From the IMG/VR virus record IMGVR_UViG_3300028228_000217: a stretch of DNA of 64,000 nt; one strand, given 5' to 3'. Numbering within the stretch: position 1 is the stretch's first letter; each line of letters opens with the position of its first letter. The DNA comes from an uncultured virus (IMG/VR IMGVR_UViG_3300028228_000217). Taxonomy: Duplodnaviria > Heunggongvirae > Uroviricota > Caudoviricetes. The position numbers were made by a program, and so were the translations under genes. Shown in pieces: positions 1 through 64,000 of the stretch. The notes beneath the pieces were generated by a model, which was not told where the DNA came from, searched no databases, and worked only from the letters and a program-made list of their open reading frames with translations.

Positions 1-789
1 TACTGCCAATATTGTTTTTACGATACCGAAAAATATATCCGATAGGCCACCAATTATATCACCTGTAAATAGTTTAGTAAATCCATCTATAAATGTTTCT
101 ACAATACCAATTTAACAAATGATAGTGCTTGACCAATACCTTGTAGTATTACCTTTAATCAAAAAAATCACCAATCGCCATAAATACATCTATAACAGGT
201 TGAAGTTTTACAACCAACTTTTTAATTTATCTAATGCTGGTGTTAATGTTTTTACTATCTCATCTGAATATTTGTATAATAATGTAAATCCTAATATTAT
301 TGCACCTATAGGTCCAAATCTACCAAATAATTTAAATAACATACCACTTTTTCCGAAGAATGCTGTTATAGGTGTCAACAGTTTTCCTATAGCACCTACG
401 CCTGGTAATCCTGCAAGGAAACCAGTAAACGCACTTAAACCTTTTGCCTTTTCTTCACCTTTTTCATCACCACCGCTATCACCATCACTAACAAGTCCTT
501 CATTACTTTTACTTTCTTTTGCTAACTCATTGGCGTCTTCTTTTGTTCTATTTGCTACATTTTCATCAAAAGATAACATGTCACTAAGTTTGTTAACAAC
601 CTCTTGTATACCTCTAAAAGATTTTAATTGTAAATCTCTAATTTGTTCTAGTATATCAAATTGACCTTGTGAATCTCCTCCAGCTAATGCACCGGCCCCA
701 GCAGAACCAACAAGAGCAGAACCTACAATTTTTTGTTGTTGTTCTACAACTGCTAATGCTGTAGTTTGAATTATATCTTGGTCAGCCAT
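1..789 (-). CDS. Baseplate hub / tape-measure-like protein (gp29 position), N-terminal part; frameshift near 210, runs off window
   Basis: ORF 208..789 has coiled-coil then Gly/Ala-rich amphipathic segments; lies downstream of gp26/gp51; similar coding-like sequence continues in another frame to position 1. Confidence 0.5.
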
Positions 790-803
790 TTGTTATTTAC
801 CTT

Positions 804-1067
804 TTACTTTTGTATTTTTGAAGATTTGCCGTTAACATATAGACCAAACCAGGCAGCGCCAGCACCTACAACTACAGATACAAAACCTGCTTGTGCATTG
901 TTTGGATTCTCTAACGCCATAAACCAAGTCATAGTGTTGTAGAACACTAATCCATAAAGTCCCATCATAACTCTAGGAACAGTTCTCCAGTTTGATAAAA
1001 ATTGTGGCAATTCTTCTTTAAAGAACCACCAAATAGTCTTAATTGTATTTTTAGCTTTGTCTAACAT
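804..1067 (-). CDS. Small two-TM membrane protein
   Basis: 87 aa with two hydrophobic stretches (VPRVMMGLYGLVFY; AGFVSVVVGAGAAWFGLY). Confidence 0.65.
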   Translation of the reverse strand: MLDKAKNTIKTIWWFFKEELPQFLSNWRTVPRVMMGLYGLVFYNTMTWFMALENPNNAQAGFVSVVVGAGAAWFGLYVNGKSSKIQK

Positions 1068-1195
1068 TACTTTTTCTCTCTCTCTCTTTTATCTTTTTCT
1101 TCCTTAATATATGCAATCAACAAGTTTACATATATCTCCCTTTCCCACGGTATCATACCATTTAATTCTGTTAAAGAATATTTATGATGTTGCAT
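1067..1195 (-). CDS. gp51: T4-like baseplate hub assembly catalyst gp51 (not in ORF track)
   Basis: Hand translation MQHHKYSLTELNGMIPWEREIYVNLLIAYIKEEKDKERERK resembles marine T4-like gp51; directly follows gp26; frame is open upstream to the gp26 end. Confidence 0.8.
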   Translation of the reverse strand: MQHHKYSLTELNGMIPWEREIYVNLLIAYIKEEKDKREREKK

Positions 1196-1245
1196 TAAAG
1201 CAAAATTCACTTGAAAATGGTTTTCTAGCGTGTCATGTGATAGGG

Positions 1246-1966
1246 CTATCCGAAAAAATCGGAAAGACCTGATAATGTAATTTTACTTGTTACCTTTGTT
1301 TTCGGGTTTACAACATCAATTTCATGCATTAACTTAGGCATTGTTTCATAAAATTTTTGTATCTTCTTAAATGATTTACTATCTAAACTCTCAATGAATT
1401 TATTTAACTCATCACTTGTGTAATCTTTAGCCATGTGTACAGTTTCACCTTCAAAGATTTGATAAATGCCATCTGATATAACTTTAAATAAAGTAGATGT
1501 ATCAGCACCTTTACTATAATCCTTTGTAGGGTCAACAGAATTGATTGTAGGATATTTCATCAATACACCAATTTTCTTATCTTCATTGACCATAATTTTG
1601 TTTTGATGTTCGTCATCTACTTGAACTTCAACAGTTGACAAGTCTACCTCAACATCTACATAAGTTTTTTTGTCATCTGGACATAAAACTTTCAGTTTTT
1701 GCAATTTCACCAACTGATTTAGACCTAATCTGTAAAAATACATATTCTAAATCAAATGTAGGTAATTCATTAACACTCAATTGACCAAATGTACATAAAC
1801 TTACAATCTCTTTGAGTGCTTGTACAATCTCTTTTTGTTTTTGTGACTCTAGAGCCTGTAATAAAATCTTTTCTTCTTTTACAAGAAATGGTCTAAATTT
1901 TACTGTTACATCACTTGAAGGTAATGTCAACTCATATGTCGCTGTTTCTAATATAGGCAATGCCAT
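1246..1966 (-). CDS. gp26: Baseplate hub subunit gp26 (split by frameshift near 1700)
   Basis: MALP..YELTLPS..KFRPFLVKEEKILL, DLEYVFLQIRSKSVGE and C-terminal FYETMPKL..LSGLSDFF across ORFs 1673..1966 and 1246..1743. Confidence 0.9.
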
Positions 1967-1986
1967 AATATTTTCTCCTTGTTATT

Positions 1987-2905
1987 TTAACCAAAAGGTG
2001 GAAATAATCTTCCACCCGTAACTCTACCAATTGGTAGATTTCTTTTTGCTGTTTGTAGTACATCTCTACCTGCTCTTCTTATTTCAGGAGGTAGTTTATT
2101 TAATATACCACTAAACAGACCAAAATCTTTACTTGCTTTAATTGTTGGTACATCACCAACTGACTTACCAACTGTCGCACCATTTATCTGGTCAATAGTC
2201 AAGTTAGCCCATGTTCTAAAATTTAATGTAATAGGTAAATTTGCAATTTCATTAGCTGAACCATAATCATAATCATATGTGCCTATCGTTTGAGGATAAA
2301 CTTCAAATTAATCTAACTGCATATGTAACTCTAGCGTCATCATCTTGTTTTGAATCAAACTGACCTAATTGCATAATGTCCATAGAACCAACATAGTTAT
2401 CATAATAATTCATATTATGTGACTCTATACTCATTATCTTTTCTGCCAATTTCAAAACATTCTTTGTCTTAAAACTTATCACCATAAAAGATAATTCAAT
2501 TTCACCACTATATCCATAAGCGTAAGGCATTTCTCTTTTAGGTCCATACATGATATGTGGTTTTGTCTGTACATCTCTACTAGGCATAGACACTTTATTA
2601 CACATCATATCAACATTTTCTAATGTTGTTAAACTTTCTAAATCATTATTACCTGGCGTCATGTCAAAATCATCAACAAATAAATTTGCTCTTGCTGGTG
2701 GATTAATTCTTACAATAAATCTATTTGTTCTAGCAAAGCCTTCACCTTGATTTACTTGTGCAAGAAATTTTTGTATTTGACCTGCACCACCTGGTTGTCT
2801 TTGCAATCTAGGATCCTTTACAACATCAATCAATGACCTATCTCTAGGTAAACCTAGTCTGATATCAAAATTACCTATTCGTCTGCCTCCCCTTAAAATT
2901 GCTAT
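1987..2905 (-). CDS. Baseplate tail-tube initiator, gp54-like (split by frameshifts)
   Basis: Tail-tube-fold motifs NRFIVRI, CNKVSMPS, YGPKREMPY, YYDNYVG, YAVRL-EVYP; pieces 2303..2833 and 1987..2202; position between gp2 and gp26. Confidence 0.7.
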
Positions 2906-3111
2906 GACGCTACCCTCTCTTTCAGGTTACCATCTAAATTATGGTATTTGCTTTGACCTATTCTGTTGCCGTGTTTATAGTTGTGGTTATTCTTACCACT
3001 CTTTCTATCTAATCTAGCAAAGTGTTCATTCATTCTTTGTCTTAAAGATTGAGTTGTTACACCTATATAACTTTTATCATTAACTTTATTTGTTATTTCA
3101 TATACTAACAT
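2902..3111 (-). pseudogene. Short or degenerate GIY-YIG homing endonuclease
   Basis: LVYEITNKVNDKSYIG..LRQRMNEH is a GIY-YIG N-terminus; only 69 aa; ends in a NUMOD-like SGKNNHNYKHG. Confidence 0.65.
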
Positions 3112-3668
3112 TAAAATGTCTTCCTACTTTGTGCAAAAACAGAACCCATTGAAGCACCTTTAAACTGTGCTACAGGTAGGTAAGCTGCTAATGCCATCTC
3201 ATCTACATTAACTCTCAAAAACTGAGACCTAACTTGTGAATACAAATATCTTTTGATACTTGCCTTTACATATTTATTAGACTTTACTGAGTCATATGTA
3301 GCTTGAATTTTGGTTGATTGGTCAAATTTGTTATTACTTGATAATGACTGTAATTGTTGTAAAAATGCAAATCTGGCAGGATAAGGCAGATAGTGAAAAT
3401 TAAGACCAATAAAACCGCCTTTCATTGGTTCTAATGGTAATACTAATGGGAATGTGTCGTAATAAGGCATTCTTGCCTTTGTCTTAGGGTCATAGAAGAA
3501 CATACTCATACGACCACCACTTGGTCTACCAAGTAGTTTACCTGATTTAAATAGTTGACTAGGGCTAGTTCTATCGGCGATAAGAGATACAGCGTTTCTG
3601 TACCAAGTAGCACTTTTTAGTTTATTGCCTTGTAAATCTTTTAACGGTTCAAATATATCAATTGCCAT
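3111..3668 (-). CDS. gp2: DNA end protector protein gp2
   Basis: GRMSMFFYDPKTK..PYYDTFPLV..GLNFHYLP..IKRYL motifs. Confidence 0.9.
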   Translation of the reverse strand: MAIDIFEPLKDLQGNKLKSATWYRNAVSLIADRTSPSQLFKSGKLLGRPSGGRMSMFFYDPKTKARMPYYDTFPLVLPLEPMKGGFIGLNFHYLPYPARFAFLQQLQSLSSNNKFDQSTKIQATYDSVKSNKYVKASIKRYLYSQVRSQFLRVNVDEMALAAYLPVAQFKGASMGSVFAQSRKTF

Positions 3669-3673
3669 GGTAC

Positions 3674-3681
3674 TATTTATA
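3674..3681 (-). promoter_or_regulatory. T4 late promoter TATAAATA (gp2 operon)
   Basis: Exact TATAAATA on minus strand just upstream of gp2 ATG. Confidence 0.8.
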
Positions 3682-3712
3682 AGAAAACCCCTAGCGATTT
3701 CTCGCTAGAGGC
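3682..3712 (-). terminator. Intrinsic terminator after gp32
   Basis: CTAGCGA-GAAA-TCGCTAG hairpin followed by GGGTTTTCTT on minus strand. Confidence 0.75.
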
Positions 3713-3741
3713 CAATGCTTTCAGTAAAGAGAGAGAAAGGT

Positions 3742-4635
3742 TTAGTCTTCGTCTGCCAATTTACTAAAGTAATCGAGAGTATCGTCCTCGTCACTAGCAG
3801 GCGTTGACATATTTACCTTAGGCATTTCCACAGAGGTTGTAGATGTCGATTGTGGGAGGTCGACTTCATCTACTGTTACTGTGCTTTGCGTTCCCGTAAT
3901 TACCCTATTCAGTTTCTCTTTGAGTTCGTCATAGGTCTTAAAATTACTAGGGTCTACAAATGGTTTTAGAGGGTGTTGTTTTTCCCAAACTGCTTTGATG
4001 TCGTCATCTGACTCTTTCAAAGGGGTAACACCTTCAAACTCGGATTTATCGTAGTTCCAATAGCCATCTACTTTTCTAATTTTTAGTTTAAAGTTTGCAC
4101 CTTTCCAAAAATCAAATGGGTTGATTGCTTGTTCGTCTTCAAACGCTGGTTGCATGGCTTCGGTAATCTTATCAAAGATTTTCTTACCAAACTTGTACAG
4201 TTTAACCTGTCCTTCGTTCTCAGGATGTTTGGGGTCTGATACTACATAGATGTTTGCATAGTAAGATAGTTTTCTTTTTCTCTTTCTAGCAATCTCTTTG
4301 TCGCTATCGACACCAGTATTCCACAATCTAGTATTTTCTTCACTAACAGGATCCTTTTGATTAAGGGTTGTTAATGAGTTCTCAATAAACCAACCACCTT
4401 TGTCTTGAAAGGCGTGTGTCCAAACTCTCTGCCATGGCATTTCTTCACCATCAGAAGCAGGCAAGAAACGAAGAACGGCATAACCATTACCAGTTTTATC
4501 TAGTTCAGGTTTCCATAACCTATCGTCTTGATACTTATTGCTTGATTTGGATTGTTGTGGTTCACTTGAAGCTTCAAGTGCTTTTGTGATTGCGTCAAAG
4601 TTACTTGACGACTTTTTTAGACTTTCGAAATCCAT
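3742..4635 (-). CDS. gp32: Single-stranded DNA-binding protein gp32
   Basis: DDRLWKPELDKTGNGYAVLRFLP, YKFGKKIFDKI, NYDKSEF, acidic C-terminal tail. Confidence 0.97.
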   Translation of the reverse strand: MDFESLKKSSSNFDAITKALEASSEPQQSKSSNKYQDDRLWKPELDKTGNGYAVLRFLPASDGEEMPWQRVWTHAFQDKGGWFIENSLTTLNQKDPVSEENTRLWNTGVDSDKEIARKRKRKLSYYANIYVVSDPKHPENEGQVKLYKFGKKIFDKITEAMQPAFEDEQAINPFDFWKGANFKLKIRKVDGYWNYDKSEFEGVTPLKESDDDIKAVWEKQHPLKPFVDPSNFKTYDELKEKLNRVITGTQSTVTVDEVDLPQSTSTTSVEMPKVNMSTPASDEDDTLDYFSKLADED

Positions 4636-4705
4636 ATTTTTATCTCCTGTGTATGTATTATCGTATTATTGTTTTCATGTGACCTGTATAATTCGGTCTC
4701 GTTAT

Positions 4706-4713
4706 TATTTATA
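4706..4713 (-). promoter_or_regulatory. T4 late promoter TATAAATA upstream of gp32
   Basis: Exact motif in intergenic DNA. Confidence 0.65.
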
Positions 4714-4722
4714 AGAGTTTTA

Positions 4723-5250
4723 TTACCCATTTAAATAATTCTTTACATTCTCAGGTGTTGATTCTATATAAGGGTCATCATCATCTGAGAAATTATTAAA
4801 ACCTGGTTCTTCAAACATCTTTTCGACTATGCCATCATTTACGACAGCTGCATATCTCCAAGACCTCATGCCAAAACCTTGTTTAGGTTTAGCGACCAGC
4901 ATTCCCATGTTACTCGTAAATGTACCACAACCATCTGGTATCATTTTAACATGTTTAATTTCTAAATCTCTTGACCAAGCATTCATAACAAATGCGTCAT
5001 TTACTGATACACAATATACATCATCTATACCCATATCTTTAAACTCATTATACATTCTATCATAACTTGGTAGTTCTTCACTTGAACATGTTGGTGTAAA
5101 TGCACCAGGTAGACTGAACATTACTACTCTCTTACCTTTGAAGAGGTCATCTGTTGTTACATCTTTCCATGTGCCACCTATAAAAGTACAGCCACCTTTT
5201 TCATCGCTGTCACCTTCTCTAAATTTAAATGTATGTTGTTTTATATTCAT
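4723..5250 (-). CDS. Peroxiredoxin (Prx5-type)
   Basis: LPGAFTPTCS, CVSVNDAFVMNAW and RSWRYA motifs. Confidence 0.92.
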   Translation of the reverse strand: MNIKQHTFKFREGDSDEKGGCTFIGGTWKDVTTDDLFKGKRVVMFSLPGAFTPTCSSEELPSYDRMYNEFKDMGIDDVYCVSVNDAFVMNAWSRDLEIKHVKMIPDGCGTFTSNMGMLVAKPKQGFGMRSWRYAAVVNDGIVEKMFEEPGFNNFSDDDDPYIESTPENVKNYLNG

Positions 5251-5283
5251 ATTCTATTCTCTATATTAATTTGTTTATTTTGT

Positions 5284-5320
5284 CCATAATACACTAATTA
5301 GACTAGATTGTCAAGCGTGG
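5284..5320 (-). promoter_or_regulatory. Sigma70-type promoter (TTGACA..TATTAT)
   Basis: TCCACGCTTGACAATCTAGTCTAATTAGTGTATTAT on minus strand. Confidence 0.65.
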
Positions 5321-6122
5321 AATAATCAGCATATGTAATATTTTTTCTTTTATCCCATTCAGTAATAGGACCATTCACATTATCTCTACCATCATTAAAT
5401 CTGTTAATTTTAATAAACTTCACATCTGGATTCCAATCTGCAAGTGTAGACCATTGTCTAATCCAATTCACAGCAGGTGTAGGACCATTCTCTTTAGCTG
5501 TATAATGTTTGGTACTCTTATAAAGATTGTTTATATGATTATCTGTACTATGTAAATCATGTCCTATCATATAGACTTCTTTTGGTTTCTCTCTGTGTAT
5601 TGCCACATAACCAGAACTTGGACCACAAGACCAACCATGGTCTCTTGGTGTCATAATATCTGTAAGTGATGTAGAAAAATCTGGTTTCTGTATCCACGAT
5701 ACTTTGATAGTAGAATGGTTTACATTCTGTTTTGCCTTCTCACCATTTCTCTTAATCATATCTACAATGCCTTGTAATTTAGAACCATGCATTACATATT
5801 CATCTGCTTCACCTCTGTCATTAGATACTAACACTTCTTTAAGATGTTGTTCAGCCTCTAACTTTTCCATACCACCATAAATCATAGGTTCGTATGTCAT
5901 AGAAGGCACTTTAGTCCAATCTCTAAAGAAACAAGGTATCTGTTGTGCTACACCAGCATGATATATCTCATGCATAATACCATGGTCAACACCAGTTAAA
6001 ACATCTGGCATAAAATCTCTGTATATTGCATTGCACCCATAAATGGTGCCATGTTTTCTTAATGATTCTAAATCAAAACCTTCTCGACTTTCACCATTAC
6101 CAATACAGAATACTCTACTCAT
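5298..6122 (-). CDS. Hypothetical protein with glycosyltransferase/DUF115-like Rossmann motifs
   Basis: FCIGNGESR..YGCNAIYRDF.PD, VYMIGHDL. Confidence 0.55.
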   Translation of the reverse strand: MSRVFCIGNGESREGFDLESLRKHGTIYGCNAIYRDFMPDVLTGVDHGIMHEIYHAGVAQQIPCFFRDWTKVPSMTYEPMIYGGMEKLEAEQHLKEVLVSNDRGEADEYVMHGSKLQGIVDMIKRNGEKAKQNVNHSTIKVSWIQKPDFSTSLTDIMTPRDHGWSCGPSSGYVAIHREKPKEVYMIGHDLHSTDNHINNLYKSTKHYTAKENGPTPAVNWIRQWSTLADWNPDVKFIKINRFNDGRDNVNGPITEWDKRKNITYADYSTLDNLV

Positions 6123-6430
6123 TTTATATAGTAACCTAACACACCCATTATATAGATTGCTAATGATATTGCATTAAGAACAATCAAAGCTCTGTCATGC
6201 CATAGAATACCTACAATCAACCAACCTAATACACCAATACTTGCAACCATAATATTGTATGGAAATAAATTAACAGACGCCAATATCATACCAATAATTA
6301 AAAATATACTTGCAACCCATTTAATGTACCATGATAGGTCACCTTTTGGTGTTACTTTCTTATAAACACGACTACTATTCAACTTAGCAATCTTATCATC
6401 TAATTTTTCTCTTATCGGTTTAATTATCAT
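6119..6430 (-). CDS. Small membrane protein (DUF6552-like)
   Basis: LSWYIKWVAS..GILWHDRALIVLN, three TM segments. Confidence 0.6.
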   Translation of the reverse strand: MIIKPIREKLDDKIAKLNSSRVYKKVTPKGDLSWYIKWVASIFLIIGMILASVNLFPYNIMVASIGVLGWLIVGILWHDRALIVLNAISLAIYIMGVLGYYIK

Positions 6431-7030
6431 TTACAAATACCTCTTTCATTATTAATTTCACTTGTGTTTCATTATACATCAAAAAAGGTCTGAATTTAGT
6501 GAGTGTGTGTTTAATTTTCGGCCAAACAACTTTCTCTTCAATTTCCTTATCCCATACCTTACTAAACGATAGTATTGTATCAAGAATGATGGCGGTCTGG
6601 AGGTGAATTTTTTTCTGAGCAATAGTCGTAGAATTCTAGGATGTTGTCCGCCAACCACATTAAAGCCATCATTAAAAAGAATAGACTTACTGTCAAGCTC
6701 ATTACGAATAGCCACACAATCGTTCCTGAAATGGTAATCAAAGCCATCTTTGTATTTTCTAAACTTGGTATAATTTTCAGCACCCTCATTGTTTATAACA
6801 CTCCCAATCCACTTATGACTATCAACAGCAAAATTACTAACAAAATAATCCAGTATATCTCGCTCATTATATCTTTTAGATAACTTATGAAAAAAGTATC
6901 TATCTTTCCTTTTCGTAAAACTTTCCAACTTTGCTGTAACTCTACCACCATACTTGTGATAGTCGTAGTCACTTGTGAAGTGATTTTTGACTGCCAAATA
7001 TGTTTTAAATACTTCAAATCCACCATACAT
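6420..7030 (-). CDS. gp59: Helicase loader gp59-like (frameshift near 6610)
   Basis: GFEVFKTYLAVKNHFT..YDYHKYGG..RKDRYFFHKLS; C-terminus continues in another frame after a homopolymer run. Confidence 0.8.
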
Positions 7031-7122
7031 AATTAATTATTCATCTGAACCTATACTATATGCAATATACAATCCGATTATCGTTAATATTATTCCTATA
7101 AAAAATAGACCACCTAATCCCA

Positions 7123-7593
7123 TTATAATTTATATTCAAAATTTTGTGTTACATCATTTATGTGTACCTGTTTAGCACCATTCTTAATGTGAAAATGTGT
7201 AGCCATAGGTGTTAGTGGTGATAATGTAACTAGTCTGGAACAATGATGTTTTGTACACCACTCTCCTAGTTTCTTAACTATCTCTTTACCTGCACCTCGT
7301 TTTCTTGACCATACTGTGTATGCAACAGCAACATTACCTTCTTCTACTCTGGACATATAATCCATTTCTCTAATTGTATATGGTACTTCAGGACAAAATG
7401 CAACACAAATAATTGCTTCAATTTCATCTTCATACTTTAGACCAAATATCTTACGACCATTTGTAATTCTAAAACCTAGAGTTAATTCAGGTCTAACAGG
7501 ATCCTCTGATACATCTATATCATCTAGTTCAACTAAATCTGTACCTTTGACCCATTTAAAAAAGTCACTAAGTTTATCTTTATACATTTTCAT
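7123..7593 (-). CDS. Hypothetical protein, possible GNAT-like fold
   Basis: YTVWSRKRGAG..VTLSP..FHIKNGA. Confidence 0.55.
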   Translation of the reverse strand: MKMYKDKLSDFFKWVKGTDLVELDDIDVSEDPVRPELTLGFRITNGRKIFGLKYEDEIEAIICVAFCPEVPYTIREMDYMSRVEEGNVAVAYTVWSRKRGAGKEIVKKLGEWCTKHHCSRLVTLSPLTPMATHFHIKNGAKQVHINDVTQNFEYKL

Positions 7594-8200
7594 CTAACAA
7601 ATACTTTGCACTAATTGGAAAATGGTCTTTCAAATGTTTTGTCATTTGTAATGTTATCATTCTTGTTTCTTCTTGTGAATCTTCTTTGTTTCTAAGATTA
7701 CATACACGAGCAAAGGCCATAAGACTACCTGTCCAATACCACTCTGTCATCATGTTTTGAGGCAACACCATTCTTGCCATTTCTGGTGCAACACCAGCTT
7801 TTAATAAGTTTGTATATGTTTCTTTTACATATTTAATTGTAGCAGAAATATCATACTCAATCTCAACATCACTCGAACCTTGTTTTTTATTCTCTGGTTT
7901 ACCACGCCATAAGAATGGCATGTAGAATTCTGGTTCACTATCTACATATCTCCTACTGACTTCATTCCATACCAAACCAACTTGATGTTTTACAAGTTGT
8001 CTTGCAACAAACACAGGTGCTTTAATTAGAAATTGTAGTGTGGTGTGACCAAAGGGAGACCAATGATTATGGTCTGCCAAGTATTTAATTAACTTTTCAT
8101 CTGACTGGTCAAGTACATCTTTTCTCTTGGCAAATGATACACGAGCTGCGTTTACAACTGATAAATCACCACCCATTTTGTCAATCAATTCAATGTTCAT
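7580..8200 (-). CDS. thyX: Flavin-dependent thymidylate synthase
   Basis: VNAARVSF, HWSPF, ARQLVKHQ..NEVSRRY, EMARMVLP. Confidence 0.95.
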   Translation of the reverse strand: MNIELIDKMGGDLSVVNAARVSFAKRKDVLDQSDEKLIKYLADHNHWSPFGHTTLQFLIKAPVFVARQLVKHQVGLVWNEVSRRYVDSEPEFYMPFLWRGKPENKKQGSSDVEIEYDISATIKYVKETYTNLLKAGVAPEMARMVLPQNMMTEWYWTGSLMAFARVCNLRNKEDSQEETRMITLQMTKHLKDHFPISAKYLLDENV

Positions 8201-8326
8201 TGTTTATCTCTCCATTATAATCCATTATGTAACTTAGTATAGCAAACACTACACCTAATCCTATTATACCCCACAAACCAAGTTCAACCTCAACAAAGAG
8301 AATATGATATAAGTATTCTAAACCAT

Positions 8327-8545
8327 TCATACAGGTAACTTTCCTGCCTCTGGCATTTTAAGTAGATTTGCAGTAGTACATTCTACTTGTATTTTTTCTT
8401 TTAATGATTTAGAAATAAGTCGACCAACGGTCTCAACTTCGATTTGATTCTCTTCACAATAAAGTATTATTGCGTCCATATATGTTATAGGTCTTTTATC
8501 CCTAACAACACCCTCAATTATTAAACTAAATTCTTTGCTATTCAT
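8327..8545 (-). CDS. gp33: Late transcription coactivator gp33
   Basis: FSLIIE..YMDAIILYCEEN.IEVETV..LISKSLKEKI; likely start at MNSKEF. Confidence 0.85.
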   Translation of the reverse strand: MNSKEFSLIIEGVVRDKRPITYMDAIILYCEENQIEVETVGRLISKSLKEKIQVECTTANLLKMPEAGKLPV

Positions 8546-8582
8546 ATTATATAATATATCACTTTTTTGTTTAAATGTAAAG

Positions 8583-8850
8583 CGTGGATTGTTTCTGTTT
8601 CGAAGTACAATCCACAAAACTCAAAGCAGTGATTAAGCTGCTAATGCAAAGTTATTATCGTTTGCGTTTAATTAGCATTTAAGGTTGCCACCTATTAATC
8701 TCTTACAAATTTCTCAACATCTGTCGAATCCTATATCAGCCCCATCAAAAACACTTTGCCGTTCTCTCACGATACTAGACCAAGTGTTTATGGTGGAGCT
8801 GTCCGGAACTGCCCCGGAGTCCAGTCTGTTTACCATATTTGTCGTCAACG
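8583..8850 (-). ncRNA. ssrA: Two-piece (circularly permuted) tmRNA, tag ANDNNFALAA*
   Basis: Acceptor piece ends TCCGG-GGCAGTT-CCGGA-CAGCTCC-ACCA (3' end 8791); intervening segment; coding piece starts GGGGCTGATATAGGATTCGAC (8743); tag 8665..8633; terminal hairpin GTGGATTGT/ACAATCCAC. Confidence 0.93.
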
Positions 8851-8858
8851 ACTAATTC

Positions 8859-9206
8859 TTATAAATCTGAACCACCATCAAAATTTGGATTGATGATAGT
8901 ATCAAAACTCTTATATAATATGCAAGTTTCAGAACCATCTGTTGTCTGCATAGTAGTCATTTGTTCAGTTGTACCTTGTTTTATCCAAAGTGTAATAACA
9001 AATGCAATTTCTCCATCTGATTTGGCACCTACTTTACCAAAAGATATAGTAAAAGGTATCATACCTTCTTTAGCAATAAACTCATACATGTCTATAGTTT
9101 TACCACAAATTATAGGTGCTTGTGCTGACCAAAATTTATTATGTTCATCAGCAAATGCAATGGTACTAAACATTGCCATAATTATTACTGTTATGATTTT
9201 TCGCAT
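8859..9206 (-). CDS. Hypothetical secreted protein
   Basis: N-terminal signal peptide ending AFA. Confidence 0.6.
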   Translation of the reverse strand: MRKIITVIIMAMFSTIAFADEHNKFWSAQAPIICGKTIDMYEFIAKEGMIPFTISFGKVGAKSDGEIAFVITLWIKQGTTEQMTTMQTTDGSETCILYKSFDTIINPNFDGGSDL

Positions 9207-9229
9207 TTAAGTCCCCTTATAGAGAAGGA

Positions 9230-9916
9230 CTATTTTGGTTTATTACCTGTCTTCTCTTCGTAATATTTATAAAAACCTTTGATTGCCTCTTCAAGTTTAG
9301 GTTCGTAATCAGCTTTGTCTTTTACGAATGCCTTACATGAACCATCTTCACCAGCTTGTAGAATTACAATTTGTTCAATCTTTGTACCAAATAGTTCTTC
9401 ATACATGATTGCATAGGCAGTACATTGAATATAATAATTCTCATTCCAACTATCGACTCGTTCTTTGTTGGCAGTTTTAAAGTCAATCACAGATAGTTTA
9501 CCATTGTATTCTGCAATACAATCAACTTGACCTGCAACGGTCAGTTTTTTACTATACATGATTTTTTCTAATGCATGAATGTTATCTACTTGGTCTAGGT
9601 ATGGTTTCAATAGTCGAAACATGCCTAATGGCAATACATCACGAATTGATGGTGTTTCACCTTTTAAATATTGTTCTACAAGAGTATGTGTAGCAGAACC
9701 TCTGCGAGCTGCTCTATTCATCTCCCATTTAGCTGCTTCTTCGCCAACATTCTTACGCCAAGCGATAAGACCAGGTTTTGGAATAGCACCTAATACAGTA
9801 GTAATACTTGGAAAGTGTTTATCTTCGACAGCATAAAACCTAAAACCATCAATATTTTTACCTTTGGTAGTTGGAAATTTACTCTCGTCTAGTTGTACAA
9901 AGTTTTTCTTAGTCAT
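9230..9916 (-). CDS. PD-(D/E)XK exonuclease (Cas4/RecB-like)
   Basis: PSITTVL, RGSATH, AGQVDCIAE..IDFKT, Q..AYA. Confidence 0.88.
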   Translation of the reverse strand: MTKKNFVQLDESKFPTTKGKNIDGFRFYAVEDKHFPSITTVLGAIPKPGLIAWRKNVGEEAAKWEMNRAARRGSATHTLVEQYLKGETPSIRDVLPLGMFRLLKPYLDQVDNIHALEKIMYSKKLTVAGQVDCIAEYNGKLSVIDFKTANKERVDSWNENYYIQCTAYAIMYEELFGTKIEQIVILQAGEDGSCKAFVKDKADYEPKLEEAIKGFYKYYEEKTGNKPK

Positions 9917-10043
9917 TTCAGTTCCTTTTTCATTTATATACTCATATTATATATTATATTAACACTATTGGCAAGCCTTAAATGCCTTTTTCAGCATACA
10001 TATTGTTTATTCTATCTCTTTCCGACTTAAACGGTTCTGACTC

Positions 10044-10555
10044 TCAACTGACCATTGATATAGCTAACTCTGTAGTTTCATCAACTCGTCTAGTCCAACC
10101 GTTACCGAAAGTTGCAAATGTAGATAACTTTTCATAATAATCCTGTCTTGCACCTTGGAAGTCTTCAATACATTGTTCAATGCCATGTTTTTCAACATAT
10201 TCACCTAATTTTTTAATGTATTTGGTCCAATGCCACCGTCTGCAACAGTACCAATCATTGTCTGTAGAAACTTTGCACTACGACCTGGTCCTGCATTTAC
10301 ACCAAAGTCAAAAACGCAAAGGTCCAAACCATTTGGTAGTTCATCACCTTTCATTTTATCCCAATAACCTTTTTTGTAAATTGGTGCCACATCTTCGACT
10401 AGTAAATCTTTCATGTCTTTTGTGCCACCATGTTCTAGGTATACTCTCTTAGTAACACCTAAGTTAGTTTCACCACCTGGGTCTTTTGGATGATTTACAT
10501 AACCACCTTCATGGTGTAAAATAGTTTCTAAGCACTTATCGTAATTTGCTTGCAT
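10044..10555 (-). CDS. Glycoside hydrolase 108 lysozyme/endolysin with peptidoglycan-binding tail (frameshift near 10208)
   Basis: HEGGYVNHPKDPGGETNLGVT, DFGVNAG, DGGIGPNTL; downstream frame gives FGNGWTRRV. Confidence 0.9.
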
Positions 10556-10557
10556 TG

Positions 10558-10953
10558 TTAGTTTCCTTTTGTTAACTTTAGTAGTTTCTCTACCTGTGCC
10601 TTAATGATTGGACCTCTGTTAGGCCAATGTATATAAGGTTCGTCACTCTTCATAAGATTGTAAAGAAACGGAAGTATCAACTTCTCAATGTCTTTAAATC
10701 TTGCTGTAACATCAGCACTTTCAAGTGTTTTTGTTACGACTTCTTTTTCTGCCACAATTTGCATAATCTCATTCATCATAGACTTAATGTCCTGAACATC
10801 TGATTTTACTTTTGAAATTTCTAAATTTGAATTCTCAACTAGTTTAGGGTCAACAGACGGTTCTGTTTTTGGTGTAGATGAAACCGGTACCATGCCCCAA
10901 TCATCTGTAGTATCAAACCCACGCATGAAATCTGGTATATCTTTACTTGGCAT
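10558..10953 (-). CDS. Hypothetical protein
   Basis: 131-aa ORF abutting neighbours; ILPFLYNL..YIHWPNR. Confidence 0.65.
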   Translation of the reverse strand: MPSKDIPDFMRGFDTTDDWGMVPVSSTPKTEPSVDPKLVENSNLEISKVKSDVQDIKSMMNEIMQIVAEKEVVTKTLESADVTARFKDIEKLILPFLYNLMKSDEPYIHWPNRGPIIKAQVEKLLKLTKGN

Positions 10954-11272
10954 ATTTCTTCCTCTGTTCAGCCTGTCGTTTCTGGTGTTTCTTTACAACA
11001 GCCTGTGTTTTAATTTCTTTAGCAGTTCGTTTACCATGTTGTTGTGCAAATTCGGAGGCTGGATGTGCTTCTGCAATTCTACTTTGCATTTCTTTCCAAC
11101 CATTATCATTCCTCATAGCACCCACGCCTACAACACCACTAGATATATTTATCTGAGTTACCATCTGTTGTATGTGTTTATTCTTTTTCAAATAAACTTC
11201 CTTATCAGCAATAGACATCATATCATCATAGACTTTGCCGGTCTTGGTATTTTTAAAACTGTAAATGGGCAT
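10943..11272 (-). CDS. Conserved T4-like hypothetical protein (FmdB-like N-terminus)
   Basis: MPIYSFKNTKTG..NKHIQQ..GWKE. Confidence 0.65.
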   Translation of the reverse strand: MPIYSFKNTKTGKVYDDMMSIADKEVYLKKNKHIQQMVTQINISSGVVGVGAMRNDNGWKEMQSRIAEAHPASEFAQQHGKRTAKEIKTQAVVKKHQKRQAEQRKKYAK

Positions 11273-11274
11273 TA

Positions 11275-11499
11275 TTATTTCACCTTAAATGGGTCTTTGA
11301 TAGTAAAATACTTATTTAACATTGATATTTGGTCATCATAATCAGCAATAATCTTTAATTCTTTTTCGATTGTTTCTAATGTATCAGGATGCTCGGCAAT
11401 ACCAGCAGTTTTTTGTAGTAATATTTCTACATTTATTTTATGTTTTTCAATATGTCCTAAAGCATGTTGCTTTAGAGCCTCAATCATTTGTTCACGCAT
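11275..11499 (-). CDS. Hypothetical protein
   Basis: 74 aa, GIAEHPD motif, SD GGAG upstream. Confidence 0.65.
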   Translation of the reverse strand: MREQMIEALKQHALGHIEKHKINVEILLQKTAGIAEHPDTLETIEKELKIIADYDDQISMLNKYFTIKDPFKVK

Positions 11500-11507
11500 T
11501 TTGTCTC

Positions 11508-12095
11508 CTATATTTCTGCCGTGTTTTGATAGTATTTAACACCTTCACTAAACCACAATGGTATAGTAGCCGGTGATTTCCATGTCGCAAATCTAGTTTT
11601 TTCTAAACAATAGTATTTACGGTAACTTTCAATTACATCACCTGGTATTTTGCAATAATCTGGCATAGCAGGTGTTGGTTCAGTTACAATCTTATTTAGT
11701 GGTATATTTTTAGGCGGATGTTTTAGTATATCGCCTAACAATTGTACCGTCTTATGGTCTAAAATGTGACCATATCTTAACTGCCATTGTTTGTGTAATG
11801 CCATCATATGTTTGTACAACCAATTATAGTGATATGCATTTTGCATAACCCATACTGTACTAGGATGACCAGTATGACACGCTAAGTATAAAGTTTCTTC
11901 TAAGTTTGAATTAGGGTGTTTCCACCTTTTAATGTTACGACCTTTTTTAGTCTTGCCTGTGTACTGAACACCGTCAATCATTCTATGAGCAGTTGATAAC
12001 ATCTGAGCAGATTCAACAATCATTTTACAGACATGTTTATCACATGACATTTGAGCTGCCACAATAGGGTCTTTATCTAAGTAAAATATATTCAC
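11508..12095 (-). CDS. Pyrimidine-dimer DNA glycosylase-like protein
   Basis: MNIFYLD..DKHVCKMIVESAQMLSTAH, HPSTVW, AMPD..ESYRKYY. Confidence 0.75.
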   Translation of the reverse strand: MNIFYLDKDPIVAAQMSCDKHVCKMIVESAQMLSTAHRMIDGVQYTGKTKKGRNIKRWKHPNSNLEETLYLACHTGHPSTVWVMQNAYHYNWLYKHMMALHKQWQLRYGHILDHKTVQLLGDILKHPPKNIPLNKIVTEPTPAMPDYCKIPGDVIESYRKYYCLEKTRFATWKSPATIPLWFSEGVKYYQNTAEI

Positions 12096-12296
12096 TAGTG
12101 TATCACCTTTCTAAAATGTTCTTGACGATTGTACATTTCACATAATTTAGAAAACACACCGAACCAGTAATCCTTAGCCCAATCTGTTCCAGCTTCTCGA
12201 CATGCCCATTCAGCATTGGCGATTCGCTTATCTTTTAATTCTTCACTAATCATAACTACATTATACATCATTTATACCTAATTGGCAACCACCTGT

Positions 12297-13269
12297 TTAT
12301 GATAAATCCATTATTTGATTAAGTTTTATCTTGATTTCATCTGGATTTAGACCCATTTTACGCATTTCTTCATAATCTTTAGTCTTTAGTTCACCACTAG
12401 CTATTTTTTAAAAAACCTTTATAAACTTTTTCTCTATCTCTGACTCTTTTCGCCCTAGCTTTTGCGTTAGTAGCTTCTTTTTGGTAATCTTTTTCGATTT
12501 TGGTTTTTTCTTCTTCTTTAACATTGTTTCTACTCCGTAATGATATATTGGCCGCTATTAACAATAATACTGCTAATGGGTCAAATACGAATATCAATAC
12601 TATTATTACCCACCTTACAGCCTCATCAAAATGGTCTTTTGCCGTATCACCATATATTAACTCTGCAATATATTTGATTGGACCAACTTCGGCTTCAATC
12701 TTATCTTGTTCTAATTGTAAAATACCTTTTTTATTTGATAACTCTGATATCTTATCACTTGCCTCGTTAATGGCAAGCGTTAAAGCTTCTCGTTCAGGTT
12801 TTTGTTTTTCTCTTTCTTTTAGACCTCTTGTGACATACTCCATGTCAATGTATTTTTCAAGTGTCTGGTCTAATAAAGTTAATGTCTTTTGTGACCTGTC
12901 TATAATAATTTGTTGTTGATTAAGTTGACTATCTATCAATTCAATCTTAATATTATTACCTGATTGTGGTTGTACTTGGTCTAGGTGTGCCTTTGATAGA
13001 AAACCAAAGATACCCATAGATGTAATGAAAACTAAAACTATAACAGCAAATGTTAAGTATGCTCTTATGGTTTTAGGTACTAGTTTGTTTCGCCAATTGT
13101 TATATAACCATGAGGCGGCTACAAGTTTACCGACCTCTAATGCACTACCCATAGCAATAATAGGTACTACTGCACCTGCAAATAAGGCCGTCAATCCAGC
13201 AATGGAATAACCAGCGGCTATTACAGATATGGATATGGCACTTAAAAATACGATTATAATTGTAAACAT
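12297..13269 (-). CDS. Multi-TM coiled-coil membrane protein (frameshift near 12405)
   Basis: LEVGKLV, TSMGIFGFLSKAH, EVGPIKYIA, FVFDPLAV. Confidence 0.7.
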
Positions 13270-13276
13270 GTTTTTC

Positions 13277-13921
13277 CTATTCTAATGTATAGTCTTCTCT
13301 TAGCATTTTGATAATACTTTTTACCTTACCAAAATAGTTCTTATCTGAAGCATAGGCGTCAAGTGTCATAACTAATTTAAAAGGGTCATTGACATCTTCA
13401 TCATGTTTTAGTTTTCTATATTCTTCAAACTTTGTACCTCTATTTAGGATATTAATATAGTGTTGTACTGAATCACATTCATGCATGTACACCTTTACAC
13501 CCCATTTCTTAGGGTTATTAGATGGTAACATATGTGGTTCTCTTAAATCATATGTACGAATACCAAATAGATTTCTACCTTCTATGGCAAATCTACTATT
13601 ACCCCATGCACTCTCTAAGGCAGCCTGAGCCACCAATAGTTCTAAGTTTACAGGTAATACATCTGTTGTAGTATTGTAAATATAGTTTACACAAGCAATG
13701 GTACTGTCTATAAAGGTTTGATTGTTTGACCTCTCAAAGTTAGGTAAAGTATGAGTAGTAATAGCTTCTAAAGTGTCAACTACTTTTTGTATTTCATTTT
13801 CTTGTTTTGCGACCAACATATCATCTTTGTCTGCTGATACCATGTGCCACAAACCAAAAACAAACAAGATGACCGTTACAGCCATCAATGTTTGGAATAT
13901 TGTTTTGATTTTCTGACGCAT
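13277..13921 (-). CDS. Membrane-anchored glucosaminidase (GH73/Bax-like)
   Basis: AQAALESAWGNSRFA.EG.NLFGI, YASDKNY; N-terminal TM. Confidence 0.85.
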   Translation of the reverse strand: MRQKIKTIFQTLMAVTVILFVFGLWHMVSADKDDMLVAKQENEIQKVVDTLEAITTHTLPNFERSNNQTFIDSTIACVNYIYNTTTDVLPVNLELLVAQAALESAWGNSRFAIEGRNLFGIRTYDLREPHMLPSNNPKKWGVKVYMHECDSVQHYINILNRGTKFEEYRKLKHDEDVNDPFKLVMTLDAYASDKNYFGKVKSIIKMLREDYTLE

Positions 13922-14250
13922 TAGGCCTGTTTAATTATAATGTAATCGTAACTAGATATTGTTTCTGGTTCATTCTCACCATACTCAGACCATGTGCCTA
14001 TTTCAATGTTTTTGTTTTTCTTTTGAACAAATTGTACATTTTCTTTTGTCATGTAATTAGACATTTTTTTGAATATCTTTTCAGATTGTTTTTCTGTAAA
14101 GTTATTTAAAACATCTGTAGCCCAATTACCAGTGTAATAGGTCATTTTGTTCTCATCACCATTTAAAAAATGGTCTAGTTTTGTGGGTACACTACTAATA
14201 ATTGATTTTAGATAGTGGTCTAGTTCTTTTGATTTTTTTACTTCTTTCAT
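13921..14250 (-). CDS. Hypothetical protein
   Basis: 109-aa ORF abutting next gene. Confidence 0.6.
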   Translation of the reverse strand: MKEVKKSKELDHYLKSIISSVPTKLDHFLNGDENKMTYYTGNWATDVLNNFTEKQSEKIFKKMSNYMTKENVQFVQKKNKNIEIGTWSEYGENEPETISSYDYIIIKQA

Positions 14251-14282
14251 AATATATACTCTCTCTCAGTTTTCTCATTTGT

Positions 14283-14588
14283 TTATAAATCTGCAATTTT
14301 GAATTTCTTGATTACATTTTTAGTCGGGATAACTGTTGTGCCACCTCCGTCTGCCAATTCACCAGCGTCATCATAATTGTAGTCGCTCATCAAAACATGA
14401 ACCTTAGCATCTGATTTTACCAACCAACCGGTTGATACACATGTAGCAGGTTTGCTTCTCAGAATCTCTTTCATCTCAATCCAACCAGCATTTGATTGAA
14501 TATCCTCCCAATACACCAAATAGAAATCATATAAGAATGGTATTTCTGGTACATCATCTCTAAATTTTCGTGATTGTTTTTTTGCCAT
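14283..14588 (-). CDS. Hypothetical protein
   Basis: VYWEDI..C.STGWL..TVIP. Confidence 0.6.
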   Translation of the reverse strand: MAKKQSRKFRDDVPEIPFLYDFYLVYWEDIQSNAGWIEMKEILRSKPATCVSTGWLVKSDAKVHVLMSDYNYDDAGELADGGGTTVIPTKNVIKKFKIADL

Positions 14589-14590
14589 AA

Positions 14591-14941
14591 GTTATGAACA
14601 TTCCTTATCAGCAATTACTGTGTCTTTTAAAAGAGAACACTTGTATTTACTGTCTGCATTTAGTCTAAGTTGAGCAGCTAAACTTTCTAAGATAACAGGT
14701 AAGTTTTTTCTAAAACATCTGTCATCTGTAAAGCAAACTGATACGCCAACTTTTGCATTTCTGATTCTAGTACGGACATGTCCACACTATTACCACTTAT
14801 TGTTTCTTTTACAACATGGCCAATGACGGCCGTGTTATAATCATCTGCCTTTGCTTGTGATGGTAAAAATATTCCCCATATAATACCATTAACAATTAAA
14901 AGCGTTATTATCATTTTATTCATAATATATCCTTTTCTCAT
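14591..14941 (-). CDS. Hypothetical secreted protein (frameshift near 14705)
   Basis: Signal peptide; ORF 14687..14941 continues in another frame after a homopolymer run. Confidence 0.5.
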
Positions 14942-15048
14942 TATTTATGGTACCATTATACACTAACTGAACCATAAAGGCAAGCGATTATTTCACTTAT
15001 TTGGCACTTTTTTAGTAAAAAGCACTTATTTTAGGGGCTGCGACAGTA

Positions 15049-15574
15049 TTATACACTATCTGGTCGTACAAACTTGTCATTCCAACCAAATGCCTCTTTG
15101 ACAACTGATTCGGTAAGACCTTTATACATCTTATTCAATGATTTATTCTTCATTGCCATTAAAACTTTAGCTTCTTCGTAATGTAAGCCTTCTAACATCT
15201 GAATAAACATTTTTTCTTTTTGTAATTTATTAGTAGCATTATCAGCACCTTTTACGAAATGCCATAGTCTTTTAGATTCGTTTCTTAATAGACCATGTTC
15301 AGTTCCGATTGGAGCTTCGTTTGCTATATATGGTGGTTCACCTGGTGGTAAATCCCATACAATATTAGGGTCAAATGCTCCCTTTAATACTTGTTTAAGA
15401 GGCGCTGTTGAATAATCCCTCAACACTTGAATTTTTTTAGGTTGTCTTTTGCGTTATTAACTTTTTTAGAATTTCAGACATTAGTTCTACTGTCTGTCCC
15501 ATACCAGATGTGCCTTGATTATTTTTCATTGCAGCTGGGCTCATTACATGTGGGTGTCTTGCTTGTTCGGCCAT
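15049..15574 (-). CDS. Conserved T4-like hypothetical protein (DUF6433-like), frameshifted
   Basis: WDLPPGEPPY..EKMFIQMLEGLH..EA; upstream part starts MAEQARHPH at 15574. Confidence 0.6.
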
Positions 15575-15635
15575 AATTTTCTCCTTCAATTATATTATGT
15601 ATTCGTATTATTATTTATCCATCGGAATACCATAT

Positions 15636-15663
15636 AAAAAAGGCAGGCGCCGAAGCGCCTACC
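15636..15663 (-). terminator. Intrinsic terminator
   Basis: GTAGGCGC-TTCG-GCGCCTGC hairpin followed by T-run on minus strand. Confidence 0.8.
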
Positions 15664-15679
15664 CTCAATTTTGGTTAGA

Positions 15680-15994
15680 TTATGCGTTTGCGTTTGCGTA
15701 ACCTTGTGTACCAAATAAAGCAGTTTGTCCAGCTGCGATAATCGCTTTTGATGGTGTACCAACTCTAAAAGATACTCCAGTCTTTTTTGATTTATTTTCA
15801 TAAATCATCATACCTTGAAGTCTTAATTTACCAACCATTGCAGCTGGTGATTTTAGGTCGTAAACAGTTCTTAATTGTTTCCAAGTAACTGTTGCACCTT
15901 TGTTGAAAAGGTTTCTTATCTTTTCAGTTTTTGATATTTTAGCTTTTGCCATTGTATTTGTCTCCTTCGACTTTTTATTAAAAAAATTAAACAT
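15680..15994 (-). CDS. Small basic hypothetical protein, possibly winged-helix DNA-binding
   Basis: SKTEKIRNL..LKSPAAMVGKLR.QG..IY; SD sequences at two possible starts. Confidence 0.6.
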   Translation of the reverse strand: MFNFFNKKSKETNTMAKAKISKTEKIRNLFNKGATVTWKQLRTVYDLKSPAAMVGKLRLQGMMIYENKSKKTGVSFRVGTPSKAIIAAGQTALFGTQGYANANA

Positions 15995-16083
15995 AATTGT
16001 TCAACTCTCCTTTCTGTATTGAGTTTAATGTACTCCTACAATTACCAAGCAAAGCGTACTTTAGTAGTTCGTTTGGCGAATTC

Positions 16084-16560
16084 TTATTTGTCATTATTTG
16101 GTTCAAAGTCGGGTGTAAAATGTATATCTGCCATATCAGCTAAATCTCTAACTTCGTCCTCTATGTCTTTTGAAAATGGTTTATGTGGTTTATGTTTTAC
16201 ATCTAACACTTTAGAATAATCTAATCTAGCCGATTTACTTTTACCACTTGTATTTAATGTAACCAGTTTGTCTGTTAATTTCTGTGCTGGATGTGGTTTG
16301 TTAAAGTCACGGTAAACCAGACCTCTAATTGTGTCTATTACAAGTGCCAAGTCAGCCGTAAATGCCAGTTGATTAGTTTTAATACCCATAGTTACAAACT
16401 TATCTAATAATTGATATGCAATATCATCAACATTTCCTTCTACAAATTCTTTAGTCTGTTCTTCAACTAAACGAGCATGTTCTTTCGGGTCAACAGGATG
16501 TTTAACTGTTTCTTTATTAGCAATTTTGTCCGTAGGAAATAAAATAACATTATCACTCAC
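16084..16560 (-). CDS. Hypothetical protein
   Basis: 158 aa, NVILFP N-terminus. Confidence 0.6.
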   Translation of the reverse strand: MSDNVILFPTDKIANKETVKHPVDPKEHARLVEEQTKEFVEGNVDDIAYQLLDKFVTMGIKTNQLAFTADLALVIDTIRGLVYRDFNKPHPAQKLTDKLVTLNTSGKSKSARLDYSKVLDVKHKPHKPFSKDIEDEVRDLADMADIHFTPDFEPNNDK

Positions 16561-16819
16561 TAATGACTTCTCCTTTGAAGTTTACTTTACCTTTATCGAC
16601 ATAGTATTCAATTAATTGATTATAACCACCAACCAACTCACCATCAATTTTAATCTGAGGCATAGTTCTAACAGGTTTACCAATGTCTTCTAACATTGCT
16701 TCTGGCGATTCAAAAGATTCCATTTTCTTTTCTTCGTATTCAAGGCCAAGTGTCTTTAACAAGTGTTTGGCCTTGTTACAAAATGGACAATTGTTCTTAC
16801 TATAAACTATTATCGGCAT
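16553..16819 (-). CDS. Glutaredoxin
   Basis: CPFC, TMPQI, GGY. Confidence 0.92.
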   Translation of the reverse strand: MPIIVYSKNNCPFCNKAKHLLKTLGLEYEEKKMESFESPEAMLEDIGKPVRTMPQIKIDGELVGGYNQLIEYYVDKGKVNFKGEVISE

Positions 16820-17432
16820 TTTCAGTTTCTTTCTTTAGATTGTCCCATGCTTTCTTACTCTCATCATTTAGATTGTAAGCGTCAACAGCTTGTTCAACGG
16901 TGTAGTTATACATCTTGTTAAACTTGCCAAGAGGTAATCTCATACCAATCCATGTTCTATAGTAACCATTTTTTGTCATAGTTACATCTTGAGCAAAGAT
17001 TTCATAACCTCTCACAGGCGTATCTGTAATTGTATTCACTATAGCACTTTCGACTTCGGTCACTACAGTTTTAGTTTCTGTTTTACCAAGTTCTTTAATG
17101 AATTGTTTTGATTCTTTATTCATTTGACCCTTGATAATATCTGCCAATTCAGATTTAGCCATCATTTTGGCTTTCTCTATTGACAACTGTAAATCTGGAG
17201 AAACTGCTGTTGCAACACCATAGATACATTGCTTATCATTGTCTTCACTATTCAACCATTTAAGGTCACACGCTTTAGTGTCATTGATATCTGCCATGTA
17301 CCACGCCGGCACTTTGTCAACGGTATTACCGCTCTCAGATTTTATCTTATAGGTACTGTTCATACTAGAACAGGCACTAAGACCTACAATAGCTACTAAA
17401 GCACCTAATTTCATTATATTATTTTTCATCAT
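16800..17432 (-). CDS. LPP20-family lipoprotein
   Basis: Lipobox LSAC; VPAWY, GVATAVSPDLQLSIEKA..AK.ELA. Confidence 0.7.
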   Translation of the reverse strand: MMKNNIMKLGALVAIVGLSACSSMNSTYKIKSESGNTVDKVPAWYMADINDTKACDLKWLNSEDNDKQCIYGVATAVSPDLQLSIEKAKMMAKSELADIIKGQMNKESKQFIKELGKTETKTVVTEVESAIVNTITDTPVRGYEIFAQDVTMTKNGYYRTWIGMRLPLGKFNKMYNYTVEQAVDAYNLNDESKKAWDNLKKETENADNSL

Positions 17433-17451
17433 ATTTTATCACTTTCCCTTA

Positions 17452-17488
17452 CATTATATATTAACTCTTGTAGAAAGTCAAGCGTGGA
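17452..17488 (-). promoter_or_regulatory. Sigma70-type promoter (TTGACT..TATAAT)
   Basis: TCCACGCTTGACTTTCTACAAGAGTTAATATATAAT on minus strand. Confidence 0.7.
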
Positions 17489-17571
17489 TTGAACATATGT
17501 CCAAGCGTCTTCACTAGATACATCATAAAGTATCACTAATACAAGAGCAACAATGATTAAATTTCTAATCA

Positions 17572-17964
17572 TTATTTCACCTCCCATTCACCATTAGTAT
17601 CTAAACATACTTTTCCTGGTGTTTTGAAAGCATGTCCTGAGCGACTATATTGTCGGCAGTATTCTGGTGTGTTCACATCAACATAATAAAATTGAGAAAA
17701 TAATTCCCAATAACTAGGACCGTCATAAGCTTTACGACCATCACTACACACCAAAATTTCTTCTTTGGTGATAACATCACCAACTTGTTTAATCTCAACC
17801 TTAACAAAACAATACTGTCCATCTACTTTGTCAGGTTTAATTGATATAATCTCTGACCTTAAAATCTTTTCACCGCCAACTGCAATGCCTGATAATAATA
17901 AAAACAATATCAGTACAAATGACCATGTCATATATCTTTTAAATCTTAGTCTAGGATCCATCAT
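17572..17964 (-). CDS. Hypothetical exported protein, Cys-containing
   Basis: N-terminal TM; C-terminal YCRQY..GKVC..GEWE resembles the tail of the neighbouring 17-kDa-like protein. Confidence 0.55.
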   Translation of the reverse strand: MMDPRLRFKRYMTWSFVLILFLLLSGIAVGGEKILRSEIISIKPDKVDGQYCFVKVEIKQVGDVITKEEILVCSDGRKAYDGPSYWELFSQFYYVDVNTPEYCRQYSRSGHAFKTPGKVCLDTNGEWEVK

Positions 17965-18166
17965 ATTTTTTCAATTCTTCTATACTTTGTCTTGTATTAT
18001 ATATGTCTTCTTCTAATTTGGCAATGGTGGATTGATTACTAGTAATTTCAAGTTCCTCTTGACTTTCTTTAACTTCGTTCTCTAATTGTTCTATTCTATC
18101 TTTATATCTATCTAACATGTGGCTTCTCAATCCATTGACCGTCTGGTAATTGACAAGCAGTACCAA
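17951..18166 (-). CDS. Small coiled-coil protein
   Basis: Heptad-rich; probable start at MLDRYKD. Confidence 0.5.
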   Translation of the reverse strand: MVLLVNYQTVNGLRSHMLDRYKDRIEQLENEVKESQEELEITSNQSTIAKLEEDIYNTRQSIEELKKYDGS

Positions 18167-18614
18167 ATACTACTTCTCTCTTAACGCCTCCGATACCAAC
18201 CAATGGCCAACTACTTGTGATATCTACTGTTGCGTCATAATCTTTACATTTGATAGGTCCTTGTGTGTATGACCTTGTAACATGAATAATACCTGAGTTA
18301 CCTGTTTTACCATTGTACCAATTTGTGTAACTAGAACCAGTACCACTTGTATTCAAATGGTCTACAAACACGGCATTGTGTACATCATAATCTGACTTAT
18401 ACATCAATTCAGCACCTGCAAATCCACCTAATAAAGCACATGCACCGGTTACATATGGGTCTGATACACCTAATGATAAGCAACCTGCAACTGCACTACC
18501 GCTACCGGCAACTGCACCAACATGAGTTCTATTGATACTAGAACAGTTACTTAGTGCCGGTAATAATAGTCCTAATAATACTAAATGTAGGATTCCACTT
18601 TTTTTCATCATCAT
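18108..18614 (-). CDS. 17-kDa surface-antigen-like lipoprotein (glycine zipper)
   Basis: Lipobox LSNC, GAVAG..LGGFAG, WYNGKTGNSG, CKDY, GTACQLPDGQW. Confidence 0.75.
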   Translation of the reverse strand: MMMKKSGILHLVLLGLLLPALSNCSSINRTHVGAVAGSGSAVAGCLSLGVSDPYVTGACALLGGFAGAELMYKSDYDVHNAVFVDHLNTSGTGSSYTNWYNGKTGNSGIIHVTRSYTQGPIKCKDYDATVDITSSWPLVGIGGVKREVVFGTACQLPDGQWIEKPHVR

Positions 18615-18619
18615 TTTTT

Positions 18620-18877
18620 CTATTTGTTTGACAAGCTGTCATGGTCAATACCAGAATAGTCGCCATACTCAGATTTGTCATTTTTATTAGTATTGTCATA
18701 AGGTTTATTATCATTACCTATTAGTTTACAAGTTGCCTGAATATCATCTATAAGATGGTTTATTTCAGAGTCTCTTTCAGGTGTTTTAACATTATTATAT
18801 TTCAAGTTATATAACTTATCTGATTGAGATTTTAAACTATCAATCTTTTTACAAAAATCACTAATCTTGTGTAACAT
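18620..18877 (-). CDS. Hypothetical protein
   Basis: 85-aa ORF in operon orientation. Confidence 0.5.
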   Translation of the reverse strand: MLHKISDFCKKIDSLKSQSDKLYNLKYNNVKTPERDSEINHLIDDIQATCKLIGNDNKPYDNTNKNDKSEYGDYSGIDHDSLSNK

Positions 18878-19088
18878 TATCTTTTACCTTGTTAAATAGG
18901 TTTTTAATCATTGCCCAATTCTTAGCATTTTGTTCTTTACCTTTTTGCCATGAAGCCTTTTGAAACTCTTTGGTATCTGTCCATTCTTTAACAATATAGT
19001 TTTTACTTTTGTATCAATTGTTTCATCACTCTTTGCCATTGTCATAGTCATTAAAACTGCAATGGTTATCATCATCATTGTTTTCATA

Positions 19089-19457
19089 TTATATTTTTCT
19101 CCCTGCTGTTTTTAGGTCACTCTTATTCACCACCATATAAGGACCTTTATTATATGCCGGTACGATAGTAAAGTTTTTACTTGCTTCTATCTTCCAAGAA
19201 TTATCAGGTTTTGTACCACCTTCAACAATCCTATTAGAACATTGATGTTCTGGTTGTTTCATTGTTCTCTCTACTATATTAATACCATAATTGCCACTAC
19301 TTGTCAATTGTATATTGCCATTGTCATCTACATTAAAACCTTTTGACTTTAACCACTTAATATGTTTGGTCAAAGCTAGTTGATATGCCTTCGTAGGTTT
19401 TTTATTCTTTAACCTACGAATTACACCACTTGAATTATGTGTGTAGATAATTGGCAT
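19089..19457 (-). CDS. Hypothetical protein
   Basis: C-terminal TIVPAYNKGPYMV..AGRK motif typical of T4-like small ORFs. Confidence 0.65.
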   Translation of the reverse strand: MPIIYTHNSSGVIRRLKNKKPTKAYQLALTKHIKWLKSKGFNVDDNGNIQLTSSGNYGINIVERTMKQPEHQCSNRIVEGGTKPDNSWKIEASKNFTIVPAYNKGPYMVVNKSDLKTAGRKI

Positions 19458-19458
19458 A

Positions 19459-19662
19459 TTAAGCGGCCGCCTTCTTTTTAGGTTTTATTTTTTTATAGTA
19501 CCCTTTAATGTTACCTTCTACTTCTTCGTTTAACAAATTTTGCACATCTGATAACAAATCGTACATTTCTAAAGATGGTTGTACAAAACCACCATTTATT
19601 TTTATTGAATTTACTTCAATGTTTTCCGGGTCGTAATCTACGACTATCATAAATTTAGCCAT
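19459..19662 (-). CDS. Hypothetical protein
   Basis: 67-aa ORF abutting neighbours. Confidence 0.5.
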   Translation of the reverse strand: MAKFMIVVDYDPENIEVNSIKINGGFVQPSLEMYDLLSDVQNLLNEEVEGNIKGYYKKIKPKKKAAA

Positions 19663-19979
19663 TAGTCGTTTACTGAGATTGGTTCTTGTTGTGCCATTGT
19701 TTCTGCAAATGATTTACCAAAACCTATTCTATAGAAAGTATCTCTAGGATTTACAGTTTGATACGCCGACTTTAGTTTATCAAATTTAACATCAACTAAG
19801 TCATAATACTTTGGATGTTTTTGTTGTAATTTAACATGTTCATCACAGAATATAATTCTATTAGTGAAATAGTCATTTTCTTTATCGTCTAGTGTTTTCT
19901 TTTTTGACAATGCAATGTCTTTAGTTTTTGCAACTGCAAATTCTTTGAAAAGATTTTCTTTGTCATATTTAAAAGTCAT
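19662..19979 (-). CDS. Hypothetical protein
   Basis: 105-aa ORF with SD AAAGGA. Confidence 0.6.
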   Translation of the reverse strand: MTFKYDKENLFKEFAVAKTKDIALSKKKTLDDKENDYFTNRIIFCDEHVKLQQKHPKYYDLVDVKFDKLKSAYQTVNPRDTFYRIGFGKSFAETMAQQEPISVND

Positions 19980-20076
19980 ATAGTCCTTTTGTTAGTGTTA
20001 GTTTATCTGTATATTCTACCATACTTTAATGTGAAAGTCAAGCGTTAAAAACTTAATAGTATCAACACTTTTAAAA

Positions 20077-20091
20077 GAACAAAACCAGAAC
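20077..20091. promoter_or_regulatory. Candidate alphaproteobacterial LexA box GAAC-N7-GAAC
   Basis: GAAC-AAAACCA-GAAC upstream of a TTGACT..TAGAAT promoter (about 20012-20041). Confidence 0.55.
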
Positions 20092-20297
20092 ATTATCTTA
20101 TTTGTATAGGTTTTGTCTTTAATTTTCGAATCAAAGTTCTTTTTTACTCTCTTCTTCAGCCCATTTCTCAAATTCATCCATTTTTTTCTTATTGTGGGCT
20201 ATACTTACATCACAAGCTTTGATTGATTCGTCTGTTGCACCTAATATAATTAGCTTACGAATCTTTACAATATCATCAATATGATTTAGTATATCAA

Positions 20298-20573
20298 TCA
20301 TTTTTTATCTCCATTAGATTGGTCTTCCGAGTTCATTAATAGTACAACATAGTGTACTGCTTTTAACAGGTCTTTTCTATTCCTACCATCTTTCTTACCA
20401 AACCTTGCAAGATATTTAATTGCATTGGCCTGACAAAAATCTTTGTCTATACCACAAGACCTTAATAAGTCTTGTACTTGAACACCCTCTTTAACTTGAG
20501 CATAGTGTTGACCATAAGTACCTTGAATGTAGGTACCAATTTCTTTTAGTATTTTATCTTCATTGTATTTCAT
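20298..20573 (-). CDS. DUF3310-like protein
   Basis: HY..DFCQANAIKYLARFGKKDG..KDLLKAVHY. Confidence 0.75.
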   Translation of the reverse strand: MKYNEDKILKEIGTYIQGTYGQHYAQVKEGVQVQDLLRSCGIDKDFCQANAIKYLARFGKKDGRNRKDLLKAVHYVVLLMNSEDQSNGDKK

Positions 20574-20590
20574 TATATATTTCCTTTTCG

Positions 20591-20806
20591 TTAAATTCCT
20601 AGACACATTATAACAGATTTATTGTCTTTTGGCAAGCTATTTCCTCTTTGCAACCAATCAACAGTTTGTTCAAAATAAAAGGCTTCGTCTTCTTTACCTT
20701 CTTTTTTTAATTCTTCAGCTGCCAATTTAAAGAATTTTAGTACACCCATTTCATTAGACATAGTGTCAGGTTTACTTTGATATTTACCTGGTCTTTGATT
20801 ACTCAT
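20591..20806 (-). CDS. Hypothetical protein
   Basis: 71 aa, SD GGAGG. Confidence 0.55.
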   Translation of the reverse strand: MSNQRPGKYQSKPDTMSNEMGVLKFFKLAAEELKKEGKEDEAFYFEQTVDWLQRGNSLPKDNKSVIMCLGI

Positions 20807-21047
20807 TTATTCCTCCTGATTTAAATTCTGGTAAGTGATTAAGATTGGCAAATCTACCGTTCTTATCAACAGCATAGGCTAAAGTTTGTCTATGTGTTTT
20901 AATAGTTTCTTTAAACAACTCTTTGGCCTCTGTATATGTCTTTACCATAGTCTTGGTACTTCTATTCAGCGACCTCCACTCCATGATTGAATACTCAACA
21001 GCATTATCTATCACGCCTTGTTCCCACTCGTTTGGTGTATTATTCAC
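20799..21047 (-). CDS. Hypothetical protein
   Basis: 82 aa, overlaps neighbours by a few nt. Confidence 0.55.
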   Translation of the reverse strand: MNNTPNEWEQGVIDNAVEYSIMEWRSLNRSTKTMVKTYTEAKELFKETIKTHRQTLAYAVDKNGRFANLNHLPEFKSGGINE

Positions 21048-21300
21048 TATCTAACCAATCAGTTGCTGATTCTTCTTTTTCTATACTTTCTAATACTTTA
21101 TCTATCTGTTCAAAGTAACACCAGTTAGAACCAAATGTTATGGCACCAGTATAATTTAGAAGTGTGTCATAAGTTTGAGCATTTAAAGAGTTATCACTCT
21201 CAGCAGCTACATCTGTCAGCTCAGTAGCAATACCAATATTGGTTATAGTTCCTACTCTACCTTTGATATCTTGTATTTTATCACCTACATTTATTATCAT
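21040..21300 (-). CDS. Hypothetical protein
   Basis: 86 aa, SD AAGGA. Confidence 0.55.
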   Translation of the reverse strand: MIINVGDKIQDIKGRVGTITNIGIATELTDVAAESDNSLNAQTYDTLLNYTGAITFGSNWCYFEQIDKVLESIEKEESATDWLDSE

Positions 21301-21315
21301 AATATAATCCTTTTG

Positions 21316-21894
21316 TTAATTTAATTGTTTCACATGTTCGCTAAAGTCTACAGAATCATAACTGATACCTAGACTATAGTTGATATATTTTGGGTCTCTT
21401 TCTTTATCAAGGCCTTCAGCAGCTAAGTGCCAATCAATGGCAGTTTTCTTGTCTGAAGCACCAAGTTTGATATTTTTTTCTATAGACTTCCAAAAGTTAT
21501 CTAAATTCTCTTCTTCTATCTTTTTTTCGTAAGCAATTTCATCATCAGCAGACTTAGACCATTGAGAAATTTGTTCGGCCATGTATTCATCTGACCAGCT
21601 ATGCGATTCTGATAATACAGTTCTTGCATAAGATTTCGTAGTAGCAATTGAAACTGCCTCATACAAAGTTGTTTCATCAAGGTATCTTTCAAACTGTTTA
21701 ATGTTCGTTACATCAATATCTAACCAATGTTGGTAACTTTCTACCATCATACCAATATGCCAAGAAGGATTGTCAATCATCTCTTGTTTAGACTTTTCGT
21801 TAATTGCTTTGATGTGATTAACCAAGTCAATTTCATCTTGTCTTAACTGATTGTAGTTATCAATGTTTGATAGTGCTTGTTGTGATAGTATCAT
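21316..21894 (-). CDS. Hypothetical protein
   Basis: 192-aa acidic ORF. Confidence 0.6.
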   Translation of the reverse strand: MILSQQALSNIDNYNQLRQDEIDLVNHIKAINEKSKQEMIDNPSWHIGMMVESYQHWLDIDVTNIKQFERYLDETTLYEAVSIATTKSYARTVLSESHSWSDEYMAEQISQWSKSADDEIAYEKKIEEENLDNFWKSIEKNIKLGASDKKTAIDWHLAAEGLDKERDPKYINYSLGISYDSVDFSEHVKQLN

Positions 21895-22088
21895 TAAGCG
21901 TTCTCCAGTTCCATGTCGATTACTTCGTCAACATTGTGTATATCAATGTCTATCAAGTTTATAGCCTCGACATCTAAGATTTCTTTAATAGCAACAGATT
22001 TTGTAATCAAGTTGTTTTTCAAGTTTGTAATAATTGTATCGACAGCTTTCTCAGCTTCATCAATGTAGTAGTTTTTAACTTTTGACAT
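21894..22088 (-). CDS. Hypothetical protein
   Basis: 64 aa, SD AAAGGA. Confidence 0.55.
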   Translation of the reverse strand: MSKVKNYYIDEAEKAVDTIITNLKNNLITKSVAIKEILDVEAINLIDIDIHNVDEVIDMELENA

Positions 22089-22229
22089 AGTGTGTTTCCT
22101 TTGTTAGTGTTATTAATAATAAATTCATCATGTTATTGTCTATACTATAACATACTTTTTTCGCTTTGGCAACTCTTTTTTTAAGTCTTTCTGACAAAAC
22201 TTTTTGTTTCTTTTCGTTGTAATCTCTAA

Positions 22230-22272
22230 TCATTATGTGTCCATTATACAGGTTTCCACACAGAAAGCAAGC
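22230..22272 (-). repeat. 43-bp exact repeat copy 1, containing an early promoter
   Basis: GCTTGCTTTCTGTGTGGAAACCTGTATAATGGACACATAATGA, identical to 23005..23047; -35 TTGCTT, 17 nt, TATAAT. Confidence 0.85.
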
Positions 22273-22300
22273 TTTATTTTCACTTTTTTTGAATTATTTT

Positions 22301-22315
22301 GTTCTGGTTTTGTAC
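22301..22315. promoter_or_regulatory. Candidate LexA box variant GTTC-N7-GTAC
   Basis: GTTC-TGGTTTT-GTAC; its 17-bp context is a 16/17 inverted match to 20076..20092. Confidence 0.5.
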
Positions 22316-22328
22316 TGGTTTTAATCAT

Positions 22329-22757
22329 CTATGCAACTAACAGTTCTTTTAAATGTTTTGTTCTATTAGGGTGTTTTAACTTTCTTAATGCTTTTGCTTC
22401 AATTTGACATATTCTATCTCTTGTTACACTAAACACTAGACCAACTTCTTCTAAGGTATAGTCAGTATTCAAACCAATACCAAATCTCATTCTTATGACT
22501 CTTTCTTCTTTAGGTGTTAAATAAGTAAGAGCTTGGGTGATTTTCTCTTTTATCTGATTTTTTGCAACGATACTATCAAGGTCAATTTCACTTGTCATAT
22601 TATTCGCAACAGACAGGTCAGTAGTTTTAAAGATTGCGTCTTTACTCTTTTTATAGATTTTTTGTCTTACAAGGTGACCATTCTTATTCTTTTTTACATG
22701 ATAATAATAGTCTTTATTATCTAACTCTAAATCAAGTTTTATATTATAGTGTATCAT
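22329..22757 (-). CDS. Sigma70 region-4-only protein (RpoD C-terminal domain)
   Basis: LTPKEERVIRMRFGIGLNTDYTLEEVG..FSVTRDRICQIEAKALRKLKHP; regions 1-3 absent. Confidence 0.88.
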   Translation of the reverse strand: MIHYNIKLDLELDNKDYYYHVKKNKNGHLVRQKIYKKSKDAIFKTTDLSVANNMTSEIDLDSIVAKNQIKEKITQALTYLTPKEERVIRMRFGIGLNTDYTLEEVGLVFSVTRDRICQIEAKALRKLKHPNRTKHLKELLVA

Positions 22758-23004
22758 AGTGTTTTTCTTTCTTAATTATATGTTATTTGATATTAAACTA
22801 TATCTTTCAAATTTGAAGTCTTTGTATTTTTCTGAAATGATATATTTTTTCAATCATATCTATAACATCATTTAATAAATCGTGTGTCACAATAGACGAA
22901 TCATAATCTTTGATAATTTTATTGATTTCATATAATTTACTATCAATTTTATTGATTGTATTAAAGTAGTTGTTTTTTTAGTCATAGTGTATTGTCCTTT
23001 GTTT

Positions 23005-23047
23005 TCATTATGTGTCCATTATACAGGTTTCCACACAGAAAGCAAGC
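23005..23047 (-). repeat. 43-bp exact repeat copy 2, containing an early promoter
   Basis: Identical to 22230..22272. Confidence 0.85.
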
Positions 23048-23115
23048 GTTATTTCGCTTTTTTAAAGTTTTTTGTTACCTGGTAAGGGTTTTAGAGCTGC
23101 GACACAAAATACTTG

Positions 23116-23811
23116 TTATTTCCAAGCATTTTTTATCCATTCCATGTCGGATTCGTGTGGATTTGGCTGTCCGTGAAACACGGTTACCAACGATTCGCCA
23201 TTATGTTCATATGTCCAGTCTTGTTTAGAGTATCTAGTACCACTTCGGTCATACCATTTATATGATTGTGTCCACGAATCAGGAAAAGATGAAGTACCTG
23301 GTGTATTTAATAGAAAGTCTGATATGAGGTTCTGGTCGCCTGGAAATTTTCTTAGGTATTCTGGTCTATTGGACATGAATTTATGCCAAATTCGACCGTG
23401 AAGGGTGTTCTGTTTGAATTTCATAATACTAGAGTTCCAAACACCACTTTGTGGATTAAAATCATTCATACCACAAAAATCTGATTGTCTTTCGTGACTG
23501 TAAAAACAGTCTATGTTGCCTGTGATAACAACATCTAAGTCCATGTATAATGTAATACCTGGTAAATATGTTTCTGGATGAAATAGTTGTAGTTTATTCC
23601 ACCAACCTTGTAAATCGTTTTCGGGAAACTTTCTTATATCAATATCACCTTCAACCATCTTATGCATTTTAACATGGTCGGTGAATACAACAAAGTTTAT
23701 AGGGAGTGTGGTGTTTCTTTTCACCATATTGTAGAGTTTTTGTACATACTCTACGGCATACTTATCACCATAACAAACACAAACAAAATTATATTTCATA
23801 TCACTAACCAA
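23116..23811 (-). CDS. Glycosyltransferase (GT-A, GT8-like)
   Basis: GDKY..YV.KL..MV, WWNKLQLF, YMDLDVV, NSSIM, GDQ, FHGQPNPH. Confidence 0.8.
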   Translation of the reverse strand: MVSDMKYNFVCVCYGDKYAVEYVQKLYNMVKRNTTLPINFVVFTDHVKMHKMVEGDIDIRKFPENDLQGWWNKLQLFHPETYLPGITLYMDLDVVITGNIDCFYSHERQSDFCGMNDFNPQSGVWNSSIMKFKQNTLHGRIWHKFMSNRPEYLRKFPGDQNLISDFLLNTPGTSSFPDSWTQSYKWYDRSGTRYSKQDWTYEHNGESLVTVFHGQPNPHESDMEWIKNAWK

Positions 23812-24098
23812 TTGTACATTGCCCTCATACTAAAAATTAAATACATAAGTTCCATCAAAGCTCTAGGCCAATCTCTGTCTTTATAACCAAAGTAGACCCA
23901 CATTACACATGCAATAGCACTAAAGAGCCAACCAACCCATTGAGTAGAAACATTAGCACTTGATAGGATAAAAACAGAGGCCATTGCCAATGCAAATCCT
24001 AGCCAGCGTTCTGGTACTGCACCTTTAAAATATCGAAAGCCAAGCCATCTTCTATTTCTTGTATTGTAAACTGGTGATTTGCTATCATGTTTAGCCAT
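23796..24098 (-). CDS. Small membrane protein
   Basis: Three TM segments; true start uncertain because of overlap with upstream gene. Confidence 0.5.
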   Translation of the reverse strand: MAKHDSKSPVYNTRNRRWLGFRYFKGAVPERWLGFALAMASVFILSSANVSTQWVGWLFSAIACVMWVYFGYKDRDWPRALMELMYLIFSMRAMYNWLVI

Positions 24099-24817
24099 TC
24101 TTGCACCGTCTTCCGTCCAGGTTTAAAAGGTTTTTCAACCTTATTAATTTTACGACTTGTCACAAATGAAGCAACATGTCTTTGATGAGTAAATGCTGGT
24201 GTCATATTTAGTAAACCATCTACTGCTGATAATGACATATTTGTGACCACACAATTTGCGTTTTTCAAATCATCTTTTATATCAGTATTCCACCATTCGT
24301 TTCCAGGTCTTGGTTTATTTCTTAGTTTAATTGGCATATCAGTATATGTTTTTATCTCTGCACTAACTTGGTTAATCCATTCTTCTTGTGAGATAGCGTT
24401 TATATGCATGGTAACAGTAGGAGATGAAGGACATAATAATATATAATCACCACTATCTCTCCAACCTTTAAACTCTACATCTATACCTTGTTTCTCTAAT
24501 ATATTAAATCTATCAGGTGACACACCATGCATTTTTATAGTGTGAAGATTGCCTTTGCAAATTCTAAAATATGTCTTATCATAATCATTAATAATTGGTG
24601 TAGGATATCTTGTAATCTGTTCAGTTAAATAACCTACATCAACATACCACCATTCAATGTTTTTTTCTATACAATCTCTGATTTGAGATATATTATGTCC
24701 TGCTAATCCCCAGAAAAAATGTACTTCTTTACCCTCATCTTTCCAACCTTTTTCTATTGCTGGCCAGATTTGGTGTGATAGACATTTATCCCATGGTAAT
24801 TTGTGTGTAATAATCAT
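23999..24817 (-). CDS. Capsular-polysaccharide-type glycosyltransferase-like protein
   Basis: WWYVDVGY..YFRI, ILLCPSS, RNKP, DLKNA.CVVTNMS; paralog of 29361..30275. Confidence 0.6.
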   Translation of the reverse strand: MIITHKLPWDKCLSHQIWPAIEKGWKDEGKEVHFFWGLAGHNISQIRDCIEKNIEWWYVDVGYLTEQITRYPTPIINDYDKTYFRICKGNLHTIKMHGVSPDRFNILEKQGIDVEFKGWRDSGDYILLCPSSPTVTMHINAISQEEWINQVSAEIKTYTDMPIKLRNKPRPGNEWWNTDIKDDLKNANCVVTNMSLSAVDGLLNMTPAFTHQRHVASFVTSRKINKVEKPFKPGRKTVQEWLNMIANHQFTIQEIEDGLAFDILKVQYQNAG

Positions 24818-25483
24818 CTATAGGTTTATCTTCATTGTGTTAGCATATAAATTAAACCATTCATTTGAATATTCACTTTCGTTATAATCCATAAAATAAG
24901 GACCACCTAATGTCCAATGTACATTCTTTGCGTTTGGATTATAGTCGTATTCACCAACTAACCAGTTCCATTCTAAATCTAATGAACCAATAGCGTCTTC
25001 ATTTGGCAACCATTTAAATTGATGTAGTTCTAAACCTGAAGCTGAGTTTACATACTCAGGTGTTAATCTACTACATAGACTATTATTCATAATCATCATA
25101 CTAGACCAGTTTTTCTTTTCAAACTTTTCGTTTTTTGCACCTCTAAACTTATCTTGTTTAGGTTCATAATCATGTTTACAACACATAACAGAATAGATGT
25201 AGTTTCTTTTTTCCCACAACTCTGCAATATCTCCTCTAAACATCATATCACAGTCCATAAAAATAGAAAAACCTTCATACTTTCTTAAACTTGGTACCAT
25301 AAATCTACTAAATGCAAAATCTGTAGATTGGTTTTCTTGTTTCTCTCTTGTAAATTCTGGTATATTACTCAAACACAATGGTGTGATTGAAACTGGTTGA
25401 CTAGAGTTTCTTCTTATACTCTCAGCCAATATATGAAAGGCAACCTTTTCGCCCTCATCATAACCTATAAAAACATCTATCAT
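24818..25483 (-). CDS. Glycosyltransferase (GT8-like)
   Basis: VFIGYD, STDFAFSRF, FMDCDM, KNWSS, EWNWLVGEY, HWTLGGP. Confidence 0.85.
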   Translation of the reverse strand: MIDVFIGYDEGEKVAFHILAESIRRNSSQPVSITPLCLSNIPEFTREKQENQSTDFAFSRFMVPSLRKYEGFSIFMDCDMMFRGDIAELWEKRNYIYSVMCCKHDYEPKQDKFRGAKNEKFEKKNWSSMMIMNNSLCSRLTPEYVNSASGLELHQFKWLPNEDAIGSLDLEWNWLVGEYDYNPNAKNVHWTLGGPYFMDYNESEYSNEWFNLYANTMKINL

Positions 25484-26172
25484 ACTCTTGCCTCCGGACT
25501 ACGCCCTTTTAATTTTCTGTTACCTTTTGTATGGTCATAAACAGGACCTAATATTGACCTTGCTTGAACATGACCTGGTTTACCGTCACCAATGTTGTGA
25601 TTTCTCGTACCTCTGTTCTCAAATTCTTTTCTTACATAATCCCATACAAAACTATCATGTTGTTCTTTAAGGTCATATATGCCGTCTGTATCATACAATG
25701 ATTTCATTCTGTGTGCATACGATTGAATAACTGGATGTTTTAAATTAAAGTATAAGAAACCACATTCACTATAATGGTCACCTCTGCCTAGGTATGTCAT
25801 CATACAATCATCTCTATGTATATGTTTCTTAATCCAATCTTCATCAATTGGTTTATGAAATACACTATCAGCGTCAATACAAATTATACCATCAACATCT
25901 TCGTTTATAATGGCATGACAATATGCATATACTTTGTAACTAAAACGGACACCATCTGTAAGAAACTCTTTACCTTTTACTCTGTAGTCTGAGTATGGTT
26001 GTCTATCTTTGTTTCGTTCTACAAACTCTTTTAATTCTGGTAAGACTTTCATCATACATTCATCTTCATTGTAGATTTTCAAAGGAAATGGCCAGTTATA
26101 GGTCTCTTTAAACCTATAAGCATATTCTTTATATAATTTATTATTGTAAGTTGTAATAGTTTTAATGTTCAT
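25480..26172 (-). CDS. Glycosyltransferase-like protein
   Basis: RFSYKV, CIDAD (DxD), SECGF, HDSFVWD, DHTKG. Confidence 0.7.
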   Translation of the reverse strand: MNIKTITTYNNKLYKEYAYRFKETYNWPFPLKIYNEDECMMKVLPELKEFVERNKDRQPYSDYRVKGKEFLTDGVRFSYKVYAYCHAIINEDVDGIICIDADSVFHKPIDEDWIKKHIHRDDCMMTYLGRGDHYSECGFLYFNLKHPVIQSYAHRMKSLYDTDGIYDLKEQHDSFVWDYVRKEFENRGTRNHNIGDGKPGHVQARSILGPVYDHTKGNRKLKGRSPEARV

Positions 26173-26872
26173 CTTTACTCGCAAAATATGTTCTAGTTGG
26201 TAACTTCTTATCGACAAAAATTGCCTCTGAATTAATCACATTTTCAATCTTATAATTTCTATCTTCTAACCATGCTTTGATTTCTCTAAAGTTTGTACCA
26301 TATCTTAGATAGTGTTTGTCTTTAGTTTCTAGTATAATGATAGGTTTACATGCCTTAATTGTGTGTTCACCACCTTTTAAAACTTCTAACTCAAAACCCT
26401 CTACATCTATTTTAATAAAATCAACTCTTGAATAACCAAACATGTCAAGTGTTTTTATCTGCACCTCTTCGGTACCATTTTTTAAATCTACAAAAGGATT
26501 ACCTGAGTTATCATCATTTGTGTTTAGTTTTATAGTACCACTCTTTGAACCTAAAGCACAAGTATGAAGTCTATAATTAGTAATACCTCTATCGGCCATA
26601 TTATTAATTAAACATTCTTTATTTTCTCTGACAGGTTCAAAAATGATAAGTTCTTTAAAATGATTTGCCATATCAACAGACCATAAACCAATATGACCAC
26701 CAATATCAATAGCTACTTTACTTCTACTTGCATATTTTAAAGAAAATGATAATGCATAATCTCTTTGTTGTGTTTGATAATCATAACCTCTATTAATAAC
26801 AGATTGTTCTTCTAACTTCTCTGATATATGTTTATCACTATCAGGTAACCACCAATCAAAGACTTTTTTCAT
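26162..26872 (-). CDS. FkbM-family methyltransferase
   Basis: IDIGGHIG, FEP, DFIKIDVEGFE. Confidence 0.9.
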   Translation of the reverse strand: MKKVFDWWLPDSDKHISEKLEEQSVINRGYDYQTQQRDYALSFSLKYASRSKVAIDIGGHIGLWSVDMANHFKELIIFEPVRENKECLINNMADRGITNYRLHTCALGSKSGTIKLNTNDDNSGNPFVDLKNGTEEVQIKTLDMFGYSRVDFIKIDVEGFELEVLKGGEHTIKACKPIIILETKDKHYLRYGTNFREIKAWLEDRNYKIENVINSEAIFVDKKLPTRTYFASKDEH

Positions 26873-27558
26873 TAATTTGCTCTTATAATAACTGCTTCAG
26901 ATAAACACTTGTTTCTTGGTCTATTTAAATAAATCTCATAAGGACCATTTTTAAACTCTTTTAACAAGTCTTCATATTGTTTCAAACTTTCTTCGTTGTC
27001 AATTAACTTAACTTCGAACTCAATTAGAAATGCTTTGAATTGTACATCTTGGTCAATAATCTCTCTACAGAAATCCCACCATACACCCTCAATATCTGCT
27101 TTGATAATATCAGGTTGTGGCATATCATCAGCCATAATCGTTTGTAGATTTTTTGTTTCTACTGTGATATGTGCTGGGTTTTCACCAAACTGTGGTAGTG
27201 GTATAAGTGAATAACATTTTGATAAGTCACTTCTATCATAATAAAAGTTCATACTGCCATTCTCACCAGCATATGCTAGTTGATGAAATGTCATCTTGTC
27301 TTTACCAGGAAAGTTTGTTTCAAATAGTTTCACACTATCTGGTGTAGGGTCATATAAATGTATATTCATATCAGGATTGTCTTTTAACATGGCCTGTTCC
27401 CAACCCACATCTCTATGTACACCTAATGATAATACATTTGTACTATCTTTGACCACACTTTCTGGCAGCCAGTAGTTTTTATATTGTTTAAAAGATTGAG
27501 GTTGCATATATTCACCTTCTAATCGTTTAATCTCACTTAATAGTTCTTGTTCCGTCAT
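26872..27558 (-). CDS. FkbM-like methyltransferase
   Basis: LSLGV, YDPTP, DIIKADIEG. Confidence 0.8.
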   Translation of the reverse strand: MTEQELLSEIKRLEGEYMQPQSFKQYKNYWLPESVVKDSTNVLSLGVHRDVGWEQAMLKDNPDMNIHLYDPTPDSVKLFETNFPGKDKMTFHQLAYAGENGSMNFYYDRSDLSKCYSLIPLPQFGENPAHITVETKNLQTIMADDMPQPDIIKADIEGVWWDFCREIIDQDVQFKAFLIEFEVKLIDNEESLKQYEDLLKEFKNGPYEIYLNRPRNKCLSEAVIIRAN

Positions 27559-28106
27559 ATTTTCCTCACTAATATTAAATCGTTTTTATATTCTGCTTTA
27601 ATTTCATAACCCATTTCTTTTAATAAATCAATGGCGCCAGTTTCTTTTCCCCATTTTTCATCACTACCATTGTCTTCAATGATAATAATAGGTGAATATT
27701 TATTGATAGTATTTTCACCACCTTTTAAAACTCTAAATTCATGGCCTTCTACATCAATCTTAATTAGGTCGACCATTTTAAAATTAAAACTATCTAAGGT
27801 CTTTTGTTGTACTATTTTTTCTTTTGCTTCTTTTCTAGGTTTATCTGTAATGACACCTGAATATGCCTTTACTTGTTTTTCTTCATCACCTAATGCAATT
27901 TCTCTATGTGTCACATTACGCATTGTATCAAAACCTGGTCTTTTTCTATAATCAAATGCTTCAACTTTAGTAAAATCCTCTGACATAGGTCTACTAAAAT
28001 CGCCATCTCTACAACCAATATCAATAGCAGTTCTAAATTCTTTTAAATAAGGTTTTGCAGCCAAATATGTCATTAAGCAAACATATTCATTTGATTTAAT
28101 TTTCAT
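27555..28106 (-). CDS. FkbM-family methyltransferase
   Basis: IDIGCRDG, DLIKIDVEGHE. Confidence 0.88.
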   Translation of the reverse strand: MKIKSNEYVCLMTYLAAKPYLKEFRTAIDIGCRDGDFSRPMSEDFTKVEAFDYRKRPGFDTMRNVTHREIALGDEEKQVKAYSGVITDKPRKEAKEKIVQQKTLDSFNFKMVDLIKIDVEGHEFRVLKGGENTINKYSPIIIIEDNGSDEKWGKETGAIDLLKEMGYEIKAEYKNDLILVRKI

Positions 28107-28732
28107 ATTGCAATTCTTCAAAATCATGTTTAAAATATTTATATACTACATTTTTCTGTTCTTGTGTGTAAGGTTTACTTTTATAAGTAGATTTTTTAAT
28201 ATGTTTTTTACTTATATCATAACCTTTGTTTTGTAAATAGGACCATACTGTATCATCTTCTATCTTAAATGTATTTACAGGTTTATTTGTTTGTCCTTTA
28301 TACCAAAATATTTTGATTTGAAAATGCATCCGGCACTTGAAAAGTGTTTATCCATCTATGTCTATCAAAATCATTTGTCAATAACTCAACCCAACCATCA
28401 AACTTTATTTTTTCTAAATTTTCAACTCTTTTAATTAATAGAGTTCTATCTCCACCTTTTAATGGTAAATCACCAAGCAATCTTTTCTTGTCCCATTCAA
28501 TTTGAAAATGATAAAAACTATAAAATCTATCATAAGGATTTCTGACTGTTACAAAATATTCATCACCAGTAATTCCTATTGAATTTAATCGTTTAATTGA
28601 TGAGTGAACACCGTTATGTGTTACCTCATTATCAATAAAATTTGAATTTTTAAGAGCCTCAGTAATACTAGAACCACCACATTTTGGAGGGTGTATAAAA
28701 ATTATATTGTGATTTTTTAATTTAAAGCTCAT
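28096..28732 (-). CDS. Sulfotransferase family 2 protein (frameshift near 28310)
   Basis: FIHPPKCGGSSI and VRNPYDRFYSFY PAPS motifs; second piece ends VYKYFKHDFEELQY. Confidence 0.8.
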
Positions 28733-29367
28733 TCATATACCGGCCAATCTGTTTGAAAAGTTACATAATTTAATTGTATGCCTCTTCGTTCTACTTTAAT
28801 ATTTTTACCTTTATTCATACCATGCCATTTGTTAGGTCCATGAAATATATATCCATAATTATTCCAAAATGGTACAGTTTTTATCAACTCTAAATCTTCG
28901 CTATATAAATCTGTGCCTAAGTTAATATTTTCGCCTGTTTTGTTTACATAAATTAAGCTTGATATTAGTTTCTCTGGTATATCACAATGAGGTTTCAACC
29001 AAAATCCTTCTACATCATTCAATACTTCTAATCTTACAAATGAACCTTCAAAACCATCTTCATTACCAACCATCTTAGCAATATGTTTCCTTACAGGTAC
29101 ACTTCGCAAATCATTAATAAGTTTTGTGAGTTCAGGATACTTTTGATAATTATCCTTTGTAATATATTCTCTTAGTTTATGGTTTTGTTTCTCAACACCT
29201 TTTACATAACCTGACCTTGTACCATCATGCAAAACTCCATCTCTAGTTACACTAGCGTTTCTAACCTCATCAATTTGTTCATCTGTTAAGATGTTTTCAA
29301 TGATGAAATGTTCCCAAGGATTGTCTTGTAATTTACTTTTTTGTAAACTTTCTAATATCTTTACCAT
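28729..29367 (-). CDS. 2OG-Fe(II) oxygenase
   Basis: PHCD..K, WHG, RR..QLNY. Confidence 0.75.
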   Translation of the reverse strand: MVKILESLQKSKLQDNPWEHFIIENILTDEQIDEVRNASVTRDGVLHDGTRSGYVKGVEKQNHKLREYITKDNYQKYPELTKLINDLRSVPVRKHIAKMVGNEDGFEGSFVRLEVLNDVEGFWLKPHCDIPEKLISSLIYVNKTGENINLGTDLYSEDLELIKTVPFWNNYGYIFHGPNKWHGMNKGKNIKVERRGIQLNYVTFQTDWPVYE

Positions 29368-30275
29368 ATATTTTCTCCATTCAAATGGCCATATGCTTGA
29401 CCCGATTTCATTTCGGTCTCTGTAAATTGGGCACACATTAAAGATTTTACCCAATCTTCTCTATCGCCAGCATATAAGGGGTCTTTAATTTGGTCTAGTT
29501 CATCTAAACCTAAACTTACAGGATAAGCAGGTGAGTGTTCACTACAAAAACTAGGTATGCCATTCATAACGGCATGTACAGCACACATAGAATGAAAAGA
29601 TACCATAGCATAACAATCTTTTAAATCTTCGCTTAATGGTTTATCTACTTTATCTCCCCAATCTACTTTACCTTTAAATTTTTCTCTAATCACAATAGGA
29701 TATGTTCTATCATACTTTGCAATCTTCTTAACAATGTCTTGTGTCCATTCATGTCTGTCTATACCATACCAAACGGCTGTATGATAACTAGGTGGTATAA
29801 TTAGAATGTGTTTACCATTATACTGCCATGGTTTTGGTGTTAATTCGTCTTTGCATTTTTGATTAAGTCTTTCCATAAGTTTATCGTATCTTCTATCGAC
29901 CTTATAAGACTTTTCTAAATAATTTTTTTGAGTATTGTTTTTACAGATACGATACCATCTATCGCCTGTGTCTGATTGTTGGTAGTCTTTCATAAAGAAG
30001 TATGGTTGGTCAAAGTAATACCAATCTCTCTTATCTGCAATGCAAACTTCTTGGACCTGTTTAGTTCCTCTTACAAGGCCTTGAAACACGACAGCCGTAT
30101 CTTCAGGTATTTCACCATTCCATGTTGGCCAGCTGAAATCTAAAAATCTATCAGCGCCTTTACCTGGCGATTTATTATTTTCTTTTGGATTAAAAACTTC
30201 ATGTTTATGTTTATCACAAAATGCCCTTACAAATGGTAATGAAGCTTTTTTAGTATCAAATAGATAAATTTTCAT
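29361..30275 (-). CDS. Capsular-polysaccharide-type glycosyltransferase-like protein
   Basis: WYYFDQPYF..YRI, ILIIPPS, IREK, SFHSMCAVHAVMNGIPSF. Confidence 0.6.
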   Translation of the reverse strand: MKIYLFDTKKASLPFVRAFCDKHKHEVFNPKENNKSPGKGADRFLDFSWPTWNGEIPEDTAVVFQGLVRGTKQVQEVCIADKRDWYYFDQPYFFMKDYQQSDTGDRWYRICKNNTQKNYLEKSYKVDRRYDKLMERLNQKCKDELTPKPWQYNGKHILIIPPSYHTAVWYGIDRHEWTQDIVKKIAKYDRTYPIVIREKFKGKVDWGDKVDKPLSEDLKDCYAMVSFHSMCAVHAVMNGIPSFCSEHSPAYPVSLGLDELDQIKDPLYAGDREDWVKSLMCAQFTETEMKSGQAYGHLNGENIW

Positions 30276-30864
30276 AACCAACCTTTTTAACATAATAACT
30301 ATCTACAATATCAGATAATGGATTACCTGTCTTATCTGTATCAAGTATTTGTTTCAAATTGTATTCTGGCAATTCTTTCACAAATGCCTCATACATCATA
30401 TCTTTGTCTGCATTACCTTTTCCAGTAGCACCTTTTTTAACAACACTAGGTACAACTGTGTGATAACCATACTCTTCTTCAAGTAAACGATATTTAAGAA
30501 TACCACAATTTTCAGCAATTTGAAATACACCTCGGCCTTTTGAACCAAAGGAGTATCCTTCAATGAAAATAATTGGTTGATTTTGTTTGTAATCTGATAA
30601 TAGGTCCATAACAAAATCTGATATATAAGTAAATCTTTCAATAGGGTCTTTCCATTCTTTATGTTCATAACCAGTTATATTTTCACCTTGTTTACCAATC
30701 CATTTCTTTTTACCTGTTAAGTAATGAAATGAAAAAGTACCACTTTTTATGTCGTCAATATGGACAGCTGGACTGGTTAAACTATAATCAATTCCAATCT
30801 TCGTCTTCCAAATCGTCTTCGTGTCGCTCTTCAATTTCTTCGTCATTTGATACCTCATGTCCAC
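30256..30864 (-). CDS. RuvC-like (RNase H fold) nuclease
   Basis: IGIDYS, FIEGYSF, VKK.ATGKGNADK, DIVDS. Confidence 0.75.
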   Translation of the reverse strand: MDMRYQMTKKLKSDTKTIWKTKIGIDYSLTSPAVHIDDIKSGTFSFHYLTGKKKWIGKQGENITGYEHKEWKDPIERFTYISDFVMDLLSDYKQNQPIIFIEGYSFGSKGRGVFQIAENCGILKYRLLEEEYGYHTVVPSVVKKGATGKGNADKDMMYEAFVKELPEYNLKQILDTDKTGNPLSDIVDSYYVKKVGYENLSI

Positions 30865-30970
30865 AAAATGGGCAAGTAAGTGGTTCTAAATCTTGCTCGT
30901 TAATATCCCATATTACGGTATATTTAGTTTCGCAGGAGGTACATGCTTTTTTTGATTTTTCCATTTGCAT
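30788..30970 (-). CDS. Small zinc-ribbon protein
   Basis: CTSC..CPFCG with acidic tail. Confidence 0.7.
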   Translation of the reverse strand: MQMEKSKKACTSCETKYTVIWDINEQDLEPLTCPFCGHEVSNDEEIEERHEDDLEDEDWN

Positions 30971-32073
30971 TATAGTTTAAATTTTTTGAATTGGTCTTTA
31001 GTTACATCTTGCTTAATGCCACCTATAACATAGGATTCAATTTCTGTTTCCTGTGGTGCATTTTGCATACCCTTACTGTTTAACCAATGGTCGACCCATG
31101 GTAAAGGATTTGTTTTTTGTTCGTACTGTGGTGTTAGGCCGATTGACTTCATTCTTCGGTTCGCCATGTACTCTACAAATTGGTGTAATAGTTTTTCTGA
31201 TAGTCCAATCATACTTCCTTGCGAAAATAGATATGTTGCCCATCTTTTTTCCTCTTCTACTGATTCTTCGTACATCTTGTACACTTCTTTTTCACATTCT
31301 TTTCTGATTTTGATAAAGTCTTTATCATCATTTCTATCATGCCAGTTATTAATAATTGTTTGTGACATTGCAAGGTGTTGACTTTCATCTCTTGCAATCA
31401 TAGAAATAATCTTAGCAGAACCTTCAAGTAATTTTAATTCACCAAATGCAAACGAACAAGCAAATGATACATAGAACCTTAGTCCTTCTAAGATGTTCAC
31501 ACTCACCATTGCAAGGTACATTTTCTTTTTAAGTTCTTGTAAATCAACTTTACTCTTATCAAGGTGCCATCTGTAACCCATTTCAATTAGGTCGTCATAA
31601 GTTTTTGTAACACTCTCAGCTCTTTTTTCAATCTTCTCATCTGTAAGAATAGTATCAAACACTTCACTAGGTTGTGAATAAAGATTTTTAATAATGTGTG
31701 TGTAACTTCTACTGTGAATTGTTTCCATGAAATCCCATGTAACAATACAACCTTCTAATTCAGGATTAGATACAAATGGTAAAAATGCTAAACATGGACC
31801 TCTACCTTGTACACTATCTAACATAGTTTGGTATTTTAGATTAGAAGTGAATATGAATTTTTGTTGGTCAGACAATTCAGCATAATCGTTTCTATCTTTT
31901 TGTAATGAAATCTCTTCAGGTCTCCAAAAATAACCTAACTGTTGTTGATTCAATTTATCAAAAATAGGATATTTCATATCACTATATTGTTGAACCTGTA
32001 GGTCTTCTCCAAAAAACATTGGTTGTTTCATTTGGTCTAATTTTTTATCTTTGTTAAATACACTTCTTGCCAT
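30970..32073 (-). CDS. nrdB: Ribonucleotide reductase class Ia beta subunit
   Basis: FWRPEE, ETIHSRSY, LEGLRFYVSF, RDESQH, APQETE. Confidence 0.97.
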   Translation of the reverse strand: MARSVFNKDKKLDQMKQPMFFGEDLQVQQYSDMKYPIFDKLNQQQLGYFWRPEEISLQKDRNDYAELSDQQKFIFTSNLKYQTMLDSVQGRGPCLAFLPFVSNPELEGCIVTWDFMETIHSRSYTHIIKNLYSQPSEVFDTILTDEKIEKRAESVTKTYDDLIEMGYRWHLDKSKVDLQELKKKMYLAMVSVNILEGLRFYVSFACSFAFGELKLLEGSAKIISMIARDESQHLAMSQTIINNWHDRNDDKDFIKIRKECEKEVYKMYEESVEEEKRWATYLFSQGSMIGLSEKLLHQFVEYMANRRMKSIGLTPQYEQKTNPLPWVDHWLNSKGMQNAPQETEIESYVIGGIKQDVTKDQFKKFKL

Positions 32074-32717
32074 TATTCTTTTCTTTCCTCTATATCATAA
32101 AAAAACTTATCGCTATCACCAGCTGTCCATTTTTGTTCACATTCTACACTATACTCTTTAGTGGACACATTGAAGTCTGGAAACTTCAACTCACTAGGAG
32201 TATAACTCTTATCATAAAATATCACTCTGTTGTTCGGTTGAGCTGCAAAGTAACCATTCTCTAATTTCAATATATTAAATGACTTATGTTGTGATGGTAC
32301 TTCACTATAAGTCACATTTCTTTCTAAATTTGTTGAGTTAGCATTGTCTATTGTAAACATATACCAACCTTTATACCATTGTTTGCTTGGTGACAAATAT
32401 TTACATTGATTGCCGATAAGCATTTGTTTTTCAATAATCGCAATATCATAACTAAAACAATCCCATAACTGCAATTCTGGTAATAATACTTCTCCTTTAT
32501 AATCTTTTTTCCATACAAAAGCACTAATAGGTAACTTATCATACAAAGCACCGTACTCTGGTATATAAGTTTCAAAATATAACGCTCTGCCTTGTATCGA
32601 CTTTGCTGTTACCCATACACCTTCAACTAACTCTCCGTGACCTTTTTGTCCATCATATAGATACTCTTTCTTAACATACACATCAACATGAGGTGTGTTA
32701 ACACACAAATATGCCAT
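32073..32717 (-). CDS. Conserved hypothetical protein between nrdA and nrdB
   Basis: GALYDKLPISAF, LQLWDCFSY, FAAQPNNR. Confidence 0.7.
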   Translation of the reverse strand: MAYLCVNTPHVDVYVKKEYLYDGQKGHGELVEGVWVTAKSIQGRALYFETYIPEYGALYDKLPISAFVWKKDYKGEVLLPELQLWDCFSYDIAIIEKQMLIGNQCKYLSPSKQWYKGWYMFTIDNANSTNLERNVTYSEVPSQHKSFNILKLENGYFAAQPNNRVIFYDKSYTPSELKFPDFNVSTKEYSVECEQKWTAGDSDKFFYDIEERKE

Positions 32718-32727
32718 ATATTTCTTT

Positions 32728-35043
32728 CTATATTGTACAGCTATCGCAATCTTCTTCAATTGCTAAAGTTGTAGGTTTGGTTACTTCTACATTATCTTTC
32801 CAACCAACTGGATGTGCTGGTTCGTCAATATCACTTTTTGAATCATAAGTATTTTGATAATAAGAAGTCTTCCAACCTAGTTTATATGTAGTCAATAAGT
32901 CTTGTGCCATAACAGACACAGGTACCTGGTTGTCTTCATAATTTTCTGGATTGTAAGACCAATTACCACTAATTGCTTGGTCAAAATACTTTTGCATTAC
33001 TGCAACGATATTTATATATCCTTCATTCCCTTTCATGTCCCATAATAGAGTATAAAAGTTCTTTAATCTAGGATAATCTGGTACAACTTGTTTTAGTGTA
33101 CCTTTCTTAGACTTTTTAATACTTAAATAATCTCTAGGTGGTTCAATGCCGTTTGTAGCATTAGAAACCACACTAGAAGATTCAGACGGCATTTGAGCTG
33201 ATAAGGTGCTATGTCTTAAACCATACTCTTTGATATCTTTACGGAGTTGTTCCCATTTCATAGACAGTTTTCTGCTCGAAATTTCGTCAACTTCCTTTTT
33301 GTAAGTATCAATAGGTAGGATGCCATCTGAATATTTGGTACGGTGAAAATACTCACAAGGTCCTTTTTCTTGTGCAACTTCATTACTAGCCTTCAATAGG
33401 TAATATTGAAAAGCCTCTGTTAATTCGTCAACTTTTGTCCAAGCTTCTTTCTCATCATATTTTAATTTGTTTTTTGCTAGGTAGTGTGCAAGACCAATAT
33501 AACCAATACCAAGACTTCTTCTTGCCTTTGTAGATACTTCGGCTGCCTTAACAGGATATTGTTGATGGTCTATAATTTCTTCTAATGCTCTTACAGCAAG
33601 GTCACATAATACTTCTAATTCATCAAGAGAAGATAATTTACCAACATTGATTGCACTTAAAATACATAATGCAATTTCTCCCTTACCATCAATGTGTTGA
33701 ATAGGGTCTGTAGGTAATGTTATCTCCTGGCATAAGTTTGACATGTAAATTCTATCTTTAAAACTAGAATGAGTATTACAATGGTCAATGTTCATTATGT
33801 AAATTCTACCGGTTTCTGCTCTCTCTTTGAGCATAGCAAAAAACAAGGTTTGTGCTGACACTTTCTTTTTAGCAACACTTGTTTTTCTTTCTGCTGTTCG
33901 GTATAGTTCGTCAAATTGGTCACTTCCCCACGCTTCATAAAGTTCTGGCACTTCGTGTGGCGAGAAGAGTGTGATGTCTTCGTCATTTATAAACCTTTCA
34001 TAAAATAATTTAGACAACTGAATTGAATAATCTAATTTTCGTACTCTGTTATCCTCTGTACCTTTATTGTTCTTCAAAACAATAATATCTTCTATTTCTT
34101 TATGCCAAACAGGAAAGTGAACCGTTGCACTCCCACCTCTAACACCGTTTTGAGTACAACACTTAACTGTTGCTTCAAACTTTTTGAGGAATGGTACAAC
34201 TCCTGTGTGTTGGACTTCACCGCCTCTAATTCTCGAATTGATTCCACGAATACGGCCGGCGTTAATACCAATACCAGCCCTTTGTGCAACATAACTGCCA
34301 ATAGCCATATCACTACTGAAAATACTAGGCAAAGTATCATCAACATCAACCAACACACAACTAGCATACTGTTTAATAGGCGTTCTAACACCGGCCATAA
34401 CTGGAGTAGGAATATTGATTTTAAATCTTGAAATAGCGTCATAATATTTTTTAACATATGTCAACCTTTTTTCTTTTGGGTACTTGGCGAATAGTGTAGC
34501 ACTAATCATCATATACATAAACTGTGGTGATTCAAATAACTCACCTGTACTTCTATCTTGTACTAGATATTTGTCAACGACTTGTTGTAGGCCAGCATAA
34601 GTGAAATCGTAATCTCTTTCATGCGAAATCCAGTTTTCCATTCTGTCAAAATCTTTTTTCTCATACAAAGATAAAATATCTTTATCATAAACACCTTTAT
34701 CAACACCTCTAGTAACATGTTCAAAAATATGTGGATGGTCCCATAATCTACCGAAAATTTGTTTTCTTAGACTATAAAGTAATAGTCTAGCAGCTACATA
34801 CTGATAATTAGGATTGTCTAAAGAGATAAGGTCAGAAGCGGACTTAATTAGAATTTTTTGAATTTCATCTGTAGTCATACCATCATAAAATTGTAGACCA
34901 CTTGACATCTCTACCTGAGATGATGAAACGCCTGTAATATCTTCACACGCATACTCAACCATTTCATGTATCTTTTCAATGTTAAGAGGTTCACTACCTC
35001 TGCCGTTTCTTTTTTGTACATTTAATATCTCTTTATTTACCAT
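32728..35043 (-). CDS. nrdA: Ribonucleotide reductase class Ia alpha subunit
   Basis: N-terminal ATP cone, SCVL, SNLCQEI, MPSESSS..NATNGIEP, C-terminal CDSC. Confidence 0.98.
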   Translation of the reverse strand: MVNKEILNVQKRNGRGSEPLNIEKIHEMVEYACEDITGVSSSQVEMSSGLQFYDGMTTDEIQKILIKSASDLISLDNPNYQYVAARLLLYSLRKQIFGRLWDHPHIFEHVTRGVDKGVYDKDILSLYEKKDFDRMENWISHERDYDFTYAGLQQVVDKYLVQDRSTGELFESPQFMYMMISATLFAKYPKEKRLTYVKKYYDAISRFKINIPTPVMAGVRTPIKQYASCVLVDVDDTLPSIFSSDMAIGSYVAQRAGIGINAGRIRGINSRIRGGEVQHTGVVPFLKKFEATVKCCTQNGVRGGSATVHFPVWHKEIEDIIVLKNNKGTEDNRVRKLDYSIQLSKLFYERFINDEDITLFSPHEVPELYEAWGSDQFDELYRTAERKTSVAKKKVSAQTLFFAMLKERAETGRIYIMNIDHCNTHSSFKDRIYMSNLCQEITLPTDPIQHIDGKGEIALCILSAINVGKLSSLDELEVLCDLAVRALEEIIDHQQYPVKAAEVSTKARRSLGIGYIGLAHYLAKNKLKYDEKEAWTKVDELTEAFQYYLLKASNEVAQEKGPCEYFHRTKYSDGILPIDTYKKEVDEISSRKLSMKWEQLRKDIKEYGLRHSTLSAQMPSESSSVVSNATNGIEPPRDYLSIKKSKKGTLKQVVPDYPRLKNFYTLLWDMKGNEGYINIVAVMQKYFDQAISGNWSYNPENYEDNQVPVSVMAQDLLTTYKLGWKTSYYQNTYDSKSDIDEPAHPVGWKDNVEVTKPTTLAIEEDCDSCTI

Positions 35044-35052
35044 TCATTTCTC

Positions 35053-36051
35053 CTAACATTTCTTAAAGTAACTTAATTTGGTTAACGCTTCTAACTGAGC
35101 AAAGGTGTTGTTACTTATAATAGTTTGCACCTCAGCCTTACTCATTCCAGATAGAATCATATCATTAATGTCTTTATGTCGCATATCATCTGGCCACACG
35201 ACAAGGTTGTAATCTTTCTCTACCACATCATACATTCTTTTAACAATTTCTTTGTTTCTCGGTTCATTATCAAATATATATGTTATATTAACAGGTTCTA
35301 TTCGTAATGTCAAGTCTGCACCGGCAGCCGCTAAACAATTATTTAAAAACATACTATCTATTGGTCCTTCGACTATAGTAATATGGTCTTGTAAGTTAAC
35401 AGTATCTAAACCATAAACTTTTTGTTTATTCTCGTCTAACTTAATAGTTAGATATTTTGGTTGTTCTTTGCCGAATGCTCGGCCTTGAAAAGCGAATACT
35501 TTTCCGTCTTTGTCATAAAAAGGTATAATCAACCTAGGGTGTTCACCTTTCGTATGAGTAAAAGTATTTGGCTTCACTTTGTTAACAAAAGACATAAACT
35601 TGTCACTTAAATATAATTTAGAATAATACGATTCGGGTATCTTTCTATTTTTTACATATTGTAATACTGGATGGCCTTCTTTCAGTTCGCTGACCGATTG
35701 AAGACCGTCTAATATGTCTACTTCTTTAAAATCTGGTTTAAAATCTGTAAACTTCGGCTGAGGCGTGGAGGGTGCCGACCCTTTATATCTCTCTAATAGA
35801 TAATTTTCATATTTCTTGATGTCTATAAATTTTAGAAAGTTTGAAAAAGATTGTCCTTCGCCACAGTTGTGGCATTTGAAAAACATATCATTTTTCACTC
35901 TGTAGAAGTATGCTCTGGCCTTTGTCTTGTTCCTCTTAGAATCACCACAATGTGGACATCTAAAGTTAAAAAGATAGTCACCTTTCTTCTTAAACTGCGA
36001 CAATCTGGCAGACACTTCATTTATGTATTTTAAATCAATATAACTCGACAT
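35053..36051 (-). CDS. gp61: DNA primase gp61
   Basis: CPHCGD..CHNC zinc finger, VEGPIDS, DNEPRN, KDINDM. Confidence 0.95.
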   Translation of the reverse strand: MSSYIDLKYINEVSARLSQFKKKGDYLFNFRCPHCGDSKRNKTKARAYFYRVKNDMFFKCHNCGEGQSFSNFLKFIDIKKYENYLLERYKGSAPSTPQPKFTDFKPDFKEVDILDGLQSVSELKEGHPVLQYVKNRKIPESYYSKLYLSDKFMSFVNKVKPNTFTHTKGEHPRLIIPFYDKDGKVFAFQGRAFGKEQPKYLTIKLDENKQKVYGLDTVNLQDHITIVEGPIDSMFLNNCLAAAGADLTLRIEPVNITYIFDNEPRNKEIVKRMYDVVEKDYNLVVWPDDMRHKDINDMILSGMSKAEVQTIISNNTFAQLEALTKLSYFKKC

Positions 36052-36169
36052 AGCAACTCACATTATATAGTAAACTTATTCATTTGTCAATGGTGGAAAA
36101 AACTTTCCAGTGAAAAAATAGCACCGAGGTTTCCAGCGCTGTTTTTTTGACCAATCTATTCCAGTTGGT

Positions 36170-36595
36170 CTACTTAATCATCTGTAGGATTTCGTGACCG
36201 TTTAAGGCTATAAACCACCCTATAACAACGGCACCGCCCATTATTAACCATCTGTACTTCTCTAGTATACCAACTCTCCCACCAATGTCAAGCTTCATTT
36301 GTCGTATCTCTAAAAGTAATTTCTTTTCTACTTGTTGGATTTCTTTTGATAATTCTGTATGAACTTTGCCTATCTCACCAGCTCGTTCTTTAAGTTTATC
36401 AAATATAATTTCATCAATCTGTTCTTGCCTAGCAATCTTCTCTTCGTGTACGGCTAACATCTGTTTTATAGATGTAGATACATCTGTCAACTTTTCAATA
36501 GCAGTATCTAATCTACTATTCAAGTTGTAGGCCTGCTCAATGTCTTTTTTGACGCCGGCTACTTCTACCTTTAAGTCGGTGATATTATCTGCCAT
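36170..36595 (-). CDS. Coiled-coil protein with C-terminal TM
   Basis: MLAVHEEKI..LEKYRW followed by TM. Confidence 0.65.
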   Translation of the reverse strand: MADNITDLKVEVAGVKKDIEQAYNLNSRLDTAIEKLTDVSTSIKQMLAVHEEKIARQEQIDEIIFDKLKERAGEIGKVHTELSKEIQQVEKKLLLEIRQMKLDIGGRVGILEKYRWLIMGGAVVIGWFIALNGHEILQMIK

Positions 36596-36724
36596 TTTTT
36601 CTCTCTCGTTTAATGCTTAACAATCCTTGCAAGGACGGAATAAAAGGTCTAATCATTCTTACTTGATGATAACATAATTGGAGTTATCTTTTTTCTATAT
36701 TGACCTCTATAGTTATTTAGGTAT

Positions 36725-36922
36725 TTACGCCGTTAAACGAATGTTTAATTCTTCACATCTTTTCATTATGTAAAGTTTTTTCTGCGTTTTCCTCCTCCTT
36801 CTATCTTTTTGTTTTCTAATCTGAACCCAACTATCAAATAATAGGTATAATTGTGTTCTATGGTCGGTTCTTCTTCTTTTCTTAATTACTTGATATAGTT
36901 TCCTATGTTGTAATCTAGTCAA
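36725..36922 (-). CDS. Small highly basic protein
   Basis: Arg/Lys-rich 65 aa; SD GGAGG upstream of TTG start. Confidence 0.45.
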   Translation of the reverse strand: MTRLQHRKLYQVIKKRRRTDHRTQLYLLFDSWVQIRKQKDRRRRKTQKKLYIMKRCEELNIRLTA

Positions 36923-36960
36923 TCAGCCTCCTTCTAGTTGTTAGAAAATATTATGATATA

Positions 36961-38829
36961 TTAAGCACCCTCCTTCTTCATCACCGGTTTATAAATTGTG
37001 ATTAGTTCTTCTTTACCTTTTACTTTAATTTTATCAACTTCAATAGACTCGACATCTTTGAGTTGTTCCATTGTATAAGAAGAATATAATGTAGCAAGAA
37101 TATTACCTTTCTTATCTTTGTAATTTCTTGTCGCAGCCTCTAGTCTAGCAGCTAAGTTTACTGCGTCACCTATTACTGAGTAGTCAAATCTCATGTCACT
37201 ACCCATATTACCAACGATACATGTTCCTGTGTTGACACCTGAACCAATGTTAATCTCTGGCAAACCTTTATCTTTAAATTCTTTCTTTAATAATGCTGTT
37301 TCTTTAGCACACTCTATACTCGTCTTAACAGCCATCTCCGCATGGTTAGGACAGTCTAAGGGTGCGTTCCAGAATGCCATTATGCAATCGCCCATATACT
37401 TATCAATTGTGCCACCATTGTCTAATACTATCTTACTCATTCTATTTAAATAATCATTAATAACAACGACTAGGCCTTCGGGGTCATCATTGTTCTTATA
37501 ATGTTCTGAAATTGGTGTGAAACCTACAATATCCATGAATAGAAAAGACATCTCTCGTCTTTCTCCACCTAACTTCAATTTACTAGGGTCTTTTTGAAGT
37601 ATGGCAACTTGTCTAGGGTCTAAGTATGATTCAAACTGCTTTCTTATCTGTTGTTTTAATTTAAACTCTAATATAAATCTGTTGAATATACTATGTAAGC
37701 CAACAAACATTATTGTTACTAAAATCCATGTAACATCTACTAACATCAATTTATTATTGAAGAAGTAAGTTGTACTATACACTGCTATGCCTGAAAAGGC
37801 AAGCATTAATCCACCAACAACATAGTAAGGAGTAAATCTTGTAAATACTATTATACACGAACCTACTAAAAAGGCAAGCGTCAATTCAAGTAACCATGAT
37901 ATATCCACTCTTGTGATGTTAACTCCATCTATTACTGTTTGTACTGTTGAAGCAACTGCAACATAATCGTATTGTGGACCTGTTGGTGAGGCAATCACAC
38001 CACCTAATCCCTCTGCTTTTATACCAATGATTATAGTTTTGCCTCGTAAACTAATTTCATTTGTATCTAAATCTGCTAATGAGATTTCAGGATAAGATTT
38101 ATTCCAAGATAACCATATTCTTGCGTGTTGGTCTGTTTTGATTGTTGCAAAACCTGGCACTCTCATAGCAATAATACCTGAGGCACCAGACTTAACTTGA
38201 TAACTAGGGTCACCAACTGCAACTCTAATAACTTCTATTGCAATATTTGGATAAACATCATTACCTATTTTCATAAGCAATGGCATTCTTCTTACTACAC
38301 CATCTATTTCTGTACTAACATTTGTTACACCAACACCAGCTGCATTGTCACCAATCTCTGGTATCGGACCAACCATTCCTGGCCATGAGAATAACCACTC
38401 TAATGGATTACCAATCTTGGCAACACCTCTAGGATAACCATTCTTAGTTGTTTGATTTGAACCTGTTTGTGCAACAACAACATAATTGTTTTGTAAAACT
38501 TTTGCTAAGTAGTCATCACCACCCAATCTATCTGGTTCTGAAAATAAAATAGGTAGAACAATTACACCTGCACCTTGAGCGCTTAGTTGTAATATTGTAT
38601 CGGCAAGTACATCTCTTTTCCAAGGCCATTGACCATTCTTTTCTATAGACTTTTCATCTATAGTAATTACTACAATGTCTTTTGAGATTTCTTTTTGTTG
38701 AGATTGAAAAAGTAGGTCAAATGATTTTAACCTTAGAATTTCTTTTACCTGTGGTTCTTGTAACCCTATCCAAGTAAGGGCAAACAATGTCACAAAGGCA
38801 AATGCCCAATTGGTAAAAATCTTCTTCAT
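36961..38829 (-). CDS. CHASE2-domain class III adenylate cyclase
   Basis: IDEKSI..GQWPW.R and DGVVRR (CHASE2), three TMs, FMDIVGFT, DKYMGD, DYSVIGDAVNLAARLE. Confidence 0.93.
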   Translation of the reverse strand: MKKIFTNWAFAFVTLFALTWIGLQEPQVKEILRLKSFDLLFQSQQKEISKDIVVITIDEKSIEKNGQWPWKRDVLADTILQLSAQGAGVIVLPILFSEPDRLGGDDYLAKVLQNNYVVVAQTGSNQTTKNGYPRGVAKIGNPLEWLFSWPGMVGPIPEIGDNAAGVGVTNVSTEIDGVVRRMPLLMKIGNDVYPNIAIEVIRVAVGDPSYQVKSGASGIIAMRVPGFATIKTDQHARIWLSWNKSYPEISLADLDTNEISLRGKTIIIGIKAEGLGGVIASPTGPQYDYVAVASTVQTVIDGVNITRVDISWLLELTLAFLVGSCIIVFTRFTPYYVVGGLMLAFSGIAVYSTTYFFNNKLMLVDVTWILVTIMFVGLHSIFNRFILEFKLKQQIRKQFESYLDPRQVAILQKDPSKLKLGGERREMSFLFMDIVGFTPISEHYKNNDDPEGLVVVINDYLNRMSKIVLDNGGTIDKYMGDCIMAFWNAPLDCPNHAEMAVKTSIECAKETALLKKEFKDKGLPEINIGSGVNTGTCIVGNMGSDMRFDYSVIGDAVNLAARLEAATRNYKDKKGNILATLYSSYTMEQLKDVESIEVDKIKVKGKEELITIYKPVMKKEGA

Positions 38830-38843
38830 TACTTTTATTTATC

Positions 38844-39284
38844 CTAGTTTTGATTAACAGTCATTGTACACCAAGCAGCACCACAAAATAATGTAGAAGT
38901 ATAATCTAAATTATTACCGTTTTGATAGATATAGAAAGAACTACCTGTGCCTGTACCACCTGATATGTTCAAGTCAACTTTATTATCATTACCATTCTGT
39001 TTTATTTCCATAGTGGCACCTGAAAAGTTATTAGGTGTTAAATCAATAACATTATCTACTCCGTCTTGCACTATGTTTAAAGAATTGTTATTGCCTGATA
39101 ATGTGGCATTAAAGTCATTTGCTATTGCTTTAGTGGACAGAGTTGCGAAACATAAAAACAATCCAAACCACAACGCCACAATAAACCAATTGTTTGGGTC
39201 TTTATTGATTCTGTTGAATGTAGATTTGATTACTGCCTTCGCCAAGTGTATAATCCCTAATTTCTGTATCTTGTTGTGTAACAT
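38844..39284 (-). CDS. Curlin-like protein (short)
   Basis: Hydrophobic signal then Q-x-G-x-x-N repeats (IVQDGVDN, IKQNGNDN, IYQNGNN). Confidence 0.65.
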   Translation of the reverse strand: MLHNKIQKLGIIHLAKAVIKSTFNRINKDPNNWFIVALWFGLFLCFATLSTKAIANDFNATLSGNNNSLNIVQDGVDNVIDLTPNNFSGATMEIKQNGNDNKVDLNISGGTGTGSSFYIYQNGNNLDYTSTLFCGAAWCTMTVNQN

Positions 39285-40317
39285 TTATTATGTATCCATT
39301 TTCTTGGTTTAATCTTAATACTATATTATTCCCAGCTGCGTCTGTTCTTGTCCAAACCCACTCAGGACTTTCATCTAATAAGATAACACCAAATTCATCT
39401 CTACCTGTTTTTCTTTTATCTTTACCCTTATCAAACTCACTTCTCATTTGTAAAGCAAGTTGTTTGTTTAGTTGGTCTAAAATATCAACTAAAAAATTCT
39501 GTTCTAAGAAGTCAATGTCTAATGCTGTTGCGTATTCATCTTCTTCGGTTTCTAATAAGTCAACATCTAATTCATCAAACTTTAAGAAGTCAATATCTAA
39601 AGCAGTAGCAACACCATTTAATATCTTATCTTGTTTAATAGCATCCATTAATTTAGCAGGTCTTCTCACAATTAATAAGTTATTAATTAAATCTTCATCT
39701 AAATCTAACAATACTGGTTTTAAAGGACTACTTTCAGGTGTATCTACTTGTGTTGCCTGAAATGCCTGATTTAATATAACTTGGCCTGCGTCACTCTCAA
39801 CTGATATTTCTCCGACAAAACAATTGCCATTTGTATCACAACTTGGTAATAATATAATGGTAGATGAACCTAACTCATCAATGGTCATAGCAAAGTCTGT
39901 ACCTCTAACTGACACGGTTGCTGTAGGTGTTTTAATACTTACATTTTGTGCCGAGTTCTTTGCAATCTGACCACTTGCATATCTAACTGTACCTAAAGTT
40001 GCCTTTAAGGACAACTTACCGGTGTTAGTATTAGGGTCATAAACAAATTCATCTATGATAAGTTTAGAATGTGAAGTTACATCTACTCTAGTATCATCTA
40101 CAAATTCAATTGCAACTTGGCCTTTACCAGTCTTAACTGTGTCATAAGAGAAGACATCAAGGTTCTTTTCTACTCGAACCTCTTTTTTGTCTTCTCTTTC
40201 AATAACAGAATTACCTTTACTTAATGTAACACCACCAATAGAGTTGGCGTTACCTTTTGTTGGTAAAATCGTAAGGGTTAAGAGTATGCACCCAATTATA
40301 AAATTTAATAGTCGCAT
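39202..40317 (-). CDS. FecR-domain exported protein
   Basis: Signal peptide, DTVKTG, F.DDT, IKTPTATVSVRGTDF. Confidence 0.85.
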   Translation of the reverse strand: MRLLNFIIGCILLTLTILPTKGNANSIGGVTLSKGNSVIEREDKKEVRVEKNLDVFSYDTVKTGKGQVAIEFVDDTRVDVTSHSKLIIDEFVYDPNTNTGKLSLKATLGTVRYASGQIAKNSAQNVSIKTPTATVSVRGTDFAMTIDELGSSTIILLPSCDTNGNCFVGEISVESDAGQVILNQAFQATQVDTPESSPLKPVLLDLDEDLINNLLIVRRPAKLMDAIKQDKILNGVATALDIDFLKFDELDVDLLETEEDEYATALDIDFLEQNFLVDILDQLNKQLALQMRSEFDKGKDKRKTGRDEFGVILLDESPEWVWTRTDAAGNNIVLRLNQENGYIINVTQQDTEIRDYTLGEGSNQIYIQQNQ

Positions 40318-40361
40318 AAATTACCGTTCCTGAATATAATAAAAACAATATCAAATCCATA

Positions 40362-41051
40362 TTAATCTCTCTGTATAATACCAATAGTGTGGTTATCACC
40401 ACTAGTTGTTAAGTTTATAATGTTATCGTTTACACCCGATTGTGTAATATCAACATCAGCAATACTACCTGTGTGTGAGTGTACTAATGTATGACCGTTA
40501 ACATCACCATTTCCGTCTATGTCAATTAAGTAATTGTTAGTATCACCATCAATTGTTATAGTTAATACTGCACTTGTACCATCTATTGTTGCAGCTACTG
40601 TGTTACTGTCTGAACCTGATTGTCCTACAATATCCACATCTGCGCCAGAAGCGTCACTTGTTTCTCCTATGTCTAGGTCAATATCGTTTGATGAACCTGT
40701 GAAGTTAATTACTGCGTTTACACTTCCACAAGAAGAGTTACCACCTGTACTATCACAATTTAAATCTACATCATTTGAATCCCCAGCTAAATTAATAACA
40801 CCTGTGTATGAAGCACCATTAATTTGATAAGTAATCACATTTGAACCACCAACTTGGTCGATATTCAAATTTGTTGTAGCACCTGTAGAAGTCGAAGCTG
40901 TTCCAGATGAACCAATTGTATTATTTTGTCCGTCTTGTAATACATCTAATGTTAAGTTATCACCAGATTGTGTAACATATATATCGTTGGCACCTACTGG
41001 ACTCATAATTATAAACATAACAAACATAATATAACTTGTTATTTTTTTCAT
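40362..41051 (-). CDS. Curlin-like beta-repeat protein (long)
   Basis: Signal peptide; repeats IYVTQSGDN, VLQDGQNN, IDQVGGSN, ITQSGVNDN. Confidence 0.7.
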   Translation of the reverse strand: MKKITSYIMFVMFIIMSPVGANDIYVTQSGDNLTLDVLQDGQNNTIGSSGTASTSTGATTNLNIDQVGGSNVITYQINGASYTGVINLAGDSNDVDLNCDSTGGNSSCGSVNAVINFTGSSNDIDLDIGETSDASGADVDIVGQSGSDSNTVAATIDGTSAVLTITIDGDTNNYLIDIDGNGDVNGHTLVHSHTGSIADVDITQSGVNDNIINLTTSGDNHTIGIIQRD

Positions 41052-41069
41052 AGCTTTTTGTCCTTATAT

Positions 41070-41903
41070 CTACTCGTTATGAATAGTCTTGTTTGTTTTT
41101 TCCTTTTTAAATTTCCAAAATCCTTGTTTCTCACCTGAATTTATCAGTTCTAAAACTGCAAACTCGATAGCAGTTCTTATTGCATAATTAACAGGCTCAT
41201 TTATTGCTACACCTGTTTCTATCTCTAAAGCCTTTGTACCCATGTCTAAGAACCTGAATACATCACCGCCTGTACTGTGACTTGCAATAGTCTTAGTCAC
41301 ATTTGTTGTTAATAATATTTCACCAGATTGTACTGAAACAATCCTCATTGCAACTGTCACTTGGTCTACTCTGTATTGGTCACTAATACCAATACCAAAG
41401 TACCTTGCACCTGCACCACCTGAAGAAGTGTTACTATCGTAGCCAACAATACCACCTTCTATCAATAAACCTGCAAACAACATAGGTTTTAATACATTTT
41501 CTATCTTCGCTTCACCATCATATAAATCTCTTGTACTTCTAATCAATTGTCTTTCTTTGACTAGATTATCTAAACCGTTTCTTTCAACAACTTGAAACCA
41601 ATCACCATTTGATACTGATTTCAAAGCACTAATAACAAATGCGTCACTACCTTGTGTGACTGCTGTTGATAACTGAGAAAACTTTGTACTTGGTTTTCTT
41701 TGACCAGTTAAATCCATAAACCTATAAACTGCAATGGTAATCTTAGGTTGACCATCTAACTTAGGTATACTTTTTAATAATTCATTTGTTGGAGTTCCCT
41801 CAATGTATGGTAAATCTCCTTTAAATGTATTACTATCTTTATAGTTAGCAGCACACCCACTCAACACTAGCCCCAATATGGCAACCATTAATATTCTAAA
41901 CAC
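41070..41903 (-). CDS. csgG: Curli secretion channel CsgG
   Basis: Lipobox LSGC, AVY.F.DLTGQRKP, STAVTQG, VVER.GLDNL.KERQLIR, EGGIVGYD, GARYFGIG, NEPV. Confidence 0.95.
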   Translation of the reverse strand: MFRILMVAILGLVLSGCAANYKDSNTFKGDLPYIEGTPTNELLKSIPKLDGQPKITIAVYRFMDLTGQRKPSTKFSQLSTAVTQGSDAFVISALKSVSNGDWFQVVERNGLDNLVKERQLIRSTRDLYDGEAKIENVLKPMLFAGLLIEGGIVGYDSNTSSGGAGARYFGIGISDQYRVDQVTVAMRIVSVQSGEILLTTNVTKTIASHSTGGDVFRFLDMGTKALEIETGVAINEPVNYAIRTAIEFAVLELINSGEKQGFWKFKKEKTNKTIHNE

Positions 41904-42185
41904 TAATCTCTCCTTGCGTCTTCTTTGCCGTCTGCCCTACTAATTCTCTCTTCGTCTTGTCTTAAATTTAATGCGTCTGATATTTGTATGTCTAGTTTAA
42001 TCATATCATTGTTCATGTTCTTAACTCTGTTATCTAAACCCATAATAATACCATGCATACCTTTTACTTGACCTACTACCGACTCTAAAATGTATTTTAT
42101 AATTAGAAATATAAAAAATACCCATAACAATTGAAGCTGCGACAGGAAGACCAAACTTAGCTAATATATCTAAAAATAGGTTCAT
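41903..42185 (-). CDS. Small TM/coiled-coil protein (frameshift near 42115), paralog of 42717..42962
   Basis: MNLFLDILAKFGLPVAA.. joined to ..LDNRVKNMNNDMIKL. Confidence 0.55.
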
Positions 42186-42186
42186 A

Positions 42187-42675
42187 CTAGAATACGAAAT
42201 CTCCTATTGGTACACTCATAGTAGTAACTGTACCGTTCTCATCTGTTATTGTTAATGTAATAATCTCAGTTGTGGTATCTTTGACCCAATATATGGTCGC
42301 ACCCTCTATCTCTGAGGTACCACTTGTTGGACATGTTGTTGTTGTACTGTCACAACCTTCACCAAACATATTGTCAACCAGTTGTTTAGATAGGTTGGCA
42401 TAAATTCTACTCTCCACATTAGCAATAAACTTATTAATTGTGGTGTTCTTTGCCTCTCTTTCAGCGGCCGCAGCTACTGATTTAGCCTCATCTTCATTTG
42501 CTTTCTTTCTTTGAGATTGCAATTGGTCTATAGATAAGACATGATTCGAGTACCCATTACCACTAAAGGCTGGGTTTTTAAATTCATGTACTAAATCTGA
42601 CGCTAGTATTGATGTATTCAGGAGGGGTAATGTAAAAAGCACTACTAACACCATAGCTTTTAATGATGTTTTCAT
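42187..42675 (-). CDS. csgF: Curli assembly component CsgF
   Basis: Signal peptide then SDLVHEFKNPAFSGNG..F..N.ESRIYA.LS.QL. Confidence 0.88.
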   Translation of the reverse strand: MKTSLKAMVLVVLFTLPLLNTSILASDLVHEFKNPAFSGNGYSNHVLSIDQLQSQRKKANEDEAKSVAAAAEREAKNTTINKFIANVESRIYANLSKQLVDNMFGEGCDSTTTTCPTSGTSEIEGATIYWVKDTTTEIITLTITDENGTVTTMSVPIGDFVF

Positions 42676-42680
42676 ACGGA

Positions 42681-42688
42681 TATTTATA
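42681..42688 (-). promoter_or_regulatory. T4 late promoter TATAAATA at head of curli operon
   Basis: Exact motif 5 nt before csgF ATG. Confidence 0.75.
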
Positions 42689-42716
42689 AGAAAGAGTCAG
42701 TTAGTTGACAGAGTTC

Positions 42717-42962
42717 CTATTTTTTCTTCTTGGAATTTTCTCGGAGGGTAAGTACGGTGTTAAGTTTAGACCTTAATCTAATTAAATCATTGTCTAACAT
42801 TCTAATTCTGTCTATCAAAGCAATCAGTACACCGTTCATTTCGCCTAATTTTACTTTAATTTGTGTTGTAATATAGAGATATATAAAATAAACAAACCAA
42901 CCTAATCCAATAGCGGCCAGCGTTGCAAATCCATATCTATTTAATATGTCTACTATGTCCAT
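42717..42962 (-). CDS. Small TM/coiled-coil protein (holin-like candidate)
   Basis: Single N-terminal TM, basic C-terminus. Confidence 0.55.
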   Translation of the reverse strand: MDIVDILNRYGFATLAAIGLGWFVYFIYLYITTQIKVKLGEMNGVLIALIDRIRMLDNDLIRLRSKLNTVLTLRENSKKKK

Positions 42963-43339
42963 TACTCAGACTTTTCACTTGGCTCATAATATTCTTTATA
43001 AGAATCTAGTGTTGCACCTTGTTTGATAATGTATGCTCTTATTTGTGCAAAGTTCTTTGCTAATATTTCATAGTCATCATCTGATAGACCAAAGAGGACA
43101 GGATCCTTACCATCTTCTTTCATTTTGGCAAAGACTTCTTCAGCATTATCGGAAGTTATAATAATCCAGTTCAACTTCTCCATATTTGGAGTAGTTGGTT
43201 TCTCTAAGTTTAGAGGTACTCTTTTTACTTCCGTCTTAAATACTTCTAGTTGTTTTATACTACTACAACTAGTAAGGAATATAAGAAGGATTGGCAAGAG
43301 AAATACACTCTGAATTGATTTCAGATTTCTTCGTAGCAT
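42962..43339 (-). CDS. Lipoprotein, o-spanin candidate
   Basis: Lipobox LTSC; overlaps 3' end of upstream coiled-coil gene. Confidence 0.6.
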   Translation of the reverse strand: MLRRNLKSIQSVFLLPILLIFLTSCSSIKQLEVFKTEVKRVPLNLEKPTTPNMEKLNWIIITSDNAEEVFAKMKEDGKDPVLFGLSDDDYEILAKNFAQIRAYIIKQGATLDSYKEYYEPSEKSE

Positions 43340-43754
43340 TCTTTTCCTTTTCAGTTAACTCTGCACCCATTGATATCTCTACACAACGCTGAGCATTATC
43401 ACTAGCTTTATTAATTACTTTCTCTATAGTTTTAGTTCTTGCAATAGCAAGGTCACCAATATCTCTCTTCTTACCAGACGCATTTGTCTTATTAAACTTA
43501 TCGTCTAGTGCTGCCAGTTCTTTGTTAAGTGTATCATTAAGAGCTGTCATTTTTTTATTCTGTGTGAGTATGGTGTTGAAGTCTTTTGTTTGTTGTTGTA
43601 TCACCGCTTGTTGTGATGAAACGGCCTCTTCTAGTTTGATTGCGTTCTCTTTTAGTATTGCGTTATCAGCTTTCAGTTTATACATGTAAGCGACACCACC
43701 TGCTAAAGATGTTACCATCAAACCAACCATTACTAGTTTAGCCGTTCCAAACAT
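43269..43754 (-). CDS. TM-anchored coiled-coil protein, i-spanin candidate
   Basis: N-terminal TM, long coiled coil, two C-terminal Cys. Confidence 0.6.
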   Translation of the reverse strand: MFGTAKLVMVGLMVTSLAGGVAYMYKLKADNAILKENAIKLEEAVSSQQAVIQQQTKDFNTILTQNKKMTALNDTLNKELAALDDKFNKTNASGKKRDIGDLAIARTKTIEKVINKASDNAQRCVEISMGAELTEKEKNATKKSEINSECISLANPSYIPY

Positions 43755-43866
43755 AATTTATTTCCAGAATTTTAATTTAGATGAAACTGCCACTAAGTCT
43801 TCAAACTTCTCGTTGACATACCAACCTAATATAAAACCGATTACTAAACCTATTGTTAAAAACATA

Positions 43867-44454
43867 TTATTTGTCTCCTATTTTAGTGTTTCTTTTTCTA
43901 TGACCATTCCACGCAACAAAACCACCTATTCTTAATGACCAGTATGCTAGATAATTCATAAGATAAAAACCATTTATTTCAATGTTGATATCTCTAAAGA
44001 TTTCATCTGCTCTTTTTTGTGATATAACACCAAGTGTTTCTTTCTTACCATGTTTTAATAGTGTTTGATACTTGTAAGCATAATCATGTACAAGTCCACC
44101 TATTAAAAGTACACCAACTGGTGATAAAAATGGGTGTAAGAATTTTGGAATACTTGCACCGTCAAATTTAAAACCTTTTGGAATAACATATTTTTCTCCG
44201 TTTAAATCATAAACAAAGTCTTTTGCAATTTCCCAATGTCTAGTGCCTAACAACCACATCAAAATCATTTTAAAGAAACCTTTACCTTTTGTTCTGATTG
44301 GTATAGGTTTCATTAAAGGGAATTCACTATATGTAAATGTATAACATTTTGATTTCTTTTTATCAAAAAGATTGATAATAAATCCAATAATGATTAGTGC
44401 AATTAAAACTGACCATTGCCAAAATTTCATTGCTAATGCGATTACTATTTCCAT
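43867..44454 (-). CDS. DUF1353-like protein
   Basis: IPKGFKFDGASIP, VHDYAY, ADEIF. Confidence 0.75.
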   Translation of the reverse strand: MEIVIALAMKFWQWSVLIALIIIGFIINLFDKKKSKCYTFTYSEFPLMKPIPIRTKGKGFFKMILMWLLGTRHWEIAKDFVYDLNGEKYVIPKGFKFDGASIPKFLHPFLSPVGVLLIGGLVHDYAYKYQTLLKHGKKETLGVISQKRADEIFRDINIEINGFYLMNYLAYWSLRIGGFVAWNGHRKRNTKIGDK

Positions 44455-44461
44455 ATTTCTC

Positions 44462-44650
44462 CTATTTCTTTATAATTCCTTTTTTGACTAAGTGTCTATG
44501 TAATGGTGTTCCCTTTACATCTTTACTTGCTTTGATACTACGAACACCCTTAGGTGGAGTATCTCCTAAACTGGCAATTGGGGCTAAATGTGATACGCCA
44601 CCTTGTCTTATGCCGGTGGTACCTATGTATTCTTTAAACTTCTTCATCAA
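44462..44650 (-). CDS. Small protein with MKKFKEY N-terminus
   Basis: 62 aa, capsid-targeting-like start. Confidence 0.5.
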   Translation of the reverse strand: MMKKFKEYIGTTGIRQGGVSHLAPIASLGDTPPKGVRSIKASKDVKGTPLHRHLVKKGIIKK

Positions 44651-45011
44651 ATTGTCCAGCGTGAGGTGTGTTGTCTTGTAAAGCTTTAATAAATTTATCG
44701 TGAAATGTTTGTTTTTTTTTTACAACTTTAATTTCTTCTTTTACAATGCCACTTCTCTCATCAATCTTGTCTTCTAGTTTGTTAAGAGTTTCATTAATAC
44801 CTCTTAATACTACATTGTTGTTGTCAGAGTTTTCTTTAACATTACCACCTATCTTTTTCATAATAACTCTTTTTAAAACATCTGTAACATCTTTTTTCTT
44901 TTTACCATTTGGATTCATATCAACACCACCATGAGCGACTGCGTTTGTTGGAGCGTCTTCATCCATTTTGTTAATGATTTCATCAATCATTTCTTTATAA
45001 TGCTTTGGCAT
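44634..45011 (-). CDS. Hypothetical protein
   Basis: EDAPTNAV motif typical of T4-like late small proteins. Confidence 0.6.
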   Translation of the reverse strand: MPKHYKEMIDEIINKMDEDAPTNAVAHGGVDMNPNGKKKKDVTDVLKRVIMKKIGGNVKENSDNNNVVLRGINETLNKLEDKIDERSGIVKEEIKVVKKKQTFHDKFIKALQDNTPHAGQFDEEV

Positions 45012-45468
45012 AATTATCCTCCGATACTAGTTCGCCATCTTTTTCATATATACTCATACCAAAACAAGTCATGTATGGTTTATCATCTATCTCTGGCATT
45101 TCTCTTACTTCATTTAACATCATATTATATAAATTTTCTTCTTTGAGATATGTTATTACAGCAGACTCAATTAAATCTTTATGCTCTGCCATAGATTTAT
45201 CTTCTTTTATCAATAAAGCCAAAGCAACTCCGAATGAGCCTAATCTACTACCTAATCCTACTTTCTGTAATATTCTTTTTAAATTGAATACAAATCTATG
45301 TAACATTGTATAGTGTTTTCGGTCACTACCTTTTACTTCTTTCATTTTTCTTAATGACTTACCATCTTCGTCAATAATACCTAAATCAAAAGCCTTAAAC
45401 TTTTCAAAAGGTGTTACCAACATCTTTACGACACGGTAAGTAATTATTAAATCAATTGCTCTACTCAT
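44995..45468 (-). CDS. Conserved T4-like hypothetical protein
   Basis: LVTPFEK..AF.LGIIDEDG, HRFVFNLKRI. Confidence 0.7.
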   Translation of the reverse strand: MSRAIDLIITYRVVKMLVTPFEKFKAFDLGIIDEDGKSLRKMKEVKGSDRKHYTMLHRFVFNLKRILQKVGLGSRLGSFGVALALLIKEDKSMAEHKDLIESAVITYLKEENLYNMMLNEVREMPEIDDKPYMTCFGMSIYEKDGELVSEDNYAKAL

Positions 45469-45827
45469 AGTTTCTTTAACATTTCCTCTATGTTCTTATC
45501 TGTTTCTACATTATTTAATTCATGTGGATATAGATACTCCAGATAATTCAAACATGTTTTTAATATTGACCAATACTTTTCATCAATCTTATATAGTAAC
45601 AATGTTATTGCCACTTCAGCACTAAAAACATTTTGTAATACAACAAGGTGGTTTAAAATTAATCGTATTTTAATTTCACCTGTTACATCATACTTACGAA
45701 ATAACCTTTTAAGATATTTAAATCGTTTAATGTCATCATAGAACTCTATCTCTGTTTCTAAAGTAGGGTTATCATAATTTTGTTGAGCAAACAACAACCA
45801 ATTATCTTTGGTTATCTCTTTGAACAT
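45465..45827 (-). CDS. Conserved T4-like hypothetical protein
   Basis: YDNP..EFYDDIKRFKYLKRL..RLILNH..NVF. Confidence 0.75.
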   Translation of the reverse strand: MFKEITKDNWLLFAQQNYDNPTLETEIEFYDDIKRFKYLKRLFRKYDVTGEIKIRLILNHLVVLQNVFSAEVAITLLLYKIDEKYWSILKTCLNYLEYLYPHELNNVETDKNIEEMLKKL

Positions 45828-45834
45828 ATAAAGT

Positions 45835-46329
45835 CTATACTAATTTAGCAAAGACTTTAGACGAACCGTTTTCTAGTGTTTCAAAACTAACTTCTAGTTT
45901 TAAACCACCTTCTTTTTTATGAGATATACCATCATCATTAATATCGGAACCGTCCACATCTTTACCAAATCTTCCTCCGAACTGACTTACTTCACCCATA
46001 ACCGAACCTTTAGTACCTTCCATTGCTGGCAGTTTTACTTCTAGTCCAATTGTTTTCAGTTTGTTTGTAAGTTGTTCAACTGCAGCTGTAGGATTTAAAT
46101 ATTCCTGCATTGCAATAGAGCCAACAAACGCATTTACCATTTCTAATACCTTAGGGTCATGTATATTGTGAGCACCAATGTTACCATCTTCTACAGAGTT
46201 AACTTCAGGTGTACCAACAGACATGTCTTCGTTAACATGTTGTTTAAAAGTTTTCATCTCTTCTCCTGTTAAGTCTTCTTCGAAATCCTCCAAAGACTTT
46301 TCTTTAATATGTTGTTTTAAAGTTTTCAT
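45835..46329 (-). CDS. Hypothetical protein with duplicated MKT(L/F)KQH leader
   Basis: MKTLKQHIKE..MKTFKQHVNE. Confidence 0.65.
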   Translation of the reverse strand: MKTLKQHIKEKSLEDFEEDLTGEEMKTFKQHVNEDMSVGTPEVNSVEDGNIGAHNIHDPKVLEMVNAFVGSIAMQEYLNPTAAVEQLTNKLKTIGLEVKLPAMEGTKGSVMGEVSQFGGRFGKDVDGSDINDDGISHKKEGGLKLEVSFETLENGSSKVFAKLV

Positions 46330-46517
46330 TTTTTCTTCTTTTCGTTTGACATTTCAATGAGTTTATTTACTTGTTGAATAGCACCATTGATTGCATTTAA
46401 GTTTGCTTTCATCTGTGCCATGTCATTTGTTATTTTATTAATTTGAGAATTCATTTTATCAAAATCTGCTTGTAAAAGTTGTTTCTCTTCGTTCAATTGT
46501 TCTATTGATATAGTCAT
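46326..46517 (-). CDS. Small coiled-coil protein
   Basis: 63 aa with heptad pattern. Confidence 0.55.
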   Translation of the reverse strand: MTISIEQLNEEKQLLQADFDKMNSQINKITNDMAQMKANLNAINGAIQQVNKLIEMSNEKKKK

Positions 46518-46534
46518 AATATTTCCTTAATTTA

Positions 46535-46996
46535 TTAAGCAACTGCAAAATCGTAGCCGCCGATTACATTCCAATTTGAATTCTTAAACATCAATGTTAC
46601 TGTTTCACCAGGTGCATTTAATGTAACTGTAGTTCCACCTCTTAAATTAGAAGGTGTGATTACAATATCATTAGAACCTGCTGTTGATACATTAATAATT
46701 GTTTTAACTTGTCCATTTGCACCGTCAGCTAATGTACAAGGCGCAGCTGCTGAAGTAGCATTTACCTCAGTTACCGGATTTGTAATTTCAATTGCTGTTG
46801 ATGTTGAACCATCACCTGTGATTGCTTGTGATGTTGAATTCAATCCAATCCATGTTGGAATGTTATTAAATACATCTTCAGCTGTGATTTTTTTATTGAT
46901 TGGTGTTCCACTTGGGTCATCTACTACATGAAACAAGTCAACGCTTGCTAAACCGTCACCAAGGTCGGTTAATTGCGTGATTTTTTTATCTGCCAT
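46535..46996 (-). CDS. Probable virion structural protein
   Basis: MADKKITQLT N-terminus, beta-rich, late promoter upstream. Confidence 0.65.
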   Translation of the reverse strand: MADKKITQLTDLGDGLASVDLFHVVDDPSGTPINKKITAEDVFNNIPTWIGLNSTSQAITGDGSTSTAIEITNPVTEVNATSAAAPCTLADGANGQVKTIINVSTAGSNDIVITPSNLRGGTTVTLNAPGETVTLMFKNSNWNVIGGYDFAVA

Positions 46997-47065
46997 TTTA
47001 TTCTCCTGTTAACCCCTTATGGGGAATTCTACTGTAGGTAAATTCCTACATCACTTTGTTTATAT

Positions 47066-47073
47066 TATTTATA
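47066..47073 (-). promoter_or_regulatory. T4 late promoter TATAAATA
   Basis: Exact motif, intergenic, just after hairpin TAGAGGCG..CGCCTCTA (47078-47107). Confidence 0.75.
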
Positions 47074-47116
47074 CAAGTAGAGGCGACCCATTTCTGAGCC
47101 GCCTCTAAAAGTGTTA

Positions 47117-47398
47117 CTAAGCAGCGTTAGTTAATACTGATAGAGTTTCGTGTTGAACTCTACCTGCTCTGCCTCCAGAACCAGTAGTTTTCATGTTCCA
47201 ACCTGCATGTGCAGCTCCGTCAGCGACTTCGCCGTCTGCATAGTTGAATAGACCAATAGTTTGGCCTGTAATAAAGTTATCTGCTGTTGCGTCTTCAAAC
47301 AAATTTGTTCTATTTGTTGAATTTGTTGCTAACCTAATAGCGGCAACAGCCCATAATGGTGCTCCAGCGGCGCTATCAGCTGATGTTTGCATTGACAT
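47117..47398 (-). CDS. Probable virion structural protein
   Basis: HAGW..GSGGRAGRVQHETL motif; late promoter at 47455..47462. Confidence 0.65.
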   Translation of the reverse strand: MSMQTSADSAAGAPLWAVAAIRLATNSTNRTNLFEDATADNFITGQTIGLFNYADGEVADGAAHAGWNMKTTGSGGRAGRVQHETLSVLTNAA

Positions 47399-47454
47399 AT
47401 TATTCTCTCCCTTTTAGTTAAATAATCGGTACTCAATTCTTAATATAGTACCAC

Positions 47455-47462
47455 TATTTATA
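47455..47462 (-). promoter_or_regulatory. T4 late promoter TATAAATA
   Basis: Exact motif in intergenic DNA. Confidence 0.75.
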
Positions 47463-47472
47463 AGGAAAAGGA

Positions 47473-47958
47473 CTAGAAGCCTAGTTTTTTCAACTCGGCG
47501 ATAGTTTGAGAGGCTGTTTTGAATGTGATACCTGTACCACCTGCTCTATTAAATTCAGCAGTATTCTTTTCATAATCATCAATCAGTATAGAACCAGGCG
47601 TTGCATAGTTCTTTTTCTGACTTCTCATTACAAGATTGATTTTGTTACTAGGTATTCCAGTATTTTTCATAGCCCATTTCTTCTTGCCTGGAATGCAATT
47701 AGGGTCAAATGCATGTTCTACATATGCACTTAGAATATGTGGTTGATATTTCTTAACGAAAGAAAATAGTTTCTTTCCTTCATTCAACCATGGTCCATCA
47801 GACCAAAACTTTTTGTTTGCAATGATTGGATCCCATCTCTCTTTTCTTCCTAGTTTAGTCCATTGATTAATTGTAAGACCTGTGGTCTGTTCAATGTTCT
47901 TCACAAAGTCAAAGAGTACGCCATCCATATCGAGGTATATTCTTGGTAAATTTTTCAT
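47473..47958 (-). CDS. HAD-family 5'(3')-deoxyribonucleotidase-like phosphatase
   Basis: IYLDMDGVLFDF, K..W, ILIDD; preceded by sigma70-like TTGCCT..TATAAT. Confidence 0.85.
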   Translation of the reverse strand: MKNLPRIYLDMDGVLFDFVKNIEQTTGLTINQWTKLGRKERWDPIIANKKFWSDGPWLNEGKKLFSFVKKYQPHILSAYVEHAFDPNCIPGKKKWAMKNTGIPSNKINLVMRSQKKNYATPGSILIDDYEKNTAEFNRAGGTGITFKTASQTIAELKKLGF

Positions 47959-48041
47959 AGTGTATCCTTTTCTTTATTATGCCTTATTATAACACAATGG
48001 TACATATAAGGCAAGTAAAAAAGGTCACCTTTCTGTCGCAG

Positions 48042-48757
48042 CTAGTATTTTATTTGAGGTTTTGTATCTATTTCTGTAGGTTTTGAACCTGTCATAGTAG
48101 TTTTTCTTTTCAAGTCTTTCTCATCTTCTTCTTTATTTTTAGGTGGCACTACAGATTCAAGACCTTCTTTTTTATGGTCTTTGTCTTTCATAATAGTTCC
48201 ATCAGGCATTTTATGAGAACCTTTTGGTACATCTTTTTCTTCGTAAGACGCCGCTAATTTTTTAGGTTTAGTCTTAGGTTTCTCATCATCTTTATCGTAA
48301 GCGTCTTCTTCGTTTTTTGGATTATAGCCAGCTACTTGTAATGAATTTTTCCAATGTTCTATACTATCAACATCTTTACTAGAAATTGTATGCATTTTAC
48401 CATTTTTATCAAAAGCTTTCATAGTATATACACCAGATACTAAACTAACTTTATCTATAACATATACTTTACCTTTGACAGTAATATAATTATTAACTTT
48501 TAAAAGGTCTTTATTTTTTTGGCTTATTGTACCATTTGGTTCAGTTATTCCCTCATTTACTTCTTCGTCTTTAGCCTTGTGCATTTTGTCCAGTTTAGTA
48601 AAGAAAGCTGTCTTTTCTTTAGGTGTCATTGAACCAATACCTCTGCCTGTTTTTTCTAATTCTTTTTAAATTTATCTTGATAACCAGACTCTTGTTGAGT
48701 TGCTTTTGCTACTACTTCTTCTAGTGAACCTGGTTTGTGTGTTAAATAATCTGACAT
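48042..48757 (-). CDS. Charged hypothetical protein (frameshift near 48665)
   Basis: Starts MSDYLTHKPGSLEE at 48757; contains HKMPDGTIMK motif. Confidence 0.55.
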
Positions 48758-48758
48758 T

Positions 48759-50813
48759 TTAGTTTCCTTTTACCTTAGCAGCTAAGTCTTTATCTGCACC
48801 GCCCCATGTTCCAGAGGATTTTGTTATGAATGAATTTACTCTAGCGAAAGCCCATTGTTGCTGTGTAGTACCTGGTCGGTGTCCACCTCTCCATGCAGCC
48901 ATGCCTCTATCGTAAACTTGTTTTAGAATACCATATGGCATTCCAGATTTTTCAGCTTTGTTTTTTAGACCTTCAATTTGTTCAAATATCTTTTTAGCTG
49001 GGTGGTCTTCGTTCTTCATTACCTTTTCTAAATCTTTTGCTTGACCAGCATGTGCCTGACTAGCACCTTTTAATTTAGTGACAATCTTTTTAACAGTAGG
49101 TGTATCTTTACTATCTAAGTCTTCGTTAGTTCTTTTAAGAACATTCTGAACATCTGGATGTAATGATAAACCTTTTGCAATCTTTTCAATTGCTGCTACA
49201 GCACCTGAATAATTACCACCTTTGTATCGTTTATCGTTTGCAACACCATATGCCATTTTAATTTGTTGTGATGTAAACTTTGAAGTGTCTTCTTTAACTT
49301 CTTCTTTTTCTTTTGCCACCTTATCTCTAAGATGTTTGTATGCAATACCAACTTGTAGTAATGGTTCACCTGTTTCAGGATTTACCATTTTCTTGGTATC
49401 TTTTGCTACAGCTTTTGTTTTATCTGTTTCTGATTTTTGTTTTAACTGTGCAATCTCAGCGTCTTTCTTTTGTAAGTCACCTTTTAATTTGTCAGAGTCA
49501 TCTGTCTTTTCTTCTTTAGGTTCCTTTTTAGGCTCTTCTTCTTTAGCTTCTGAGATTTCTTCTTTTACACAATTAGGTACTTGTTTACCACCCTTGTCTT
49601 TCATACCAACTTGTTTGTAACCTACCCAACAAGCTTCTGTAATAGGGTTGTAGTTGTCCTCGTCAGCGCTTTCATCTATTGTATAATTCTCTGCTCTTAC
49701 TGTTGCACCATAAAAGTTTTTAAGGTCAGTAGCATACTTATTAAGGTCTGCACCGTTACCATCTATCTTTAAAGCCTTTTGATTACCAGTAATAGTAAAA
49801 CCTTGTTTTGCTAAATCGGTTGAAGCCTTTGACATATCAGCATGTGAATTAAAAGATACTGTCATCTTTTTGAATTCATGTATCTGTTCTTCACCAAGAA
49901 TACTCTTAACGGTGTTAACATCTAGTTTCATTAACTTAGCAATCTCAGCTGCTGTCTTACCATCTTTTTGCATTTGGTCTATGTCAGACATTCTGCCTTC
50001 AGCAAGTTGTTCTTTAACTGCAACTACTGTAGCTGCCATATCGCCTTGAGCAAATGATACGGAACCATCTTTTCTTTTGTATAGATAGAAAGGACTTGTT
50101 CCTGGTTTATTTTCAATTTCTAATTTGACTTTATCTGTATTATACTTTGCACTTCTAGTCTTGTTCTTAACTACAAATTTCTTAACAGTAGTACCAGACA
50201 TCATTGAATTATAAGTGATAGTCATTGTATCGCCTTTTTTCAAACTATCAAATTTCTTTCCGTCTATTTTACCCTCTGTAATTTCTATTTCATTCTGTGT
50301 AGCTTCGTCTAGTATTTCTACTTCTTCTAATCTTAATTTTACACCAGCTGGTCTAGGTATATTCTTTTGAATCATTTTGGTCATTGCCATAACTGATAAG
50401 AAAGGAATATCTGCCTTGAAAATATCTACAAGACCACTATCTGGAATATTTTTAAACATTTGTGATAGTTTGTTAGCATTTGCAATTGAAATCTTTTTAC
50501 CTCTCATCACTTCGTATTCTTTTTTAAGTCTGTCGATTTGAGAAGCGCTAAAGTTTTCTTCTAATGTTTCAATTAAATCTGAAATAACATTAATTTTTGC
50601 ATGTTTAACTGCTACTTGTGTAGGAACATCTAACTTAGCAATCATAGATTTAATACCTGGTGTTATATCTTTTTTGCTTTTAGTTGCCCACACCCTTTTT
50701 AAATTTGATAATTGTGTGTCTGTTAAGGTTCCACTTAACCCAAAGTCGTTAGCTTCTGCATTTAATTTGACCTGCTCATAAGCTTCGGCCATTGTTTGTC
50801 TATAGTTTGTCAT
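48759..50813 (-). CDS. Large modular protein with C-terminal DUF5824-like domain; candidate head internal polyprotein
   Basis: Modules separated by Glu-ending linkers; EACWVGYKQVG..VPNCV; LKQVYDRG.AAW..HRPG..QQWAFARVNSF. Confidence 0.7.
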   Translation of the reverse strand: MTNYRQTMAEAYEQVKLNAEANDFGLSGTLTDTQLSNLKRVWATKSKKDITPGIKSMIAKLDVPTQVAVKHAKINVISDLIETLEENFSASQIDRLKKEYEVMRGKKISIANANKLSQMFKNIPDSGLVDIFKADIPFLSVMAMTKMIQKNIPRPAGVKLRLEEVEILDEATQNEIEITEGKIDGKKFDSLKKGDTMTITYNSMMSGTTVKKFVVKNKTRSAKYNTDKVKLEIENKPGTSPFYLYKRKDGSVSFAQGDMAATVVAVKEQLAEGRMSDIDQMQKDGKTAAEIAKLMKLDVNTVKSILGEEQIHEFKKMTVSFNSHADMSKASTDLAKQGFTITGNQKALKIDGNGADLNKYATDLKNFYGATVRAENYTIDESADEDNYNPITEACWVGYKQVGMKDKGGKQVPNCVKEEISEAKEEEPKKEPKEEKTDDSDKLKGDLQKKDAEIAQLKQKSETDKTKAVAKDTKKMVNPETGEPLLQVGIAYKHLRDKVAKEKEEVKEDTSKFTSQQIKMAYGVANDKRYKGGNYSGAVAAIEKIAKGLSLHPDVQNVLKRTNEDLDSKDTPTVKKIVTKLKGASQAHAGQAKDLEKVMKNEDHPAKKIFEQIEGLKNKAEKSGMPYGILKQVYDRGMAAWRGGHRPGTTQQQWAFARVNSFITKSSGTWGGADKDLAAKVKGN

Positions 50814-51160
50814 TAGTTGTTTACCTTTGCTCCCGTTCTCCATTGATAACAGCTCCAATATCTGGCCATTGTTTTAGGTCCTGGATTATCACATTTATGC
50901 CTCGCTCTAAAAGATTTTCTTCGAGCTGGGTCATCTCTCTTAATACTTAATCCAGTTGTATCACCAAATGAAACTTTAATAACTTTACCAGCTTCATTCT
51001 TTACATATACATAAAACTTTTTACTACCGCCTCGTATAGGGTCGTTTAATTTTACTTTTTTACCTTGATATTCTGACTCATAAATGCCTTCAGCTTCATG
51101 CTCGAAGATACATTCTTCGCAAGATTCATCAATGTTTTCGTACTCTTTAAAAGATTTCAT
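50813..51160 (-). CDS. DUF6321-like basic protein
   Basis: KKFYVYVKN..KVSFGD..RRKSFRARH.C..ARYWSC; starts MKSFKEY. Confidence 0.7.
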   Translation of the reverse strand: MKSFKEYENIDESCEECIFEHEAEGIYESEYQGKKVKLNDPIRGGSKKFYVYVKNEAGKVIKVSFGDTTGLSIKRDDPARRKSFRARHKCDNPGPKTMARYWSCYQWRTGAKVNN

Positions 51161-53637
51161 TATAGTTTCTCTATCATTTTGGCAACCACTTCTTGTAGTT
51201 TTGCCTTCCATTCTTCTTTATATCTTTCTCTATATTTATTCATTGTAGACTCTGTAGATGCCCATTCTTTAATATCTTTTTCGGATGGTGTTTCTTTCTC
51301 TCTATCTAAGAAACCTTTTACTTTTTAATAGGGTTTACCTGGCCTGGTGTCATGTCTACCGTGTGTTTTGTGTACTCTGGTGTACCTATTTCATGTACTT
51401 CGCCATACATTTGTTTGTATTTCTTAGTATGAATACTTGTTTTAGTCTTGGCATCCTTGTCACCTGGAGCTGCTTTGTTATCATTCTTTGTAGTATCTTT
51501 GTTCTTAAAATGGTCAGCTCTTTTATTTTTTACATCTTTTGATAACTGTTTGTAATACTTTTTAGGTTGTGTACCATCTTTTTTCTTCACATCTTTATCT
51601 TGTGGCTGTGCGTCTAAGTCTTCTTTTATCTCAGATACAGCTTCAAATCCATAATCAACATTTAAGTTATGTTCTCTCATCTCAGCCTCTCTATTTGTAG
51701 TTGATACAGGAATACAATCCCATATCCATGCTTTATGCAAATTATTTTTAGTATCTTCTACAACAATAAAATTAGTACCTTTTCTTACAACTTTACCTTG
51801 TAGGTCTTCTTTGATGTAATCTACTGTGTCACCAATATTAAAAATTTGGTCTCTGATATAGAGGTCTCTAATCTGTTGTTGTTCAAATTGTTCTAAACTA
51901 ACAACTGGATTTAAATTTCTCATGTACATATAACTAGCAGCTAAGTTCATACCTTTTCTAACTTGTTTCATAATACCGTCTGCGTCAACACCTCTTGGTA
52001 AACCTTTTTCAAAATTTTTTATATCACCTTTGGCAGCTGCAGCTCTCATCTTACTTGCACTCATACCTGAGGCTCCCTCTGCGTCAGGATCCCTTTCGCC
52101 AGCAGACACCACTTTAATATTATCAAAGTTATACATACCATGTCTTGATGATACACCATTATACTTTGTCAATATATTTTCAAATTCTCTAACTCTATCC
52201 GAACCAGCAACCATAGTTACATCTGAGTAACCTTTCTTGTATAACATTGTAGCAATATCAAGTACCATATTGGTCTGGTTGATTTCAATGTTTCTTGCAT
52301 GAGAAGGAAACATCTTCTTCATAATAGATAACTTATCTTTAGGAGATAATGGATTACTTTTAGGGTCTTCACTTCTACTTAAAAAGATTTTGTAATCATT
52401 TGTGGGTAATGATTTAACTTTGTTAATAAGTTTTTCGTGGCCAATTGTAGGTGGATTAAATCTACCAAATGCAAATGCAATAGATTTATCTGTAGCTTCT
52501 TCTATGTATTCTTCGTGTACCATTTTTACTAATTTTTTAGCATCAATATCAATAAATGTATCACTAACAGCAGCAGCGTAATAACCTATGTCGTGTCTTA
52601 ATGGTAGTCCTTCAGACGCTCTTTCTTTTTCTTTCTATCAATAACATCTTGTAAAACTTTAGCTGCATATTCATATCTCTTTTGAGTTGTTGCCATCATT
52701 TTAATTTTAGTAACTAAACTTTTAAACCAATCGCTTTTTTTATTTTTATCTTGTCTAATGTAATTGCCTCTTTTAAACTATCAATCTCTGCGTCTGTTAC
52801 TTCACCATCATCTAAAATCTTTTTACATTTCTTGTAGAATTTTAGATAGTGATATTTTTCTAACATCTTATAAATTACATTTTTAGGTAATCTGTTTTTA
52901 ATTCCATATTTTCTTATCTCGTCTGGTGACATATCTGTATCAAATGCAGCTCGTCTTTCTGCGTCAACACCATCACCAATTTTGATAATGTCTTCGATAC
53001 TATCTTCAATCTCTTCTAACTTATTATTAATTAATTCTTGTAAGTTTAAAATGTCGTCTGGTTGTAATTCTTTTAGTTCATCATAGTCAATGATATCTCT
53101 TTTTAGTTCGCCCTTGACAACATCTATTTCTTGTACTTTTCTTTCAAAGTCTTTTATATATATTGATTTGTCAAAGGTAAAATCGTCTGGTCTTTTAATA
53201 AACTTATTGTTTTCGATATCAAATACTGCGTCTGCCTTTTTCTCTTGGTCATTATAAGTTTTAATGTCTGTAATAAAATAAAAATTAATAGGGTGTTGTG
53301 TACCAGGTATATTCTTACCTTGAATACTATCAGGAGAAGTGGTCGACAAATACTTTTTACTAAGTCTAGTTCTTTCTTCTTCTCTCTTATCTTGTGGTAC
53401 TTTAAACAATACATTTAAATCTAAATCTGCGTCAGCTCTATATCTTTTTGTAAGAATAGAACCAATAAGACCAACCTTAACAACAGGATATTCTTCTTCA
53501 AACATATCTATTTGTTTATCAATTAATGCTTTAACACTAGGTTTGATTTTAGGGTTGTTAGTATCAGCGTCATCAAACACAGCCTTAGCATATGTTTTTC
53601 TAGGTATATCTATGATACTTTCTTTAAATGTTTTCAT
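51160..53637 (-). CDS. Probable fused pol-beta nucleotidyltransferase + HIGH-type (cytidyltransferase-like) protein, split by three frameshifts
   Basis: GSILTKRYRADADLDL in 52714..53670; FGRFNPPTIGH, VAGSDR, MSASKMR in 51318..52523; linker readable across two A-run shifts; tail continues to 51160. Confidence 0.7.
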
Positions 53638-54326
53638 CTTCTTTTTAATTTTCTCTCTGTCGCCATCCACCTTTTTGCTGTGTATGACTTAATCGTATTA
53701 CTCAATAATCTTCTTACACTCTTACCAACTTTATTCATAACAACTGTTGTAAGTTCTTTATCATCTTTACTGTTGTCAATGATTACCATACTAGACATAC
53801 CAAATAGATTTTGAAATTTACCTATATTACTTTGTACAGCTTTCCAAGAATTTACAGTAACATATTCTGGTACACTTCTTTCTCTTTTTGAATTTCTTTC
53901 TAATGCAACATCTAAACTTGTGTTAACAAATACCATATAACAATCATAACCTAATTGTCTTAACTCACTCACTTGTTGATTAATCTTATCGTAATCTCTA
54001 CCTGTGCCATCAATAACCAAACCTAATCTACCTTTGATATATAAGTCCATTTGATTACCAGTCATAGCCTTTGCTCTATCTCTAATAATATCTCTAGCTT
54101 CTGCCTCATCTTCAGGCATTTTTAGTGATAGACTATTTTTCTTTAATGCTTTTTCAAATGCATTATCTGAGTTGACAGTTTTTAAACCTGTGCCACCAAA
54201 TGCATTACGAGTTACAAATGTTTTACCTGAGCCTGGTCCACCTGCAAGGAAAAATGCCTTGAAGATGTTAGGGTCATATAACCCCTCTTGTAAGTCTTGA
54301 AATCTTATGTCGTCAAATTTTTTCAT
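53634..54326 (-). CDS. P-loop kinase (zeta-toxin/PNK-like)
   Basis: LAGGPGSGKT, VNSD, VIDGTG, ALERN..RER. Confidence 0.8.
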   Translation of the reverse strand: MKKFDDIRFQDLQEGLYDPNIFKAFFLAGGPGSGKTFVTRNAFGGTGLKTVNSDNAFEKALKKNSLSLKMPEDEAEARDIIRDRAKAMTGNQMDLYIKGRLGLVIDGTGRDYDKINQQVSELRQLGYDCYMVFVNTSLDVALERNSKRERSVPEYVTVNSWKAVQSNIGKFQNLFGMSSMVIIDNSKDDKELTTVVMNKVGKSVRRLLSNTIKSYTAKRWMATERKLKRR

Positions 54327-54898
54327 TGTACTTTCTTAATTATTTCTTTTGATATTGCTTCAGGTGTACTACCCTCTGCTTTAATATTTATGACTTCATC
54401 ACCGTAATAGTCTAATAGAGGTCTTGTTTCTTTTTCATATGTTGCCAATCTCTTTTTAATAATCTCTGGTGTGTCATCTTCTCTACCTCTGGCAGTTAAT
54501 CTCTTAATAATTTCTTCTTCGGACACCACAAGGTTTACAACATAATCATATTCAATACCTTGTTCTTCTATCGCCTCAGCTTGTTCAACACTTCTAGGAA
54601 AACCATCAAAGATATAACCTTTTTGTGCGTCTGGTTTTTCTAATCTTTGTTTTACAATCTTAATTGTTAAGGGTGTTGGTGCAAACTTACCTTGGTCTAA
54701 TAATTTTTTAACAGTTCTACCATCTTCGGTGTTTTGTTTTGAGATTGCTCTTAACATTTCACCTGTGTAGATATGTGGAATACCTAACTCTTTAGTAATA
54801 ATTTCTGAGTATGTTGACTTACCTGAACCAGGTCCACCTATCATAATGATTTTAGGTTTATTGATTGCTTCAAAGAAGTATTGTTTAAATGACTTCAT
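54323..54898 (-). CDS. adk: Adenylate kinase (short LID)
   Basis: GGPGSGKST, HIYTGEMLR, DGFPR, RGREDD. Confidence 0.9.
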   Translation of the reverse strand: MKSFKQYFFEAINKPKIIMIGGPGSGKSTYSEIITKELGIPHIYTGEMLRAISKQNTEDGRTVKKLLDQGKFAPTPLTIKIVKQRLEKPDAQKGYIFDGFPRSVEQAEAIEEQGIEYDYVVNLVVSEEEIIKRLTARGREDDTPEIIKKRLATYEKETRPLLDYYGDEVINIKAEGSTPEAISKEIIKKVQ

Positions 54899-55056
54899 TT
54901 TTTATAACCTGTACCTTTTTCTCTACTGCCCCATCTTTTTTGCCAAGCATAATTTGTAAACTTTACACCTAAACTTTCTATAATACTATAATAAAAATCT
55001 AGTATTCTTATAAGTTTCTCTTTAATTAAATCAATTGTATCTGGTAATGTTCTCAT
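54895..55056 (-). CDS. Small hypothetical protein (not in ORF track)
   Basis: MRTLPDTIDLIKEKLIR..YAWQKRWG, 53 aa filling the gap with overlapping start/stop. Confidence 0.5.
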   Translation of the reverse strand: MRTLPDTIDLIKEKLIRILDFYYSIIESLGVKFTNYAWQKRWGSREKGTGYKK

Positions 55057-56261
55057 TAATTCCAACCTTTCGGCATTGTAAAATTTTGCCTACTAAATTC
55101 TAATCTGTCAACCAGTTTAATTGCACCTGCAACCTTATCAACTGCAACATAACCCTCTGGTGCTGTCACTCTGTAACCTGTTGATGTTCTAAGAAAGTTA
55201 CCAATACTTTGTACTTGGCTCATTTTTTGTAGTAAGGTTTGTTTAGCTAGACCTATTGTAATGTGTGAGGCAATTGCAAAGTATAGTGCTTGTTTATTTC
55301 TATCTATAAACCTTAGACCATCTTTCTTTGCCTTAATAAATTTATCTTTACCTTTTGGTGTTTTTCTACTATCAATCTCATTCTGTAATATACTTTCAAA
55401 GTAATCTCTGAATTGTTTTTGCATAACTGAAACTTTATCCATACTACTATTTGAATTTCTAATGTAATGATTGAAGTATGTTTTTAATCTGTAACCAACA
55501 GATAGGTCATCTGATATATTTTTACTCATCAAGTTTAAAATAGGAGCAGCCTTTCTAAGAGAACCTTCGGCCATTCTTATCTGTGCGTCAAATTTAGATA
55601 ACTCAGATTTATCAAACATAACTTTTGTTTCTTTATAACCTGCACTTGCTAAGAATACATTTCTATTAGATGAACCTTGAACTGTACCAAAACTAGCAGA
55701 TAAACTATCCATCTTTTTACCATTGTATTGAGTGTGAAATACAATACCCATTTTGGCTTTTGAAATTTTGTTGGCAAGGTCACTACCCTTAGGTACTGCA
55801 TATGTAATAGTGTTTGGTGTAAATGATACCATTTTCTCACCATCTATAGTTATATCTTTCAAGTCATTTGTAAATAACAAATCGCCTTGTAGAATACCTT
55901 TGATGTTAAGTCTGGATAATTGTGATAAACATACAGTTAGTTTCTGTGCTACAACACCGCCGTGGTTATTGTTTATATCTCTAACTGTGTAATTGATTTT
56001 TGGAGTTACATTGAATACAGATTTTGTACCAACGAAGAATTTACCATTTTCTGGATTAATACCACAGATAATAGCTGGTGCTCCGTCCCATTTGACGGTA
56101 ATATTGGCTGTGTCACCTGTACCTGCCAACATATTTCTAACTGACTTTAGAAAGTTGACTGCATTGTCACCACCTATCATACCTCTATTGATGATATCAT
56201 CTTCAAGATGTTCTAAGTGTGTGTTCTTGTCCTGTGTAAGGAAACCTTTAAAATTAAACAT
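55056..56261 (-). CDS. DUF6267-like protein with ATP-dependent ligase-type motifs
   Basis: HLEHLED, TVKWDG (motif I KxDG), QGDL, EGYV, IKLVDR.EFS..NF. Confidence 0.75.
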   Translation of the reverse strand: MFNFKGFLTQDKNTHLEHLEDDIINRGMIGGDNAVNFLKSVRNMLAGTGDTANITVKWDGAPAIICGINPENGKFFVGTKSVFNVTPKINYTVRDINNNHGGVVAQKLTVCLSQLSRLNIKGILQGDLLFTNDLKDITIDGEKMVSFTPNTITYAVPKGSDLANKISKAKMGIVFHTQYNGKKMDSLSASFGTVQGSSNRNVFLASAGYKETKVMFDKSELSKFDAQIRMAEGSLRKAAPILNLMSKNISDDLSVGYRLKTYFNHYIRNSNSSMDKVSVMQKQFRDYFESILQNEIDSRKTPKGKDKFIKAKKDGLRFIDRNKQALYFAIASHITIGLAKQTLLQKMSQVQSIGNFLRTSTGYRVTAPEGYVAVDKVAGAIKLVDRLEFSRQNFTMPKGWN

Positions 56262-56345
56262 TTTTCTCTCTCATTTTTATCCATTATACTATAAAATATG
56301 AGGTTTGGCAAGCCCTCTCAATCAGTCCATTAACAAATATATTAC

Positions 56346-56353
56346 TATTTATA
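56346..56353 (-). promoter_or_regulatory. T4 late promoter TATAAATA heading the 56-48 kb cluster
   Basis: Exact motif about 85 nt upstream of the 56261 ATG; a sigma70-like TTGCCA..TATAAT lies at about 56283-56311. Confidence 0.7.
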
Positions 56354-57746
56354 ATACTTTATCTCTAGTATATTTTAATAAAGAAGCCGTTATCAGGATT
56401 GATTTTCTTAGCACCGTTTATCATCTTATTCATAATACCAGATAAGTCTTTTTATTTTTTATAAAAAAATGCATTATTTTTAAACCTTGAATCTTCATAA
56501 CCATATTTTCAGCAATATCCATATTAGATTTTGCAATATTAATTGTTTTAACAAACTCTTTATAACTTATTTTTTTTCATTAAAAACTTTTGTGTCTTTA
56601 ATAACAGTTTCATACATCTTATAAGTTTCTTTAAGTTTAGTTTCATCAAAATCTGAAAATGGTTTAGGTGTACCAAAATATTTTATACTATTAATTCTAG
56701 CATCCTTGTATTGACTCATAACACTATCAACCACTTTTGTAGGAATTTTTCCTAAACGACCTCCAGTTGGTGTACCATCAGATGTAATTTCGGTTTGTGC
56801 AGTACCATAACCGTGAGGAAATCCTCTAACTTGTAAATTAATTGTTTTTTGTATCTTTATTTGTAAAGGTAAATAAACCTATTTCTTTACCTTCGATAGT
56901 TAAGTTACAATTAAATTTTGATATTTCAATATCGTAATCTGACACTTTAGTTTGACCTGGTACATTTGTATAATCTACATTTGCTTTTTCTGCAATTATC
57001 TGTTTAAGAGAAATTGGATAAAGAATTTTATTTTCATAAAGATTATACAATTTATTGTTAAACATATTAATTAATCCATCTGAAATGTCATAAGTTTCTA
57101 CTATTTTTTTCAGAGCTTTGATTACTTTTTCTCTTTCATTTTTCTTAATAATATAAACATCTGCTGGATTCCAGGAATCTGATTTTCCTAATTTTGATTT
57201 CTTTAAAAATTCTGTAATAGTTTTTCCAAAACTTGATTTATCGGTAGCGTCATGTATAATATCATAACTAGTTAAAGAACCTACAATTTTTTTAACTGCT
57301 GGACCTGTGAGTTGAAATGTGTTATACCAATCAGCAAAAGCCTCCGGGTCCCTTACGAATATAGATTGTTTAGTATCTTCAGCAGTTGCAATTTTTTTTC
57401 GCAAAGACATTACAGTAGCTAACTCACCTGCGTCTGATAGTGCTTTACCTAAAGCATTTCTTGATTTGCCACCCATACCTGAGAATGGTGCTTTATCAAT
57501 ATCTGTAAATGTAAAATATTTTTTACCGTCCTGAAATATATAATCCCATTTATTATTAGGATAAAGTATCTTACTATATTTTGGAAAGTCTGTTTGTACT
57601 TTTTCTAAACTATCAATATTTTTAGTTCTTTTAAACAAGTAAGACTTACCATCTTTTACCTTAATCTTCGTGCCTTTTTTAATTTTAGCTACGATAGATA
57701 CAATGTATTTTGATTTAGATAAATCTGCTTTGCTGAATAATGCCAT
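56349..57746 (-). CDS. Putative PD-(D/E)XK-type endonuclease-like protein (frameshifted near 56845 and downstream)
   Basis: GE..WNPADVY..PISLKQ; late promoter TATAAATA at 57764..57771. Confidence 0.55.
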
Positions 57747-57783
57747 AGTTCTCTCCTATAACATATTTATAAGAGAGTGTCAA

Positions 57784-58050
57784 CTAGTAATTCCAAAGAA
57801 ATTTGGGAATACCACCATTCTCTTGCCAAACTTTATGTTGATTTTGAAAGTCTGCTATTTTTTTTGCGTCTTCTTCGAAGAAATATTTAGCTACAACATT
57901 CTCTGTAGGTGTTTCTACTACATGCCATAGTATTTTTCTTTCTTCTTTTATCATCTCTACTGAATATGCTAATTTACCTTTCAAATCTACTCCACCTGGC
58001 CTCTTATCACCTTTATGAAATCTTACTTTTTGTGTCTTACTTTTTACCAT
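57784..58050 (-). CDS. Hypothetical protein
   Basis: 88 aa directly after gp41. Confidence 0.6.
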   Translation of the reverse strand: MVKSKTQKVRFHKGDKRPGGVDLKGKLAYSVEMIKEERKILWHVVETPTENVVAKYFFEEDAKKIADFQNQHKVWQENGGIPKFLWNY

Positions 58051-58052
58051 AA

Positions 58053-59420
58053 CTATAATTTAAAATCGCTAAACTTATTGTAAGCGTCCTCTTTTGGTTC
58101 TACTTGATTGGCGTCAACTATATTTTGACTTGATTGTTGTACATCATATAATCTCATCTTAGACCTATCAACACCAATAATAAATGCTCTGTTTACGCTT
58201 GGGTCATTATATCTATTCTTCAATTGTTTTACTTTCATCTGACCTAGTTTTTCTAATTCTTCATTTGACATTAAGGCAAACATGAAGTCAGCAGTAGCAG
58301 GTAGACCAAAAGATTCAGAAGTATCTTCAAGACCAAGGTCTGTACTTACGAAACCAGTTCTAGTTGTTTGTGTCGCACTAAAGATAGGCACATTTGCCTC
58401 TACAGCTAGACCCCTTAACTCTTCAGCAATTGCTTTGATGTAGAAGTAAGATGATATATTACCACCTTTAAATCTAGCACTAGCACAAATATTTAGATAA
58501 TCAATAAAGATAACATCTGGTTTAAAACTTTTCTTTAATGCAAGTTCATTAATCAAAGACTTGAAGTGACCACTATGAGCAGACGCTGTTGGATATTCTT
58601 TGATGATAAGTCTACCTTGTGTTTTCTCTCTGAGTTTTTTAATCTTGCCATCATATAATGATTGAGGCATATCATGTAAATCTTCCATAGTGACATCTAG
58701 TAAGTTTGCGTCAATTCTTTCTGCAATTCTTTCCTCTGCCATCTCTAAAGTGATATACAATACATTAAGACCTTGCAACAAATAACTAGCCGCTACATGA
58801 CACATGAACAATGATTTACCAACGCCAGTACCAGCAAGAGCAATGTTTAATGTCTTACTTGGAACACCACCTTTGGTAATTCTATTCATATAATCTAAAT
58901 CAAATTGATACTTCTTCTCTTTAGTATGATAAAATTTAAATCTACTATCTGCGTCTTCAATGTAATCGTGACCAACTGACTTGTCAAATGATACAGCCAA
59001 TGCCTCTGATAGAATATGTGGTATTGCCTCTGGTGTTTGTGTCTTATCTTTATTATCTAAGATTTTAATACCAGCTAATACAGCATTGTGTACAGCACGG
59101 TCTTTACAAAACTTTTCTGTTGTATTTAATAACCATTGGTCATCTGATTCAGTATTCTCAACACCAACAACATAGTCTTTTATGTGTTGTAATTCTTCTT
59201 CATTAATATCTCTTCGACTATTCAGTTCAATTAGAATAGCGTCTTTTGTAGGAAGATTATTATACTTCTCAATGAAACCAAAGACTTCACCAAACAATAA
59301 TTGTTCAACACGATTACTAAAGTATTCTTCTTTAATAAAAGGTAAAACCTTTCTAGTGTACCCTTCGTTAAAGAAGAGGCTAGAGATTATTGTATTCTCA
59401 ATCCGTGATTGCTGTACCAT
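58053..59420 (-). CDS. gp41: Replicative helicase gp41
   Basis: LAGTGVGKS, ITLEMAEE, IDYLNI, SATQTTR, SESFGLPATAD, KQLKNRY. Confidence 0.97.
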   Translation of the reverse strand: MVQQSRIENTIISSLFFNEGYTRKVLPFIKEEYFSNRVEQLLFGEVFGFIEKYNNLPTKDAILIELNSRRDINEEELQHIKDYVVGVENTESDDQWLLNTTEKFCKDRAVHNAVLAGIKILDNKDKTQTPEAIPHILSEALAVSFDKSVGHDYIEDADSRFKFYHTKEKKYQFDLDYMNRITKGGVPSKTLNIALAGTGVGKSLFMCHVAASYLLQGLNVLYITLEMAEERIAERIDANLLDVTMEDLHDMPQSLYDGKIKKLREKTQGRLIIKEYPTASAHSGHFKSLINELALKKSFKPDVIFIDYLNICASARFKGGNISSYFYIKAIAEELRGLAVEANVPIFSATQTTRTGFVSTDLGLEDTSESFGLPATADFMFALMSNEELEKLGQMKVKQLKNRYNDPSVNRAFIIGVDRSKMRLYDVQQSSQNIVDANQVEPKEDAYNKFSDFKL

Positions 59421-59730
59421 TATCTAATTTCTCCTCTAGTAGTTCTATTAAAATGTCGCCGATATAATCTATAAACTCTTTGTTGTCAAGCAATTCTAAA
59501 TCATTAGGATTCTTATCAACTGTGTAATCAAATCTCATAGGCAACCTGCCATCTGGAAGTTCTTCCTCTTCCTTAGCTAGTTGCACTTTGCCATAATGAT
59601 AAATTACATCTTTGAATTTACCCTCTGTCAACTTGACACAAGAATGTTCTTCGCCACTTTTTTGAGCGAAGGTATATCTTTTAGTCTTCGTCTTGTCCGT
59701 ATGTGAATTTTCTTTTTGCATGTTCATCAA
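59398..59730 (-). CDS. Hypothetical protein (gp40 position between uvsX and gp41)
   Basis: Synteny; [17 protein letters not shown]. Confidence 0.6.
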
Positions 59731-60706
59731 TTTTATCTAATACTTCTTTTGTAAAATACTTTTCTGGATTCTCGTTGATAGTTTTACCAAATACTTTTGT
59801 ACCATCAGCCATTTCAAACCTTGTAGATACTTTTGAAAACACACCAGCTTCTTCACCAAGTTCTAGTAAACCATAATGTCTATCTAGTCCTGTTTTGTAT
59901 GTTAACTTAACATCAATCATTGCATTTTCTTTGGTCAATCTTGACTTATAATTTTTACAATGAATAATATTACCAATAACTTCGGTACCATCTTTGTCTT
60001 TTCTTTTACTTAGATATATAATTGATGAAGCGGCGTACTTCAAACCTGAACCACCACCCATTTCTTTTTGTGGGAACATAGAACCAATAACATCATATGT
60101 ATGGTTGGTCATAATCATTGGAATGCCAGCCTTACCTAATTTTAATGTTAAAACTCTGAATGTAGATTTTACAATTTGAGACCTTGTCATATCTCTTGTT
60201 TCTTTACCAGCAGCCGTATCTTCCATTTCTTTTGTAGTCGATAACATACCCAAACTATCTAATACAAACAGTAAAGGTTTTCTATCTGACTCTTTTTGGC
60301 TTAAATATTTTTCAATCACTTTAATTGATTGACTTCTAAATTCTTGTACAGTTGCAACCGGAACAATTACCATTCTAGTAGCGTCAACACCTCTAGCTTC
60401 AATCATACTTTTTGAAATTGCACCCTCTGATTCAAAATAGATAACACCAGCTTCTTTGTTTACATCTAAAAAACTTTTACAGATACCTAATGCAAAGAAG
60501 GTCTTTCCTGTCGCAGCTTCTCCGGCAATTGCCGTAATTTTGTTTGCTGGCATACCACCATATATACTACCTGATAGTAACGCATTGAACGAATATGAGC
60601 CTGTGTCAATGAAACTGGTTACATCTGCACTATCAACACCCTCACTTACTAAACCAGCATATTCATTGCCAGTTTCTTTAATTATATCTTTTAAAAAATC
60701 ACTCAT
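59681..60706 (-). CDS. uvsX: RecA-like recombinase UvsX
   Basis: [31 protein letters not shown]. Confidence 0.96.
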
Positions 60707-60758
60707 ATTTTCTCCTTAGTTATGTATAATATACACTATTTGTTTCAATTTGTCAAGC

Positions 60759-60995
60759 CTATTTTAATATCTCAACTTCACTATTCGTTTCAATGACAAC
60801 TCTTGCACCACAAGGTAGAATAGGTTTCTCACTACCACCATATCTAACTACACTATCACCTAAGATTTTAACTTCGTGACAATATCTATTAGTTTTACCT
60901 TGTTTAACTGTAATAACAGGTTCATTGGTACCGTGTTTTTTGTTAGCTCTAATGACATGTTGATTGACATGTATGTAAGTTTTCGCTTTCTTCAT
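60759..60995 (-). CDS. Hypothetical protein
   Basis: IHVNQH.I..N..PVITVK..CGARV.IET. Confidence 0.65.
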   Translation of the reverse strand: MKKAKTYIHVNQHVIRANKKHGTNEPVITVKQGKTNRYCHEVKILGDSVVRYGGSEKPILPCGARVVIETNSEVEILK

Positions 60996-62098
60996 CTTAT
61001 AATATCTATCTTACTATCTTTAGTCCAGACCTCTAGGTCATTTCTAAGACGACCATCCTTATTTAGATTGTCAAATCTTTTTATGGCCATTTTTCTCCAC
61101 CATTCTATGATTTCTTTTTCATTATATCTGTCATAGTTTGGTGCCTTAACTATATCTTGTGTCTTACCATTTACAATGTCTATAAAGTTTTCTATACCAT
61201 AGTTACTTGCATAATATCTTTTTTGTTCGGTAAGATTTTTAGCATTTGCAATCGTAAGTTTAAATTTTTCTAAGTCATCACCTTCAAGTGTTTTCTTACA
61301 TAGACCAATAATGCCGGTGGTCATTTTAAGTTTACGACTTGAAGCATCCGCTTTTACTAACTGACCTTTACCAATAATATTTTCAACATAGTCTACCATA
61401 TCTAAGTATGGTTTACCATGCAACATAGGAATAAAATCTGACATTGTATTGCCTTTGTATCTTAAAAATGGTTTCATACCATCATACATTGAGGCACCTT
61501 TTGTTTTCCCATATAAAGATGTGGTTTCAAACAACACCAAGTTCATGTCATACTTCTTGTTTAACATCTCTCTAACTTGATGTGAACAACATAGACCAGC
61601 CAATAATTTACCACCAAGATAATTAAAACCAAATGGCTGGCATGGTACAATTACAAAACCCATAATAGCAGTCTTGTTAAATACTTTTAAATCAGGTACA
61701 TTACCTAACATATCGTTTCTAGGTTTACAGTTAATAACTGGCGAACCAAATCTCATAAAACCTACAAACTTACCTGTGTTCATTTCTTTTACTGCAAGCT
61801 TTAAAGTCTTACCAGGAATACTTGTCATATTACTATGACTTGATATCATATTAATACAGGTGTCCCATGTGTGATTATCTAGTTCTACAACTTGTAAATC
61901 CATGTCCTTTGGTGACATAGTAAAATCGCAAAACATATCACTATCAAACCCCATACCAGGAAGACTTGATGGTAATGATTCAATCTGAGCCATCTTTTGG
62001 TCACGCATGTATTGGTCTATTCTTTCAAACTGACCAAAGTAGTCATTGAATATACCAGCACAATGTAGTGCCTGTTCTCTATCTAGGGTTTTCGCCAT
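60992..62098 (-). CDS. Conserved hypothetical protein, DUF4338-like
   Basis: VGFMRFGSP, PFGFNYLGGKLLA, FETTSLYG..SMY. Confidence 0.6.
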   Translation of the reverse strand: MAKTLDREQALHCAGIFNDYFGQFERIDQYMRDQKMAQIESLPSSLPGMGFDSDMFCDFTMSPKDMDLQVVELDNHTWDTCINMISSHSNMTSIPGKTLKLAVKEMNTGKFVGFMRFGSPVINCKPRNDMLGNVPDLKVFNKTAIMGFVIVPCQPFGFNYLGGKLLAGLCCSHQVREMLNKKYDMNLVLFETTSLYGKTKGASMYDGMKPFLRYKGNTMSDFIPMLHGKPYLDMVDYVENIIGKGQLVKADASSRKLKMTTGIIGLCKKTLEGDDLEKFKLTIANAKNLTEQKRYYASNYGIENFIDIVNGKTQDIVKAPNYDRYNEKEIIEWWRKMAIKRFDNLNKDGRLRNDLEVWTKDSKIDIIR

Positions 62099-62167
62099 TC
62101 ATCTTCCATAACATTAATATAGGTACAGTATACACTAAACTCAACCAAAAGGCAAGCTCTAAGTATA

Positions 62168-62704
62168 TCATACTTCATTACCCCAAAAGTCCCAATTCTC
62201 TCTGGTTTTCTTACGAGCAAACAGTTCAATATAGGGGCCCGGAACAAGTCTTTCAATTTCACCATGTAAAAGTGGTTTTTCGGAGTGTCGACCTCTTGGT
62301 GCAACCACTAATTGAGCAACATCTTTATTGATTCGTTTTGGTCTACCTCTTGTTGCAAGTAAACACATTTCAGGATTACCTCTAGTCCAATAACCTAAAC
62401 CTGTAAAAAATCCAAGTGTCTTTCTATTTGTTTTTGCCCATGTGAAACCTACTGTTTTATATTTAAATCCCCATGCGTCAATAACTTTTAATGCTTGGTC
62501 TAACATAGGGTCACACACCCACATTAACAATACACAATCCTCATCTGCAATGTCCTTAACAGGTAAATTACAAATATCATTTAGTGACATACAATCATAA
62601 TGTTTTTCAGGACTTTTATCTTTGCCTTTATCTGACCGTGTTCTAAACAACCATGGTGGGTCTGCATAGATTACTTTATATTTTTTGTTTGGTAAATCAG
62701 CCAA
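62168..62704 (-). CDS. MT-A70-family adenine methyltransferase
   Basis: IYADPPW, WGFKYKT..F.W.K, G.GYWTRGNPE.CL, HSEKP, IELFAR, WGNE. Confidence 0.92.
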   Translation of the reverse strand: MADLPNKKYKVIYADPPWLFRTRSDKGKDKSPEKHYDCMSLNDICNLPVKDIADEDCVLLMWVCDPMLDQALKVIDAWGFKYKTVGFTWAKTNRKTLGFFTGLGYWTRGNPEMCLLATRGRPKRINKDVAQLVVAPRGRHSEKPLLHGEIERLVPGPYIELFARKKTRENWDFWGNEV

Positions 62705-63089
62705 AGAAACTCTCCGTTTTAGTTGTTAATGTATTACAAAAGTCCTCACAACTTTTAAATGTTAAGTCAAAGTTTTTAGTTCTTGCCATCTCATTACAAT
62801 GCATGAGTACAGTTGCACTAATCTTATGGTCACCTTTAATTATACACACATTACTGTAACCATATTTGTTATGGTACTTCCATAGTTTATGTGGTAATTT
62901 TTCTTCAACACTACCTACTGAATTCTGATTGGTACAATCTGCAAACACCTTACCATTATCAGTTTCAATTATGAAATCTATGGCATGGGCGCCTGGTTTT
63001 GCTCTTTGATAAGATATATTGTTTTCTTTACAATAGTTTTCTACTTTATCTTCAAGCAACTGACCTGATATGTTTACTGGATTATCCAA
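62697..63089 (-). CDS. Small PD-(D/E)XK nuclease-like protein
   Basis: GQLLE..IDFII..ADCTNQNSVGSVEEKL. Confidence 0.6.
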   Translation of the reverse strand: MDNPVNISGQLLEDKVENYCKENNISYQRAKPGAHAIDFIIETDNGKVFADCTNQNSVGSVEEKLPHKLWKYHNKYGYSNVCIIKGDHKISATVLMHCNEMARTKNFDLTFKSCEDFCNTLTTKTESFFG

Positions 63090-64000
63090 AGAATGCCTCC
63101 AATGTTGCTTGTGGTTCTTCTTTCCAGTTTACAGCGTCCAGAATGAAACGCATAGGGTCAAGGAAAGTTTTCTGAAATTGTATATCATAATCAATATACT
63201 CTTGCAATTTAAACTCTTCAGGTAGTGTGGTCATATAACTAATTACATCAAACTTAAATGGATTAGCAGGCTTAAGTTTGATAAATTTAATCTTATCTCC
63301 TTCTTGTATAATAGGATATTTACTTTGTAAACCTAGTCTATGTATTTGATAGTTGTAAACTAATGCACCTTTCACATGGATTGGTGTACCTTTAATAAAA
63401 ATGTTTGCACTATCTTTATACTTTTTAAGATTGTTACAACTTCTAGGAAAGGCAATAGACTCTGCCGGTAATTGCATAAATTCTTTTCTAAAATCTGCAA
63501 CAAGTTTATGTAAATCAGTTTCTTCTTTAGCCATGATAACCTTGATTGCCTCTTTAATCTTACCACGACAAACTTGTGGTGTAGATGACTTGACTGCCTC
63601 AATACCCATAAGTTTAAGTTTGGGGTCAGCAAGTCTAACTCCCTCATCATCAAGTACATTTAACATGTATCTTTTCTTTGCAACCCATATACCTTTATTG
63701 GCAACCACTTCTCGTTTCATAACCATGGCATTTTTAAATGCGTTAGAATAATCTGCTAACTCATCAAAACATTTTTCAATAAATGGTTCAATCTTTTTGT
63801 CACAAACTTTACCAAGAAAATCTATAATCTGTTCTTGACTTTTACCTTGACATGTTTTTTCTACAAGTTTATCAAATCTAACATAGATACTATCAGTATC
63901 AGAAGCAACAATATAATCTCGGTTTTCTCCACTTTGTAATATTTCATTTAAATATTTGTTTACCTTTTTCTCAATAAAACGAATAATAAATTGACCAGCA
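63082..64000 (-). CDS. gp43: Family B DNA polymerase gp43, C-terminal part
   Basis: ASDTDS (about 63890-63907), KKRY, MGIEAVKSSTP, KGTPIHVKG, C-terminal clamp-binding LEAFF. Confidence 0.96.
   Translation of the reverse strand, partial: AGQFIIRFIEKKVNKYLNEILQSGENRDYIVASDTDSIYVRFDKLVEKTCQGKSQEQIIDFLGKVCDKKIEPFIEKCFDELADYSNAFKNAMVMKREVVANKGIWVAKKRYMLNVLDDEGVRLADPKLKLMGIEAVKSSTPQVCRGKIKEAIKVIMAKEETDLHKLVADFRKEFMQLPAESIAFPRSCNNLKKYKDSANIFIKGTPIHVKGALVYNYQIHRLGLQSKYPIIQEGDKIKFIKLKPANPFKFDVISYMTTLPEEFKLQEYIDYDIQFQKTFLDPMRFILDAVNWKEEPQATLEAFFG

Follow-up and report, generated by a model that had tools for sequence, protein, structure and literature searches.

Capsid-targeting-like leaders on the products of an enzyme gene cluster in an uncultured marine T4-like phage

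In an uncultured marine T4-like myophage, whose closest named relative is Pelagibacter phage HTVC008M, at least 7 proteins of one gene cluster begin with a leader that, judging from sequence, is likely to be functionally equivalent to the T4 capsid targeting sequence (CTS). We consider these leaders to be, probably, real capsid-targeting propeptides on enzyme cargo. The window is the whole stretch of 64,000 nucleotides analysed, and in it the cluster lies with the gp41 helicase on one side and primase and RNR genes on the other. The genes are tightly packed, and ATGA or TAATG stop/start overlaps couple adenylate kinase (Adk) to a P-loop kinase, that kinase to a Pol-beta-type nucleotidyltransferase (NTase), and the phrog_7595 gene to the 684-aa gene, so the cluster is translationally coupled. 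Domain searches find these three enzymes, of which the kinase is AAA_33/zeta-toxin-like, together with a cytidylyltransferase-like protein and a DUF6267 protein (Table 1). Blastp of the proteins behind the leaders, all against all, gives zero cross hits, making them mutually unrelated. Head genes and a prohead protease are absent from the 64-kb window; both HTVC008M and an 86.7-kb contig carrying one of the related loci encode a T4-type prohead protease (PF03420).

The mechanism we propose is modeled on T4. The leader, in which position 4 is aromatic or Leu, position 7 is aromatic, and the end is hydrophobic-x-Glu, would bind the scaffolding core during prohead assembly; a T4-type prohead protease would then cut after the leader Glu, and the mature proteins would be retained inside the head alongside the DNA, to be released together with it when the next cell is infected. 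The cargo would be Adk, the P-loop kinase, the NTase (in relatives fused to an NMNAT-like enzyme), and small basic and acidic proteins, with the ligase-like DUF6267 protein possibly included. The phage, then, probably ships its tagged enzymes and small proteins into the next host with its DNA. We infer core binding, cleavage, ejection, and any enzyme role in the host, and delivery with action before transcription would follow from T4 only. In the host, at a guess, the enzymes would perform housekeeping on nucleotides, NAD, and RNA ends within the first minutes of an infection.

Table 1. Coordinates of the cluster genes, leaders, and promoter-like motifs in the window
Feature	Position	Strand	Evidence or remark
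Late-promoter-like motif TATAAATA	56346..56353	-	upstream of DUF6267
Sigma-70-like promoter	56283..56311	-	TTGCCA-17-TATAAT, 11 of 12; between late motif and DUF6267
DUF6267 protein, 401 aa	55056..56261	-	PF19782 E 9e-118; candidate ligase-like nucleotidyltransferase
DUF6267 atypical leader MFNFKGFLTQD	56229-56261	-	Phe2 and Asp11
Adenylate kinase, 191 aa	54323..54898	-	PF00406 E 2e-45
Adk leader MKSFKQYFFE, 10 aa	54869-54898	-	pattern A match
P-loop kinase (AAA_33/zeta-toxin-like), 230 aa	53634..54326	-	PF13671 3e-13, PF06414 2e-11, phrog_12810 1e-48
Kinase leader MKKFDDIRFQDLQE, 14 aa (N-terminus MKKFDD..LQE)	54285-54326	-	junction conserved
Pol-beta-type NTase, 307 aa from ATG 53637	52714..53637	-	PF01909 24.8 bits (cut-off 21)
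NTase short leader MKTFKE (N-terminus MKTFKES)	53620-53637	-	precedes conserved SIIDIPR
Insert, about 190 nt, parting NTase from cytidylyltransferase	52524..52713	-	33-aa ORF and startless stretch
Cytidylyltransferase/NMNAT-like, 401 aa	51318..52523	-	phrog_395 1e-70, PF01467 22.3 bits (cut-off 21)
phrog_7595 protein, 115 aa	50813..51160	-	leader MKSFKEYENIDE at 51125-51160
684-aa protein	48759..50813	-	C-terminal DUF5824, PF19141 2e-15
Lys/Glu-rich protein, 195 aa	48042..48629	-	no leader
5'(3')-deoxyribonucleotidase-like HAD protein	47473..47958	-	phrog_2643 7e-29
Two TATAAATA motifs	47455-47462 and 47066-47073 (47066..47462)	-	flank 93-aa gene 47117-47398
153-aa protein, start MADKKITQLTD	46535..46996	-	HTVC008M gp136 counterpart; no leader
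Acidic 164-aa protein	45835..46329	-	tandem leaders MKTLKQHIKE 46300-46329, MKTFKQHVNE 46228-46257
DUF7207	45465-45827	-	no strict leader
157-aa protein	44995-45468	-	no strict leader
125-aa protein, MPKHYKEMIDE	44634-45011	-	no strict leader
Basic 61-aa protein, pI 10.7, start MKKFKEY	44462..44647	-	resembles internal protein

The similar N-termini pointed out by a sequence-only reading of this DNA are all found on the minus strand at the starts it had assigned. A six-frame scan of the 64 kb with the strict expression MK[STK][FLY][KQD][EQD] gives 8 matches, all on the minus (coding) strand between 44647 and 54898; 200 codon shuffles average 0.06 matches and never exceed 1. Seven of the 8 begin ORFs 61 to 307 aa long, and the other, at 44962, begins an out-of-frame ORF of 15 aa. 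The leader Met is internal to the longest ORF at 51160 and at 53637, but relatives have a stop a few codons upstream of both, so that it is the first possible start. A scoring matrix (PSSM) trained on 10 leaders, all from outside the window clade, was applied to 658 ATGs and gave ranks 1, 2, 3, 5, 6, 7, and 9 to starts of cluster genes; the best belongs to the NTase and the second-best to DUF6267, while the kinase leader scores low on this 10-mer matrix.

The T4 record has ipI starting MKTFKEF.. and both ipII and ipIII starting MKTYQEFIAE, to be compared with MKTFKES, MKSFKEY, MKTFKQHVNE, and MKSFKQYFFE in the window. Pattern A (start codon, K, any residue, F/Y/L, two residues, F/Y/H, hydrophobic, any residue, E) selects ipII and ipIII only within T4 bases 50-100 kb, and in the window it selects Adk and both leaders of the 164-aa protein. 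A related DNA pattern run over the whole T4 genome selects ipII, ipIII, and gene 61.1 only, with 0 control matches. The earlier description of the leaders as T4-like is thus borne out by a 10-residue pattern that is specific in T4. According to a T4 review, residues 4 and 7 matter in targeting and residues 8 and 10 in processing; several of the leaders, those of the 61-aa protein, DUF6267, and the kinase, break the T4 rule. Our literature search found no paper tying these leaders to the T4 signal.

Across 80 related loci (777 kb) the strict motif matches 63 times and never on the non-coding strand, and 62 of the matches begin ORFs 40 aa or longer. Adk accounts for 14, the kinase for 12, the NTase or NTase-cytidylyltransferase for 11, the 164-aa protein for 11, phrog_7595 for 10, and the 61-aa protein for 2, with 2 unassigned; the motif is restricted to the coding strand and to the same gene families. 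Whether replication genes carry it as well bears on the same reading: there are zero strict matches on those of the window, and the loose motif M[KR]x[FLY] occurs at 0/50 gp41 orthologues and at 4/30 UvsX orthologues, where it reads MKDFLKEIIKETG and is not leader-like in appearance. The loose motif is found at unrelated N-termini too (NT5C 10/22, a 368-aa protein 8/15). Leader length and sequence vary, and the hydrophobic-x-Glu end directly adjoins the start of the conserved domain, in the kinase immediately before G[LIV]YD in 45/45 unique contexts and in the NTase in 44/48. The conserved Glu could instead belong to the folded domains and not be a cleavage site.

For Adk, the proposal that the leader is an added extension is upheld by family models, which align from residue 16 (TIGR01351, 168.8 bits against a cut-off of 168); tblastn matches begin at residues 9-17, and 5 aa link the leader to the P-loop strand. 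Orthologues have an M[KR]x[FLY]..hydrophobic-x-E leader in 10/15 unique N-terminal contexts, and in a few relatives Adk has no leader and begins at the P-loop. The kinase starts in the ATGA overlap with the Adk stop. The nucleotidyltransferases had been counted among the leader-bearing proteins, which holds for the NTase; the cytidylyltransferase of the window starts MVHEEYIEEA, with no canonical leader. The two are fused in 48/48 related loci having both motifs and are split in the window by an insert whose startless stretch is in frame with the downstream gene; an Rfam search of the insert gave no match, and its RNA fold z-score is +1.1.

Orthologues of the phrog_7595 protein start MKTFKEF/YENID or MPKTFKQFEEYD. 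The 684-aa protein likely starts at ATG 50813, in a TAATG overlap; its N-terminus would then read MTNYRQTMAEA, which resembles a leader less strongly and is to be compared with MTRYTKTMAEA in HTVC008M gp132. The HAD protein has no leader, and its DxD motif is reached already at residues 10-12. The two leader copies of the 164-aa protein are 24 residues apart, a tandem arrangement found in one further locus; those orthologues possessing the N-terminus have MKx[FLY] in 11/11, and the first 15 residues from the second copy align to T4 gp61.1 with 9/15 identical. Orthologues of the 61-aa protein (two ORFs, one unique string) start MKSFKEFIGTTG, and the window protein has no hydrophobic-x-E in its first 12 residues.

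At the upstream end, DUF6267 has M1, F2, F4, K5, G6, and F7 invariant among 21 sequences, along with K57-W-D-G60, and residues 1-16 are modeled with a pLDDT of about 22. The name "ligase-like" given to it does not hold up well, its basis being weak ligase fold matches. The late-promoter motif was correctly located at 56346-56353 and 47066-47073, and precedes the DUF6267 start by no more than 160 nt in 59/75 sequences (74 related loci and the window). Its total of 10 copies does not exceed the 12.6 expected by chance over both strands; all 10 are on the coding strand and, by our reading of the coordinates, each is upstream of a gene start. That the cluster is simply late, as had been supposed, is contradicted by the sigma-70-like promoter, which in the form TTGnnn-N16-18-TAnnnT is found upstream of DUF6267 in 72/75 sequences with a peak at -50, although promoter-like sites across the region (57) are not above those in shuffles (64). 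This promoter suggests that the same genes are made early too, acting in the cytoplasm, where a head-loading tag would be useless, and to that extent it counts against loading.

Published virion data from cyanophages lend independent support. In the S-CREM2 genome pattern A has 4 matches (shuffle mean 0.125), with which gp6, gp13, gp14, and gp154 begin, and every one of these belongs to the 52 virion-detected proteins of the published mass spectrometry, as "non-structural"; with the background taken as 219 CDS (221 annotated features, at least 2 of them tRNAs), the hypergeometric probability is about 0.003. The S-SM1 cytidylyltransferase starts MKKFSAFLNE and was detected in virions with 25 counts, and the S-SCSM1 NMNAT, starting MKSFLQFLKE, is annotated as a virion protein. 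Of the two pattern matches in S-SCSM1, the one on SSCSM1_30 (106 aa) lacks a virion-protein annotation. The Syn9 cytidylyltransferase has a leader and was not detected in the Syn9 virion proteome. The authors of the S-CREM2 and S-SCSM1 papers caution that soluble proteins, if abundant, could be carried along when virions are purified. The cyanophage papers propose virion-borne enzymes; in the text searched they describe detection only, and neither the leader as a loading mechanism nor Adk as cargo, and the words N-terminal, targeting, leader, and propeptide are absent from the S-CREM2 paper. The idea of head-loaded enzymes is favored by the T4-like add-on leaders, the Glu junction, and leader-bearing homologues or analogues in 3 cyanophage virions, and is weaker where the cluster is not simply late, the cytidylyltransferase is untagged, and the DUF6267 leader is atypical.

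The shared N-termini might instead be expression-related, as an A/U-rich initiation region or a RegA-like repressor site, or be the relic of a duplicated ancestor, with the enzymes cytoplasmic and the cyanophage virion homologues contaminants. The genome is AT-rich with A/T-rich leader codons right behind the ATG, HTVC008M and S-CREM2 encode RegA, and early expression, the co-purification caveat of the proteome authors, and the undetected Syn9 enzyme all fit. Synonymous codons vary among the leaders, however, so their conservation acts on the protein, and S-CREM2 and S-SCSM1 spell the same peptide pattern with other codons. The junction kept despite varying leader length, the replication-gene counts, the S-CREM2 enrichment, and the unrelatedness of the proteins behind the leaders also speak against this explanation, which we regard as unlikely.

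Somewhat less likely again is that the leaders do enter the prohead but on core or scaffold accessories, or on proteins that the protease degrades, as it does the majority of T4 core proteins, no active enzyme reaching the next host. According to reviews, the T4 protease destroys the scaffold and trims core proteins, and several cluster members are small and charged; yet the tagged full-size enzymes keep their catalytic motifs (Adk P-loop, NTase GS..DxD, NMNAT-like TIGH), the cyanophage enzymes are not fully degraded, since mature virions yield peptides covering 11-27% of their sequences, and T4 internal proteins and foreign CTS fusions are reported to be delivered into cells. A chance likeness of common residues (Met-Lys-Thr/Ser-Phe-Lys) is very improbable. 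AT-rich genomes often have MK-initial proteins, and the loose motif does turn up at unrelated N-termini, but the excess over shuffles and the coding-strand restriction of 63/63 matches in relatives disfavor it, and in T4 and S-CREM2 the pattern selects nothing beyond internal-protein genes, gene 61.1, and virion proteins.

Capsid-targeting leaders being the reading we prefer, the closest known system is that of T4 IPI, IPII, and IPIII, whose CTS is cut by gp21. Their leaders are about equal in length and nearly the same in sequence as those of the window; positions 4 and 7 are aromatic and the end is hydrophobic-x-Glu, and in both systems unrelated proteins follow a conserved leader and the genes are outside the head-gene block. 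The T4 cargo is small basic proteins, one an anti-restriction inhibitor, whereas the window has the predicted tag on recognizable enzymes, and its tagged genes form one translationally coupled operon unlike those of the T4 proteins. Virion-associated NMNAT-like or cytidylyltransferase proteins and kinases are found in S-SM1, S-SCSM1, S-CBWM1, and S-CREM2; S-CREM2 gp154 (32% identical over 261 residues) and S-SCSM1 ORF91 (40% over 277) are homologous to the window cytidylyltransferase, which has lost the tag. The ADP-ribosyltransferase Alt of T4 is a precedent for a head-loaded, gp21-trimmed enzyme delivered with the DNA, though processed at both ends according to a review and from a family other than those of the window enzymes. 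With longer propeptides and motifs differing from those of the window, the giant phages phiKZ, 201phi2-1, and SPN3US are reported to have many unrelated head-internal proteins, among them ejection and inner-body proteins, cut after Glu by a T4-type (gp21-like) prohead protease.

The N-terminal leaders in the gene cluster on the minus strand were what the sequence-only reading had called attention to, and each of the N-termini it quoted is found where it was placed. The strict motif MK[STK][FLY][KQD][EQD] matches 8 times in the six frames of the window, always on the coding strand and always within 44647-54898, against an average of 0.06 and at most 1 in 200 codon shuffles. Seven of the 8 open real ORFs, namely the 61-aa basic protein, the 164-aa protein (with two tandem copies), phrog_7595, the Pol-beta nucleotidyltransferase (NTase), the P-loop kinase and adenylate kinase (Adk); the eighth is out of frame and runs for 15 aa. 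Because relatives carry a stop a few codons upstream, the leader methionine is the start of the phrog_7595 and NTase genes. The Adk, kinase and NTase genes are translationally coupled in turn by ATGA overlaps, and TAATG links the phrog_7595 and 684-aa protein genes. Coordinates are collected in the table.

Coordinates of the cluster genes and of the other features discussed
Feature	Record	Coordinates	Strand
Leader gene cluster	window	44462-56353	-
61-aa basic protein	window	44462-44647	-
164-aa protein	window	45835-46329	-
TATAAATA motif	window	47066-47073	
684-aa protein	window	48759-50813	-
phrog_7595 protein	window	50813-51160	-
Cytidylyltransferase (CTase)	window	51318-52523	-
Insert between CTase and NTase	window	52524-52713	
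NTase	window	52714-53637	-
P-loop kinase	window	53634-54326	-
Adk	window	54323-54898	-
DUF6267 protein	window	55056-56261	-
TATAAATA motif	window	56346-56353	
Overlapping baseplate-hub ORFs	window	1246-1966	-
156-aa ORF	window	7123-7593	-
Sugar, methyl and sulfo transfer gene run	window	23116-30293	-
Primase	window	35053-36051	-
141-aa ORF	window	36170-36595	-
T4 gene 61.1	NC_000866 (T4 stretch L097)	18966-19130 (1167-1331)	
S-CREM2 gp12	S-CREM2 stretch L085	4205-6814	
SSCSM1_30	MK867354 (S-SCSM1 stretch L096)	44215-44535 (716-1036)	

The T4 signal with which these leaders are compared is the capsid targeting sequence (CTS) of the internal proteins. In the T4 record, ipII and ipIII start MKTYQEFIAE and ipI starts MKTFKEF. 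A review of how the T4 head is assembled states that for packaging the N-terminal 10 residues of IPIII are enough. It names positions 4 and 7 as important in targeting and positions 8 and 10 in processing, and adds that an Asp at position 10 stops cleavage with targeting unaffected. On these residue rules we built a 10-residue pattern (start codon, K, x, F/Y/L, x, x, F/Y/H, hydrophobic, x, E), which in T4 bases 50-100 kb matches only ipII and ipIII. It was adopted, together with a PSSM, since a looser motif, M[KR]x[FLY], also matched the NT5C, UvsX and 368-aa families and was dropped as unspecific. When a related DNA pattern was run over the complete T4 genome, it picked out gene 61.1 (54 aa) besides ipII and ipIII and had 0 control matches; in Pelagibacter phage HTVC008M it has one match, antisense to a gene. 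Gene 61.1 is a hypothetical gene just upstream of primase gene 61, its product begins MKTFKEFIKE, and its first 15 residues are identical at 9 of 15 positions to the second leader region of the 164-aa protein. It may encode a T4 head-internal protein that has gone unrecognised, and its place between helicase and primase resembles that of the cluster.

In the window the full 10-residue pattern is matched by Adk and by both leaders of the 164-aa protein. The PSSM was trained on 10 leaders, all from outside this clade (3 from T4, 4 from the cyanophage S-CREM2 and 3 from HTVC008M), and on the 658 ATGs of the window it gives ranks 1, 2, 3, 5, 6, 7 and 9 to cluster gene starts. The NTase, phrog_7595, the 61-aa protein and the DUF6267 protein (MFNFKGFLTQ) are all within the top 7; the kinase, of which only the first 4-6 residues fit the leader, ranks low. 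Rank 4 is a 156-aa ORF outside the cluster, starting MKMYKDKLSDFF, of no known family and located between thymidylate synthase and gp59. A hydrophobic-x-Glu end of the leader, the putative prohead-protease site, is seen in Adk (FFE), both copies in the 164-aa protein (IKE and VNE), phrog_7595 (IDE) and the kinase (LQE); it is lacking from the 61-aa protein and from DUF6267, which has Asp at position 11. The leaders use differing synonymous codons, and the proteins behind them have no detectable similarity to one another.

To see how the leaders fare in relatives, we scanned 80 IMG/VR loci (777 kb) whose DUF6267 proteins are 63-100% identical. The strict motif has 63 matches on the coding strand and 0 on the non-coding strand, and 62 of them open ORFs of at least 40 aa. 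They fall on the same gene families as in the window: Adk (14), kinase (12), the 164-aa protein (11), NTase or NTase-CTase (11), phrog_7595 (10) and the 61-aa protein (2), with 2 others without a family. Leader length and sequence vary among orthologues, and the hydrophobic-x-Glu triplet abuts the start of the conserved domain, as ..LxE/G[LIV]YD in 45 of 45 unique contexts of the kinase and as ..xE/[SA][IV]IDxPR in 44 of 48 for the NTase. The proposal that the Adk leader is an added extension is borne out by alignment, since the region aligned with Adk family models and phage Adk homologues begins only at residue 16 and leaves the leader outside; in a few relatives Adk begins at the P-loop, without a leader. 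HTVC008M has the tag partly on other cluster members, for example a cytidylyltransferase starting MKTLKELL. In the NTase neighborhood of some relatives, a PAP2-type phosphatase-like sequence (..AGWHYPSDH..) continues in frame into the NTase leader, so the enzyme set beside the leader genes differs between lineages. The claim that the leaders are T4-type head-loading signals is probably right in large part. The window itself contains no head genes. Of 5 records scanned for the T4-type prohead protease (gp21, Peptidase_S77; PF03420), 2 contain it, HTVC008M (E = 3e-34) and the 86.7-kb contig that holds one of the related loci (L017; E = 4e-37), the other three being fragments; a separate search of the nearest record, a 13.5-kb fragment, had no PF03420 match.

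Virion proteomes of cyanophages bear indirectly on whether such leaders mark packaged proteins. A cytidylyltransferase was detected with 25 counts in purified S-SM1 virions (Sullivan et al. 2010, PMC3037559), and in the protein FASTA of that paper it begins MKKFSAFLNE. The long cytidylyltransferase forms of other cyanophages in the same file start alike, and the tag is absent from the short forms of P-HM1, P-HM2 and Syn1 and from the S-PM2 form. In the virion data of PMC3037559 the S-PM2 protein was not detected, and the Syn9 protein carries the tag yet was not detected either. T4-GC15, the other "cyanophage core" virion protein in Sullivan 2010, proved irrelevant to the leader question, having no leader in 16 of 16 genomes.

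S-CREM2 allows a whole-genome count. The 10-residue pattern has exactly 4 matches in that genome (shuffle mean 0.125), at the starts of SAM hydrolase gp6, gp13, APH-like kinase gp14 and cytidylyltransferase gp154. All 4 are among the 52 virion-detected proteins in Table 3 of PMC10665884, which against a background of 219 CDS, taken from 221 annotated features, has a hypergeometric probability of about 0.003. Neighboring genes not found in virions are without the motif. In the virion-detected "Cas9-like" gp12, a leader-like ..RFASFMAEA.. follows some 17 residues after the annotated start. Either this start is misannotated, or the signal can bear extra residues in front of it. The DNA pattern gives 2 matches in S-SCSM1, one being the NMNAT gene annotated as "virion protein". 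The second match, SSCSM1_30, encodes a hypothetical protein of 106 aa starting MKTFKQFMSE, adjoins terL between two virion proteins and has no virion-protein annotation of its own; its product is a candidate internal protein overlooked by mass spectrometry.

That such enzymes ride in the virion was suggested in the S-CREM2 (PMC10665884) and S-SCSM1 papers, with a warning about co-purification. The words N-terminal, targeting, leader and propeptide are all absent from the text at PMC10665884, and its supplement has no peptide list to reveal mature N-termini. A literature search linking capsid targeting with cyanophage, Synechococcus or T4-like found no such paper outside subscription journals, which lay beyond its scope.

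The 191-aa protein is confidently predicted to be an adenylate kinase, scoring 155.2 bits with PF00406 (cut-off 26.8) and 168.8 bits with TIGR01351 (cut-off 168), with the P-loop GGPGSGKS at residues 21-28. The second kinase is, by its predicted family, a generic AAA_33/zeta-toxin-like P-loop kinase; phmmer against PDB gives it only a weak zeta-toxin match (E = 0.003), and finds nothing for DUF6267, the CTase or the NTase. The NTase scores 24.8 bits with PF01909 (cut-off 21), has the Pol-beta signature G[SG]..DxD as GSILTKRYRADADLDL, and has viral NTP_transf_2 clusters as its neighbors in the ESM Atlas. The CTase is borderline with PF01467 (22.3 bits, cut-off 21), matches phrog_395 at 1e-70, and has the (T)xGH signature, of (H/T)xGH type, as FGRFNPPTIGHEK; for NMNAT specifically it falls short, with 17.8 bits against 341 for TIGR01526. 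In 48 of the 48 related loci holding both motifs, a single ORF with a single leader encodes NTase and CTase together. In the window they are split by an insert of about 190 nt, and the CTase begins MVHEEY. Within the insert are a 33-aa ORF and a conserved stretch that has no start codon (..EGLPLRHDIGYYAAAVSDTF..) and shares the reading frame of the downstream gene; an A-rich run lies at the junction of the two frames. An intron was considered for the insert and rejected, with no Rfam match and no excess of RNA structure.

The "ligase-like" label for the DUF6267 protein is reasonable but unproven, as far as the structure model goes. K57-W-D-G60, which would be the motif I lysine (KxDG), is invariant in 21 sequences. 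The full-length model gave a fold search dominated by helical-bundle matches, and the domain-only model (pLDDT 70) gave consistent weak ligase matches. For the latter, VIA finds RNA editing ligase 1xdn best (Z = 6.1, rmsd 3.5, 112 aligned), then tRNA ligases (Z = 5.0) and DNA ligases, all below its own trust level, and Foldseek finds archaeal DNA ligases best (E = 0.04-0.14, probability 0.4-0.6), likewise below trust level. Only near-identical marine sequences are among the 120 homologue matches listed, so there is no depth for an alignment. The N-terminal M1, F2, F4, K5, G6 and F7 are invariant, disordered in the model, and depart from the T4 rule. The cyanophage versions in the PMC3037559 FASTA are without this N-terminal extension, and DUF6267 (T4-GC71) is absent from the S-SM1 virion table of that paper.

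The sequence-only reading called the cluster late and named late promoters lying upstream. The TATAAATA motifs are indeed present at the two places given, and 59 of 75 sequences have the motif ahead of DUF6267, but "late" was an overstatement: just downstream of the TATAAATA that precedes DUF6267 there is a sigma-70-like promoter, TTGCCA-17-TATAAT in the window, and a promoter of that form occurs in 72 of 75. With both elements present, expression is probably both early and late. TATAAATA is no commoner in the window than chance predicts; what carries information is only where it lies and on which strand. No usable transcriptome paper on Syn9, which would time the homologous genes, came up in a search.

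The setting of the cluster is T4-like. Every long ORF in the window is on the minus strand, GC is about 33%, and PHROG and Pfam scans identify the C-terminus of gp43 polymerase, UvsX, gp41 helicase, gp61 primase, NrdA/B, gp55 late sigma factor, gp33, gp59, gp32, gp2 and a baseplate hub. The closest named relative is HTVC008M (DUF6267 50.6% identical), which has the order pol-UvsX-gp41-[cluster]-primase-NrdA in common with the window. Megablast of 13 kb of the window against a phage collection gave no match, and the nearest record, the 13.5-kb fragment, has nothing beyond the window content. Elsewhere in the window, two overlapping ORFs (97 and 165 aa) cover the successive phrog_150 baseplate-hub positions 5-94 and 94-232 and look like a frameshifted or split gene. 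The 141-aa ORF and the primase match the N- and C-terminal portions of phrog_451 and appear to be a single protein in some phages. Glycosyltransferase-like, methyltransferase-like (three paralogues, phrog_8156) and sulfotransferase-like genes lie in a row, with the late sigma factor on one side and the RNR genes on the other, and might form a cluster for modifying the surface or DNA.

Few viruses in the sea are as abundant as the T4-like phages that infect cyanobacteria and SAR11. We infer that the enzyme set would maintain nucleotides and NAD or RNA ends at the start of infection. A broader reading is tentative, and we consider it rather unlikely to hold in full: the T4 head-loading signal would be conserved across the dominant myophages of the ocean, cyanomyophages and SAR11-type phages, as a plug-in address, such that a gene gaining a leader of 6-14 residues joins the injected payload. 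Here that payload would be Adk, the P-loop kinase, an NTase/NMNAT-like module and perhaps an RNA-ligase-like enzyme, restoring ATP, NAD or damaged RNA ends as infection begins, before phage gene expression, for example against abortive-infection defences that deplete nucleotides or NAD. A sequence rule predicting capsid-borne proteins would explain why "metabolic" enzymes recur in cyanophage virion proteomes, would let virion cargo be read straight from metagenomes, and would point out proteins that act as soon as infection begins. Phage isolates and mass-spectrometry data that already exist allow a direct test of it. The T4 packaging tag is already an engineering tool, and the rule suggests that the tag is old and carries over between hosts that are very distant from one another. 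Compared with the T4 CTS and its internal proteins, what is different here is the predicted cargo: it is enzymes that carry the leader, and they do so in marine T4-like phages.

Follow-up and report, generated by a model that had tools for sequence, protein, structure and literature searches.

Linked genes for a predicted ligase-shaped DUF6267 protein, a kinase and a fused nucleotidyltransferase in a T4-type phage

We found that DUF6267 is an unrecognised ligase-shaped enzyme, a view supported by a modelled ligase fold and a set of catalytic-type motifs. Fusions in other phages tie it to a HIGH-family enzyme, to a kinase and to the next small gene, and the linked enzymes probably mend broken nucleic acid. 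The genes lie in a 64,000-nucleotide stretch of viral DNA (the window) from a marine, pelagimyophage-like T4-type phage, in a translationally coupled and probably late-expressed cassette. New here are the one-gene nature of the nucleotidyltransferase (NTase)-HIGH protein, the fusions, the locus counts, the likeness to capsid tags and five related genomes that lack another recognisable ligase. The features are as follows.

56346 to 56353, minus strand: TATAAATA, T4-late-promoter-like octamer (a consensus match only), preceding the start codon of DUF6267 by 85 nt
55056 to 56261, minus strand: DUF6267 protein, 401 aa, predicted OB-less ligase-fold covalent nucleotidyltransferase
54895 to 55065, minus strand: small ORF of 56 aa that begins with TTG and bridges DUF6267 and Adk; coding uncertain
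54323 to 54898, minus strand: adenylate kinase (Adk), 191 aa (PF00406 E 1.8e-45; TIGR01351 168.8 vs cut-off 168)
53634 to 54326, minus strand: P-loop kinase of AAA_33/zeta/T4-Pnk type, 230 aa (AAA_33 3.3e-13; Zeta_toxin 1.9e-11)
51318 to 53637, minus strand: bifunctional NTase-HIGH gene, 773 aa read through, split in the window into ORFs 52714-53670 and 51318-52523
52622 to 52741, minus strand: two one-base gaps in A/T homopolymer runs, one near 52625 and the other near 52734-52737
50813 to 51211, minus strand: small conserved protein (phrog_7595, g132), 115 aa from a tag-like start at 51160
48759 to 50858, minus strand: Lys/Glu-rich protein, 699 aa, DUF5824 at its end, present in 34/61 related loci

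DUF6267 has ligase motifs and a ligase-like predicted fold

The 401-aa protein scored 394 bits with PF19782 (Pfam DUF6267), where the cut-off is 27. A sequence-only reading had picked out four nucleotidyltransferase motifs in this frame, and their order held: K57-W-D59-G60, Q125-G126-D127-L, E369-G370-Y-V and I-K382-L-V. K57, D59, G60, D127, E369, G370 and K382 were invariant in an alignment with 93 relatives, and since these share just 34-46% identity with the window protein, the motifs are more than chance. Two details speak against a ligase: the Asp of motif III stands in place of the ligases' usual Glu, and motif V has one Lys.

The structure model (pLDDT 92.5, pTM 0.89) bore out the ligase fold suspected earlier. 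In a wide structural search the best eight matches were all polynucleotide ligases, and in a second look rows 1-46 were all RNA or DNA ligases, with T4 Rnl1 and Trl1 among the best structural neighbours. Foldseek gave no match at E <= 0.001, and the hhalign probability was just 1.4% against T4 Rnl1 and 1.0% against T4 DNA ligase; in the weak Rnl1 alignment, E369-G370...K382 fell on residues 222-242 (the EGYVAV...K stretch). Ligases were likewise not found in profile-sequence searches or in a profile search of PDB sequences. PF09511 was weakly matched by 3/93 family members (best E 6e-4), and the window protein did not reach it in the Pfam scan.

The closest folds were NgrRnl (Naegleria, Rnl5; PDB 5cot/5cou), REL1 (T. 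brucei, 1xdn) and T4 Rnl2 (1s68/2hvq), OB-less ATP-dependent RNA ligases known for sealing nicks in duplexes rather than tRNA loops. DUF6267 resembles them in the KxDG lysine, the EG of motif IV, the Lys of motif V and the motif order. It differs in having no sequence-level match to them, a predicted helical bundle of ~135 aa (about residues 218-350) inserted between motifs IIIa and IV, a conserved N-terminal H-L-E-H-x-E-D segment of its own, and a HIGH nucleotidyltransferase habitually fused to it or adjoining it.

DUF6267 is the only ligase-like gene, the five related genomes (two rated 100% complete) having no match to PF01068, PF01653 or PF09414; nor do HTVC008M and P-HM1. One study reports g30 and rnh homologues to be missing from cyanomyoviruses (PMC2984593). 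Upstream, the late-promoter-like octamer is not enriched, with ten matches in the window, all on the gene strand, against 12.6 expected.

The Pol-beta and HIGH domains form a single gene

Both nucleotidyltransferase domains that the sequence-only reading had listed are present, but as one 773-aa gene that two single-base gaps break in the window. Contigs from other public runs carried an extra base behind 52625 (X3, 115.8 of 115.8; X9, 134.9 of 134.9; X1, 6.9 of 31.4) and, again in X3, X9 and X1, behind 52734-52737. A related protein (P0305) aligned to the region in three frames, an N placed at both sites gave the 773-aa open frame, and 21/22 related loci hold the two domains in a single open frame. 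The layout runs from a minimal Pol-beta NTase (53637-52717) through a variable linker to the HIGH NTase (from ~52470), after which come a small domain at the C-terminus and a basic tail. The block's left end, placed earlier at 51160, proved to be where the next small gene (50813-51160/51211) has its start codon, the HIGH enzyme stopping at 51318.

The Pol-beta domain matched PF01909 (24.8 vs cut-off 21) with invariant GS and DxDxD residues. It is as like minimal/antibiotic NTases and CD-NTases as RNA-tailing enzymes, and had no matches among 50,697 deposited phage records. Identity as RlaP was ruled out: the Pfam matches of the domain, taken at E up to 0.01, did not include PF10127, which was found in 0/5 related genomes. 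The HIGH domain matched PF01467 (22.3 vs cut-off 21) and conserves the T-I-G-H and S-A-S-K-M-R signatures of NadR, NMNAT and PPAT adenylyltransferases. Its best PDB matches were weak, namely PPAT (E 0.024), NadR NMNAT domains (0.029, 0.049) and the archaeal NMNAT MJ0541 (0.08); NCBIfam nadR_NMN_Atrans matched at E 0.0015, and all NMNAT/PPAT matches fell far under the family cut-offs (TIGR01526 17.8 vs 341).

Synteny and fusions link the enzymes

Family matches confirmed that Adk, a zeta/PNK-like kinase and the two NTase domains follow DUF6267, as had been read from the sequence. ATGA overlaps of 4 nt join Adk to the kinase gene and the kinase gene to the NTase gene; a frame similar to the bridging ORF occurs in 1/80 loci (L004, E 2e-15). 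The Pnk-type assignment of the 230-aa kinase was supported by BLASTP against T4 PseT residues 3-165 (E 0.002; P-loop, an aligned Asp and RNSKR in common), and the domain scan found no phosphatase domain in it. It aligned with T4 Pnk and zeta toxin, not with nicotinamide riboside (NR) kinases.

Co-conservation, which the sequence-only reading had made a check, held for one pair and not for the whole block: in 61 related loci a HIGH-enzyme gene lies downstream of DUF6267 in 54, compared with a kinase in 22, a Pol-beta domain in 22 and Adk in ten; kinase and NTase are missing from 39/61. Nine of 30 long DUF6267 representatives carry a HIGH domain (three N-terminal, six C-terminal), one is fused to a kinase (P0207) and one to g132 (P0201); phrog_455 is itself a profile of DUF6267 fused to HIGH. 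The kinase is fused to the NTase in P0387 and in loci L019/L069. The phrog_7595 gene comes after the HIGH enzyme in relatives and shares a frame with NTase-HIGH in two loci (L016, L035), and in HTVC008M DUF5824 closes the 596-aa 'cytidyltransferase' gp130. DUF6267 corresponds to T4-GC71, the neighbour of the cyanophage 'cytidylyltransferase'/NMNAT-like T4-GC190, and the window has this pair in the order seen in P-HM1 and HTVC008M. Unlike the T4-GC190 pair, the window's HIGH enzyme has an N-terminal Pol-beta NTase, and Adk and the Pnk-like kinase separate the two partners.

N-termini resemble the T4 capsid-targeting sequence

In the T4 record IPI begins MKTFKEF and IPII/III MKTYQEF. The window NTase begins MKTFKES and Adk MKSFKQY, the latter on a tag-like extension of ~14 residues that precedes its P-loop; the kinase, g132 and two further ORFs start alike, and the near-identical pattern spans the N-terminal 6-10 residues. 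No other start of this kind occurs on the gene strand, and the six all lie within 44647-54898. A looser pattern matched 71/196 module N-termini in related loci against 38/497 other ORFs, a sizeable background to which the UvsX N-terminus contributed 13 of the 38. In the window clade the tag-like start of DUF6267 lacks the cleavage-motif Glu, and cyanophage-clade DUF6267 has no tag whatever. The sequence-only reading had not foreseen this likeness.

PMC9026906 gives the targeting sequence as the first ten residues of IPIII, with gp21 cleaving after L/I-x-E. A gp21-type prohead protease occurs in 5/5 related genomes, and the cut site is clear in some window proteins (kinase L-Q-E), not in all. 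In contrast to the small basic T4 internal proteins, the window cargo would be enzymes of 190-770 aa. A cytidylyltransferase/NMNAT-like protein was detected in cyanophage virion proteomes, according to PMC3037559, PMC10665884 and PMC9602691. The tags make it probable that the phage packs into its head, at the least, the NTase-HIGH protein, the kinases and the small proteins encoded downstream, and that these enter the cell along with the DNA.

Proposed role of the cassette and alternatives

With moderate confidence, we read the cassette as a 'heal-and-seal' core for nucleic-acid breaks with a nucleotide-activating partner, the substrate being either DNA or RNA. We infer the following steps and their order. 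DUF6267, as a divergent ATP-type polynucleotide ligase, would take AMP onto K57, adenylylate a 5'-phosphate end and seal the nick, its helical insertion standing in for an OB domain. The Pnk-like kinase would turn 5'-OH breaks into 5'-phosphate ends, and the Pol-beta half of the 773-aa protein may add nucleotides to a 3' end. For the HIGH half, a possible task is the synthesis or renewal of an adenylylated small molecule or cofactor of NAD/dephospho-CoA type, while Adk, an accessory gene of the lineage, would return AMP from ligation to the ADP/ATP pool. Against this, HIGH-family enzymes are known for acting on small molecules, not polynucleotides, so the reading does not account for one beside a ligase.

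In a T4-style counter-defence against anticodon nucleases, repair of the cut host tRNAs would fall to the kinase (healing the 5'-OH), the Pol-beta NTase (restoring lost 3' nucleotides) and DUF6267 (sealing single-stranded RNA). We consider this quite unlikely, although T4 Pnkp (pseT) and Rnl1 (rnlA/gp63) likewise pair a P-loop 5'-kinase-type enzyme with a ligase-fold one, the kinase-DUF6267 fusion of P0207 matches the LIG-KIN arrangement of fungal Trl1, and Rnl1 and Trl1 are structural neighbours. The healing, tailing and sealing of RNA ends suggested earlier fits a phage RNA-repair set of ligase, PNK and Pol-beta NTase described in PMC7824862 and, in PMC12776372, the addition of 1-2 NMP to damaged RNA 3' ends by RlaP, which also adjoins a ligase-fold enzyme. 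It fits less well with an NTase that lies outside PF10127 and is fused to a HIGH enzyme, or with a kinase without the HAD phosphatase half of Pnkp. No 3'-phosphatase, cyclic phosphodiesterase (CPDase) or 2H esterase that would heal a 3'-phosphate or 2',3'-cyclic phosphate was found in the block or the rest of the window, nor Tpt1 in the five related genomes. The duplex nick sealers closest in fold, the absence of kinase and NTase from 39/61 loci against a near-universal DUF6267-HIGH pair, and the naming of T4-GC190 as a cyanophage core protein in PMC3037559 also count against it.

Unlikely too is the alternative of the sequence-only reading, a supply of nucleotides or cofactors. Here the kinase and HIGH enzyme would work in the manner of NadR, which combines a nicotinamide riboside kinase with an NMN adenylyltransferase, and replenish NAD+ or some other adenylylated cofactor in early infection, with Adk balancing adenylates and DUF6267 a cofactor consumer or non-polynucleotide adenylyltransferase. 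The weak NMNAT/PPAT resemblances and the conserved HIGH motifs favour it, as do phage NAD+ salvage by an NTase and a P-loop NR kinase (PMC7824862) and a virion protein that authors call an NMNAT homologue (PMC10665884, PMC9602691). Yet those matches lie far under cut-off, the kinase does not align with NR kinases, no Nampt, NAPRTase or Nudix partner was among the 77 window ORFs scanned, and the reading does not account for a ligase fold that is conserved, complete in its motifs and fused to HIGH. DUF6267 could instead serve mainly virion assembly, as T4 gp63 (Rnl1) does in tail-fibre attachment, its tagged neighbours being internal head proteins without joint chemistry. The T4 record's label for rnlA ('RNA ligase and tail fiber protein attachment catalyst'), the Rnl1-like motif IV-V stretch and the tag-like N-termini agree with this, but strict invariance of catalytic-type residues in 93 diverse sequences and recurrent fusions to enzymes imply enzymatic selection and make it very improbable. 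Just as improbable is a chance resemblance in a protein that is no nucleotidyltransferase: Foldseek gave no significant match and profile-sequence searches no ligase, whereas the 93 sequences share four invariant motifs, correct in order and spacing, and the best 46 second-look matches are all ligases.

With DUF6267 matched in 467 phage records, cyanophages nearly throughout, and its HIGH partner termed a core protein of those phages, a basic role in the life cycle fits better than that of an accessory gene against host defences.

Gene layout of the cassette

Every gene in the region is encoded on the minus strand, with the gene for the ligase-like DUF6267 protein (Pfam PF19782) standing first in the cassette.

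Genes of the cassette and its flanks
58053-59420 (-): gp41 helicase; uvsX, gp41 and two small or unknown genes precede the DUF6267 gene
55056-56261 (-): DUF6267 protein, 401 aa
54895-55065 (-): doubtful 56-aa ORF
54323-54898 (-): adenylate kinase (Adk)
53634-54326 (-): P-loop kinase, 230 aa
52714-53670 (-): ORF of a Pol-beta-type nucleotidyltransferase (NTase), likely start the ATG at 53637
51318-52523 (-): ORF of a HIGH-motif "cytidylyltransferase-like" enzyme
50813-51211 (-): small conserved protein, phrog_7595 (g132)
48759-50858 (-): 699-aa protein with DUF5824 at its end

ATGA overlaps link Adk to the kinase and the kinase to the NTase, so translation as one unit is probable. The closest cultured phage, Pelagibacter phage HTVC008M (51% identity in DUF6267), has the order gp41, gp126, DUF6267, gp128, kinase, cytidyltransferase-DUF5824 fusion, small protein. 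The octamer TATAAATA occurs 85 nt ahead of the DUF6267 start codon; the window as a whole shows no enrichment of it.

Downstream of the cassette, as is HTVC008M gp134, a gene at 47473-47958 (-) encodes a 5'-3' deoxyribonucleotidase-like protein (phrog_2643) lacking any Pfam match at E <= 1e-4. We take this family to consist of HAD-type phosphatases; on that basis the gene would be the sole one of phosphatase type nearby. Elsewhere in the window, a 368-aa protein (60992-62098, minus strand; phrog_19197) encoded between UvsX and a DNA methyltransferase-like gene weakly resembles Druantia DruA (PF14236, E 4e-7, 29.9 bits against a cut-off of 27). Three FkbM-type methyltransferase-like genes, a sulfotransferase-like gene and a weak glycosyltransferase-8 match at 24818-28732 (-) form a possible phage glycan or small-molecule modification cluster.

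DUF6267 carries ligase motifs in a new architecture

The window protein matches the DUF6267 profile over its full length (394.4 bits against a cut-off of 27; residues 13-398 on profile positions 1-376). We aligned 93 representatives, each from a separate 50%-identity cluster and sharing 34-46% identity with it. K57, D59, G60, D127, E369, G370 and K382 are invariant, as are H18, Y154, H176 and T177. Motif I, KxDG, is present with its conserved lysine, the predicted nucleophile, and motifs III, IIIa, IV and V follow in order, with D127, F147/Y154, E369-G370 and K382 invariant or nearly so. The four motifs named by the sequence-only reading are therefore genuine and far from chance, given their invariance at such identities. 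Measured against what we understand to be the usual ligase motifs, DUF6267 departs in having Asp for Glu in motif III and a single Lys in motif V. The family comprises 2,670 clusters at E <= 1e-3 and matches 467 of 50,697 deposited phage records, nearly all of them cyano-, pelagi- or methylophage myoviruses; the searchable literature, which leaves out subscription journals and bioRxiv supplements, yielded no paper mentioning it.

An AlphaFold2 model of DUF6267 was confident (pLDDT 92.5, pTM 0.89) and has the nucleotidyltransferase-domain fold of the covalent nucleotidyltransferase superfamily. Aligned exhaustively to 48,161 PDB representatives, it placed RNA ligases in all top eight positions: NgrRnl (5cot; score 8.0, rmsd 3.9 A over 182 aligned residues), REL1 (7.7), two Trl1 entries (7.2 and 7.0), T4 Rnl1 (6.8), two T4 Rnl2 entries (6.7) and an archaeal Rnl (6.6). 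Foldseek returned nothing at E <= 0.001, and hhalign gave T4 Rnl1 a probability of 1.4%, aligning only the motif IV-V stretch (Rnl1 residues 222-242). Against PDB sequences, the single DUF6267 sequence had no matches and its profile found no ligase, only low-complexity noise (e.g. eS8). A faint sequence link comes from PF09511, touched weakly by three of 93 relatives (best E 6.2e-4); the window protein itself has no PF09511 match, which leaves it outside the Rnl1 family (T4 gp63/Trl1 ligase domain). The model predicts a helical bundle of about 135 residues inserted ahead of motif IV. After motif V there is no OB-fold domain, since the protein ends 19 residues past K382, and the model shows one helix there; this excludes DUF6267 from the classical DNA ligases and capping enzymes. 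We file it as a predicted ligase-fold covalent nucleotidyltransferase of new architecture, outside Rnl1, Rnl2, Rnl5 and the DNA ligases.

Kinase and nucleotidyltransferase partners

The Adk, zeta/PNK-like kinase, Pol-beta and HIGH-type domains recognized by eye were all borne out by Pfam scores or conserved motifs. Adk exceeds the cut-offs of PF00406 (155 bits against 26.8) and TIGR01351 (168.8 against 168), several Adk equivalog models score below their own cut-offs, and the protein is a standard adenylate kinase as judged from its sequence. The 230-aa kinase has Pfam matches to kinase families only (AAA_33 and Zeta_toxin) and aligns with residues 3-165 of PseT, the T4 Pnk (BLASTP E 0.002, 22% identity over 176 columns). 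Both have a GxGKS/T P-loop, an aligned Asp and RNSKR, the last two being presumably the Pnkp catalytic Asp and RxxxR lid; together these make up a T4 Pnkp-type 5'-kinase domain. Pfam found no HAD-type 3'-phosphatase domain in the kinase, and the alignment stops at PseT residue 165.

The HIGH domain scores just above the PF01467 cut-off (22.3 against 21). Across 43 sequences G28-H29 is invariant and S155, S157, K158 and R160 are conserved; the domain retains T-I-G-H and S-A-S-K-M-R, which we take to be the (H/T)xGH and ISSTxxR-type motifs. It falls outside the NMN adenylyltransferases (NadR/NadM/NadD), scoring 17.8 against 341 for TIGR01526 and 16.1 against 112 for TIGR00482. Its profile reaches at best E 0.02-0.08 in the PDB, where PPAT scores as well as NMNAT, and scores against PPAT, NadR and archaeal NMNAT are equally weak, so the enzyme's small-molecule substrate cannot be named.

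The NTase shows the hG[GS] ... DxD signature and fold of the Pol-beta superfamily. RlaP (PF10127) is not among its Pfam matches at E <= 0.01, and PF10127 was found in none of five related genomes, including G002, which encodes a homologous fused NTase. Mini-PolX (family X DNA polymerase) was not the best fit for the domain, and an ESM Atlas search returned only viral NTP_transf_2 clusters.

NTase and HIGH domain as one gene

In metagenomes, relatives of the Pol-beta protein occur as fusions with the HIGH enzyme. In one, P0271, the two aligned parts are 98% and 95% identical to the window and one domain runs straight into the other. The linker is longer in a second relative, P0305, whose alignment to the window passes through three successive frames (residues 20-315 to 53622-52741, 320-355 to 52729-52622 and 352-538 to 52634-52068), with both frame changes in A-rich runs. 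We aligned contigs, rather than raw reads, from four public sequencing runs to 52300-53100. The dominant contigs differ from the window by zero or one other letter but carry one extra base at each of two sites: behind 52625 (X3 115.8/115.8, X9 134.9/134.9, X1 6.9/31.4) and behind 52734-52737 (X3 115.8/115.8, X9 182/182, X1 12.7/16). The fourth run, X19, has no coverage of 52597-52758. Placing an unknown base at both sites yields a 773-residue open frame that begins with the ATG at 53637 and ends at the 51318 stop. Pol-beta and HIGH domains likewise share one open frame in 21 of 22 related loci with a Pol-beta domain, and the 22nd leaves its contig. The extra bases and the single frame in relatives make it most likely that the two ORFs of the window reflect an assembly error or a rare variant. 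The long linker has no counterpart in 80 IMG/VR loci, so the frame argument rests on P0305, P0271 and the contigs. Some minor contigs skip it (joints 52480-52499 to 52764-52780), and we read these as putative linker-less variants like P0271.

A T4 baseplate protein (PF12322) split between two overlapping ORFs at 1246-1966 (-) points the same way. ORF 1673-1966 covers PF12322 positions 2-82 and ORF 1246-1743 positions 83-218, a pattern suggesting one more single-base frame break, as homopolymer errors in the assembly would cause. Past the stop of the 302-aa gene at 56838-57746, a different frame continues without a stop for about 90 codons (56565-56837, minus strand) up to a poly-A run; this gene may be frame-broken as well, the homologue used for comparison (locus L004) being very distant. 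For annotation, the lesson is that homopolymer indels in the window, likely assembly errors, break real genes into pieces. Eighteen public runs (X1-X18, from 17 studies) contain 92-93% of sampled words from 52300-53100, so near-identical phage DNA recurs across many samples.

DUF6267 and the HIGH enzyme form the conserved core

PHROG 455 is itself a profile of a DUF6267-HIGH fusion. Among 30 DUF6267 representatives of at least 480 aa, nine carry a HIGH domain (three before DUF6267, six after), one of these with RimK ATP-grasp and Zn-protease domains in addition; one of the 30 has a fused kinase and one a small g132 domain. We then counted neighbours in the 61 of 80 IMG/VR loci with at least 1.5 kb downstream of DUF6267.

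Genes downstream of DUF6267 in 61 loci
HIGH enzyme, same strand: 54 (24 within 300 nt, 28 within 4 kb, 2 farther)
DUF5824 protein: 34
Kinase: 22
Pol-beta domain: 22
g132: 18
Adk: 10

The HIGH enzyme was not found downstream in the other seven loci. Conservation of the whole block, which the sequence-only reading presupposed, thus holds for DUF6267 with the HIGH enzyme but not for the kinase, Pol-beta domain or Adk. These counts and the fusions put DUF6267 and the HIGH enzyme at the core of the cassette. The kinase and Pol-beta domain are additions of particular lineages that have likewise become fused to other members, and Adk is the member most often missing.

Capsid-targeting-like N-termini

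In the T4 record, IPI begins MKTFKEF and IPII and IPIII begin MKTYQEF. The window NTase begins MKTFKES and Adk MKSFKQY, with similar starts in the kinase, g132 and the ORFs at 46257 and 44647, and these six, every one within 44.6-54.9 kb, are the only such starts on the gene strand. In Adk and the kinase, the tag residues are extensions ahead of the P-loops. The last residues of the kinase extension, L-Q-E, obey the L/I-x-E site rule of the T4 prohead protease (PMC9026906); the corresponding residues in Adk are F-F-E, and Glu is missing at this place in the NTase. A first, strict tag pattern fits few relatives. A looser one matches 71 of 196 module N-termini in related loci and 38 of 497 other ORFs (7.6% background), 13 of the 38 being the UvsX N-terminus. 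In cyanophages, DUF6267 proteins are untagged, beginning with the conserved segment itself, and their HIGH neighbours are tagged. All five related genomes encode a gp21-type protease. The virion evidence comes from published proteomes, for cyanophage homologues of the HIGH enzyme: a cytidylyltransferase/NMNAT-like protein is found repeatedly, and the authors allow for carry-over of an abundant protein (PMC3037559; PMC10665884; PMC9602691).

The 164-aa ORF at 45835-46329 (-) has two tag-like starts 24 codons apart (46329 and 46257), and a 61-aa ORF at 44647 has the same tag-like start. Neither has a family match; going by these starts, both, lying downstream of the cassette, may encode additional small proteins destined for the capsid. 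Residues 213-281 of the HIGH enzyme (C-terminal half, 51318-51900) weakly resemble a phage "ribonucleotide reductase alpha" PHROG (E 1.8e-4) and are followed by a Lys-rich tail, and the 48759-50858 protein, after the HIGH enzyme and the small gene, is Lys/Glu-rich. Both features would suit DNA-associated internal head proteins.

Proposed role and alternatives

The most likely reading, to which we give about an even chance, is a heal-and-seal cassette with capsid-delivered tagged members. The Pnk-type kinase would make 5'-phosphate ends and DUF6267 would seal them, while the double Pol-beta/HIGH enzyme would tail 3' ends, supply an adenylylated donor, or both, and Adk would recycle AMP; the tagged members would travel in the capsid. 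The substrate could be RNA. It could also be DNA, in which case nicks in the replicating or incoming genome would be sealed and DUF6267 would be the missing ligase. PF01068, PF01653 and PF09414 were found in none of the five related genomes searched (HTVC008M, P-HM1, two IMG/VR genomes rated 100% complete and one rated 75%), and a review gives g30 and rnh homologues as missing from cyanomyoviruses (PMC2984593).

Two other explanations account for some of the same genes. T4-style tRNA repair, as the sequence-only reading had suggested, fits the pattern of ligase, kinase and Pol-beta domain described for phages (PMC7824862; PMC12776372), yet the block has no enzyme for healing 3' ends, and the DUF6267-HIGH pair is more broadly conserved than accessory counter-defence would lead one to expect; we regard this reading as quite improbable. 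NadR-like cofactor salvage would account for the kinase and the HIGH enzyme but leaves conserved ligase motifs fused to the HIGH enzyme without explanation, and we consider it unlikely.

A bolder form of the heal-and-seal reading, which we offer as a speculative one, is that DUF6267 and its HIGH partner are the long-missing two-enzyme nick-sealing ligase system of the dominant marine T4-like phages (cyano-, pelagi- and methylophage myoviruses), with a capsid-loaded kit included. The NMNAT/PPAT-like adenylyltransferase would make or regenerate the adenylyl donor for an OB-less Rnl-type sealing enzyme, or would directly form or resolve the A(5')pp(5')N end. Among pelagiphage-like phages it would be extended to a kit with a 5'-kinase, an end-tailing NTase and Adk, which T4-type tags would direct into the capsid for injection. 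Breaks in the incoming genome (e.g. sunlight-damaged) or in early RNA might then be mended before phage gene expression.

Significance

The HIGH partner is already known and has been discussed as a virion NMNAT-like protein. New from the window are the presence of Adk and a Pnk-like kinase within the block, a protein that fuses Pol-beta and HIGH domains, the direct evidence that the NTase/HIGH split amounts to two missing bases, and the quantification of the tags. Few marine viruses are as abundant as T4-like cyanophages and pelagiphages; to our knowledge, the absence of a DNA ligase from them has been reported for about 20 years. If a ligase-fold enzyme is indeed wired to an adenylyltransferase, a near-universal gene of "unknown function" beside the replication genes would close that gap, and would do so with a new ligase architecture that lacks an OB domain, contains a helical insertion and depends on a HIGH partner. 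Should the tagged enzymes indeed be delivered in the capsid, the virus would inject a ready-made nucleic-acid repair or nucleotide-activation kit, which would account for the repeated, puzzling "cytidylyltransferase" in cyanophage virions.
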